Assembly (NCBI GenBank): GCA_006226225.1
Contig: SBHI01000055.1
Coordinates: 1 to 42,510, forward strand
DNA: 42,510 nucleotides
Source of the DNA: Alphaproteobacteria bacterium
GTDB taxonomy: Bacteria > Pseudomonadota > Alphaproteobacteria > Micavibrionales > CSBR16-224
Reading direction: 5' to 3'
The notes below the pieces were generated by a model. The model had not been told where the DNA came from and did no database searches. It worked only from the letters and a program-made list of their open reading frames with translations. How positions within the stretch are numbered: position 1 is the stretch's first letter; each line of letters opens with the position of its first letter. Both the position numbers and the translations under genes were made by a program. Below are positions 1 to 42,510 of this stretch, piece by piece.

Positions 1-16
1 TCCCTCTCTCTCCGCC

Positions 17-53
17 ATAATAAAAAGCCCCCACTTAGGGGGTATTTTATTAT
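17..53. terminator. Bidirectional terminator-like hairpin with A/T-rich flanks
   Basis: ATAATAAAAAGCCCCC-ACTTA-GGGGGTATTTTATTAT. It has a GC core stem (CCCCC/GGGGG) and A/T runs on both sides. Weaker pairing extends to about 1-70 (CCGC 12-15 with GCGG 54-57). Confidence 0.45.
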
Positions 54-99
54 GCGGAAGGGAAGAGGTGAAGAACCATCAGGGTTTGACAACAAGATT

Positions 100-118
100 G
101 GCGCGCATATTGCGCGCC
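100..118. repeat. Perfect 8-bp stem, 3-nt loop palindrome GGCGCGCA-TAT-TGCGCGCC
   Basis: Read directly. Function unknown: REP-like element, operator or RNA hairpin. Confidence 0.4.
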
Positions 119-293
119 TAGCGGTTGCAACTTTGCAAGACGCGGGAGCGTCGCAGCAAAGTAATTCCTCTCTCTCCGCCAGCATTTATGCATTTATCCG
201 CTAAAAGATACTACTGTCTGGGGCATTGGGCTGATGCATCGTTTATGTCGTTTATTAAGTGTTTCTTTTGATTTTACTGTTATAATAGAGCTT

Positions 294-674
294 ATGAGAA
301 AACTGCTTTGTAGTATCTTGATAATGCTGATGATCACGCCCGCAATGGTGTGTGGGCCGTTTATGCGTGTGGCGCATGCTGGTAGCGGTATGTCGGAACA
401 ATGCCACGAACAAAAGACACCGGATAGCGATCACAGCCTTAAATTCTTCAAAGACTGCTACGGTGTTGAACTGCAACAGGCTGATACAGATACCGCCCTC
501 GCAAAGCCCGACTTTACGGTGGAAAAAATCTCCTTTCCGTGGATGATTGTTGCGGCGAATGATCTTGTGAGATCGGCTCGCTTTTATGATAGCCACGGGC
601 CACCCTACGGGCATCTATCTGCTATTCCATCTAAATCCCCCGTCTTTTTGCAAACAGGCCGCCTGCGCCTTTAA
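294..674 (+). CDS. Hypothetical secreted Cys/His-containing protein (126 aa) upstream of cusBA
   Basis: The ORF track gives 234-674. The ATG at 294 yields a classic signal peptide (MRK + hydrophobic core + AHA/GS). The mature part has CHEQKTPDSDH and a second Cys. I do not recognise the family. Confidence 0.5.
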   Translation: MRKLLCSILIMLMITPAMVCGPFMRVAHAGSGMSEQCHEQKTPDSDHSLKFFKDCYGVELQQADTDTALAKPDFTVEKISFPWMIVAANDLVRSARFYDSHGPPYGHLSAIPSKSPVFLQTGRLRL

Positions 675-728
675 GAACGACTCTTTTCCGATCGGTTGAA
701 AACCTTGGAAATTTATAGGAGTCGTTTT

Positions 729-2039
729 ATGCGTATTATTATATTGAGTGTTCTATTAATGCTTTGTCTGCCAATCCCTGCGGTATTGGCAGAGGATACG
801 GCAACCTATATCTGTCCGATGCATCCACATATTCATGGACAGAAGGGGGATAATTGTCCGATCTGCGGTATGTTTCTTGCCCCGCAAGAGAATGAAGCCC
901 CAGCCGCCACAACAATGGAAAAGAATGAGCGGAAAATTCTTTATTGGGTCGCACCGATGGATCCGAATTACCGTCAGGATCATCCAGGAAAATCTCCCAT
1001 GGGCATGGATTTGGTGCCGGTTTATGAAGAAGAAAGCTCTGCCCCGGAAGGCGCGATACAAATTGCACCGACATATCAGCAAGCACTCGGTGTGAAAACG
1101 GAGGCGACCGGCCTTCATGAATTTGGTGCACGGATTGATGCTCATGGTCATATAGAAGCCAGCACGCGTGAGCAACATGTTATTGCTGTTCGTACATCCG
1201 GGTGGATTACGGAGTTGAGAAAAGATGCCATCGGCGATACCGTCAAGAAAGGTGATTTACTTTTTTCCTTTTACAGTCCTGATTTGATGAGCGCGCAGGC
1301 TGACTATCTCGTCGGACGGCGCAGCGGACGGCCAATCGGCGATACGGAAGGGCGGCTGCGCTTATACGGTATGGATAATCAGGCGATTAAAACGCTTCAG
1401 AAAGCCGGTCATGCCACAGAAAAAACGCCGTTTCATGCCCCTGCGGACGGTGTCGTTGCCTCTCTCCCTTTGCGTGAGGGCTCTTTTGCCAATGCGGGGG
1501 AAACCGTTTTGGTTTTGCAGGATTATCAACATCTATGGGTGATGGCGCATGTACCTTTGCGGGATGTGCAAATGTTGCACGAAGGTGAAAATGCGACAGT
1601 TATGCTTGATGAAACCGGCAAAACCTTCACGGCAACAATCGAAACGATTTTGCCTGCAACGGATCCGCTTAGCCGCACAGCGATGGTCAGACTGCTACTT
1701 GATAATACGGATGGCAGCCTGAAAACGAAGACGCTTGTCCATGTTATGTTCGAAACGGGCAGCAAGATGCGGCTGTCCGTTCCGGCGGAAGCTGTTTTGT
1801 ACGGTAAAGATATCGCCTATGTCATTGAAGATGTCGGGAATGGTTATTTCCGGCCAGTGCATGTACAGACCGGTGTTACCGCAAAAGGGATGACCGAAAT
1901 CATATCCGGCTTGCAAGCAGGACAAAATGTTGTCGTGACGGGTCAGTTTATGATTGATGCGGAAAGCACGTTAAGAGGCGGCTTGTCTGCTATGAATACA
2001 GCACGTATAGAGGACGGCAATCATGCGCATAAGCACTGA
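729..2039 (+). CDS. cusB: Heavy-metal efflux RND periplasmic adaptor (CusB/SilB-like) with an N-terminal CxxC-type metal-binding domain
   Basis: The ATG at 729 is preceded by AGGAG. It has a signal sequence, then YICPMHPHIHGQKGDNCPICGMFL (heavy-metal-binding domain), then a membrane-fusion-protein body. It overlaps cusA by 17 nt. Confidence 0.85.
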   Translation: MRIIILSVLLMLCLPIPAVLAEDTATYICPMHPHIHGQKGDNCPICGMFLAPQENEAPAATTMEKNERKILYWVAPMDPNYRQDHPGKSPMGMDLVPVYEEESSAPEGAIQIAPTYQQALGVKTEATGLHEFGARIDAHGHIEASTREQHVIAVRTSGWITELRKDAIGDTVKKGDLLFSFYSPDLMSAQADYLVGRRSGRPIGDTEGRLRLYGMDNQAIKTLQKAGHATEKTPFHAPADGVVASLPLREGSFANAGETVLVLQDYQHLWVMAHVPLRDVQMLHEGENATVMLDETGKTFTATIETILPATDPLSRTAMVRLLLDNTDGSLKTKTLVHVMFETGSKMRLSVPAEAVLYGKDIAYVIEDVGNGYFRPVHVQTGVTAKGMTEIISGLQAGQNVVVTGQFMIDAESTLRGGLSAMNTARIEDGNHAHKH

Positions 2040-5000
2040 TCACACGAAAGACCCGTCAAAATCATTCATCGCCAATGTGATCGGATGGTCGGCGCATAAC
2101 CGCTTTCTTGTCTTGCTGGGGACGGCTGTGCTGCTCATAGCCGGATTGCTCGCCGTGAAAAACACACCTTTGGACGCGATTCCGGATTTGTCGGATACGC
2201 AGGTGATTATCCGTACGTCATGGCCGGGGCAGACACCGCAAGTGATTGAAGATCAGGTTACCTTTCCGCTGTCTACGCGCATGTTAAGTCTGCCGCAGGC
2301 AAAAACCGTTCGCGGATTTTCGATGTTCGGCGACAGCTTCCTTTATATCGTCTTCAAAGATGGAACGGATCTGTATTGGGCGCGCAGTCGCGTTCTGGAG
2401 GCATTGTCGCAGGTTGCAAGCCAGCTCCCCGAAGGTGTTCGGCCGCAATTAGGGCCTGATGCGACCGGTGTCGGCTGGGTTTTTCAATACGCTTTGGTAG
2501 ATCGCACAGGTCAGCATGACCTGCAGGAGTTACGTTCTCTGCAAGACTGGTTTGTGCGCTTTGAACTGGCCACGATTGACGGTGTTGCCGAAATAGCATC
2601 CGTTGGCGGCTTTGTGAAAGAATATCAGGTGCTCATCAGTCCTCATAAACTTCATGCCTACGGTATTCCTTTGCAAAAGGTAATAAACGCCATTCGCGCA
2701 GCTAATCAGGAAACAGGCGGGCGCACCATTGAAATGGCGGAAAGCGAATACATGATCCGCTCCTTCGGATATATACAATCGACGACTGATCTGGAACAGG
2801 CTGTTTTGGAAGTCGGTACTGATGGTGTTCCCGTAACAATCGCCGATATTGGACGCGTGGTCGAGGGGCCGTCTATTCGCCGCGGTATTACGGAGCTGAA
2901 CGGTGAAGGGGAGGCCGTCGGCGGTTTTGTCGTGATGCGTCCCGGCGCAAATGCGCATAATGTGATCAAAAAAATCCGTGAACGCATATCCTTTATAAAA
3001 AACGGTCTGCTGGAGGGGGTGGAGATTGTGACGGTCTATGATCGCAGCACGCTCATTGAGGGCGCCGTCGATTATCTCGCGCATAAATTACTGGAAGAGA
3101 GCTTGATGGTCGCTGTTGTCATCTTTCTTTTTCTGCTGCATTTACGCAGTGCGTTCGTTGTTATTATCACACTGCCTCTGGGTATTTTTGCCGCTTTTGT
3201 TGTGATGCATGCACAGGGCATTACGGCAAATATCATGTCTTTGGGCGGTATTGCCATTGCCATTGGCGCGATGGTGGATGCGGCTATCGTGATGGTTGAA
3301 AATGCTCATAGAAAGCTTGCCACCTTACCGGAGAGTGTAACGAAACAGGATCAACAGAATGCATTGTTACAGGCTGCGAAAGAGGTCGGGCCGGGATTGT
3401 TTTTCTCGTTGCTGATTATTACCGCATCATTTCTTCCCGTTTTTGCATTGACGGGGCAATCTTACCGCCTTTTTTCACCTTTGGCTTTTACCAAAACATA
3501 TGCAATGGCTGCGGCAAGTATTTTGTCAATTACGCTTGTACCCGTCCTGATGTTGTTTTTTATTCGCGGGAAGGTCAAATCAGAAGAACGGAACATTTTG
3601 AACCGTTTTTTCATTTTCTGTTACCGCCCTGTTTTGAATACCGCCCTGCATTTTCGCAAAACAACATTGTTGCTGGCGATATGCGCGTTGATCAGCACGG
3701 CTTGGCCGATGAGTAAAATCGGGTCGGAGTTTATGCCGCCGCTGAACGAGGGCAGTTTGTTATATATGCCGATGACTTTGCCGGGTGTCTCACCTGCGAA
3801 AGCGCGTGAAATTCTACAAACAACCAATAGGCAGTTGATGAATATCCCTGAAGTAAAGCAGGCCTTTGGTAAGGCGGGACGATCCAGCTCGGCGACAGAC
3901 CCCGCACCTTTGGCAATGATTGAAACATGGATTGAATTGAAGCCAGCATCAACATGGCGCAAGGGTATGACAACCGAGAAACTGATTGCTGAAATGGATA
4001 AGAAGGTCAGGTTGCCTGGTATGAGAAATGTCTGGGGCTATCCTATTAAAATCCGGACGGACATGATTACGACAGGTATTCGCACACCGGTGGGTATTAA
4101 AATTTCCGGTCACGATTTAACGGTTATAGATGGTTTGGCAAAAGAGGTCGAAGCTGTTGCCTTGAAAGTGACGGGTACAAGAAGCGCAGTTGCTGATCGT
4201 GTGCAGGGTGGCAAGTTTGTTGAAATTATTCCTGATCGGAAAAAGATTGCACGCTACGGCATTGCAATCACGGATGTGCAGCTGGCGATACAGACCGTGC
4301 TGGGCGGCATGATGCTGGATGAGGTTGTCGAAGGACGGGAGCGTTATCCGGTGATGTTACGCTATGATAGGCAACATCGCGAACATATTACCGATCTTGA
4401 TAATATTCTCGTCTCGGCACCATCCGGTGCGCAGATACCGTTGACGGATATTGCGCATATTCAAGTCAATGATGGCCCCGCAATGATTACATCTGAAGAC
4501 GCACGTTTAAACGGTTGGGTCTTTGTCGATATAGAAAACCGCGATATTGGTGCATATGTGGATGATTTGCAGAATACGTTAAAAGCAGTCGCACTGCCGC
4601 AGGGGTACAGTTTGAAAATATCAGGGCAGTTTGAACAAATGCAGGAGGCAAATCATCGTTTAAGTCTTGCTGTTCCGGCAGCCTTGCTGACGATATTGAC
4701 CTTGCTGTATCTGTATTTTGGACGGTGGGATCGCACATGGATGTTGATGCTGTCTGTCCCATTCGGCTTGATTGGCGGATTCTGGTGGGTTTGGTTTGCG
4801 GGGTATAATATGTCTGTGGCCGTAGCGATCGGCTTTATTGCTTTGGCTGGTATTGCAGCGGAAACGGCTGTTGTCATGATCATATATATTGATCATGAGA
4901 TGCGCGTAGCTCCGCCGAACACGATGGCAGAACTTCTGGATAATATTCGCCGTGGTGCCGTCCAAAGGCTTCGTCCAAAACTGATGACTGTCGGCACGGT

Positions 5001-5166
5001 TATTCTCGGTTTGATACCGGTTTTTCTGACTGACGGCCCCGGCGCGGATGTGATGCGTCGGATTGCGTTGCCAATGGTTGGTGGTATGGCTTCGACCATG
5101 CTGTTAACGCTGGTATTCCTGCCTGTCATTTATGCCTTTTATATGCAGAAAAAACTGAAGCTATAA
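2023..5166 (+). CDS. cusA: CusA/CzcA-family heavy-metal efflux RND transporter (1047 aa)
   Basis: Length and 12-TM RND architecture fit. The N-terminus (IANVIGWSAHNRFLVLLG) and the overall sequence are typical of CusA-family pumps. Confidence 0.92.
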   Translation: MRISTDHTKDPSKSFIANVIGWSAHNRFLVLLGTAVLLIAGLLAVKNTPLDAIPDLSDTQVIIRTSWPGQTPQVIEDQVTFPLSTRMLSLPQAKTVRGFSMFGDSFLYIVFKDGTDLYWARSRVLEALSQVASQLPEGVRPQLGPDATGVGWVFQYALVDRTGQHDLQELRSLQDWFVRFELATIDGVAEIASVGGFVKEYQVLISPHKLHAYGIPLQKVINAIRAANQETGGRTIEMAESEYMIRSFGYIQSTTDLEQAVLEVGTDGVPVTIADIGRVVEGPSIRRGITELNGEGEAVGGFVVMRPGANAHNVIKKIRERISFIKNGLLEGVEIVTVYDRSTLIEGAVDYLAHKLLEESLMVAVVIFLFLLHLRSAFVVIITLPLGIFAAFVVMHAQGITANIMSLGGIAIAIGAMVDAAIVMVENAHRKLATLPESVTKQDQQNALLQAAKEVGPGLFFSLLIITASFLPVFALTGQSYRLFSPLAFTKTYAMAAASILSITLVPVLMLFFIRGKVKSEERNILNRFFIFCYRPVLNTALHFRKTTLLLAICALISTAWPMSKIGSEFMPPLNEGSLLYMPMTLPGVSPAKAREILQTTNRQLMNIPEVKQAFGKAGRSSSATDPAPLAMIETWIELKPASTWRKGMTTEKLIAEMDKKVRLPGMRNVWGYPIKIRTDMITTGIRTPVGIKISGHDLTVIDGLAKEVEAVALKVTGTRSAVADRVQGGKFVEIIPDRKKIARYGIAITDVQLAIQTVLGGMMLDEVVEGRERYPVMLRYDRQHREHITDLDNILVSAPSGAQIPLTDIAHIQVNDGPAMITSEDARLNGWVFVDIENRDIGAYVDDLQNTLKAVALPQGYSLKISGQFEQMQEANHRLSLAVPAALLTILTLLYLYFGRWDRTWMLMLSVPFGLIGGFWWVWFAGYNMSVAVAIGFIALAGIAAETAVVMIIYIDHEMRVAPPNTMAELLDNIRRGAVQRLRPKLMTVGTVILGLIPVFLTDGPGADVMRRIALPMVGGMASTMLLTLVFLPVIYAFYMQKKLKL

Positions 5167-5176
5167 GAAAAATATA

Positions 5177-6004
5177 TTATGGCCGCCTGTCAAAGAGTGC
5201 TTTTATCTGGCGTCCTGACCATGTAAAAGCATACAGCCATTTTGCGAGAAAAAAATCCGGCATGTCTTTGTGGAAAATGCCAAATTCTTCCGGTTTTTCG
5301 TCAGGGCAGTAATAGGTTCCGAAAATCAGGTCGATAAAAGGGAAGACAAAACACATATTGCTGTCTGTCGCTTTTTGATCCAACGCGTGATGCCAACGAT
5401 GGAAATGGGGGCTGACGAGAAGATATTTCATCACGCCTTTCCATTTTAGGTCCGTATTAAAATGGTTGAAATTCGATGCAATGTTCACAACAAAGGCAGC
5501 GTATAAAATACTGTCTGTTGGGAAGCCGACCCACAACAGTATCGCCATATCAAAAATCATTAACAGGATTTCGGCGGGATGAAAACGCCATGAAGTGGAC
5601 CAGTTAACTTTTTTAGCGTCATGATGCACGGCATGAAATGGCCATAAAAACACATGTGCGAAACGATGGTGGGCGTAAATCAGCAAATCAAGCGCGACAA
5701 GACAGGTTAAAAAACGCAGCCATGCCGGCCATGTGCCGATAACAGCAAAGCCGGTATCATGAATGAAGTTATGCGTTAATACCTCAAGAAATAAAAAATC
5801 AAAAGCAAATTTTCCTAATGGCCAGAAAACCATAACCATCATATAGGCTGTCATAATCTCGAATTTTGTTTCGCGGTGGAAAAACGGTATATTTTTATCG
5901 GCGGGACGAAGTTTTTCAAATAACAGTGCCGCAATTACGAAAAGAATAATGGTAATTGTTAAAGCGGAAAGCTGGTCTGCAAACCGCAAGGCTGTTTCAT
6001 ACAT
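5177..6004 (-). CDS. Fatty acid hydroxylase / sterol desaturase family membrane protein
   Basis: It carries the histidine boxes HHRFAH, HAVHH and HFHRWHH in a polytopic membrane protein. Confidence 0.8.
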   Translation of the reverse strand: MYETALRFADQLSALTITIILFVIAALLFEKLRPADKNIPFFHRETKFEIMTAYMMVMVFWPLGKFAFDFLFLEVLTHNFIHDTGFAVIGTWPAWLRFLTCLVALDLLIYAHHRFAHVFLWPFHAVHHDAKKVNWSTSWRFHPAEILLMIFDMAILLWVGFPTDSILYAAFVVNIASNFNHFNTDLKWKGVMKYLLVSPHFHRWHHALDQKATDSNMCFVFPFIDLIFGTYYCPDEKPEEFGIFHKDMPDFFLAKWLYAFTWSGRQIKALFDRRP

Positions 6005-6080
6005 GGCGCTTTATCCTGCTTTTGTCAAAAATCATCGCCTTAATCCTGATACGGATATGGGGAGAAAGCTTTGACTTAAA

Positions 6081-6812
6081 TCAAGCGGCAGGTGCAGCTG
6101 TGAAGTTGCGGAAACGAAGTTGGTAGCGTTCGGGACGGGGCAGCATGTTGAGGTTTAGCAGACGTTTCTGCGCCGGAATATCTCCCAAGGTTGGACGATT
6201 ATTATCGGCGCAGAAATTCTGGATATAATAAATCCCCTTATATCCGCGCAGTTCCAAATCACGCATGATCGTGATGATATCTTCTTCATCCAGCAAGGAT
6301 GTATGAACTGTTGTACGGACTTCAAAGGGAATGCGTTGTTGTCGGCAAAGCATATCCAGCGTGTCGGAAAATAGTCCGAATTTTGCAACATTTGTGACCG
6401 CTTTAAATTTATCGATCGGTGCTTTGTAATCCAGCGCAATATAGTCCAGCAAACCGTCTTTTAGAAAAGCATCTAAAAGATCGGGGCGTATACCATTCGT
6501 ATCCAGCTTAACCGCATATCCCATGGTTCGGACTTTTTTGATGAAGGCTGGCAGGCCGGGATAAGAGGACGCTTCACCGCCGGAGAGGACAACACCGTCC
6601 AGAACATGTTTGCGCCGCTCAAGAAAGGCGTAAACTTTTTCAACATCATAAAGCCCTTTGCCTTTGACGATCTCCGGATTATGGCAGTAACCGCAGCGCA
6701 TGTTACACCCTGAAAACCAGATAATACAGGCCGTGCGTTCGGGGAAGTCCAGCAAAGTGAAAGGCGTTGTGCCGTAAATCGGCAGGATGTCTTCTTTCTC
6801 TTTGCCGGACAT
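6081..6812 (-). CDS. nrdG: Anaerobic ribonucleoside-triphosphate reductase activating protein (radical SAM)
   Basis: It has the CNMRCGYCHNP radical-SAM motif and lies directly downstream of nrdD. Confidence 0.92.
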   Translation of the reverse strand: MSGKEKEDILPIYGTTPFTLLDFPERTACIIWFSGCNMRCGYCHNPEIVKGKGLYDVEKVYAFLERRKHVLDGVVLSGGEASSYPGLPAFIKKVRTMGYAVKLDTNGIRPDLLDAFLKDGLLDYIALDYKAPIDKFKAVTNVAKFGLFSDTLDMLCRQQRIPFEVRTTVHTSLLDEEDIITIMRDLELRGYKGIYYIQNFCADNNRPTLGDIPAQKRLLNLNMLPRPERYQLRFRNFTAAPAA

Positions 6813-6825
6813 GGGTGTTTTCCTT

Positions 6826-8838
6826 TTAGAACAGGCTTTTTGATTCGATCTGGTTCTCTTTAAAATGGCAACGTTCGCGGTGTTCTCCTTTTTTACCTGT
6901 GTTGAAGCTTTCGACGGGACGGAAATATCCCATTACACGTGTCCAGACGCTGGTTTCCGTGCCGCAATGTGGACATTCCGGCTGTTCACCGTTCAGGTAA
7001 CCATGTGTTTCGCAGGTTGAAAATACCGGTGTGACCGTAATATAGGGCAGTTGGTAATTCTCGATGACTTTTTTGACGAAACGGCGGCAGGCTTCTCCCG
7101 AAGAGAGCTTTTCCCCCATATACAGATGTAGGACAGTCCCGCCAGTATATTTGCATTGCAGTTTGTTTTGTAGTTCCAGCGCTTCGAAAGGGTCATCCGT
7201 ATGCCCGACCGGAATTTGTGATGAGTTGGTGTAATAGATGTTTTCCTCGGAGCCGGCCTGTAAAATATCAGGAAAGCGTTTTTTATCCTCTTTGGCAAAA
7301 CGGTATGTTGTGCCCTCGGCAGGTGTGGCTTCAAGATTATATAGATTTCCGGTTTCCTCCTGATAGCTGACGATTTTTTTGCGCATATGCTCCAGAATTT
7401 CGAGGGCTAAATGAATGCCGTCTTCGCTTGTCAGATCAAGCACATCGTCAGTAAAATTACGAAGCATTTCATTCATGCCGTTGACGCCGATGGTGCTGAA
7501 ATGGTTACGTAGAAACGGCAAATACCGCGCCGTATAGGGATAAAAACCGCGATTATACATTTTTTGTACGAAGACGCGTTTTTTCTCCAGTGTTGATTTG
7601 GCAATATCCATCAGCCGGTCAATTTCCTGGTAGAGGGCGGTTTTGTCACCTTTGTAGATATAACCGAGCCGTGCCATATTTAAGGTGATAACACCCAGAG
7701 ATCCCGTCATTTCGGCCGAGCCGAACAACCCGTTACCGCGTTTTAGCAATTCACGCAGGTCAAGCTGCAGGCGGCAGCACATGGAGCGGACGGCACCGGG
7801 AGAATAGGCTTCGGGGTTGCGAATTTTTTCACCCCTCTCATTGATCATCCATTGACTGCCGACGAAGTTCTGAAAATAAGAGGAGCCGACTTTTGCGGTG
7901 TTTTCAAAAATAGCTTGTGCAACCTTGCTGTCCCAGTTGAAGTCCTCTGTGATATTGACGGTCGGAATAGGAAACGTGAAAGGCTGGCCGCTAGCATCGC
8001 CTTCCGTCATGACTTCATAATAGGCGATATTGATCATATCCATTTCCGGTTTGAAATGGGAGAAGCGTGCATCTTCCAGATTGCGTACCCCCATATCTCT
8101 TTGACGGAGACGATCCAGTAAGGCATCGTTTTCGATATTTTCAAACAAATGCGCGTCACGGTAAGTCGGGTACTGGTCCTGTAAGTCCTCTGGAACGGTG
8201 ATGTCCAGCGTAATATTGGTAAAAGGTGATTGCCCCCAGCGTGCGGGAACATTCAAATTGTAAACGAATTGCCGGATTGCTTTTTTCACGTCTTTAAAAT
8301 CAAGAGAGTCATGAAAAACATAAGGGGCAAGATAGGTGTCGAATGAGCTGAAAGCCTGTGCCCCGGCCCATTCTGACTGCAAAATACCAAGGAAATTGCT
8401 CATTTGTCCCAGTGCCTCACGAAAATGGCGCGGCGGGCGTGATGAAACACGCCCCTGTACACCATTAAAACCTTCATTGAGCAAGGCGCGGAGGCTCCAA
8501 CCTGCGCAGTAACCTGTCAGACAATCAAGATCATGAATATGAAGGGCACCGCTTCTGTGAGCTTCGCCTTCTTCGGGAGCATAAATTTCATCCAGCCAAA
8601 AATTGGCGATGACTTTTCCGGCGACATTGTTGATCATGCCAGCATTGGAATACCCGGTATTCGCATTGGCTTTGATGCGCCAGTCGCTGCCGGATATATA
8701 TTCGCTCACGGCTTCGGAGCAGTCTATTTGGGCACCGCCGATCAGTTTGACAATGTGATCCGTCTCCGGATGGGCCGGATGCTTTCTGGAAAGGGCAAGG
8801 GAAATGCTGTCCGTTTTGTGGGACGTGTTGTCTGTCAT
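6826..8838 (-). CDS. nrdD: Anaerobic ribonucleoside-triphosphate reductase (class III RNR)
   Basis: 670 aa. It has the C-terminal Zn-ribbon Cys pairs (CETHGYLNGEQPECPHCG) followed by the glycyl-radical region (TRVMGYFRP), and is paired with nrdG. Confidence 0.93.
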   Translation of the reverse strand: MTDNTSHKTDSISLALSRKHPAHPETDHIVKLIGGAQIDCSEAVSEYISGSDWRIKANANTGYSNAGMINNVAGKVIANFWLDEIYAPEEGEAHRSGALHIHDLDCLTGYCAGWSLRALLNEGFNGVQGRVSSRPPRHFREALGQMSNFLGILQSEWAGAQAFSSFDTYLAPYVFHDSLDFKDVKKAIRQFVYNLNVPARWGQSPFTNITLDITVPEDLQDQYPTYRDAHLFENIENDALLDRLRQRDMGVRNLEDARFSHFKPEMDMINIAYYEVMTEGDASGQPFTFPIPTVNITEDFNWDSKVAQAIFENTAKVGSSYFQNFVGSQWMINERGEKIRNPEAYSPGAVRSMCCRLQLDLRELLKRGNGLFGSAEMTGSLGVITLNMARLGYIYKGDKTALYQEIDRLMDIAKSTLEKKRVFVQKMYNRGFYPYTARYLPFLRNHFSTIGVNGMNEMLRNFTDDVLDLTSEDGIHLALEILEHMRKKIVSYQEETGNLYNLEATPAEGTTYRFAKEDKKRFPDILQAGSEENIYYTNSSQIPVGHTDDPFEALELQNKLQCKYTGGTVLHLYMGEKLSSGEACRRFVKKVIENYQLPYITVTPVFSTCETHGYLNGEQPECPHCGTETSVWTRVMGYFRPVESFNTGKKGEHRERCHFKENQIESKSLF

Positions 8839-8895
8839 GGCTTTTTCTCCTGTACGTCGAATCTTTGTGACATTTTTATGAGTGTTACGAGTGAC

Positions 8896-8911
8896 CTACC
8901 AGATATGGTGT
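8896..8911. promoter_or_regulatory. Candidate NrdR box 1
   Basis: The minus-strand reading ACACCATATCTGGTAG matches 11/16 of the remembered NrdR consensus acaCwAtATaTwGtgt. It lies 32 bp centre-to-centre from box 2. Confidence 0.35.
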
Positions 8912-8927
8912 CTCTTCCTTTCAGGCT

Positions 8928-8943
8928 ACACAAGATGGCGCGT
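8928..8943. promoter_or_regulatory. Candidate NrdR box 2
   Basis: ACACAAGATGGCGCGT matches 11/16 of the NrdR consensus. The 32-bp spacing to box 1 is the typical tandem arrangement. Confidence 0.35.
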
Positions 8944-8950
8944 TACGAGC

Positions 8951-8964
8951 TTGATCAAGGTCAA
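8951..8964. promoter_or_regulatory. FNR/Dnr-type box TTGATCAAGGTCAA in the nrdD / porin divergent promoter
   Basis: It matches TTGAT-N4-ATCAA with one mismatch. It is 113 bp upstream of the nrdD ATG and 74 bp upstream of the porin ATG. Confidence 0.5.
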
Positions 8965-9037
8965 GGACAGAATCGCGTGAACAGGCATGATGTGTTGAAA
9001 CTGCTGTTATAGTGCAGAAAACATGGAGGGATCTATC

Positions 9038-10279
9038 ATGAAAAAAAATATCGTTACGACGGGAATGCTACTGGCGACAATTGTTTTCCCGTTATCAGTG
9101 CAGGCGTCACCTGCGGAAATGCTGAAAGATGGAAAATTATACGGGGATATCCGCTACCGTTACGAGCATGTCGATGATGATGCCTTCGTTAAAGATTCCG
9201 GAGCGTCGACAATCCGTACAAAACTGGGCTATACGACGGCGGAATATCAAAATTTTCAGGGCAGCGCGGAACTGGAATGGGTTGAGAATATCGGTACGCG
9301 CCGTCATAACGACACGGTGAACGGAAAAGGCACATATCCGGTCATTGCGGATCCGACTGTTTTTAATTTAAACGAGCTGTGGCTGTCTTATAAAGGCGTA
9401 CCGGACAGCTCCGTTAAAATCGGACGCCAGCGTATTAATCTTGATAACCAGCGTTTTGTCGGCGCGGTTGCCTGGCGTCAAAATGATCAGGTTTTCGATT
9501 CCGTCGTGCTGCAAAACAGCAGTTTGCCGAAAACGAATATTTTTTACAGTTATATTGACCGCGTGCACCGTATTTTCAGCCGACATCACCCTTTGGGAGA
9601 AAGCGGAAGCAAAGCGCATCTGGGGCAAGTCTCCTATAATCATGCGACATGGCTGAAAGCAACAGCTTACGGCTATCTGATTGATATGGACAGATTGCCC
9701 GGCTTGGCATCAAAGACATACGGATTGAGATTGACGGGGGATATTCCGTTGCAAAACCGTGATTTCGCACTGTTTTACGAGGCGGAAGCGGCAACGCAGA
9801 GTGATTATGGCCGTAATCCGGCGAATTACCGGGAAGACTATTACCATACCGCACTGGGTGTGAAACAGGGCGGGTTTTCGGTGAAAGCCGGTTTCGAGTC
9901 ACTTGGCGGAAATGGTGTCAATGCGCTGCAAACACCGCTGGCGACATTGCATGCACATAACGGATGGGCCGATAAATTTCTAGTAACACCGGTGATGGGG
10001 CTGGAAGATTTTTACGGCAAAATCTCTTATAAGATCGGAGAGAAAGGCAAAGCCTTTGCAGGAACGAAAATTGATTTCCATCTCCACCGTTTCGGTCCGG
10101 AAAACGGCAGCGGTTTTTACGGTAGCGAGTGGAATGCGCAAATCGGCCGTGACTTCGATCTTCCAGAAGGCATGGGGCTGAAAAAATATACGCTTGCTTT
10201 GAAATATGCCGATTATCATGCGAAAGGGATGTTTGCCGACACGCAGAAAATCTGGCTGACAATCGGAACAAAATTTTAA
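9038..10279 (+). CDS. Outer-membrane beta-barrel of the alginate-export (AlgE-like) porin family
   Basis: The ATG at 9038 has GGAGGG 6 nt upstream. It has a signal peptide (ending VQA/SP), and the motifs GDIRYRYE and GRQRINLDNQRFVGAVAWRQNDQVFD are typical of this family. It ends in F. Confidence 0.7.
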   Translation: MKKNIVTTGMLLATIVFPLSVQASPAEMLKDGKLYGDIRYRYEHVDDDAFVKDSGASTIRTKLGYTTAEYQNFQGSAELEWVENIGTRRHNDTVNGKGTYPVIADPTVFNLNELWLSYKGVPDSSVKIGRQRINLDNQRFVGAVAWRQNDQVFDSVVLQNSSLPKTNIFYSYIDRVHRIFSRHHPLGESGSKAHLGQVSYNHATWLKATAYGYLIDMDRLPGLASKTYGLRLTGDIPLQNRDFALFYEAEAATQSDYGRNPANYREDYYHTALGVKQGGFSVKAGFESLGGNGVNALQTPLATLHAHNGWADKFLVTPVMGLEDFYGKISYKIGEKGKAFAGTKIDFHLHRFGPENGSGFYGSEWNAQIGRDFDLPEGMGLKKYTLALKYADYHAKGMFADTQKIWLTIGTKF

Positions 10280-10302
10280 ATAATATTTTTGCTGTAGATA
10301 AA

Positions 10303-10339
10303 TTTTCAGCCCCCGAAGCACAGATACGGGGGCTGAAAA
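10303..10339. terminator. Perfect 12-bp stem hairpin TTTTCAGCCCCC-(13 nt)-GGGGGCTGAAAA downstream of the porin gene
   Basis: Read directly. The T/A runs are part of the stem rather than a free U-tail, so it is atypical as an intrinsic terminator. Confidence 0.4.
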
Positions 10340-10443
10340 CGATGTAGTTAAGGAGACATAGGTTATTTATACGTTATACTAAGAGTCTGTTTTCAAGAAA
10401 CCACTCTATAAGAAATTATACCACAAGATCAGGGTGCTTTATC

Positions 10444-10457
10444 TTGACCCAGATCAA
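10444..10457. promoter_or_regulatory. FNR/Dnr-type box TTGACCCAGATCAA upstream of the VOC gene
   Basis: One mismatch to TTGAT-N4-ATCAA. Its centre is about 50 bp upstream of the ATG at 10500. Confidence 0.4.
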
Positions 10458-10499
10458 ATATGGCACAGCTTGTTCCGGCTCATGCAAAAGGAGAAAGAA

Positions 10500-10889
10500 A
10501 TGCTGACAATATTATATGTGTCAGATCAAAAAACCAGTAAAGAGTTTTACGAGAAGGTGTTGAATATGGCACCTGTGCTGGATGTGCCGGGTATGACGGA
10601 ATTTAAGCTGGGTGGTGATTGCTCTTTGGGGTTGATGCCTGAAAAAGGCATCAAAAAACTTTTAGGCGATGCGCTACCCGATCCTGCCGGTGCGAAAGGC
10701 GTGCCGCGTGCGGAATTGTACCTAACCTTTAATGACCCCGCGGCTTACCACAAGCGGGCGCTGGATGCGGGGGCAAAAGAGCTTAGCCCGTTACAGTCCC
10801 GCGACTGGGGAGATGATGTCGCTTACGCGTTAGATCCTGATGGGCATGTATTGGCCTTCGCACGTAAAACAAAACCACATACGCCGTAA
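10500..10889 (+). CDS. VOC (glyoxalase/bleomycin-resistance/dioxygenase) family protein, 129 aa
   Basis: The ATG at 10500 has AGGAG 6 nt upstream. It is a small beta-alpha-beta-beta-beta type sequence (ILYVSDQKTSKEFYEKVL ... DPDGHVLAF). Confidence 0.6.
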   Translation: MLTILYVSDQKTSKEFYEKVLNMAPVLDVPGMTEFKLGGDCSLGLMPEKGIKKLLGDALPDPAGAKGVPRAELYLTFNDPAAYHKRALDAGAKELSPLQSRDWGDDVAYALDPDGHVLAFARKTKPHTP

Positions 10890-10912
10890 TGAAAGCGGAT
10901 TGCTGCGCACAT

Positions 10913-12082
10913 CTAGTATTTGCAGGGTGAGGATTGACTTGTTTTTACCTCGGAATGACAGTCATGAGGTGCATCCCTCCATTCTTGCAGGAAGTGGTCG
11001 ATATGCGTTTTTGTGACATGCGGCATACAAATCAGATGTGCGTCTGTTCCCTGTGTAGCGATTTGCCATTTTTTTAAAACCGCATCGTTTTGGCGCGGAA
11101 AAACAATGGTCAGGGAGTTCTTGTGCCTCCATGCCTTGATGCCCTGACGGGAGAAGGATTCGATTGTATAATCGGCAACGGTCTGGCATTGCGCAACAAT
11201 CGCGCGAAGACCTTCTACGCCGAGTGTCTGAATAACATACCATAAATAAAGCGGGGCAATACCACTGCGCGACCCGGCAATCGTCATGTCATTTGTGCCG
11301 ATATATTCAACGGCGCGGGCGATGCGTTCGGTATGGCTGCGCCGCGCCAGTACAACGCCGCAGGGCATGGGCGATCCTGGCATTTTGTGACCGCTGATGG
11401 CAATGGAATCAATGCCAGCGGCAAAGTCAAATGGCTGCGCCTCTTCGGCAAAGGGAAGAATTATACCGGAAAGTGCGGCATCGGCATGGATGTAATAGCG
11501 GTGCAGGGCGTGATTTTTTAAAACGGTTTTGATGGCATCAAGATTATCAATGGCACCGCGCATGGTTGTGCCGATATTGGCAAAAATGATCGGCGGCGAG
11601 TCGCGGTGAATGGAAAGTGTTCCCGCCAGATCGTCATAATCCATTTCGCCATCCGGCCGGCTTTTGACCATGATGCTGCGGGCACCGACAAGGCGCAGGA
11701 TTTTTGCGATACTGTAATGTGTGTCTTCCGAATAATAGACAATGCCTCCGGGCAGAAATTCGCGTGCCAGATACATGCCGTACATATTGCCTTCGGTGCC
11801 GCCGCTGGTGACGTAACCCCAGACATCATCTTCAGGCGCATGCAGGATGGATTTAAACCATGCAATCACATCCCGTTCGAAGTCATGAGTGTTAATTCTG
11901 TAGGAGCTGGGGGCAAAAGGGTCGCCGATATTATTGAAAGACGAATCCATAAACGGTAGCAGCGGCGAAAAATCAAGCAGATGCGTCGCCGGATAGCCGA
12001 GCATATGGGCGGCCTCGTCTTTGGTACGTTTCAGTAATGCGTCAAGGCGCAGTTTATCCTGCGGCGGCAGCGCGTTGTTCAT
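10913..12082 (-). CDS. hdc: PLP-dependent histidine decarboxylase (group II decarboxylase)
   Basis: It closely resembles Gram-negative HDC as I remember it. Matching segments are WGYVTSGGTEGNMYG, PIIFANIGTTMRGAIDN, HADAALSG, and SGHKMPGSPMPCGVV with the PLP lysine. The ATG at 12082 has GGAGGG upstream and overlaps the ubiV 3' end by 29 nt. Confidence 0.88.
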   Translation of the reverse strand: MNNALPPQDKLRLDALLKRTKDEAAHMLGYPATHLLDFSPLLPFMDSSFNNIGDPFAPSSYRINTHDFERDVIAWFKSILHAPEDDVWGYVTSGGTEGNMYGMYLAREFLPGGIVYYSEDTHYSIAKILRLVGARSIMVKSRPDGEMDYDDLAGTLSIHRDSPPIIFANIGTTMRGAIDNLDAIKTVLKNHALHRYYIHADAALSGIILPFAEEAQPFDFAAGIDSIAISGHKMPGSPMPCGVVLARRSHTERIARAVEYIGTNDMTIAGSRSGIAPLYLWYVIQTLGVEGLRAIVAQCQTVADYTIESFSRQGIKAWRHKNSLTIVFPRQNDAVLKKWQIATQGTDAHLICMPHVTKTHIDHFLQEWRDAPHDCHSEVKTSQSSPCKY

Positions 12083-12992
12083 CTTCCCTCCATTGATGCC
12101 CCGGTTTTTTGTAGAAAAAACCGTTACTGAACGGTGCATTGATTTTCAACTGCTCTAGACGCGCCTGTCCTTCCTGTGCGGAAATGTGTTTGTCCAGAAC
12201 ATCTGCAAAGGCGCGGATGACAGCGGTCATATCGCATGTATGCGGCGAAATGCGCAGATGGGTGACCCCCATCCGTGCAAGGGCATCCGTTTCGTTGATT
12301 AGATTGAGATAGCTGAAAGACAGCGTCTGGATACCGTTGATGGATAGGAAAGGTCGCCCGGTCAAGGTGCGGATATCCATGCCGTCTTCATCTTTTTCGC
12401 AGACGAATTGGCAATTGGCTTTGACGCAGCCATGTGCCCGCGCATGGTAACAGCGTGCAGACAGGGCGAGAGACATGCGCCCGAAAACCTGTACCTCTAC
12501 ACCGGCTTTTAATGATTGTCCCGTCTTGGCCAGCGTTTCAACCACCGTGGCGGGGATTTCCGGCGCCAGACAGAAATGATGCGCTCCTTTCTCTGTGAGA
12601 AACCGCATCGTGTCTTCACTGTAAACATTCAGCAATGAACCGATGCGGTGAGGCTGTCCTGACAGTGGCAGCAATGCCGATGCGTCATTTGCCTCAACCT
12701 CAATATGTTTTGTCTTGCAGGCACGCTTTACCAAAGCGCGGTCGCGCGGGATCATGACCTCCGATAGGGTTGAAAATACAACGGTTTTTCCGGATTTTTG
12801 TAGTTCTTTTGTGATGTCCTCGTAATGCTTTTCGAAAAACGGTGTGCGTTTTCCGCAGACCGTTTCGCCGATATAGACGGTATCAACGGATTTTTCTGCG
12901 GCGATGCGGCTGTAAAAATCGCGTTTTTTTTCTGCGGGCCAGTGAAAAAGAATAGGCCCGATAGTCAGTTTCGGAGATGTTTGTTTTGCCAT
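12054..12992 (-). CDS. ubiV: U32-family protein UbiV (O2-independent ubiquinone hydroxylation)
   Basis: It has YhbV-like sequence (GPILFHWP, LSARCYHARAH, NGIQTLS) and sits immediately after ubiU. Confidence 0.85.
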   Translation of the reverse strand: MAKQTSPKLTIGPILFHWPAEKKRDFYSRIAAEKSVDTVYIGETVCGKRTPFFEKHYEDITKELQKSGKTVVFSTLSEVMIPRDRALVKRACKTKHIEVEANDASALLPLSGQPHRIGSLLNVYSEDTMRFLTEKGAHHFCLAPEIPATVVETLAKTGQSLKAGVEVQVFGRMSLALSARCYHARAHGCVKANCQFVCEKDEDGMDIRTLTGRPFLSINGIQTLSFSYLNLINETDALARMGVTHLRISPHTCDMTAVIRAFADVLDKHISAQEGQARLEQLKINAPFSNGFFYKKPGHQWREDEQRAAAAG

Positions 12993-12998
12993 TTCTTG

Positions 12999-14009
12999 TT
13001 ATCTCCATGCCTTTGTTTTGAAGGCGCCTTGCGTTTCTTTATGCCCTTCCGTCAAAGCGAGCAGCGTATCCAGCTCAGGGAGCTGTCCTGATGCAATGGC
13101 ATCGACGGCACGGCGATAGGCGGAAACAACTTCGCGGACATAGGCGCGGCTGCGCTGCCGTCCTTCGATTTTCAAAGCACTGACACCTGCGGCAATCAGT
13201 TCGGGCAGCAGATCCGACAGATTCAAACTGACGGGTTTTTCAAAGGCATAATATCCGTCTTCACGCAGTTCGCTTGTGTATCGTCCTTTGCAGATTGTCG
13301 GATATCCGGCATTTTCTCCGCAGGAAAAACAATCAATGGTAAAGGCACCGAGTTTTGATGACAGATTACGGTTCTTGTCATGCTCGTACCGTACTTCGGA
13401 TGCGGGAGAACAGACGCCGTCCATATTGGTGGAAACACCTGTGGCATAATTGGTCAGGCTGCAGCGCCCTTCGGCCATCATACCGATATTGCCGAATACA
13501 AAAGCCTCGATCTCGCAGGGGATCTGTTCATGTATGTCTTTGATTTCCTGCACAGTCAGAATGCGCGGCAGCACAACGCGTTTGATAGCGAATTCACGAC
13601 AATAATACGAAATTGCCTCAGGTGAAGAGGCACCGGCCTGAACAGATAAATGCAATCTTTTATCGGGAAAATTCTTGGCGATATAGGCAGCGACGCCGAT
13701 ATCAGCAACAATAAAAGCATCGACACCGGCTTCTGCGCCGTCCCGTACTGCTTGCTTCCATAAATCGGTCTGTCCGGCAGGGGGGAAAGTGTTGATGACC
13801 AACAGGATTTTGGCGCCATGGGTGTGGGCGTAAAGGGCACCTTCGGCCATCTCTTCGGCAGTGAAGTTAAGCCCGGGAAAGTTCCGGGCATTGGTGGCAT
13901 TGCGGAAACCGCAATAAACGGCATCAGCCCCCGCGTCCACCGCCGTTCTTAAGGCGGCGGGGGTTCCTGCCGGACAGATAAGTTCGGGAATGCCGCTTTG
14001 GTTCATCAT
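12999..14009 (-). CDS. ubiU: U32-family protein UbiU (O2-independent ubiquinone hydroxylation)
   Basis: It is strongly YhbU-like (ELICPAG, GADAVYCGF, TNARNFPGLNF, ENAGYPTICKGRY, KIEGRQRS). Its start overlaps the ubiT stop (ATGA). Confidence 0.9.
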   Translation of the reverse strand: MMNQSGIPELICPAGTPAALRTAVDAGADAVYCGFRNATNARNFPGLNFTAEEMAEGALYAHTHGAKILLVINTFPPAGQTDLWKQAVRDGAEAGVDAFIVADIGVAAYIAKNFPDKRLHLSVQAGASSPEAISYYCREFAIKRVVLPRILTVQEIKDIHEQIPCEIEAFVFGNIGMMAEGRCSLTNYATGVSTNMDGVCSPASEVRYEHDKNRNLSSKLGAFTIDCFSCGENAGYPTICKGRYTSELREDGYYAFEKPVSLNLSDLLPELIAAGVSALKIEGRQRSRAYVREVVSAYRRAVDAIASGQLPELDTLLALTEGHKETQGAFKTKAWR

Positions 14010-14521
14010 GGTGTGCTGCGTTCCCTTTGTCTCATATCAATGCGGCGCATCAGGTTCAATGCGGCTTGACCGGCCAGCCCGAAAGATGCGGCAATATCAT
14101 CGGCAATACTCCCATCGACATCGTCGAGTGCGTTCCGCAGCGAAACAATCGCTTCCGTATCACCGTTTATCTGTAGGTCGCGTGTGAAAAAGACAGCATC
14201 GCCATCAAGACGTCCGTCCACCATGCGCAGTAGCGTTAAGAGACTGCCAGTAATGGAGGCATCAAAATGTAAGTGACGGGTATTTTTATAGGCACGAACC
14301 GATGGCTTTTGCGGGTCGGGTTTCACTAAGAATACAACCGGCATATTGGTCGGGTTCACCAAAATTGTTTTATGGCAGTTATCTCCCAGACGATCGAAAA
14401 TGCGGGGATGTGTGTGGATAATTTTTTTCACGATCCTGTTCAAAACAGGACGATAGAACAACGCTGGTGCCGGACGCAGCAGCAAACGGGGCAGATTTTT
14501 CAACATCATGCTGTGTATCAT
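14006..14521 (-). CDS. ubiT: SCP2-domain lipid-binding protein UbiT
   Basis: It has YhbT-like sequence (DAVFFTRDLQINGDTEAIVSLRNALD). The ORF-track start at 14545 is a TTG. The first ATG, at 14521, gives 171 aa, so the start is uncertain. Confidence 0.78.
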   Translation of the reverse strand: MIHSMMLKNLPRLLLRPAPALFYRPVLNRIVKKIIHTHPRIFDRLGDNCHKTILVNPTNMPVVFLVKPDPQKPSVRAYKNTRHLHFDASITGSLLTLLRMVDGRLDGDAVFFTRDLQINGDTEAIVSLRNALDDVDGSIADDIAASFGLAGQAALNLMRRIDMRQRERSTP

Positions 14522-14587
14522 TGTGAAGTGATCCGTCTTTTGCAATGTATGTGCGCTTAATATAAAACCCTTCTTGTTGGCAGAGAT

Positions 14588-14601
14588 TTGATTTGAGTCA
14601 A
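14588..14601. promoter_or_regulatory. FNR/Dnr-type box TTGATTTGAGTCAA in the ubiT / moeA divergent promoter
   Basis: One mismatch to TTGAT-N4-ATCAA. It lies between the divergent ubiTUV-hdc and moeA genes. Confidence 0.5.
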
Positions 14602-14653
14602 TTTCCGTGCAATATTCTTATCGTTTTATTGAAGGCTTGAAAGGAGTGTGGTC

Positions 14654-15880
14654 ATGATTTCATACCAAGAGGCATATGATATCGTTATCAAAGCGGCACA
14701 AGCGCGGGTAATGCGGCAAGAAATGGTCGATCTTTCCGCTATCACGGGATATATCGCTGCGGAAGATATGTCGGCACCACTTGCTATTCAACCTTTTGAT
14801 AATTCCGCCATGGACGGTTTTGCGGTTATGCGTGCAGATCTGGAAGGAGCGAATGAAAATAATGCTGCGCTGTTACGGGTGGCGGGGATGGTCGCTGCCG
14901 GAGATAATGCTGCAGCCGTTCAAATCGCACGCGGGACATGTGCACGTATCATGACGGGTGCCCCTGTGCCGGAGGGGGCGGATGCGGTTGTTCCTGTCGA
15001 GTTGACGGAAATGCGGGACGATGCTGTGGTTTTTAAAGCCTGTCCGCATTTGCATGATAATATACGGATGGCCGGTGAGGATTTTCAGGTGGGAGATAAT
15101 GTCCTGACAAAGGGACAAAAACTTTCCGCTGCGCATATTCTGCCTTTAGCCAGTCTTGGTATCGGACAGGTCAAGGTTTTTAGCAGAGCCCGTGCCGCCT
15201 TTCTGGCAACAGGTAAAGAACTGGTCGATGATTTGACGCAGCCGCTGCCGGAAGGTCAGATCTATAATACAAACGGCCCTTATGGCGTGGCGGTTCTGAA
15301 AACGCTGGGGGCGGACTGTGTCGTCTCCAGTACGATACCGGATGAAGAAGAGGCGTTTATCAAAACACTTGAAGCGCTGATGGCGCAGGATCTGGATCTT
15401 GTTATTTCCAGCGGTGCGGTTTCTGCCGGAGAGTTTGATTTTGTGAAGGCGGGACTGGAGAAAATCGGTGCGGAGATTCTGTTTCACAAAGTCAGAATGA
15501 AACCCGGAAAACCAAATCTTTTTGCCCGTTTGCCGAATGGGAGTCTGTATTTCGGTCTGCCGGGGAATCCCGCTGCAACTGCCGTGGGACTTCGTTTTTT
15601 TGTTGCGCCTGCATTGCGTGCGATGACAGGGCAGGCGCGCGAGATATCCTCCTTTGCAATTGCGGAAACACCCTTTAAGAAAAAGCCCGGCCTATCCATG
15701 TTTCTGAAAGCGGTGCAGTATATTGATGACGAGGGTCGTCTGCGGGTGTCGTTTGCTGATGGGCAGCAATCCTTTATGGTACATCCATTCTTGACCGCCA
15801 ACGCCTGGGCAGTTGTGCCGGAAGAGGCAACGGAAATCAGGGCGGAGGAGAGGGCCGAAATTTATCCTTTATTTTCCTGA
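14654..15880 (+). CDS. moeA: Molybdopterin molybdotransferase
   Basis: The ATG at 14654 has AAGGAG 7 nt upstream. The sequence is typical MoeA (FDNSAMDGFAV, MTGAPVP, SGAVSAGEFDF, KPGKP). Confidence 0.93.
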   Translation: MISYQEAYDIVIKAAQARVMRQEMVDLSAITGYIAAEDMSAPLAIQPFDNSAMDGFAVMRADLEGANENNAALLRVAGMVAAGDNAAAVQIARGTCARIMTGAPVPEGADAVVPVELTEMRDDAVVFKACPHLHDNIRMAGEDFQVGDNVLTKGQKLSAAHILPLASLGIGQVKVFSRARAAFLATGKELVDDLTQPLPEGQIYNTNGPYGVAVLKTLGADCVVSSTIPDEEEAFIKTLEALMAQDLDLVISSGAVSAGEFDFVKAGLEKIGAEILFHKVRMKPGKPNLFARLPNGSLYFGLPGNPAATAVGLRFFVAPALRAMTGQAREISSFAIAETPFKKKPGLSMFLKAVQYIDDEGRLRVSFADGQQSFMVHPFLTANAWAVVPEEATEIRAEERAEIYPLFS

Positions 15881-16644
15881 TCTTTTCCCATGGGGCAAGT
15901 GAAACACTCATCTTTTGGGTGGGTACGGCACAGGCTTTCCGCATCGCTATCACAATAATGACACAGGACATAAGCATCACGCATTTTGATGGTATTATCT
16001 TCAAAACTGATTCCCTGTTGTTTCAGCTTTTGCAATGTGCGTGAAAAGGTTTCAGGGGTCATCCCCAGATAATTGGCAATGGCGGATTTTTGGAACGGCA
16101 AGGTGAATTCCATATTATCATGACCGTTTTCCAAATGTTTCAGTAGGAAATAATATCCCAGCCTCTGGGTGGGGTTTTTGATATGCATTGAATCAATTTG
16201 GTGCATAGCGTTTTTGTAGTGATAGGACACAATCCTCAGAAGGTTATTCGCAAATTGCGTATCACTTAGTACGGTTTTACGGACAATATCAACCGGTATT
16301 AAGAGGAGTTTAGCATCGCTGGCTACTTGCACGGCGATCGGGGAGTCGCCTTCCATAAAAATGACGGCTTCCATACATGTTTCACCGGGACGCAGTAGAC
16401 GTAAAGTCGCTTCACGGCCATGTTCATCTTGACGGAGTGTTTTCACAGTTCCATCGACGATAAAGTAGAGATATTCCGGTTTATCACCTTGTTGCACCAG
16501 CAGTCGTCCTTGCGGGAAGTGCTGTAAGACAGAGTAATTTAGCAGTTTCTGGAGAACGTCTTCGCTCAAATTATAAAAGATTTGAGGGGTGCCGCTTTTG
16601 CGGTTCAGGCTGGTCGGCCATATATCACTTTTGGTTAGCGGCAT
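15862..16644 (-). CDS. Crp/Fnr-family transcription factor with a C-terminal Cys cluster (C-x2-C-x7-C-x7-C-x2-C)
   Basis: It has a cNMP-binding-like domain, then a helix-turn-helix with the ETFSR (E--SR) recognition motif, then the tail CHYCDSDAESLCRTHPKDECFTCP. There are no N-terminal Cys residues. Its 3' end overlaps moeA by 19 nt. Confidence 0.85.
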   Translation of the reverse strand: MPLTKSDIWPTSLNRKSGTPQIFYNLSEDVLQKLLNYSVLQHFPQGRLLVQQGDKPEYLYFIVDGTVKTLRQDEHGREATLRLLRPGETCMEAVIFMEGDSPIAVQVASDAKLLLIPVDIVRKTVLSDTQFANNLLRIVSYHYKNAMHQIDSMHIKNPTQRLGYYFLLKHLENGHDNMEFTLPFQKSAIANYLGMTPETFSRTLQKLKQQGISFEDNTIKMRDAYVLCHYCDSDAESLCRTHPKDECFTCPMGKDQENKG

Positions 16645-16700
16645 GTAGAAGACACTCTCAGAAATTTTTTTTATTAAATATGAACCATTATATGAATGGG

Positions 16701-16714
16701 TTGATCTGGATCAA
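16701..16714. promoter_or_regulatory. Perfect FNR-type box TTGATCTGGATCAA between the fnr-like gene and narK1
   Basis: An exact TTGAT-N4-ATCAA palindrome in the 111-bp divergent intergenic region. Confidence 0.6.
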
Positions 16715-16755
16715 GTTGGAAAAGGAAGAATGGTGTAAAAAAGAAGAAAAAAATA

Positions 16756-18072
16756 ATGGAGGGTCGAAAAATCATGTCGAAAATTAAAGAAAAAGGCCAG
16801 GCACGCGCACTTTGGATTAGTACATTCGCCTTTACTGTCTGTTTCGCAGTATGGACGATTTTTTCTATTATTGGCGTGCAGATCAAAGCAGATTTAGGGC
16901 TGAATGATACTGAATTCGGGCTTTTGATCGGTACCCCTATTTTGACAGGCTCTCTTAGCCGCATCTTTATTGGTATCTGGACGGATCAATACGGTGGGCG
17001 CATTGTATATACGATTATTATGCTGCTTGCAGCAATTGCCACATGGTTCTTGAGCTTTGCTGAAACATATGTGGAATTTTTAATTGCAGCTTTGGGTGTC
17101 GGTATTTCCGGCGGCTCCTTTGCTGCAGGTATTGCTTATGTGTCGAAATGGTATCCCAAAGAACAGCAGGGAACGGCCTTGGGTATTTTCGGTGCCGGTA
17201 ATGTCGGTGCTGCTGTAACGAAGTTTTGTGCACCTTTTGTGATGGTGGCTATGGGATGGATTGCGGTGGCGCATATTTGGGCGGGCGTTATGTTTGTTAC
17301 AGCTATTATTTTCTGGCTCACGACAGAAGATGATCCTGACCTTAAAGAAAGACGCAAAAAAGGTGTGAAAGCCGCCGGCATGTGGCTGCAGATGAAACCG
17401 CTTCAGAAACTACAGGTCTGGCGCTTCTCGCTTTACTACTTCTTTGTATTTGGTGCTTTTGTTGCGCTGGCGTTGTGGCTGCCACGCTATCTGACCGGTG
17501 TCTATGACCTGGATATTAAGTCGGCGGGTATGATCGCCGCTATCTACTCAATACCGGCCAGCCTCTTCCGGATGCTGGGAGGGTGGTTATCTGACAAATA
17601 TGGTGCCCGTACGGTGATGTACTGGACATTTATCATGTCTGTTGTATGTGCCTTCTTCTTGTCTTATCCGACGACTCATTATGTGGTTGAAGGTATTGAC
17701 CGCGATATTTCTTTCACCATCTCGATGGGACTGCCGGTCTTTATTGTGCTGATCTTTGTGCTGGGCTTTTTTATGTCACTTGGAAAAGCGGCCGTCTACA
17801 AACACATCCCGGTTTATTATCCGGATCATGTCGGTTCGGTTGGCGGTCTTGTCGGTATGATCGGCGGTCTGGGTGGGTTTATTCTGCCGATTATGTTCGG
17901 GATTATGAACGACCTGACGCATGTCTGGACAAGCTGTTTCATGCTGCTGTTTGCACTGGTCGCCGTTGCTCTGACATGGATGCATTTCGCGATCCGCATC
18001 ATGGAGCGGAGGGCGCATCCGGAACTGAAAGAGCCAGCTTATCTTCCCGAATTGTCCGGTAAGAAGAAATAA
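16756..18072 (+). CDS. narK: MFS nitrate/nitrite transporter (NarK1-type)
   Basis: It is a 12-TM MFS protein of the NNP family and the first gene of the nar cluster. An alternative ATG lies at 16774. Confidence 0.88.
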   Translation: MEGRKIMSKIKEKGQARALWISTFAFTVCFAVWTIFSIIGVQIKADLGLNDTEFGLLIGTPILTGSLSRIFIGIWTDQYGGRIVYTIIMLLAAIATWFLSFAETYVEFLIAALGVGISGGSFAAGIAYVSKWYPKEQQGTALGIFGAGNVGAAVTKFCAPFVMVAMGWIAVAHIWAGVMFVTAIIFWLTTEDDPDLKERRKKGVKAAGMWLQMKPLQKLQVWRFSLYYFFVFGAFVALALWLPRYLTGVYDLDIKSAGMIAAIYSIPASLFRMLGGWLSDKYGARTVMYWTFIMSVVCAFFLSYPTTHYVVEGIDRDISFTISMGLPVFIVLIFVLGFFMSLGKAAVYKHIPVYYPDHVGSVGGLVGMIGGLGGFILPIMFGIMNDLTHVWTSCFMLLFALVAVALTWMHFAIRIMERRAHPELKEPAYLPELSGKKK

Positions 18073-18093
18073 TATTACAGGAAAGGTTTTGTT

Positions 18094-19758
18094 ATGAACA
18101 TGGAAACAAAAATTGCAAATGATGTGAATAAGCCGCAGGCATCTTCTTGGGGCGGGGCGGATATTCATGACTGGGATCCTGAAAATGAAAAGCAATGGAA
18201 TTCCTACGGCAAAAAAATCGCATGGAGAAATTTGTGGATCTCCATTCCTTGCCTGTTATGTGGTTTTGCCGTCTGGCTTTACTGGAGTATTGTAACGGTA
18301 CAAATGCTCAATCTGGGTTTTCCTTTTTCCCAATCTGAGTTGTTCACACTCTCTGCAATCGGTGGATTGTCTGGTGCGACGTTACGCATTCCCAGCTCTT
18401 TCTTTATACGGCTGGCTGGCGGAAGAAATACATTATTCTTTACAACCGCATTGCTGATACTTCCTGCTTTCGGAACGGGTGTTGCGTTACAGTCGATGGA
18501 TACGCCGTTATGGATGTTTCAGGTTCTTGCCTTGCTGTCAGGATTCGGCGGCGGAAACTTCGCATCTTCCATGTCCAATATCAGCTTCTTCTTTCCGAAA
18601 AAGGTACAAGGCTTATCACTTGGCCTGAATGCGGGACTTGGGAATTTTGGTGTGACAACGATGCAAATTCTGGTTCCTCTGGTGATGACCTTCGCGCTTT
18701 TCGGCGGCGATGCTATGAGTCTTCAGAACACAAGCGGCACATTGATCGGAAAAATCCCTGCAGGGACGGATACATGGATCCATAATGCGGGCTTTATCTG
18801 GGTGGCGATTCTTGTGCCATTGGTAATTGCAGCTTGGCTGGGTATGAATAATATTCGTGCGGATCATGTATCGCCGGATATCAGCGGGCCGATCACTTCC
18901 ATGATGAAAGTTGCAATAATGCTGTTGATCGGCCTCGCGGTGGCAGGAACCGGATTGTGGTTGATGCTGCCTGCGGCGGCAAACGGTGCTGGTACCGAGA
19001 TCAGTAAGTGGATAATTCTGCCTGCTGTGATTGCGGCAACTGTGACTATTTTAAGAATGCTGCCAGGTACAATTGGTCAAAGTTTAAAAAGGCAGTACAA
19101 GATTTTTAAACATCCCCATACATGGATTATGACGGTGATCTATACGATGACTTTTGGATCCTTTATCGGATACTCCGCTGCATTTGCTTTGTCTATTAAA
19201 GTGATTTTCGGTTATCAGCATATTCCGGTTGATGAGGTCATGACGCATACGACCGTGAATCCGGCGGCGCCGAGTGCTTTGATGTTTGCGTGGATCGGTC
19301 CTTTTATCGGGGCGCTGATCCGTCCGATCGGCGGATGGATCGCGGATAAAATGGGTGGGGCGCTTGTGACGCAGATCACATCCGTTGTTATGGTCGCTGC
19401 GGCAATCGGTGCTGGTTATTACATGAAGGCGGCCTATGCCTCTGCCTCGCCAGAGGAATATTTTGTGCCGTTTTTCCTGATGTTTCTGGCTCTGTTCTTT
19501 GCCAGCGGTATCGGTAACGGGTCGACGTTCCGTACGATCGCAAAAGTCTTTGATAAGGAACAGGCTGGCCCGGTGCTGGGCTGGACATCTGCGGTTGCAG
19601 CCTATGGTGCTTTCATTGTTCCCCAGATTCTCGGAGAACAGATCAAGGCGGCCACGCCGGAAATCGCTTTGTACGGTTTTGCGGGGTTTTACGCGGTTTG
19701 TGTCGTGCTTAACTGGTGGGTCTACCTGCGTCCGGGAGCAATGCATAAAAATCCGTAA
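18094..19758 (+). CDS. narK: MFS nitrate/nitrite antiporter (NarK2-type), 554 aa with an enlarged central region
   Basis: It has the NarK-like N-terminus (WDPENEKQW, IAWRNLWISIPCLL) and the nitrate signature motifs (GGGNFASS, GIGNGSTF). Confidence 0.9.
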   Translation: MNMETKIANDVNKPQASSWGGADIHDWDPENEKQWNSYGKKIAWRNLWISIPCLLCGFAVWLYWSIVTVQMLNLGFPFSQSELFTLSAIGGLSGATLRIPSSFFIRLAGGRNTLFFTTALLILPAFGTGVALQSMDTPLWMFQVLALLSGFGGGNFASSMSNISFFFPKKVQGLSLGLNAGLGNFGVTTMQILVPLVMTFALFGGDAMSLQNTSGTLIGKIPAGTDTWIHNAGFIWVAILVPLVIAAWLGMNNIRADHVSPDISGPITSMMKVAIMLLIGLAVAGTGLWLMLPAAANGAGTEISKWIILPAVIAATVTILRMLPGTIGQSLKRQYKIFKHPHTWIMTVIYTMTFGSFIGYSAAFALSIKVIFGYQHIPVDEVMTHTTVNPAAPSALMFAWIGPFIGALIRPIGGWIADKMGGALVTQITSVVMVAAAIGAGYYMKAAYASASPEEYFVPFFLMFLALFFASGIGNGSTFRTIAKVFDKEQAGPVLGWTSAVAAYGAFIVPQILGEQIKAATPEIALYGFAGFYAVCVVLNWWVYLRPGAMHKNP

Positions 19759-19770
19759 AAAACAGGGCAG

Positions 19771-19784
19771 TTGACTGAGATCAA
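19771..19784. promoter_or_regulatory. FNR/Dnr-type box TTGACTGAGATCAA upstream of narG
   Basis: One mismatch to the consensus. Its centre is 68 bp upstream of the narG ATG. Confidence 0.5.
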
Positions 19785-19845
19785 TTTTAACAATGACAAA
19801 AAACGACAATATGCCTGAACGGTAATTCTTAAGGAGTGGAATCGC

Positions 19846-22800
19846 ATGAGCTATTTTATCGACCGTATGACCTATTTCGCGAGCAGGAAAGAAGAGTTTT
19901 CCGGCGGCCACGGTATCACGACCGGTGAAAATCGCGCATGGGAAGAAGCTTATCGCGGTCGCTGGGCGCATGATAAAATTGTGCGTTCAACGCATGGTGT
20001 GAACTGCACGGGATCGTGTTCATGGAAGATCTACGTCAAAAACGGGTTGATTACCTGGGAAACCCAACAGACGGATTATCCGCGAACGCGTCCCGATCTT
20101 CCGAACCACGAGCCGCGCGGCTGTTCGCGCGGTGCCAGTTACAGCTGGTATATTTATTCTGCCAACCGTTTGAAATATCCTCTGATCCGCAAGAAGCTGC
20201 TCAAACTTTGGCGAGCGGAAAAAGCTGAAAATGGTGGTGATCCCGTAAAAACATGGCAGACGATCCAAAGTGATCCCGCTAAACGTCGTAGTTACCAAAA
20301 GCTGCGCGGCCTCGGCGGCTTTGTCCGTGCGGAATGGGATGAAGTGAATGAGATTATCGCCGCTGCCAATATCCATACCATTAAAGAACACGGGCCTGAT
20401 CGTGTGATCGGTTTCTCGCCTATTCCGGCAATGTCGATGGTGTCCTATGCGGCAGGATCGCGTTATCTGTCATTGATCGGCGGCGTGTGTATGAGTTTCT
20501 ATGACTGGTATTGCGACTTGCCGCCAGCCTCGCCGCAAACATGGGGCGAGCAGACAGATGTGCCGGAAAGTGCAGACTGGTATAATGCCGGATTTATTAT
20601 TATGTGGGGATCGAATGTCCCGCAGACACGGACGCCGGACGCGCATTTTATGACTGAGGCGCGGTACAAAGGAACGCAGGTCGTGACCGTAACGCCGGAT
20701 TATTCGGAAGCGTCGAAATTCGGTGATATCTGGTTGAATCCTCGTCAGGGAACGGATGCGGCGTTGGGTATGGCGATGGGACATGTTATTCTAAAAGAAT
20801 TCCACCTTGATAAGCCGTCTAAATATTTTGACGACTACTGCCGTTCATATACGGATATGCCGCATCTGGTTAGACTAGAAAAACGTGGCAAGAAATATGT
20901 TCCGGGGCGTTTTATCCGTGCGGCCGATTTCGCAAAATCACTGGGGCAGAAAAACAATCCCGAATGGAAAACCATTTGTCTGGATGAAAATAGCGGTAAC
21001 CCCGTTGTGCCGACCGGTTCCATCGGTTTCCGTTGGGGAGAGGAAGGGAAATGGAATATTGTTCCGCAGGATGCGGCAACAGGGCAGGAGATACGCCCTG
21101 TTAAAACGCTGCTGGGAACGCATGATGATGTTCTGGATGTCGGCTTCCCTTATTTCGGCGGGCTGGATCATGAACACGGCTATTTCACACCGAATGCGCA
21201 AGAGGAAATCCTTGATCGCAAACTGCCGGTGAAATACCTGACGCTGAATGGTAAAAAAACGCCTGTCGTGACAGTGTTTGATCTGCTTTGCGCTAATTAC
21301 GGCATTGCGCGCAAAGGGTTGGATGGTGACCATGTGGCGACAAGTTATGACGAAAATATTCCCTATACGCCGAAATGGCAGGAGAGCATAACGGGTGTTC
21401 CGGCGGAGAATGTGATCCGTGTCGCGCGCGCCTTTGCCGATAATGCGGATAAAACAAAGGGCAAGTCGATGATTATCATCGGTGCGGCGATGAACCACTG
21501 GTATCACATGGACATGAATTACCGTGCGGCCATCAATATGCTGACCTTCTGCGGTTGTGTCGGGCAATCCGGCGGCGGTTGGGCGCATTATGTCGGACAG
21601 GAAAAACTACGTCCGCAAACGGGCTGGTTGCCGCTGGCTTTTGGTCTGGACTGGTCGCGGCCGCCGCGTCAGCAAAACTCGACCTCATTTTTCTATGCCC
21701 ATACCGATCAATGGCGTTATGAAACACTGGGTGTACATGAGATTCTGTCACCGCTGGCAGATAAGAAGAAATGGAAAGGCTCGCTGATTGATTGCAACAT
21801 CCGTGCAGAGCGCATGGGATGGCTGCCTTCGGCGCCACAACTGGAGGAAAATCCCTTGTCTCTCGTGCGTGAAGCGGAGAAAAAAGGGAAAGACCCGGTT
21901 GATTATGTTGTGAGTCGCCTGAAGAAGGGGGATTTGCGCATGTCCTGCGAAGATCCGGACAAACCGGAGAATTGGCCGCGCAACATGTTTGTCTGGCGTT
22001 CCAATTTGTTGGGATCGTCAGGGAAGGGGCACGAGTATTTCCTGAAGCATCTGTTGGGAACGCAACACGGCGTTCAGGGTAAGGACCTCGGGAAACAGGG
22101 GCCGGGCGCTTCGGCAGAGGTCGTTTGGCATGACAAGGCACCGGAAGGTAAGCTGGATTTGCTTGTCACGCTTGATTTCCGGATGTCGACGACATGTGTT
22201 TATTCCGATATCGTTCTGCCGACGGCCAGCTGGTATGAAAAGAACGATCTGAATACGTCGGATATGCATCCGTTTATCCATCCGCTGTCGAAAGCTATTG
22301 ATCCGGTATGGCAAAGCCGTTCTGATTGGGAAATTTACAAAGGTATCGCCAAGAAGTTTTCCGAAATCGTTCCCGGTCATCTGGCAGTCGAGAAGGAGAT
22401 TGTGCTAACACCGATCCAGCATGATACACCGGGCGAATTGGCGCAAAATGATGTGAAAGAATGGCGCAAGAAAGAATGTGATGCGGTTCCGGGAATGACA
22501 ATGCCAGCGATGAAAGTTGTGGAGCGTGATTATCCCGCAACATATGAACGCTTTACATCTCTTGGGCCGTTGATGGAAAAACTCGGTAACGGCGGCAAGG
22601 GTATCGGCTGGAATACCGACCATGAAGTTGATTTTCTGAAGAAACTGAATGGTGAGAAAAACGGCCGGGCGAAAATTGAAAGCGATATTGATGCCTGTGA
22701 AGTCGTTCTGACACTTGCACCGGAAACGAATGGCGAGGTCGCGGTCAAAAGCTGGGCTGCACTTAGTAAAATGACCGGACGGGATCATACGCATCTGGCG

Positions 22801-23586
22801 CTGCCGAAGGAAGAGGAAAAAATCCGCTTCCGTGATATACAGGCGCAGCCGCGCAAAATTATCTCCTCCCCGACATGGAGCGGGCTGGAATCCGAGCATG
22901 TCTGCTATAATGCCGGTTATACCAATGTGCATGAATTTATTCCCTGGCGCACATTGACCGGACGGCAGCAGCTTTATCAGGATCATCCATGGATGATTGA
23001 TTTCGGCGAGGGGCTTGTATCCTATCGTCCGCCGATCAATACGCAGACGGTTGACAAAATGATGAGAAAACACGGTAAGGACTCGCCGACTGTTTTGCTG
23101 AATTTCATTACACCGCACCAGAAATGGGGCATTCACTCGACCTATTCGGATAATTTGCACATGCTGACGTTGTCGCGCGGCGGGCCGATTGTCTGGGTCA
23201 GCGAAACGGATGCCGCAAAAATTGATGTGCAGGATAATGACTGGCTGGAGGTCTTTAACGCCAATGGCGCGATTATGGCGCGTGCTGTTGTGTCACAGCG
23301 CGTGAATGAAGGTATGATGCTGATGTATCACGCTCAGGAAAAAATCGTCAATATGCCCGGCAGTAAAATTACCGGTGCGCGCGGCGGTATTCACAATTCC
23401 GTGACACGGGCAACGGTCAAGCCGACGCATATGATCGGGGGGTACGCCCAGCAGTCTTACGGCTTCAATTACTACGGAACCGTCGGTTCAAACCGGGACG
23501 AATTCGTCATTGTCCGTAAAATTGCGGATGAGGATATCGACTGGATGGAAGAAAAAGAAGAAACGGCAATGGAGGCGGCACGATGA
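19846..23586 (+). CDS. narG: Respiratory nitrate reductase alpha subunit
   Basis: 1246 aa. It has the N-terminal FS0 motif HGVNCTGSCSW and a Mo-bisMGD enzyme body. It overlaps narH (ATGA). Confidence 0.97.
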   Translation: MSYFIDRMTYFASRKEEFSGGHGITTGENRAWEEAYRGRWAHDKIVRSTHGVNCTGSCSWKIYVKNGLITWETQQTDYPRTRPDLPNHEPRGCSRGASYSWYIYSANRLKYPLIRKKLLKLWRAEKAENGGDPVKTWQTIQSDPAKRRSYQKLRGLGGFVRAEWDEVNEIIAAANIHTIKEHGPDRVIGFSPIPAMSMVSYAAGSRYLSLIGGVCMSFYDWYCDLPPASPQTWGEQTDVPESADWYNAGFIIMWGSNVPQTRTPDAHFMTEARYKGTQVVTVTPDYSEASKFGDIWLNPRQGTDAALGMAMGHVILKEFHLDKPSKYFDDYCRSYTDMPHLVRLEKRGKKYVPGRFIRAADFAKSLGQKNNPEWKTICLDENSGNPVVPTGSIGFRWGEEGKWNIVPQDAATGQEIRPVKTLLGTHDDVLDVGFPYFGGLDHEHGYFTPNAQEEILDRKLPVKYLTLNGKKTPVVTVFDLLCANYGIARKGLDGDHVATSYDENIPYTPKWQESITGVPAENVIRVARAFADNADKTKGKSMIIIGAAMNHWYHMDMNYRAAINMLTFCGCVGQSGGGWAHYVGQEKLRPQTGWLPLAFGLDWSRPPRQQNSTSFFYAHTDQWRYETLGVHEILSPLADKKKWKGSLIDCNIRAERMGWLPSAPQLEENPLSLVREAEKKGKDPVDYVVSRLKKGDLRMSCEDPDKPENWPRNMFVWRSNLLGSSGKGHEYFLKHLLGTQHGVQGKDLGKQGPGASAEVVWHDKAPEGKLDLLVTLDFRMSTTCVYSDIVLPTASWYEKNDLNTSDMHPFIHPLSKAIDPVWQSRSDWEIYKGIAKKFSEIVPGHLAVEKEIVLTPIQHDTPGELAQNDVKEWRKKECDAVPGMTMPAMKVVERDYPATYERFTSLGPLMEKLGNGGKGIGWNTDHEVDFLKKLNGEKNGRAKIESDIDACEVVLTLAPETNGEVAVKSWAALSKMTGRDHTHLALPKEEEKIRFRDIQAQPRKIISSPTWSGLESEHVCYNAGYTNVHEFIPWRTLTGRQQLYQDHPWMIDFGEGLVSYRPPINTQTVDKMMRKHGKDSPTVLLNFITPHQKWGIHSTYSDNLHMLTLSRGGPIVWVSETDAAKIDVQDNDWLEVFNANGAIMARAVVSQRVNEGMMLMYHAQEKIVNMPGSKITGARGGIHNSVTRATVKPTHMIGGYAQQSYGFNYYGTVGSNRDEFVIVRKIADEDIDWMEEKEETAMEAAR

Positions 23587-25211
23587 AGGTCAGGGCACAG
23601 ATCGGCAAGGTTCTCAACCTTGATAAATGCATTGGGTGTCACACATGTTCCGTGACATGTAAGAATGTCTGGACTTCACGCGAGGGGGTCGAGTACGCAT
23701 GGTTCAATAATGTTGAAACCAAGCCGGGGGTTGGTTATCCGAAAGAGTGGGAAAATCAGAAAAAATGGAAAGGCGGCTGGCGCAGAAAAGGTAATGGCAA
23801 AATCGAACCTGTGCAGGGCGGCCGCTGGCGGATGCTGGCAAAAATTTTCGGCAACCCCAATATGCCGGAAATCGACGATTATTATGAGCCGTTTACGTTT
23901 GATTACGATCACTTGCAAAAATCTCCGGAGGCAAAAACTTCGCCGACAGCGCGCCCCCGCTCTCTTGTTTCGGGCGAACGGATGGAAAAAATCAAATGGG
24001 GCCCGAACTGGGAAGAAATTCTCGGGACTGAATTTGAACACCGGCGCAAGGATTATAACTTCAAGGATATTGAAGAGGAAATTTACGGCCAGTTTGAAAA
24101 CACCTTCATGATGTATCTGCCGCGCCTGTGCGAGCATTGCCTGAACCCGACCTGTGTGGCGTCCTGCCCGTCCGGCTCTATCTACAAACGGGAAGAGGAC
24201 GGGATTGTTCTGATCGATCAGGATAAATGCCGCGGCTGGCGTATGTGTGTGTCCGGCTGTCCGTATAAGAAAATTTACTATAACTGGAAATCCGGCAAAG
24301 CCGAAAAATGTACCTTCTGTTATCCGCGGATTGAAAATGGTGAACCAACGGTTTGCTCGGAAACCTGCGTGGGGCGTATCCGTTATCTGGGTGTCATTTT
24401 ATATGATGCCGACCGGATTGAAGAAGCGGCAAGCGCGGAGAATGAAGAGGATTTGTATGAAGCACAGCTGAATATTTTCCTTGATCCTCATGATCCGGAA
24501 GTGATTGCCCAGGCCAGAAAAGATGGTATTCCGGAGAACTGGATAGAAGGTGCGCAAAAATCGCCTGTTTACAAAATGGCGATGGAATGGAAAGTCGCAT
24601 TTCCGCTGCATCCGGAATACAGAACCCTGCCGATGGTCTGGTATATTCCGCCTTTGTCGCCGTTACAGGCCGCTGTTGAGGATGGAAAAATTCCGACTGA
24701 CCGGACGGGTATTATGCCGGATCTGAATGAAATGCGTATTCCGGTGAAATATCTTGCCAATCTTTTGACGGCCGGAAAAGAAGAACCGGTGAAAAAGGGC
24801 TTGCAGCGCATGATGGCGATGCGTCATTACATGCGCGGTAAAATGTTCGAGGACACGGATAATAGTGCTGTTCTGAAAGATGTCGGCCTGTCACCGGAAA
24901 TGGTGCAGGATATGTACCGGATCATGGCCATCGCTAATTATGAAGACCGTTACGTCATTCCGACCGGACACCGCGAGGAAACGCTGGATGCTTATGGCGA
25001 AAGCGGCGGCTGCGGCTTTAGCTTCGGTAATGGTTGTTCCACGCATAGTAATAGTGAAACGGATCTGTTTGAAAGTCCGAAAAAATGGCGCGGCAGAAGC
25101 GCATCGGGTAAGGACAATCGGGTCAACACTTTGTTTACACGTAATGAGGATGAAAACCCCTCTGCCAAAAGCGGTGGTTGCGGCGGTGGAAGCTGCGGAA
25201 GCTGCGGCTGA
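23583..25211 (+). CDS. narH: Respiratory nitrate reductase beta subunit, with an extra Cys/Gly-rich C-terminal tail
   Basis: It has ferredoxin-type Cys clusters (CIGCHTCSVTCK, CEHCLNPTCVASCP, CRGWRMCVSGCP, CTFCYPR). At 542 aa it is longer than the roughly 510-515 aa I remember as typical. Confidence 0.96.
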   Translation: MKVRAQIGKVLNLDKCIGCHTCSVTCKNVWTSREGVEYAWFNNVETKPGVGYPKEWENQKKWKGGWRRKGNGKIEPVQGGRWRMLAKIFGNPNMPEIDDYYEPFTFDYDHLQKSPEAKTSPTARPRSLVSGERMEKIKWGPNWEEILGTEFEHRRKDYNFKDIEEEIYGQFENTFMMYLPRLCEHCLNPTCVASCPSGSIYKREEDGIVLIDQDKCRGWRMCVSGCPYKKIYYNWKSGKAEKCTFCYPRIENGEPTVCSETCVGRIRYLGVILYDADRIEEAASAENEEDLYEAQLNIFLDPHDPEVIAQARKDGIPENWIEGAQKSPVYKMAMEWKVAFPLHPEYRTLPMVWYIPPLSPLQAAVEDGKIPTDRTGIMPDLNEMRIPVKYLANLLTAGKEEPVKKGLQRMMAMRHYMRGKMFEDTDNSAVLKDVGLSPEMVQDMYRIMAIANYEDRYVIPTGHREETLDAYGESGGCGFSFGNGCSTHSNSETDLFESPKKWRGRSASGKDNRVNTLFTRNEDENPSAKSGGCGGGSCGSCG

Positions 25212-25229
25212 GGTGGAAAGGACGATATT

Positions 25230-25937
25230 ATGAGAACATTGAAGATTTTAGGAATCTTGCTGAGCTATCCATCTGTGGAACAGGTAAAGGCGTTACCGGA
25301 ATGTCTCGCATTGTTGCGAAAGGAAACATGGCTGCCGCAAACATCCGTGGCGGCACTTGAAGAACTTGCTGGCTGGATGCAGGGGCAGGACATCATGGAT
25401 TTACAGGAGGCCTATGTCGATCTGTTTGACCGGACGCCCTCTCTGTCATTGCATTTATTCGAACATGTTCACGGCGATTCCCGCGACCGTGGTCCGGCGC
25501 TTGTTGATCTGCATAATTTGTATCAGGAAGCGGGGTTGATGATCTCCGTTCATGAAATGCCGGATTATCTGCCGCTGTTTCTTGAATATCTGTCTGTTCT
25601 TCAGCCAGCGCAGGCGGCGCATGACTTAAGTGGCGCGATTGATGTGATAGCGGCTATCGGGGCAAGATTGAAAAACAGAAAAACACCTTATGCCGCGGTA
25701 TTTGATGCTTTGGAAGAGGCGGCGGAACATAAGCCTGATGATAAGGCGATAGCGGCAGCGCTCGCCGAGGATGCGGGCGCACCGCTTGATAATCAACAGC
25801 TTGACCGCGAATGGACCGAGCAGTTTGCATTTGAAAATGCGGCGCAAACCAATCCTGACGGCGGCTGTCCCGCCGCAGAGGATATGGTTAAGCGTATGAA
25901 AGATTCGGTCAATCAGACCGGAGCAGGCTCACAGTAA
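25230..25937 (+). CDS. narJ: Nitrate reductase molybdenum cofactor assembly chaperone
   Basis: Its position between narH and narI and its NarJ-like sequence (LLSYP, YVDLFD) support the call. Confidence 0.9.
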   Translation: MRTLKILGILLSYPSVEQVKALPECLALLRKETWLPQTSVAALEELAGWMQGQDIMDLQEAYVDLFDRTPSLSLHLFEHVHGDSRDRGPALVDLHNLYQEAGLMISVHEMPDYLPLFLEYLSVLQPAQAAHDLSGAIDVIAAIGARLKNRKTPYAAVFDALEEAAEHKPDDKAIAAALAEDAGAPLDNQQLDREWTEQFAFENAAQTNPDGGCPAAEDMVKRMKDSVNQTGAGSQ

Positions 25938-25953
25938 GGAGGCACGCAAGAAT

Positions 25954-26628
25954 ATGGACTATTTTCTGTTTCAGATATTCCCTTATATCGCCATTGCGTT
26001 TTTCGTTCTTGGCTGCATTTTGCGCTTTGACCGTGATCCTTATACATGGCGCAGTAAATCCAGTCAGCTGTTGAGACGCAAGCAGCTTATCTGGGGAAGT
26101 GTCCTGTTTCATTTGGGGATTATTGTGATTTTATTGGGCCATGCGGTCGGTTTGCTGACCCCGATTGCCGTCTTTGATGCGATTGGTATATCACATGGTG
26201 CAAAACAGATATTGGCGATGGTTGCTGGCGGTACGGCAGGTTTCTTCTGTTTTATCGGTTTGGTAATACTGTTGCATCGTCGCTTGCTGGATCCGCGTAT
26301 TCGCGCGAACAGCTCATTTGCGGATATCGCTATTTTGTTTTTGTTATTAGCACAGCTGTGTCTTGGCATGTTGACAATTCCGGTATCCATGAACCATCTG
26401 GACGGGCATGAGATGGTCAAATTTATGGAATGGGCTCAGCATATTGTGACATTCCGCAGCGGTGCGCACGAATTTGTCAGCGATGTCGCATTGGTCTTTA
26501 AATGCCATTTGACACTGGGAATGTTCATTCTTCTGATCTTTCCCTTTACGCGTCTGGTTCACGCGTTGAGCGCTCCTGTCGGGTTTCTGTTCCGCCCCTA
26601 TCAGATCGTACGCCGGAGGGAAAGCTGA
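25954..26628 (+). CDS. narI: Respiratory nitrate reductase gamma subunit (dihaem cytochrome b)
   Basis: 224 aa, 5 TM, with conserved His in TM helices. It is the last gene of narGHJI. Confidence 0.93.
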   Translation: MDYFLFQIFPYIAIAFFVLGCILRFDRDPYTWRSKSSQLLRRKQLIWGSVLFHLGIIVILLGHAVGLLTPIAVFDAIGISHGAKQILAMVAGGTAGFFCFIGLVILLHRRLLDPRIRANSSFADIAILFLLLAQLCLGMLTIPVSMNHLDGHEMVKFMEWAQHIVTFRSGAHEFVSDVALVFKCHLTLGMFILLIFPFTRLVHALSAPVGFLFRPYQIVRRRES

Positions 26629-27425
26629 TGATGTCCGCCAAAACCATTACGCCGGGTATTCAGGTCAATGACGTGCATATCAGCGCCGAGGAAATCAATA
26701 ACGAGGTTCAGTATCATCCTGCCGACAGTCTGCCAGAGGCAAAATATCAGGCGATGCAGGCGCTTGTCGTTAGGGAATTATTACTGCAAAAGGCGGTTTC
26801 GTGCGGTATTTGCACAAAAGGACAAGCCGTGAAGGACAGTGATGAGGTGATCGAACGATTATTGAAACAGAAGATCACGGTGCCCGAACCGGATGCGGAA
26901 ACATGCCGACGTTATTATGAAGCCAATAAAGCGCGTTTTTATACTTCACCGTTATTTCAAGTATCTCATATTTTATATCTTGCTCCTCCGGAGAATGAAC
27001 AGGAAAGAAAAAAAGCCCGTCGAAAAGCAGCTGCCGCTTTGAAACGCATTCAAAAAGATCCGAACCTGTTTCCGCAGATTGCCAAGGAGGAATCGGATTG
27101 TTCCTCTTCCGGTGAAGGCGGGCGGCTGGGTCAAATCAGTAAAGGACAAACGCTACCAGCTTTTGAAGCCGTGCTTTTGAAAATGCGGGCAGGGGAGATG
27201 TCCGATGAACCTGTCGCCACGGAAGTTGGATATCACATCATTCAAGTGCATGAATATGCCGAAGGGCGGCAATTGCCTTATGATGCCGTAAGTGACTGGA
27301 TTGCCGATTTTCTGAAAAACCAGAGCTGGCAGCGCGCGGTTTCGCAATATATTCAGATTCTGGCGGGGGAGGCGAAAATAAGCGGCTTCCGCCTGAAAGC
27401 GGCGGATACACCCCTTGTACAGTAA
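26628..27425 (+). CDS. PpiC/parvulin-type peptidyl-prolyl isomerase associated with the nar operon
   Basis: The ATG at 26628 overlaps the narI stop by 1 nt. It has a parvulin domain (FQVSHIL ... GGRLGQISKGQTLPAFE ... GYHIIQV). A similar gene follows narI in Pseudomonas nar clusters. Confidence 0.8.
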   Translation: MMSAKTITPGIQVNDVHISAEEINNEVQYHPADSLPEAKYQAMQALVVRELLLQKAVSCGICTKGQAVKDSDEVIERLLKQKITVPEPDAETCRRYYEANKARFYTSPLFQVSHILYLAPPENEQERKKARRKAAAALKRIQKDPNLFPQIAKEESDCSSSGEGGRLGQISKGQTLPAFEAVLLKMRAGEMSDEPVATEVGYHIIQVHEYAEGRQLPYDAVSDWIADFLKNQSWQRAVSQYIQILAGEAKISGFRLKAADTPLVQ

Positions 27426-27444
27426 ATGATATGGGGTGTGTATT

Positions 27445-28611
27445 ATGCTGAAACTGTTTGAACATCCTTTTCTAGGACGGGGTTTCCGCCCCTTTTTCTT
27501 ATGCGGTGCCGTTTATACGGTTTTTTCCGTTCTGCTTTGGGGCGGTTTCTATGCAGGACATACACAACTACCGGAAGTTCTGGGCGATCCTGTCGGATGG
27601 CATGCACATGAAATGATTTACGGCTTTACGATGGCGATTGTCGCCGGTTTTTTGCTGACGGCAGTGGCAAACTGGACAGGCGGCGCACCGGCAAGGCAGT
27701 TGCATCTGGCGGGGCTGGTTGCTCTATGGGGAGCGGGGCGTCTTGTTTTAAACCTGAATACGGAGCTTCCCAGTTGGCTGGTATACGGTATTGCCGGTGC
27801 TTTTATTCCGGCGTTGGCCGTCAGTCTGGCACTGCCGCTGTTGAAAAGCCGGAATATCAGGAATTTTATTTTCCTTGGTCTGTTATCTATTCTGTCCGGC
27901 TGTGAAGCGGCTTATTTTATCACGGGAAAAATTATGCCGCTTTATCTGGCTGTGCTGATGATTGTGATAATGGTTTCCCTAATCGGGGGGAGGATTATTC
28001 CCGCTTTTACGGTTGCCGCCCTGCGCCGCCGCGGTGAAACGGCTTATCCAACCCCGCAGCCGAAGGCGGATATCGCCGCGCTGCTGTCGCTGATAATTTT
28101 GGGGGTGGTGCTGGTTGTTTTTGGCAATGCGGATGTTGTGTTTGCGGCGGCGGCATTTATTGCCGCAATCATCCATGCATGGCGGATGCGCTATTATCTG
28201 ACGGCGCGGGTCTGGCACGATCCAATGCTGTGGATACTGCATCTGGGATATGCGTGGCTGGTTGTCGGACTATTTTGTGCGGCGGCCGCCGGACTGGAGA
28301 TAATTCCGTTTTCGACGGCGTTGCATAGCATTACGGTCGGCTCGATCGGCTCTATGACACTGGGGATGATGTGTCGTGTGACACTGGGACATACGGGACG
28401 GGATCTGGCGGCATCAAAACTGACAACGCTGGCTTTTATTCTGATGCAGCTGGCAGCCGTCATCCGTGTCGGCGGTGTCATTGTTATGCCTACGCAGGCA
28501 ACGTTATGGATTGCGGCCACAGCATGTTTATGGGCGGGCTGTTTTGCTTTTTATCTTCCCGTTTACGCACCGATGCTTTGGAAGCAACGTCCGGATGGTG
28601 CGCCTGCTTAA
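27445..28611 (+). CDS. nnrS: NnrS family haem/copper membrane protein (NO-stress associated)
   Basis: It has the NnrS motifs GFRPFFL and WHAHEMIYGFTMAIVAGFLLTAVANWTGG. A GTG at 27436 is an alternative start. Confidence 0.87.
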   Translation: MLKLFEHPFLGRGFRPFFLCGAVYTVFSVLLWGGFYAGHTQLPEVLGDPVGWHAHEMIYGFTMAIVAGFLLTAVANWTGGAPARQLHLAGLVALWGAGRLVLNLNTELPSWLVYGIAGAFIPALAVSLALPLLKSRNIRNFIFLGLLSILSGCEAAYFITGKIMPLYLAVLMIVIMVSLIGGRIIPAFTVAALRRRGETAYPTPQPKADIAALLSLIILGVVLVVFGNADVVFAAAAFIAAIIHAWRMRYYLTARVWHDPMLWILHLGYAWLVVGLFCAAAAGLEIIPFSTALHSITVGSIGSMTLGMMCRVTLGHTGRDLAASKLTTLAFILMQLAAVIRVGGVIVMPTQATLWIAATACLWAGCFAFYLPVYAPMLWKQRPDGAPA

Positions 28612-28617
28612 AATCTT

Positions 28618-29328
28618 TTAACGGCAGGGAATGTCATCATAGGAAAAGTCGCAGAAATCCTCCAAAGCGTCCGTATCTTCAATTACGATATTCTGCCGGT
28701 CTGTTTTGACACCGTGCTGGGCAAGTTTTGACAAAGCGCGGGAAAAGGTTTCCGGCTGAATATTCAAGCGGGCGGCAATGATGGATTTGTTATAGGGCAG
28801 GCTGGCAACCATCGCGCCGTTTTCTCCCTCTGGCCGCATACGGCAGAAACGCAGCAGGAAGGCACCGATACGTTGCGGCGCGCTGCGTGTTGTGACTTGC
28901 TCAAGCTGTTGCACAAGATAGCGCTGCCGTGCGGAAATGGTTCCCAGCATATTCAGGGCGAAATGGCTGTCTTCTTCAATATTGTGCAGAATGGTCGCAC
29001 GCGGCACGGAAACGAGAATGCTGTGCTCGACGGCCTGCGCATTGACGGGGTACATGTTGCGTTCGCTGAAAACGGCGGCTTCGGCAAAAGATTCGCCGGG
29101 GCCGAAAACATGGATGATTGTTTCCTCTCCTTCGCGCGATGTGCGGTAAAGCTTGACCCAGCCATCAGCGATGATAAAGAAGGAGTCCGCACGGTCGCCC
29201 ATGGCAAAAATGTCCTGCATCCGTTCGAATTCCCGTATTCTGCAATGCTGTGACAGATTCTCCAGAACCGGAGAGGGCATACCGGTAAAGAGCGGGTTTT
29301 TTTGCAGTGTTTGAACGATATTCTGCAT
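28618..29328 (-). CDS. Crp/Fnr-family regulator without a Cys cluster (Dnr/NnrR-type, probable NO-responsive)
   Basis: It has a cNMP-like domain plus a helix-turn-helix with ETFSR, and no sensory Cys cluster at either end. It is adjacent to nnrS and the nar genes. Confidence 0.8.
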   Translation of the reverse strand: MQNIVQTLQKNPLFTGMPSPVLENLSQHCRIREFERMQDIFAMGDRADSFFIIADGWVKLYRTSREGEETIIHVFGPGESFAEAAVFSERNMYPVNAQAVEHSILVSVPRATILHNIEEDSHFALNMLGTISARQRYLVQQLEQVTTRSAPQRIGAFLLRFCRMRPEGENGAMVASLPYNKSIIAARLNIQPETFSRALSKLAQHGVKTDRQNIVIEDTDALEDFCDFSYDDIPCR

Positions 29329-29468
29329 GTTTCTTCCTTTGAAAACTACAAGGGAGTTATATCAAAGAAATAGCCGTACAGGCTATAAAAAAAGCGCATA
29401 TAAAGGACTTGTTATTGTGTCGTTTTCAGATCAGAGTTACAAAAAAATGGAACAATTCCATCTTTGGA

Positions 29469-29482
29469 TTGATTTGGATCAA
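29469..29482. promoter_or_regulatory. Perfect FNR-type box TTGATTTGGATCAA between the dnr-like gene and moaA
   Basis: An exact TTGAT-N4-ATCAA palindrome. TACAAT lies at 29485-29490 just downstream. Confidence 0.6.
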
Positions 29483-29549
29483 TTTACAATGGCAATCTTT
29501 CCCGCATAGTCGGTGCAATAAATATATTGCCATGTTTCCATTGAATAGG

Positions 29550-29660
29550 AAATCTGGCAACTCCGAGCCCTGCCGCCTAAGTTTTCAAATGACAGAAAAT
29601 ATGGTTGTTTGGCCGGGGTCGCATGTGGAAACGCTGCGGCCTCCCGTGTTTGGAAAGGAG
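29550..29660 (+). ncRNA. Molybdenum cofactor (Moco) riboswitch candidate in the moaA leader
   Basis: CTCCGAGCC (29561-29569), GCCTCCC (29639-29645) and GGAAAGG (29652-29658, overlapping the moaA SD) match the conserved blocks I remember from the E. coli moaA Moco motif (..GCCUCCCGUAUCUGGAAAGG..). GCCGC (29572-29576) can pair with GCGGC (29636-29640). The boundaries are approximate. Confidence 0.65.
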
Positions 29661-29665
29661 TAAAG

Positions 29666-30658
29666 ATGAAAAACGACCAAACAGTACTGACGGACACATT
29701 CGGCAGGCGCTTTCCTTATCTGCGGCTTTCTGTCACCGATGTGTGTAATTTCCGGTGTTCCTATTGCCTTCCCGACGGTTATAAAAAGAGCGGTTGTGAG
29801 CCATTTCTGTCAACCGAAGAGATCGGGCGGGTGGTGCGCGCCTTTGCCGCGATGGGTACGTGGAAAATCCGCCTGACGGGCGGAGAACCGACGGTGCGCA
29901 GTGATTTTACCGAGATTGTCGAAATTGCGGCGGCAACGCCGGGGATCGAAAGACTTGCTTTCACGACAAATGGCTACCGCCTGCCGGAGCGGGCGGAAGA
30001 GTTTTACAAAGCCGGTCTGCGCGCCATCAATATCAGTATAGATTCCTTGAAAGCAGATAAATTCCGCGAAATTACGAGCCATGACCGTTTGGAGGAAATA
30101 CTGGACGGTATTGATGCGGCCCTTGATGCGGGGTTTGAAGCCGTGAAAATCAATACGGTTTTGCTGAAAGGGTTGAATGATGATGAATTGGATGATTTTC
30201 TGGATTTCGTGCAGGATAAGCCACTTTCGCTGCGTTTTATAGAATTGATGCGGACATTGGATAATCAGGACTATTACGGCGCACATCATTTATCGGGGCA
30301 AACAGTCAGGGACAGGCTGACGGCACGCGGTTGGCAGGAAATAGAACGGGCGGAAGGCGCGGGGCCCGCAGTTGAATTTATACATCCGGACAGCCGCGGC
30401 AGGATCGGTATCATCGCGCCCTATTCAAAGGATTTCTGCAAAACATGCAACCGGCTGCGTATTTCGGCGAAAGGAGCGCTGCATCTTTGCCTGTTTGGCA
30501 GCGGCGGTTATTCGCTCAGAGAGTATTTGCAAAGTGACGATCAAATGGAAGCGCTGCAGGATAAAATCATGGAACTGATGCGGTTTAAGCGCAGTTCGCA
30601 TTTTCTGCAGCAGAATGACAGCGGTGCAACACCGCATCTGGCATCAATAGGAGGTTGA
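29666..30658 (+). CDS. moaA: GTP 3',8-cyclase (radical SAM)
   Basis: The ATG at 29666 follows AAGGAG. It has the CNFRCSYCLP radical-SAM motif, the C-terminal CKTCNRLRISAKG cluster and a terminal GG. Confidence 0.95.
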   Translation: MKNDQTVLTDTFGRRFPYLRLSVTDVCNFRCSYCLPDGYKKSGCEPFLSTEEIGRVVRAFAAMGTWKIRLTGGEPTVRSDFTEIVEIAAATPGIERLAFTTNGYRLPERAEEFYKAGLRAINISIDSLKADKFREITSHDRLEEILDGIDAALDAGFEAVKINTVLLKGLNDDELDDFLDFVQDKPLSLRFIELMRTLDNQDYYGAHHLSGQTVRDRLTARGWQEIERAEGAGPAVEFIHPDSRGRIGIIAPYSKDFCKTCNRLRISAKGALHLCLFGSGGYSLREYLQSDDQMEALQDKIMELMRFKRSSHFLQQNDSGATPHLASIGG

Positions 30659-30663
30659 CGCGT

Positions 30664-31680
30664 ATGGCAAAAACAGAACAGGTGATTTCATTTCCGGCAA
30701 CGGAGACGCAATTCAAGATGATTGATGTCGGGCGCAAACGGCCGACGCGCCGCCGTGCGGTTGCAGCAGGTAGTATCTACATGAATGCGGAGGCTTTTGA
30801 AAAAATTCAGACGGGCACTTTGCCGAAAGGAAACGTGCTAGCACTGGCGGAGGCTGCAGGCATTGCCGGTGCAAAAAAAACACCGGATCTTTTGGTGATG
30901 TGTCATCCTCTGCCGCTGGATCAAGTCACGATTCATTGTATGCTGGATGAGGCTTCAAACTGTGTCACCGTTTATTGTCAGGCGGCGGCTTTCGCCAAAA
31001 CAGGTGTTGAAATGGAGGCACTTGCTGGCGTGAATGTGGCATTGCTGACAATTTGGGATTTGACAAAAGGCGTTGATCCCGCGCTTCGCATGGGAGAGAT
31101 TACCCTGCTGGCGAAAACGGGTGGAAAAAGCGGTATCTGGACGCATCCGGACGGTATTCCGGAATGGCTGGCAAAACAACTACCGTCTACGCGCAGTCTG
31201 GACGGAAAAACTGCTGCCGTGCTGGTGATGAGCGATCGCGCTGCCAAAGGGGAATATCAGGACGAATCTGGCGCGGTTATTAATAGCCTGCTGGAAGCTC
31301 AAGGGGCCTCTCTTGCCGCTTATGAGGTTATTCCGGATGAAAAAGCCGCCATATCTGCGGCGCTTTTGCGCATATGCAGTGATAGCAAGCCGGATTTGTT
31401 AATTGCTTCCGGCGGGACGGGGCCGGGGCCACGGGATGTAACGCCTGATGTTCTGGCGGATATCAGTGACCGTATGCTTGACGGTTTGGGTGATTTACTG
31501 CGGTTCGAAAGTCTGCATTACACCGATACGGCCTGGCTGTCGCGTATGACGGCGGGGATGGTCGGCTCAACGCTGGTTGTTGCTTTTCCGGGTAGTCCGA
31601 AAGCTGTGAAAGAATGCTGGGATATTCTTATTCCTTTTCTGGGGAATGCTTTGGATAAAATTGCAAAACAGGGTTTTTAG
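30664..31680 (+). CDS. moaC: Fusion protein: cyclic pyranopterin monophosphate synthase (MoaC) plus a MoaB/MogA-type domain
   Basis: The N-terminal half is MoaC-like (MCHPLPL, KTGVEMEAL, LLAKTGGKSG). The C-terminal half is MogA/MoaB-like (GGTGPGPRDVTPD, FPGSPKAV). The ATG at 30664 has AGGAGG 9 nt upstream. Confidence 0.9.
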   Translation: MAKTEQVISFPATETQFKMIDVGRKRPTRRRAVAAGSIYMNAEAFEKIQTGTLPKGNVLALAEAAGIAGAKKTPDLLVMCHPLPLDQVTIHCMLDEASNCVTVYCQAAAFAKTGVEMEALAGVNVALLTIWDLTKGVDPALRMGEITLLAKTGGKSGIWTHPDGIPEWLAKQLPSTRSLDGKTAAVLVMSDRAAKGEYQDESGAVINSLLEAQGASLAAYEVIPDEKAAISAALLRICSDSKPDLLIASGGTGPGPRDVTPDVLADISDRMLDGLGDLLRFESLHYTDTAWLSRMTAGMVGSTLVVAFPGSPKAVKECWDILIPFLGNALDKIAKQGF

Positions 31681-31693
31681 AAAGGAAAAGACT

Positions 31694-31945
31694 GTGACGG
31701 ATATCGATATTCATATTAGATTGTTCGGTGCATTCCGAAAAAACGGCCAATCCCTGACATTGTGTCTTCCTGCTGGCAGTACAATTGCCAGTGTAAAACA
31801 GCAGATCAGTTTGCAATTTACTGAAACGGAAGCAGCGCTGGTGTTTGACTCTGTTCTTGCGGATGAGGAGTCTATTTTGCCGGATGGCTTTGTGTTGGAA
31901 AACAACATCAACCTGTCTATTCTCCCCCCTGTTTGCGGAGGCTGA
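31694..31945 (+). CDS. moaD: Molybdopterin synthase sulfur-carrier subunit
   Basis: 83 aa from the GTG at 31694. It has a ubiquitin-like small protein sequence ending in the diagnostic C-terminal GG (PPVCGG). Confidence 0.85.
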   Translation: MTDIDIHIRLFGAFRKNGQSLTLCLPAGSTIASVKQQISLQFTETEAALVFDSVLADEESILPDGFVLENNINLSILPPVCGG

Positions 31946-31947
31946 AG

Positions 31948-32421
31948 ATGGAGAATATTTGCATTCAAATCACGGATCAGCCATTGAATATCGAAACGGC
32001 CTGCAGTTTTGTTGATAGTGCCGGTGCAGGTGCAAGCAATCTGTTTGTCGGGCGTGTCCGTAATAATCACGAAGGAAATGATGTTACAGGTATAACCTAT
32101 GATATTCACGCCGGTTTGGCGGAAAAGGTTTTGCGCGATATTTGTACGGAAGCGGAAGGGCTGTGGCCGGAAACACGCTACTATGTCGCGCATTATACGG
32201 GTGAACTGCCTGTCGGCGGAATAAGTGTTGTTATTGCCGTCAGCGCGCCGCACCGTGCGGAAACATTCGAGGCCTGCCGTTATGTGATTGAAGAATTGAA
32301 GCTGCGGGCGCCGGTCTGGAAACAGGAACATTATACGGATGGCAGAAGCGATTGGCTTCCCGGCCATTCCCTGAAGGAAGATGTCGCCGTGAATGATGTC
32401 TGCTGCGGTAAATGCTCGTAA
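31948..32421 (+). CDS. moaE: Molybdopterin synthase catalytic subunit
   Basis: It has MoaE-like sequence (FVGRVRN, ISVVIAVSAPHR, PVWKQE) and starts 3 nt after moaD. It has a short Cys-rich tail (VCCGKCS). Confidence 0.9.
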   Translation: MENICIQITDQPLNIETACSFVDSAGAGASNLFVGRVRNNHEGNDVTGITYDIHAGLAEKVLRDICTEAEGLWPETRYYVAHYTGELPVGGISVVIAVSAPHRAETFEACRYVIEELKLRAPVWKQEHYTDGRSDWLPGHSLKEDVAVNDVCCGKCS

Positions 32422-32434
32422 TGAAAGGAGCGGT

Positions 32435-32971
32435 ATGAAAAACGGCGGAGAGAAAATTGCCGGTGTGGTGCTGGCCGGTGGGCGGTCTTCACGTATGGGA
32501 CAAAACAAGGCGCTGCTGCCATATGACGGTCACACGCTGCTGGAGCATATGACGCTTTTGTTGCGGGAAGCAGGCGTTGCGGATGTTTTCGTCAGTGGCA
32601 GTTACGAAGGCTATGACTGTATTCCTGACCGGGAAAAACATGCCGGACCGGCGGTGGCTTTGCGGCATGTGCTGCAGGATTTGGCGGATAGAAATATATA
32701 TCGGGGCGCGCTTTGCGTACCGGTGGATATGCCGCAGCTGTCTGCGGGTCTTTTGCGTTATTTGTGCGGGATTGAAGCGGGAGCATATTTTTCCGATCAC
32801 CCTTTTCCACTTTATATGCCGCTGCCTCTGTGCGGTGAGGCAGGGGCGACATCAATGCGCGGATTGTTAAATGCGGAAAATATTACCGCGCAGCAACTGC
32901 CAGAGAAATATACGCATCATATGATGAATGCTAATACACCGGAAGAGTGGGAAAAGGTTGTCGGAAAATGA
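32435..32971 (+). CDS. mobA: Molybdenum cofactor guanylyltransferase
   Basis: It has the nucleotide-binding motif AGVVLAGGRSSRMGQNKALL. The ATG at 32435 follows AAGGAG. Confidence 0.85.
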   Translation: MKNGGEKIAGVVLAGGRSSRMGQNKALLPYDGHTLLEHMTLLLREAGVADVFVSGSYEGYDCIPDREKHAGPAVALRHVLQDLADRNIYRGALCVPVDMPQLSAGLLRYLCGIEAGAYFSDHPFPLYMPLPLCGEAGATSMRGLLNAENITAQQLPEKYTHHMMNANTPEEWEKVVGK

Positions 32972-33300
32972 ATGTAAAAATGGACGGAACATCCCTGCGC
33001 TTCAAGATTACGGGGGCTGAGCTGGAAGAACTTCTGGCCGGACGACCTGTCGTAAACAGGCCGGTTGTCGGCGGTGTTTCCGTGGTGGTCGTGATAGAGC
33101 CTAGGCCGCATTTATCAACAGGGCTTTCTGCGCAATGCCTTGCGGAGAAAGGGGCTGTCACGCTGCAGCTAGCAGTTGCCGCCGAAAAACTGACACAGTT
33201 GAAGGATATGGGCAAAAGCCGTGACGGTATTGCGGTTACGGAGGGGGATACGGTTTTATATCTGCTGGTGGACGCGCGCAAAACATCTGCGGAACAGTAG
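32968..33300 (+). CDS. Hypothetical 110-aa protein translationally coupled to mobA
   Basis: Its ATG at 32968 overlaps the mobA stop (ATGA). I do not recognise a domain. It has no signal peptide or TM segment. Confidence 0.5.
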   Translation: MNVKMDGTSLRFKITGAELEELLAGRPVVNRPVVGGVSVVVVIEPRPHLSTGLSAQCLAEKGAVTLQLAVAAEKLTQLKDMGKSRDGIAVTEGDTVLYLLVDARKTSAEQ

Positions 33301-33302
33301 CA

Positions 33303-34082
33303 ATGTTTTTTCTGACGCTGTGCTTTTTTATTGTCGCTTTATTTTATGCAACGGCGGGCTTCGGTGGCGGGTCGACATATAATGCTCTTTTATCGCTTGC
33401 CGAAACGGATTACCGCATTTTTCCGTCCATTGCCTTGCTGTGTAATCTGATTGTGGTTTCCGGAGGTGTGTGGCGTTTCTCCAGGGCCGGACATATTAAT
33501 CTGCGGCGTGTGATGCCCTGGGTCGTGACATCCGTTCCCGCGGCCTTTCTGGGTGGGGTGTGGGAAGTTTCGGAGTGTTTTTTTACCGGCCTTCTCGGCA
33601 TATCGCTGCTGATTGCGGGCGCGCATATGATGTATTTTGAAGTCCGGACACAAGATGTTTCGGAAAGGCCCGTGCAAAATATACTGCGGCGTTTCCCCGT
33701 TTTGCTGCCCTGTTTTGCCGGTTTGTGTCTGGGGCTTCTGGCGGGAATTGTCGGGATTGGCGGTGGCATCTTTCTTGCCCCTCTTCTTTATATCTTGCGC
33801 TGGGATCACGCCAAAGCCATCGCTGGCACCTGTGCCGCCTTTATTTTGTGCAACTCGCTTGCCGGATTAGGAGGGCATGCCGTCAAACTTTACGGTACGG
33901 AGCTTTTGCCGCAGCTTGCCGGTTACTGGCCGCTGGGTTTGGCCGTGCTGGCCGGAGGCCAGATCGGCTCATGGCTTGGTGCGGTGAAAATGGACAAACG
34001 TCTGGTCGCTTTGCTGACGGCGGTATTGATTTTATATGTTGCCATACGGCTGCTGTGGCGCTGGTCAGGAATGGTTTTCTAA
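33303..34082 (+). CDS. TauE/SafE-family anion (sulfite/organosulfonate) permease
   Basis: 259 aa, a polytopic membrane protein with the Gly-rich motifs (GFGGGS, GIGGGIFLAPLL) typical of TauE/SafE. It starts 3 nt after the orphan ORF. Confidence 0.75.
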   Translation: MFFLTLCFFIVALFYATAGFGGGSTYNALLSLAETDYRIFPSIALLCNLIVVSGGVWRFSRAGHINLRRVMPWVVTSVPAAFLGGVWEVSECFFTGLLGISLLIAGAHMMYFEVRTQDVSERPVQNILRRFPVLLPCFAGLCLGLLAGIVGIGGGIFLAPLLYILRWDHAKAIAGTCAAFILCNSLAGLGGHAVKLYGTELLPQLAGYWPLGLAVLAGGQIGSWLGAVKMDKRLVALLTAVLILYVAIRLLWRWSGMVF

Positions 34083-35144
34083 ATGTTTCCACGCCTCGTA
34101 ACCGCCAGCCATGCTGTAGACATTCATATAACCGTCTGCCAGCAGGATTCTGGCGGCTGTGACGCTGCGCTTTCCGCTACGGCAGTAGAGAACGAGGTCA
34201 CAGTCGCGGGGCAGATCCGGGATATTGTTTTGTGACAATAGGGAAAGCGGGATATGCTGCGCCTCTGCAATATGTCCGGCCTGCCATTCATGTGTTTCGC
34301 GTACGTCAATAAAAACAGCCTGCCGGTTTTCCCTTGCCTGCTCCGGCGTGACTTCCGAGATCAATCCGCAGACGGGTGAGCTGTATTCCAGAACGATCTT
34401 GTCTTTCGGTTGGCAACAGACGGAACAAAAGGGGTTTTTAGGTAAGGTAAGGCATTGCGTTTGCATGTCATGCGCGTCAATCATCCATAATTTTCCCGTC
34501 AGCGGTGCAAAGCTTTTATCGGCAACGGCCACTTGTATTGCTTGCAAGGCCTGCTGTGTTCCGACCAGACCCGCGACGGCACCGATAACGCCGGCCTCGG
34601 CGCAGTTGGGGACGTAGGATTGCGGTGGTGCGGGATATAGACAACGATAGCACGGCCCGCCATGTAGGTTAAAGACGGAAACCTGTCCCTCAAATCCGGA
34701 GATGGACCCGTAAATCAGCGGTTTTCCACATTTGATGGCTGTATCGTTGATAAGAAATTTGGCGGCGAAATTATCTGTGCCGTCAATAATGATATCATAT
34801 CCGGAAAAAATATTTTCAGCATTTCCCTCCGTCAGTTCTTCCGTATAGGCGGTGACTTCAATATCGGGATTTAATGCAATCAGCTTATCACGTGCTGCGG
34901 CGGCTTTATTTTGTCCGGTCTGGTCGGTGCTGAACAGGATTTGCCGCTGCAGATTGCTTTCTTCGACGGTGTCGAAATCGACAATGCCCAGATGCCCGAC
35001 ACCGGCAGCCGCCAGATACAGTAAAGCGGGGCAACCAAGCCCGCCAGCACCGATACACAGGATATGGGCGGCGGACAGTTTCTTCTGCCCTTCTTCCGTA
35101 ATCTCCGGCAGGATTGTTTGACGGCTGTAACGATCATTTTCCAT
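34065..35144 (-). CDS. moeB: MoeB/ThiF-type adenylyltransferase fused to a C-terminal rhodanese domain (MoeZ-like sulfurtransferase)
   Basis: It has RYSRQ, the GAGGLGCP nucleotide loop, CxxC pairs, and a C-terminal rhodanese domain with the active-site loop YCRSGKRS. It overlaps the tauE-like gene by 18 nt. Confidence 0.87.
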   Translation of the reverse strand: MENDRYSRQTILPEITEEGQKKLSAAHILCIGAGGLGCPALLYLAAAGVGHLGIVDFDTVEESNLQRQILFSTDQTGQNKAAAARDKLIALNPDIEVTAYTEELTEGNAENIFSGYDIIIDGTDNFAAKFLINDTAIKCGKPLIYGSISGFEGQVSVFNLHGGPCYRCLYPAPPQSYVPNCAEAGVIGAVAGLVGTQQALQAIQVAVADKSFAPLTGKLWMIDAHDMQTQCLTLPKNPFCSVCCQPKDKIVLEYSSPVCGLISEVTPEQARENRQAVFIDVRETHEWQAGHIAEAQHIPLSLLSQNNIPDLPRDCDLVLYCRSGKRSVTAARILLADGYMNVYSMAGGYEAWKHLENHS

Positions 35145-35367
35145 GTGTAAAAGTTACACGGCTTTGCTGTTATACACCAGAGAAGATATGCGGGGAATGA
35201 TATCTTTGTTCCGGTTATATTCCCTGTAAAACAGCGAAGCTGAAGCTTCGAGAGGGCAGCTCGTATGAAGTGCGGCACACCACAATAATAACTTCCTTAC
35301 ATCCTTATTGTCCGGCGGGTTGTTTTGCGCCATTATCTATTGGCCGCTTTTTACAGATGGAGGGCAT

Positions 35368-36210
35368 ATGACAGAAATTGATAAAAAATCGCCGCCGGAT
35401 TTTCCGCAGCTGCATGATATCGGTTTATTCTATGAAAGACTGCATGCGGCTGTCGCGCGTATGAATGCAATTCGTCCTTATGCGCTGGAGGTGCTGGGGC
35501 AGGTCGAGGGATATGATATTTTTCTGCTCTTTCCTGAAGAGCAAGACCCGAAGAAATTGTCGCTGCTATCAGCAGGCGGTTTTCACGGTGAAGAACCTGC
35601 AGGGGTCTGGGGTATCGTTGAATATCTTGAAACGGCGACAGCGGATGAGCTGAACGGCGTTAATCATTCTTTCTTGCCGCTGGTCAATCCAACGGGATTT
35701 GCTGCGGGAACGCGTCTGAATGTTTTCGGTGAAAATCCGAACCGCAGTTTTGTACCGGAGCTGATTGCTGATAACAGTGAAGATATCTATAAAAACAGGA
35801 CAGAACCGTCTGTCGAAGGAAAGATATTGATGGCGCATATTGACCGCCTTGCGACTTTGGCGCGGGATGGTTTTGTGACTCAGCATGAAGATGACGGGCT
35901 GAACGAGGGCTTTATTTTTCTGAGTGAAGACGCGCCCCAGCCCAGCCCCTTTGCTGATATTTTTCTGGCGTGTTTACGGGAGCGTGTCGGCATTATTAAA
36001 GACGGCGGTGCCGATACACTGATCGACCCGAAGCTGCAAAACGGCATCTGGCATAATGATTTCGATGCGACATTCGAAGGGTTGCTCACCCGTAAAGGCA
36101 TTCCGCGTGTTGTCACAACGGAAACGCCCTGTCTGAAACCGGCACGGGCGCGGATTGATTGTAATCGTGATATGATACGTGCTTTTGCGGCTTTCCGGCC
36201 TGCGGAATAG
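35368..36210 (+). CDS. M14-like zinc carboxypeptidase/amidase family protein (MpaA-like), cytosolic
   Basis: The ATG at 35368 follows GGAGGG. It has the HxxE zinc motif in GGFHGEEPAG, then NPTGF and ENPNRSF, as in M14-type enzymes. It has no signal peptide. Confidence 0.55.
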   Translation: MTEIDKKSPPDFPQLHDIGLFYERLHAAVARMNAIRPYALEVLGQVEGYDIFLLFPEEQDPKKLSLLSAGGFHGEEPAGVWGIVEYLETATADELNGVNHSFLPLVNPTGFAAGTRLNVFGENPNRSFVPELIADNSEDIYKNRTEPSVEGKILMAHIDRLATLARDGFVTQHEDDGLNEGFIFLSEDAPQPSPFADIFLACLRERVGIIKDGGADTLIDPKLQNGIWHNDFDATFEGLLTRKGIPRVVTTETPCLKPARARIDCNRDMIRAFAAFRPAE

Positions 36211-36216
36211 GTATTA

Positions 36217-37332
36217 TTACCCGCGCAGATTTTGCGGTTTTCCGGATACGGTGTTTTGCGCGATTTTCTGCTCGGCTGGTGCGCCTGCGGCAGATTTTGC
36301 AGCCTGAGTGATGGCATCCGCGGTATCGGGATACCCGCCTTCTCTGGCGGCTTTTGCCGCGGCTTCGACCGTATCGGCATCATAGGGCAGCTTCTGCATG
36401 GTCAGCAGCGCGATATCATTCAGTCCGTTTTCCCCGGCCGTGACCATAATATTAAAGGCAAAGGCACTTTCATGATCCGCGAAAGAGCGTGAAGCTGTCA
36501 GTAGGGCGGTGGCAAAATCGGGATGGTCGTTCTGCAAACCAGCCTCGACCGCATATTGCACGGCATCACCGTCATAAGGCAGCTTCTCGGTGGTCAGAAC
36601 GGCAATACGGTTCAGCCCGTTTACGCCTGCCATCGCCAGAATATTAAAGGCAAAAGCACTTTCATCATTCGAAAAGGATCGTGATGCTGTCAGCAAAGCA
36701 TCGGCGAAATCCGGCTGCTCATTCTGCAGGGCAACTTCGACAGCGTTTTGCACGGATTCCGCATCATAGGGCAGTTTTTCTGTGGTCAGGACGGCGATGC
36801 GTTCCAGCCCGTTTTCAGCGGCAGTATTAAGAATGTTGAAAGAAAAAGCATATTCATCATCGGGGAACGCCCTGGAAGCTGCCAGAACATTTTCGGCAAA
36901 ATCCGGATACCCGTTTTGCAGCGCGGTTTCGACGGCATTTTGCACGGTTTCGGCATTATAGGGCAGTTTTTCCATGGTCAGCAGGGCGATGTCACTAAGC
37001 CCGTCTTCCGCAGCGGTTTTGAGAATGTTGAAGGCAAAGGCATCTGCGTCCTCGGCAAAAGAAGGGGCGTCTGCCAGTAAAGCGGCGGCTTGATCGGGAT
37101 CGCGGTTTTGCAGTGCGGTTTCGACTTTTTTCTGCAAGGCGAAGCCTTCACTCCAGCTACGCACCTGTTCCTGTATATCAAGAACGGTTCTCTCATCACG
37201 GTCTGCGGACGCGCCGGAAAACTCACTGTCACTGTCGCTTCTCTGCGTCAATCCGAAACCGCCAGCCAGCAAAACAGCTGCGAATGTTGCGATGAGATAT
37301 CCCCGTCTATGCTTCGGTGCTGTACCTGCCAT
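36217..37332 (-). CDS. Signal-anchored repeat protein with four exact 64-aa tandem repeats plus a partial fifth (ankyrin-like half-repeats)
   Basis: It has an N-terminal basic + hydrophobic segment (KHRRGYLIATFAAVLLAGGFG). The repeats begin at aa 66, 130, 194 and 258, with a partial one at 322. The consensus is VQNAVExALQNxxPDFAxxLLxASRxFxxDExAFxFNILxTAxENGLxRIAxLTxEKLPYDxx. Confidence 0.6.
   Translation of the reverse strand: MAGTAPKHRRGYLIATFAAVLLAGGFGLTQRSDSDSEFSGASADRDERTVLDIQEQVRSWSEGFALQKKVETALQNRDPDQAAALLADAPSFAEDADAFAFNILKTAAEDGLSDIALLTMEKLPYNAETVQNAVETALQNGYPDFAENVLAASRAFPDDEYAFSFNILNTAAENGLERIAVLTTEKLPYDAESVQNAVEVALQNEQPDFADALLTASRSFSNDESAFAFNILAMAGVNGLNRIAVLTTEKLPYDGDAVQYAVEAGLQNDHPDFATALLTASRSFADHESAFAFNIMVTAGENGLNDIALLTMQKLPYDADTVEAAAKAAREGGYPDTADAITQAAKSAAGAPAEQKIAQNTVSGKPQNLRG
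36370..37137 (-). repeat. In-frame 192-bp tandem repeat x4 inside the CDS, with a partial fifth copy extending to about 36298
   Basis: The exact 64-codon periodicity is visible in the translation, and recurring DNA blocks are visible too (..CATAGGGCAGYTTYTC..GGTCAG..AATATTAAAGGCAAARGCACTTTCAT..). Confidence 0.8.
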
Positions 37333-37459
37333 AATGCCGTCCTTCGCTCTGCTATAGTGTATTTTTGTGGTTTAATACATATTATATGAAAAAGGTAAAA
37401 AGAGTGTTTACGGCGGCGCAATTATCTTTCACGATGAATGCAGTGTCGAGAAACAGGGG

Positions 37460-38584
37460 ATGCGCGTGAATAAAAATTTTTGGAAAAACAGGCTGTACAA
37501 CGACAATACCCGTAAAAGAGCCCTCTATATCTATCTGCCAATTCTGTTGGTGTTGCTGGCGAATGTGGCGGTGGAGATGTTCGTGACGCCGAAGAGTAAT
37601 TTTCTGAATCCTTCTCAGTCTTTTAAGGATAATATTCCGGTTGTTTACAGTCCGCATTACAACATCTCCTTTCGCGGGCTGGAAAATCTACATCCGTTTG
37701 ACAGCAAAAAATACGGGCGAATTTATACGGAACTGAAACAGCAAAAACCGGATGCTGTGCCGCGTTTTATCACGGCGGCAAAGCCCGATGCGGCGCTGCT
37801 TGGTCTGGCACATACGGCGGAATATCTCGAAACGCTGCAATATGCCCGCACCATTGCCCGCATTACCGAATTGGGTTTCTTGCGTGTCCTGCCGGATAAG
37901 CTGGCAAATAATCTGGTGCTGGAACCGATGAAGTATCAGGCAGGCGGCAGCTTACAGGCGGCTTTGGCTGCGCTGGAACATGGCTGGGCGGTTAATCTGG
38001 GTGGAGGCTTTCATCATGCGTCCTCTGGTAACGGCGAAGGGTTCTGCCCGCTGGCGGATATCGGCATGATCATCAAATATTTGCGCCGCGAGGGAAAGAT
38101 CAAAAAGGCGATGATTATTGATCTGGATGCGCATCAGGGCAACGGTCATGAAACGGATTTTACGGGGGATGAGGATGTTTATATCCTTGATATCTATAAC
38201 AGTGAAATTTATCCGCATGATACAAAAGCCAAGCGCGGTATTGATCAGGCGGTCGAATTGCGTGCCTTTTCCGGTGATAAACTGTATTTCGGTTTGCTTG
38301 ATCAGGCGTTGCCACAGGCATTCACGGCATTTCAGCCTGATATTGTCATTTACATTGCCGGTACTGATATTCTGGATGGTGATCCGTTGGGTGCGCTCGC
38401 CATTTCCGCAGACGGAATTCTTAAACGCGATGAAATGGTTTTCCGGCAGGCTTTTGATCATGATGTGCCTGTCGTGATGCTACTGGGCGGCGGATATCAG
38501 AAAAGTAATGCGCATATTATCGCGCAAAGTATTTTGAATCTGGACAGAAAATTCGGGCTGTTTTCCAGCGCAGGAAAACATTGA
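37460..38584 (+). CDS. Class IV (HDAC11-type) zinc deacetylase/deacylase with an N-terminal transmembrane anchor
   Basis: Long colinear similarity to human HDAC11 as I remember it. Matching segments are VYSPHYNISFRGLENLHPFDSKKYG, GGGFHHASS, IIDLDAHQGNGHE, AGTDILDGDPLG and GGGYQK. It is preceded by KRALYIYLPILLVLLANVAVEMFV. Confidence 0.88.
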   Translation: MRVNKNFWKNRLYNDNTRKRALYIYLPILLVLLANVAVEMFVTPKSNFLNPSQSFKDNIPVVYSPHYNISFRGLENLHPFDSKKYGRIYTELKQQKPDAVPRFITAAKPDAALLGLAHTAEYLETLQYARTIARITELGFLRVLPDKLANNLVLEPMKYQAGGSLQAALAALEHGWAVNLGGGFHHASSGNGEGFCPLADIGMIIKYLRREGKIKKAMIIDLDAHQGNGHETDFTGDEDVYILDIYNSEIYPHDTKAKRGIDQAVELRAFSGDKLYFGLLDQALPQAFTAFQPDIVIYIAGTDILDGDPLGALAISADGILKRDEMVFRQAFDHDVPVVMLLGGGYQKSNAHIIAQSILNLDRKFGLFSSAGKH

Positions 38585-38664
38585 CATTACGGAAAATAAT
38601 TGTTAAGGTAACGCATCGAAAAATAACGGAAAACCATTTTTAAAAGACAGGCGGAGATACGGCA

Positions 38665-39081
38665 TTGCCCTCACAGACAAAGCTGGATAACTATATGATT
38701 ATGGCTGCGGTTCAAGGCAAAGATGATGATTTGCAGGAGCAGATCCGCATGGGCGCGAACCCGCGCGCCTATAAGGATGCCGCGCTTTACGCCGCCGCAG
38801 GGAAGGGACACACCTCTACGGTCTTGCTGCTTTTGGAAATGGGGCTGGATATCCATGCGGATGAAGATCAGGCAATTCGAAGCGCTGCAAAAAATGATTT
38901 TGAAGAAACCGTCGGTGTACTGATTTTACACGGGGCGGATTTTTCAGTATTGCCGGAAGACCAGCAGGAAAAGTACCGCCATCTGGTGCCGAAAACGCGG
39001 GAGGAGCTGCGCGCCGAACAGCAATCCGCAGTACGCGTACGACAAAATTCGCTCAGGAATTTTATCCGGAACCGGCGCTGA
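38665..39081 (+). CDS. Small ankyrin-repeat protein (about 3 repeats) with a basic C-terminal tail
   Basis: AALYAAAGKGHTSTVLLLLEMGLDIHADED and AIRSAAKNDFEETVGVLILHGADF fit the ANK consensus. The start is uncertain: TTG at 38665 with GGCGGAGA upstream, or ATG at 38695 or 38701. Confidence 0.78.
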   Translation: MPSQTKLDNYMIMAAVQGKDDDLQEQIRMGANPRAYKDAALYAAAGKGHTSTVLLLLEMGLDIHADEDQAIRSAAKNDFEETVGVLILHGADFSVLPEDQQEKYRHLVPKTREELRAEQQSAVRVRQNSLRNFIRNRR

Positions 39082-40477
39082 AGCGGCTGCCGGTTTTTTG
39101 CACTTGGCGCGGTGCGGTGGGCGCAGTTTTTGCCAGAACCGCTTCACTAGCCTGTCCCAGATTTTTCAGACCGTTTTGTTCAAAACCGGCTCTCTCCCAC
39201 AGCATTTCAATCGCGCCGACACTGATATCGCGCTTTGTGACCGGACTGACAAAAGACAGTTTTGTATTTGCAAAGGGAACGGTGTTGCCCGTTTTATCAA
39301 GTCCGAGCGGTGCATCAAAATGTTTTGCAACAGCGGTGTCAAAATCCATGCCGCCGCCGCGCGCCACACTGTAATTCATCACCGATATGTGGGAATGGGC
39401 ATAGCGCTGCATGCGGGACAGGCTGTTTGTGTCATATTCAGCACCGCTTTCTGTGAGGGAGGTAATTTCTCCGCGGCACAACGCTTCTTTTACCATTGTT
39501 TCGGCATGTGCGATATGAGGCTTGTCACCGTAAAGACTGTGTTGCTGTAGGTTGGACAGAATGGTTGTGCCGACCCGGCTTTGGCATAGATGTTGAAAGC
39601 AGATGCGGTCTTGTAATTGCGCAGATGTTCCCAGTTTTTCCGTTAGGGCCTCAATATCCGTTTTCCCTTCGGCAAAGTCCGGATAATGGCTGCTTTTCAT
39701 CAGCAATTGTAAAGCGGTTTTGTACTGTGCCGTATGTGCCTGTAATTCGTTCAGATGAAATATTTCTCTGTATGCGTTCACGTCTCCCATACTGTCTGCC
39801 ATGATGCCTTTCCTGTCCTGATCGTAATGGCAGGTTTCATGGACAATGTTCAGACAAAGCTTACCGATAATGTCTGCCTCATCCATTTCGGGGTCGTAAA
39901 ACAAGGTTAGCTCTTTACTGTCGGGTGAGAAGCTGCCGCTGAGGGCACTGTTTTGTGCGGGGCGCAGATTGACTGTCATATCATTGTCACGCAAAAGCTC
40001 TGCCACCGTATTGCATTGCGGCAAATCCGCTTCTTCGAGAAATTTGATACAGGCGCGCAAAAGTTTTGCGTTCTGTCCTGTGGCGCCGTGATTAAGATCA
40101 CTGAGTTTAAAGCGCGTACAGTCGTCCTGCCAATCTGTGTAAATTCTACTGTTGATGTCCCTTCGCTCGGCTGCGAGAACATCATTGCCCAATCCTTTCT
40201 TTTCCGCCATATCGACCATAGCGGCATAAACCATTTCCGCTTCGGTCTCGACTGCGGCTTTCTCATTTGTGATCAAATGAATGCTGTTTCCTTCGGCATA
40301 ACATTGTTTGCCGTTGCGTTTAATCTGGCTGTGCAGACGCGGGTGACCAAGCTGCTCCATGAGAGAGGCGGCCTCGGGATGCATATCCTGCATCGTTTTT
40401 TCAATTTGCCGCTGCAACGGCGAGATCGCGAGTTTGCGAAACGTCTCTTTCAGCGTTTTTAAGACATTTTTTCCCAT
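39062..40477 (-). CDS. Hypothetical 471-aa protein with an HExxH motif (putative gluzincin-type metallopeptidase)
   Basis: It has LNIVHETCHYDQ, with a candidate third ligand Glu in NELQAH about 30 residues downstream. It has no signal peptide or TM segment. Its 3' end overlaps the ankyrin gene by 20 nt. Confidence 0.4.
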   Translation of the reverse strand: MGKNVLKTLKETFRKLAISPLQRQIEKTMQDMHPEAASLMEQLGHPRLHSQIKRNGKQCYAEGNSIHLITNEKAAVETEAEMVYAAMVDMAEKKGLGNDVLAAERRDINSRIYTDWQDDCTRFKLSDLNHGATGQNAKLLRACIKFLEEADLPQCNTVAELLRDNDMTVNLRPAQNSALSGSFSPDSKELTLFYDPEMDEADIIGKLCLNIVHETCHYDQDRKGIMADSMGDVNAYREIFHLNELQAHTAQYKTALQLLMKSSHYPDFAEGKTDIEALTEKLGTSAQLQDRICFQHLCQSRVGTTILSNLQQHSLYGDKPHIAHAETMVKEALCRGEITSLTESGAEYDTNSLSRMQRYAHSHISVMNYSVARGGGMDFDTAVAKHFDAPLGLDKTGNTVPFANTKLSFVSPVTKRDISVGAIEMLWERAGFEQNGLKNLGQASEAVLAKTAPTAPRQVQKTGSRFSAGSG

Positions 40478-40489
40478 GCAAATATTATA

Positions 40490-40503
40490 TAATAAGCTTA
40501 TTA
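40490..40503. promoter_or_regulatory. Perfect 14-bp palindrome TAATAAGCTTATTA in the divergent promoter region
   Basis: Read directly. On the minus strand it is followed by TATAAT, then 6 nt, then the ATG of the HExxH gene. Confidence 0.3.
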
Positions 40504-40574
40504 AATAATGGTTTCCGCGGTTTATATATTTTCTCTCTTGTAGTTTTGATTATTCGGGCGCAATACTAAAATCC

Positions 40575-41249
40575 ATGACAAATGATGTAACGATACCTAC
40601 GGTTCTGCATAACGCCGCCGCCATATTCCATGCACGGATTGTGGAGGATTTGTTTGAAAAAGGCTGGTCAGTACAGCCTGATTACCTCGGCATCGGACTG
40701 GCGGCGGTGCTCAAAATGCGGATGACGGAGCTGGAGGAAGCGGCGGCGCTGACACCGGCGGGAATCGGGCGGGAGAATGATAACCGCATTGCCAAGGATA
40801 TCCGCCGTGACAGCACTTTCTGGCTTGATCCTGCAAATAGTACGGATCGCGAATATACGGAACTGATGGAGGATTTGCGCCTGACGCTAAACCGTCATCT
40901 GTTTCTGGGTTTATTTGAGTATGAAGCGCATTACGCCCTCTATCCGGCAGGCGGTTTTTACAAGAAACATATTGATGCATTGAAAGGCGGCAAGAACCGT
41001 ATTGTCTCGACGGTTTGCTATTTGAATGAAGACTGGCAGGAAAAAGACGGCGGCATGCTGACATTATTTGACCGCAATGACCATAGCCGTGTTGTGAATA
41101 TCGTTCTGCCGGAAGAAGGGAGCATCGCCGTTTTCCTTAGCGAGGATATTCCGCATGAAGTGACACCAGCGAATCGCGTGCGCCGCAGTATCGCGGGTTG
41201 GTTTCGTTGTAATACTTCCTCGGCAGAACGGGCGAACCCTCTTATTTAG
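40575..41249 (+). CDS. 2OG-Fe(II) oxygenase of the prolyl-4-hydroxylase / PHD (SM-20-related) type
   Basis: It has the HxD facial-triad motif (KKHIDAL), the distal His (IPHEVTP) and the 2OG-binding Arg (RRSIAGWF). At 224 aa its size is typical of bacterial PHD-like proteins. Confidence 0.78.
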   Translation: MTNDVTIPTVLHNAAAIFHARIVEDLFEKGWSVQPDYLGIGLAAVLKMRMTELEEAAALTPAGIGRENDNRIAKDIRRDSTFWLDPANSTDREYTELMEDLRLTLNRHLFLGLFEYEAHYALYPAGGFYKKHIDALKGGKNRIVSTVCYLNEDWQEKDGGMLTLFDRNDHSRVVNIVLPEEGSIAVFLSEDIPHEVTPANRVRRSIAGWFRCNTSSAERANPLI

Positions 41250-41976
41250 GTGGTGTGTTTTCAGGAGCATCGGTTTTACTGCCGCAATGCGCTTCTTCCT
41301 GTGCAAGATTTTCCGGCGTATCTATTTTATTCTGCCGTTGCGCCACCTGCAGGCGCAATTGCCGCACAAGCGGTCTGGCAGCAGCGGCAAGCTGCCTTTT
41401 CATCTCTTTGCGTTTGGCGGTTCTTTGTTCGGCTGTTACCGGCCCGATACCCTGATAGCCGATATTGCGGATATGCTGTAAAAGCTCGATCTTGATGGAG
41501 GGGATCATTTCACGGATGGTGTCGATATCAATGATAATATGGCGGTTTTCATGGGCACGGACGACATCGGCGTAACATTTGTCATCCGTGATTTCCTTGG
41601 CGATAAAAACACTGGCCTGATAAGTGATGATAAACGTCGCATGTTCGAAGTAAAGGCAGGATTTGCCGTCCTGATCCGTCCATGTGTTGAAACCCATACG
41701 CAGACGATGTCCCAGCTGGCGCATGGTCACACCGTCCAAAAAATCTGTTCCGGACGAGGCTCCTTTATGACTGGCAAAGGAGGTGCCGGAAGGTGTCGTC
41801 ATGCCCTGCGCCAGCTGCGTGCCGGAAAAATCGGTATTATAAAGCGTCTTCTCGGCGGCAAAATGCACATAAACCTGCGGCGGAGGTTTGACCGGGCAGA
41901 CAACCAGTCCGGCGGAAAGGATGCTGGCGGCAGCACCGTGTTTTAGAAGGAAGGCGGTTGCGGAAAGAAAGCCCAT
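41242..41976 (-). CDS. Secreted HExxH-motif protein, paralogue A (244 aa)
   Basis: It has an N-terminal hydrophobic signal-like segment and the motif VVRAHENRH. It is clearly paralogous to the next gene, with shared blocks CLYF.HATF.ITY, VFIA+E, KCY.DVVRAHE..H, GYQG.GP and IDTPEN. Confidence 0.45.
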   Translation of the reverse strand: MGFLSATAFLLKHGAAASILSAGLVVCPVKPPPQVYVHFAAEKTLYNTDFSGTQLAQGMTTPSGTSFASHKGASSGTDFLDGVTMRQLGHRLRMGFNTWTDQDGKSCLYFEHATFIITYQASVFIAKEITDDKCYADVVRAHENRHIIIDIDTIREMIPSIKIELLQHIRNIGYQGIGPVTAEQRTAKRKEMKRQLAAAARPLVRQLRLQVAQRQNKIDTPENLAQEEAHCGSKTDAPENTPPK

Positions 41977-42510
41977 CTACTGTGCCTGCGGAGGAGTTGA
42001 AAGTCCGAGCTGCTTCTTCAGTAATTCAAAGTCGATATGGGGAAAATCCCCCGGGCATTTCGCCTGTTCACGCAGGTAGTTTTCCGGCGTGTCAATCGCA
42101 CTTTGGCGTTCCCTGACGGCGACACGGAGTTTTTCGATCATGGGAATTGTGGCCTGCATGACTTGTTTTTGCAGTTCTTTCTGTTTGGCTTGTGCGGCTT
42201 GCAGTTTCATCGGGCCGAAACCCTGATAACCAAGGGAGCGCAGATAAAGCAGCATATCCGATTTGATGTGCGGGATATACTCCTGAATACTCTTGATATC
42301 AATGGCGACATGCTGCATTTCATGGGCGCGGACGACATCGAGATAGCATTTTTTGTCCAAAGCTTCTCTGGCGATAAAGACAGCAGGGTAGTAAGTGATG
42401 GCAAATGTGGCGTGGGAAAAATAGAGACAGATATTTCCTGCTTTATCACTTCTGGTCGTGAAATTCAGAAAAAATTTGTGACTGACCTGCCGGGCGGTCG
42501 TGCCGTGCAC
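41977..42510 (-). CDS. HExxH-motif protein, paralogue B (5' end outside the window)
   Basis: It has VVRAHEMQH and the same conserved blocks. Its stop codon (41977-41979) directly abuts the start codon of paralogue A (41974-41976). Confidence 0.45.
   Translation of the reverse strand: MHGTTARQVSHKFFLNFTTRSDKAGNICLYFSHATFAITYYPAVFIAREALDKKCYLDVVRAHEMQHVAIDIKSIQEYIPHIKSDMLLYLRSLGYQGFGPMKLQAAQAKQKELQKQVMQATIPMIEKLRVAVRERQSAIDTPENYLREQAKCPGDFPHIDFELLKKQLGLSTPPQAQ

Follow-up and report, generated by a model that had tools for sequence, protein, structure and literature searches.

The seven consecutive genes at positions 36,217 to 42,510 of the window (the whole stretch of 42,510 nucleotides analyzed here, which is one NCBI MAG contig labelled 'Alphaproteobacteria bacterium' with locus tags EP349_) are, on balance, probably a lineage-specific neighborhood of independently acting genes in one narrow uncultured Alphaproteobacteria clade, rather than one co-transcribed unit. 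The evidence does not support a single protein-modification system, because the neighborhood exists only in that clade, its parts stand alone elsewhere, and the deacylase gene is being lost. Gene order, homologue distribution and the decay of the deacylase gene were established directly; the functional independence of the genes is what we infer, and for Z471, rep371 and a 221-aa neighbor it is assumed. All seven open reading frames described in an earlier sequence-only reading were recovered at precisely the same coordinates, and the block runs off the window edge as that reading had it. The features are as follows:

35368..36210, plus strand: AstE/AspA-like Zn deacylase flanking the block, 280 aa (counted from the ATG used in the L001 and L101 gene calls)
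36217..37332, minus strand: rep371, signal-anchored protein of 371 aa with four 64-aa tandem repeats
37333..37459, no strand: divergent intergenic region rep371/HDAC, with a conserved sigma-70-like promoter towards rep371
37460..38584, plus strand: class IV HDAC11-type Zn-dependent deacylase (HDAC), 374 aa, with an N-terminal signal anchor
38665..39081, plus strand: Ank138, 138 aa, about three ankyrin repeats, predicted cytosolic
39062..40477, minus strand: Z471, 471 aa, predicted cytosolic, putative gluzincin-type metallopeptidase of a rare family
40478..40574, no strand: divergent intergenic region Z471/PPHD-like, with a conserved promoter-like TATAAT segment
40575..41249, plus strand: PPHD-like prolyl-4-hydroxylase (2OG/Fe(II) oxygenase, PHD/P4H type), 224 aa, predicted cytosolic
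41242..41976, minus strand: Zsec244, small exported HExxH...D protein of 244 aa (HENRH)
41977..42510, minus strand: Zsec', C-terminal part of 177 aa (HEMQH), cut by the contig end

Arrangement and spread of the block

The block splits into five or more transcription units that alternate between the strands, namely rep371 (minus), HDAC-Ank (plus), Z471 (minus), PPHD (plus) and Zsec'-Zsec (minus), which argues against the single module originally proposed. Two gene pairs converge and overlap, and two diverge from a common promoter region; the compartments are also mixed, with three products lacking a hydrophobic segment and three or four carrying anchors or signals. Two promoter-like sites facing rep371 lie on the minus strand (37449-37421 and 37410-37381), and the segment CCGTAAACACTCTTTTTACCTTTTTCATATAATAT of the rep371/HDAC intergenic region is kept in L101, L002, L004, L009 and L102. 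The Z471/PPHD-like intergenic region, which contains no FNR box, is conserved in L101 and L002. Across the intergenic regions of the block, no common motif was found besides TATAAT-like promoter elements, and no FNR box. An FNR-box-rich anaerobic gene set adjoins the block in the window, L101 and L102, and in L002 and L009 the block lies away from anaerobic genes. The repertoire of the window, with NrdDG, NarGHJI and Moco genes, is that of a free-living facultative anaerobe. The nucleotide composition of the block is ordinary, and neither a tRNA gene nor a plasmid match was found with it. In agreement with the sequence-only reading, no secretion-system or mobility genes were found in the window, and secretion-system genes were likewise absent from the related loci out to 10 kb. 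The statement that the genes fit no known pathway held in searches with PADLOC and PHROGs, which gave no defence or phage system, only generic domain matches.

Some six related metagenomic loci share the order Zsec-PPHD-Z471-Ank-rep371, which was found nowhere else (synteny loci: the window, L101, L102, L002, L004, L009 and L024; protein identities 55-95%). It is thus kept in relatives, but confined to one narrow clade. In every clade locus that spans them, the five core genes have constant order and orientation, down to 55-59% identity, while the flanking genes vary (PGM, tsf or nucleoside deoxyribosyltransferase versus AstE-MoeB, AstE-UbiE or RimM opposite). A constant core amid changing flanks is compatible with selection for linkage. 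The synteny is limited to a narrow clade and the flanks are themselves partly conserved (PGM in L101 and L002, AstE in five loci), and the gene order is therefore explicable by ordinary phylogenetic inertia; the sample holds too few genomes to gauge the background rearrangement rate of the clade.

The AstE-like gene, which had been left out of the module, is co-located with the block in five of six informative loci, adjoining the rep371 gene in the window, L101, L102, L004 and L009; L002 is the exception. Its product matched Pfam AstE_AspA_cat at 8.4e-6 and the NCBIfam N-acetylornithine deacetylase model (Shewanella type) at 2.4e-51, with 174 bits against a cut-off of 400.

Outside the clade, no gene pair of the block was found to co-occur. 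Among 80 PPHD-like metagenomic loci (32-89% identity), one, the 89% locus, had a module neighbor, and the other 79, including those at 54-60% identity, showed no other module gene in the recovered stretch (at most 8 kb on each side). Similarly, no other module gene lay within 10 kb of the Z471 homologues at 31-36% identity, which come from six loci. Elsewhere, Zsec relatives have YkuD and TrmFO-like GIDA genes as neighbors, or else a response regulator together with an MHYT kinase. Outside the clade, homologues of PPHD, Z471 and Zsec thus stand singly in unrelated contexts, which is one half of what the sequence-only reading had named as refuting a module. Three of the five, Z471, rep371 and the 221-aa neighbor, are nearly confined to the clade and lack a known function.

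Oxygenase, ankyrin protein and Z471

The original domain calls (HDAC11-type deacylase, ankyrin, PHD/P4H-type 2OG oxygenase, HExxH) proved right, and the domain identities and catalytic motifs are established directly. The oxygenase matched 2OG-FeII_Oxy_3 (PF13640) at 4e-21 and, over 193 residues (20-212), the structures 4iw3/4j25, which we take to be Pseudomonas putida PPHD, at E 1.5e-45 (158 bits), with human PHD2 at about 1e-11. The two bacterial proteins are alike in length (224 aa versus 229 in the solved chain) and in the PF13640 fold, and the HxD...H iron triad (H132, D134, H194) and the 2OG-binding Arg of RRSIAGW align with the solved relatives. In this clade the gene lies between the Z471 and Zsec genes, and none of the PPHD-like loci outside it (32-60% identity) had Z471 or Zsec neighbors. 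An analogy with FIH and its ankyrin substrates in animals had been drawn, the likeness being a 2OG oxygenase gene near ankyrin-repeat genes. FIH is a JmjC-type asparaginyl hydroxylase, whereas the enzyme here is of the PHD/P4H type and closest to an EF-Tu prolyl hydroxylase, so it is no FIH-type asparaginyl hydroxylase and the analogy fails to transfer.

Ank138 matched Ank_2 at 2e-7 and Ank at 2.8e-4 (Pfam), and a hydropathy scan detected no hydrophobic segment. Every related locus has an orthologue (55-86% identity) at the corresponding position, and its basic, arginine-rich C-terminal tail is conserved: RVRQNSLRNFIRNRR.

The Z471 gene converges on that of Ank138, overlapping it by 20 nt at the 3' end. 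Neither a signal nor a TM segment was found in Z471, and it had no Pfam, NCBIfam or PDB sequence match. The family consists of seven clusters in total, of which the distant members are solitary, and its invariants are H213-E-x-x-H217 (HETCH), R237-E-x-x-H-L-N-E-L-Q-A-H248 and RMQRYAHSH. The closest likeness of Z471 is to minigluzincins (selecase, abylysin/jannalysin) and minimal zincins (IrrE/M78, SprT/Wss1). As in minigluzincins, the invariant HExxH is followed about 25 residues on by an invariant Glu-containing helix (HLNELQAH). Foldseek analysis of the AF2 model (pLDDT 77, pTM 0.76) placed selecase and abylysin first, then IrrE, SprT and BlaR1, all weakly (E 0.17, probability 0.92). The predicted core aligned to selecase over 88 residues (rmsd 3.8 Å; target-normalised TM-score ~0.42) and is thus weakly minigluzincin-like, whereas the whole protein is four times larger, and its additional domains at the N and C termini have no match.

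Envelope proteins

The rep371 protein has a hydrophobic anchor close to its N terminus (KD19 1.7 at residues 11-29, with KHRR just before) and four tandem repeats of 192 nt (64 aa) with 73-75% DNA identity, and it is predicted to face the periplasm. The anchor and repeats of the 'ankyrin-like' protein described earlier therefore stand, but its likeness to ankyrin appears marginal (hhalign E 0.084 to the neighboring Ank protein and 0.017 to a consensus DARPin sequence used as an approximate query; E 0.027 for its profile to a designed ANK protein in PDB). No Pfam match was obtained. A search of 5.8 billion proteins gave only six clusters of the family, none below 70% identity, and the family is apparently confined to this clade.

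The deacylase carries a Hist_deacetyl domain (PF00850, 2.4e-53), and its best PDB matches were 9gz5/9rjd (L. interrogans liHDAC11/B, 6.8e-41) and 9rje (clade A, 1.1e-36). Its motifs GGGFHH, DLDAHQGNG, GTD and GGGY align with solved class IV HDAC11 homologues, and it shares the catalytic GGGFHH, DxH, D and GGGY with liHDAC11/B, the representative of bacterial clade B, and Vibrio cholerae HdaH, a class IV HDAC of cluster 5b (PMC13325672, PMC11532494). The Phe gatekeeper and GFC foot-pocket residues of long-chain deacylases are also present (PMC13325672, PMC11532494). In contrast to known class IV HDACs, it has a 43-residue N-terminal extension, kept in L002 and L101, with a TM segment (KD19 2.27) and a strongly basic tail (eight K/R among the first 20 residues); by the positive-inside rule, the catalytic domain is predicted to lie in the periplasm. 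In a text search of a 2026 survey, 'transmembrane' occurred only once, on ciliate class IV enzymes. The HDAC gene is deleted in L004, L009 and L102: L102 retains codons 322-373 only (52 codons; tblastn 1.4e-27) after a deletion of ~1 kb, and L004 and L009 lack the gene, with the sequence flanking the gap conserved on both sides. It is thus a dispensable, accessory gene of the block that is being lost in close relatives. In addition, the label 'eukaryote-like' proved a misnomer, as class IV HDACs and PHD-type hydroxylases are both old families widespread in bacteria (PMC13325672, PMC11532494, PMC4543633).

Zsec244 and Zsec' are tandem paralogues (47% identity). Zsec', the upstream one, would be 252 aa long when complete; the part in the window is 95% identical to the 252-aa gene of L101, and its identity to the L002 counterpart is 72%. 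The family counts 870 representatives at a cut-off of E<=1e-3, of which 158 also pass E<=1e-10, and some members have canonical Sec signal peptides. Across 31 diverse members, C27, C107, C134, H142, H146, D219 and C231 are invariant and E143 nearly so. No Pfam or NCBIfam model matched, apart from weak resemblance to DUF922 (PF06037) and eCIS_core/DUF4157 (PF13699), the nearest HExxH families, both of unproven function. These are likewise small proteins with the HExxH after beta strands, but each matched only two of the 31 members (best E 0.027 and 0.03, respectively), all scores were far under Pfam thresholds, and Zsec has an invariant signature of its own (four Cys and Q-x3-D-T-x-E-N-Y). The AF2 model of Zsec244 (pLDDT 72) had no PDB fold match.

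Competing readings and functional outlook

It is conceivable, though we consider it rather unlikely, that the five core genes are a functionally coupled, clade-specific module spanning the inner membrane, in which the hydroxylase, the ankyrin adaptor and Z471 would form an O2-responsive modification/proteolysis step in the cytosol with an output on envelope proteins (rep371 as scaffold, Zsec as hydrolases), HDAC and the AstE-like deacylase being optional. The invariant core amid changing outer flanks, the conserved divergent promoter regions (one between Z471 and PPHD, the other between Ank/HDAC and rep371), the several clade-restricted novel members found only together, and the FNR-box-rich neighbors in three loci are consistent with such coupling. 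However, no pair co-occurs outside the clade, the five units alternate in strand, the intergenic regions share neither an FNR box nor another motif beyond promoter elements, the L002 and L009 blocks are not beside anaerobic genes, and EF-Tu, rather than an ankyrin protein, is what PPHD is known to hydroxylate (PMC4543633).

An effector set aimed at a host or at prey, of which the sequence-only reading had conceived the host-directed form, is improbable. On this view, a secretion system of type IV or another kind, with its genes elsewhere, would deliver Ank138 and Z471, and the deacylase and exported HExxH proteins would have their targets on the surface of the host or prey. Effectors commonly include ankyrin proteins and HExxH zincins, and one distant Z471 homologue occurs in an uncultured 'Micavibrio sp.' MAG, Micavibrio being a genus of epibiotic predators. 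Ank138 has its arginine-rich tail and, at E 0.0016, a weak NCBIfam match to AnkY, a Dot/Icm effector, scoring 17 bits where the cut-off is 600. Against this stand the absence of secretion-system genes from the window and within 10 kb in related loci, the free-living repertoire, the decay of HDAC, and the lack of plasmid location or compositional anomaly. Moreover, the N-terminal anchors of HDAC and rep371 would hold both in the membrane of the producer, and with the Sec-type N-termini of Zsec they suggest that HDAC, rep371 and the small HExxH proteins reside in the envelope and are not injected as effectors. Finally, a toxin-immunity or anti-phage defence pair of Z471 (toxin) and Ank138 (immunity) is very improbable: the genes are always neighbors with overlapping 3' ends, and polymorphic toxin systems include ankyrin-repeat immunity proteins, but the two are convergent rather than co-directional, Z471 lacks a recognisable delivery domain at its N terminus, its distant homologues lack an ankyrin neighbor, and PADLOC gave a generic ankyrin match only.

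On the favored reading of independently acting genes, the products would work separately in two compartments, cytosol and envelope, for which we infer substrates and membrane topology. In the cytosol, the probable target of the hydroxylase, whose reaction would depend on O2, is a translation factor such as EF-Tu, a substrate suggested by the 158-bit similarity of the enzyme to P. putida PPHD, which hydroxylates EF-Tu (PMC4543633); Ank138 may be a protein-binding adaptor, and Z471 a putative metallopeptidase. In the envelope, the exported HExxH...D proteins (one or two), for which two disulfides are predicted, would be putative periplasmic metallohydrolases beside rep371, a predicted helical repeat protein, and, in some genomes only, the class IV deacylase would hydrolyse medium- or long-chain N-acyl amides in the periplasm. 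This reading is also favored by the membership of PPHD and the class IV HDAC in characterised bacterial families of broad distribution (PMC4543633, PMC13325672, PMC11532494).

Composition and surroundings of the block

All seven open reading frames that the sequence-only reading had described at the end of the window were found at their positions, and the window itself is an entire NCBI MAG contig labelled "Alphaproteobacteria bacterium" (locus tags EP349_):

36217-37332, minus strand: 371-aa repeat protein (rep371)
37460-38584, plus strand: HDAC-domain deacylase (HDAC)
38665-39081, plus strand: 138-aa ankyrin protein (Ank138, or Ank)
39062-40477, minus strand: 471-aa HExxH protein (Z471)
40575-41249, plus strand: PPHD-like 2OG oxygenase
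41242-41976, minus strand: 244-aa small HExxH protein (Zsec244)
41977-42510, minus strand: small HExxH protein (Zsec'), cut at the contig end and 252 aa long in relatives

Pfam bore out the HDAC domain (PF00850, 2.4e-53, residues 78-358, arginase/deacetylase fold), the ankyrin repeats of the 138-aa protein (Ank_2, 2e-7, 31.9 bits against a cut-off of 27.3; Ank, 21.5 bits against 21.1) and a P4H-type DSBH 2OG-Fe(II) oxygenase domain (PF13640, 4e-21; PF13661, 4e-16). The 371-aa, 471-aa and 244/177-aa proteins matched no family in Pfam or NCBIfam, and it was likewise confirmed that no known pathway fits these genes. The strand order (-, +, +, -, +, -, -) implies at least five transcription units, with two divergent promoter regions and convergent overlaps of 20 nt (Ank/Z471) and 8 nt (PPHD/Zsec); as the strands alternate, the block is not a single co-directional, closely spaced operon. 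Three of the products appear to be cytosolic, and three or four appear to belong to the envelope.

The intergenic regions of the block share TATAAT-like elements and otherwise only words of 8–10 nt, counted without a chance control, and Rfam gave no match over 35000-42510. FNR-box-like sites (TTGATNNNNATCAA, at most one mismatch) numbered 8 against 2.6 expected, all of them within 6071-29482; none occurred in 35000-42510, which covers the whole block, so that joint regulation of the block and the anaerobic genes next to it is unsupported. The adjacent interval 6071-29482 carries an anaerobic-lifestyle gene set comprising NrdG/NrdD (6081-8838), NarGHJI-sized genes (19846-26628), two NarK-sized genes, a Crp/Fnr regulator, NnrS and Moco biosynthesis genes, together with two Peptidase_U32 genes and an SCP2 gene at 12054-14545 that are presumably UbiU/V/T-like. 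At the contig start, 696-5166 encodes a CusB-like membrane-fusion protein (HMBD, HlyD_D23) and, after it, an ORF of 1047 aa that by size alone would be an RND pump; the pair suggests a metal-efflux system.

Protein families represented in the block

The sequence-only reading had described the set as "eukaryote-like". The HDAC11-type call was right but this label was wrong, because class IV deacylases are prokaryotic in origin and widespread among bacteria (PMC13325672, PMC11532494), and PPHD-type hydroxylases are likewise a well-described bacterial family. The best PDB relatives of the HDAC protein were the Leptospira interrogans enzyme liHDAC11/B (9gz5/9rjd, 6.8e-41) and a clade A enzyme (9rje, 1.1e-36). 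Against solved structures it gave 7e-41 to 1e-30 for class IV, 1.5e-22 for HDAC6 and 1e-16 or weaker for class I; in sequence, it is nearer to class IV than to classes I and II. Pairwise scores, as distinct from a tree, were 144 bits for the clade B representative and 130 bits for that of clade A. The motifs GGGFHH, DLDAHQGNG, GTD and GGGY, which supply the His-His dyad, the Zn ligands D/H/D and the Tyr, align with 9gz5 and 9rje, and the roles of these catalytic residues in class IV enzymes have been described (PMC13325672); the Phe gatekeeper and the GFC foot-pocket residues reported there are also present. The N-terminus has a transmembrane segment behind a tail with 8 K/R in 20 residues, an arrangement that, under the positive-inside rule, predicts a periplasmic location for the catalytic domain.

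The PPHD-like protein matched 4iw3/4j25 at 1.5e-45 across almost its full length, and human PHD2 at about 1e-11. The former structures we take to be those of Pseudomonas putida PPHD, which is, as judged from sequence, the closest characterised relative of the window oxygenase. Its iron-triad residues (H132-I-D134 and H194) and its 2OG-binding Arg, which lies in RRSIAGW, align with both 4iw3 and PHD2 and were invariant in four orthologues. Pseudomonas PPHD hydroxylates EF-Tu (PMC4543633), and by this relation EF-Tu may also be the substrate here, a role established in Pseudomonas only. The analogy with FIH and its ankyrin substrates, which had been drawn from the adjacent ankyrin genes, is not transferable, since the oxygenase is PHD-type rather than FIH-type.

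Z471 belongs to a family of only seven clusters among 5.8 billion proteins. The motifs HExxH, RExxHLNELQAH and RMQRYAHSH were invariant down to 31% identity (7 sequences), including H213, E214, H217 and, within NELQAH, E244, which would be the downstream Glu ligand. An AlphaFold2 model (pLDDT 77, pTM 0.76) was compared with the PDB by Foldseek, and the top matches were all zincins (the minigluzincins selecase, abylysin and jannalysin, then IrrE, SprT and BlaR1), although all were weak (best E 0.17, probability 0.92); the profile found nothing among PDB sequences. Z471 is taken to be a putative metallopeptidase of the gluzincin type, whose large additional domains have no match. The distant Z471 homologue of three related MAG loci (L006 9020-9820, L015 8967-9767 and L017 8963-9769) has two recurrent neighbours: a CHAP-domain gene (cell-wall amidase-type), transcribed divergently from it, and a gene with a Glu_synthase domain, which follows it.

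The two Zsec proteins are paralogues with 47% identity, and the small HExxH proteins of 41242-42510 fall into the same family as proteins P0017-P0165. An exhaustive profile search retrieved 870 representatives at E<=1e-3 and 158 at E<=1e-10. Among 31 diverse members, four Cys, H142, H146 and D219 were invariant and E143 nearly so. Several members carry canonical Sec signal peptides that end ahead of the first invariant Cys, which argues for an exported, disulfide-bonded protein. A lipoprotein was rejected, as the AxA-type signal peptides end before the invariant Cys and the -1 residue is often not G/A/S. No model in Pfam or NCBIfam covers the family, whose only matches were weak ones to DUF922 and eCIS_core, each in 2 of the 31 members; assignment to DUF922 (PF06037) was rejected, the best score being 15 bits against a cut-off of 27. 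Foldseek comparison of a Zsec model (pLDDT 72) with the PDB returned only noise and no fold match, and the profile found nothing among PDB sequences. Relatives elsewhere occur in tandem paralogue pairs, which recur (L018), or have genes for a response regulator and for an MHYT kinase as neighbours. In two unrelated loci, the relative is flanked by a YkuD L,D-transpeptidase gene on one side and by a GIDA-family (TrmFO-like) gene on the other, a position hinting at a role in the cell envelope.

The remaining 371-aa protein, rep371, has four tandem 192-nt (64-aa) repeats after an N-terminal hydrophobic anchor and occurs in the clade only. It had been read as ankyrin-like, and this likeness is marginal: Pfam matched no ankyrin repeats in it, and hhalign gave E 0.084 with the neighbouring Ank protein and E 0.017 with a consensus DARPin (an approximate query sequence), both at very low probability and in a consistent register. 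Against the PDB, the rep371 profile matched a designed ANK protein at E 0.027.

Gene order within and outside the clade

Related metagenomic loci repeat the order Zsec–PPHD–Z471–Ank–(HDAC)–rep371, and their proteins share 55% to 95% identity with those of the window.

Gene order at related metagenomic loci
L101: PGM / 221 aa–Zsec'–Zsec–PPHD–Z471–Ank–HDAC–rep / AstE–MoeB
L102: PPHD–Z471–Ank–rep–AstE–MoeB–Moco genes
L002: left side as in L101; right side RimM–S16–Ffh
L004: HDAC absent
L009: tsf / Zsec–PPHD–Z466–Ank–rep / AstE–UbiE; single Zsec copy, HDAC absent
L024: short contig; PPHD–Zsec pair

As had been anticipated, the block runs past the window edge, and L101 shows its continuation, with Zsec' followed by the 221-aa gene and PGM. 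This 221-aa protein, encoded just past the window end upstream of Zsec in three loci (L101 3849-4514, L002 8484-9149, L004 1626-2291) and not in L009, is clade-specific and has no Pfam match. On the other side, a gene for an AstE/AspA-like Zn deacylase (window 35368-36210) adjoins the rep371 gene in five of six informative loci; it is kin to the Shewanella-type N-acetylornithine deacetylase, with a score well under the family cut-off, and may be either a member of the block or a housekeeping neighbour.

Between Ank and rep371, the HDAC gene is polymorphic for presence or absence (window 37333-38664, L102 2531-2866, L004 5685-5858, L009 11812-11968). The L102 spacer retains the last 52 HDAC codons (tblastn, 1.4e-27); the remainder of the gene, together with the region upstream of it, has gone in a deletion of about 1 kb. 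In L004 and L009 the gene is wholly absent, and the sequence on either side of the gap is conserved. The enzyme had been proposed as the acyl-lysine "eraser" of a writer/eraser system; since its gene is repeatedly deleted while the other block genes persist, it is unlikely to be integral to one.

Past the window end, an A-tract, stable hairpin and U-tract precede the first Zsec gene and are conserved in L101 (4530-4593), L002 (9165-9229), L009 (8485-8543) and L004 (2295-2350). The element lies 7-12 nt from the start codon in L101, L002 and L009, and about 35 nt upstream with a weak U-tract in L004. Folding z-scores were -4 to -6 (each sequence folded singly), and L004 shows a compensatory change from CCGUCC/GGACGG to CCAUCC/GGAUGG; RNAalifold on a MAFFT alignment was uninformative, its 3' arm being misaligned. 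The element is retained even in L009, where the upstream gene is a different one (tsf). Its form resembles a bidirectional terminator but gives no space to a promoter, so that an attenuator, or sequestration of the Shine-Dalgarno sequence, is conceivable.

Conservation of the neighbourhood thus held in one respect and failed in another: gene order is kept within a narrow clade, but the association is gone outside it. Because the flanks of the block are also partly conserved in the clade loci, much of the conserved order is ordinary synteny among relatives. Among 80 metagenomic loci with PPHD-like genes (32–89% identity), a module gene was nearby in one, that at 89%, and loci at 54–60% identity had neighbours unrelated to the module. 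Homologues of Z471 at 31–36% identity, in four GTDB genomes and two further contigs, had no other module genes within 10 kb. Co-occurrence across distant lineages was absent from 79 of 80 PPHD loci, the 6 distant Z471 loci and 4 Zsec contexts.

Interpretation of the block

The observation made in the sequence-only reading is therefore confirmed, and its interpretation is only partly supported. On balance, we lean towards a lineage-specific neighbourhood of genes that act independently. That the genes form a functionally coupled module is possible but doubtful: the order kept within the clade is what such coupling would predict, and it is set against the alternating strands and the loss of the association in distant lineages.

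A more specific proposal is that the five core genes (Zsec, PPHD, Z471, Ank and rep371) form a new clade-specific trans-envelope circuit, in which either the adjacent ankyrin protein or the Z471 zincin would carry a mark set by the O2-dependent hydroxylase of PPHD type, and this mark would control how the repeat scaffold and the Zsec metallohydrolases remodel the periplasm. This is improbable. If it were true, bacterial prolyl hydroxylation, a candidate oxygen sensor, would be linked to proteolysis and envelope biology in one system, a link that is not supported.

A set of effectors is unlikely, and a secreted effector island is not supported: in agreement with the initial impression, the Pfam families of the neighbouring genes include no secretion or integrase families, there is no tRNA gene, the GC of the block (0.48-0.53) is like that of the remaining window, and tblastn of Zsec and Z471 gave no match that would indicate plasmid carriage. 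A defence or phage origin was rejected, PADLOC and PHROGs having given generic Ank and 2OG domain matches only.

Apart from the favoured reading, three elements are new here, namely the Zsec family, the rare zincin-like Z471 family and a signal-anchored, labile class IV deacylase. Two parts of this modest version of the novelty stand on their own: Zsec as a large new family of putative periplasmic metalloenzymes with about 870 representatives, and the HDAC protein as a putative periplasm-facing class IV deacylase on envelope acyl-amides. Zsec represents a large family of small exported proteins, lacking a Pfam or NCBIfam model, with the signature HExxH plus Asp and four Cys, and the HDAC protein exemplifies a signal-anchored and evolutionarily labile bacterial class IV enzyme that by prediction faces the periplasm. 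More generally, sets of "eukaryote-like" domains in a MAG can arise by the plain adjacency of old bacterial families.
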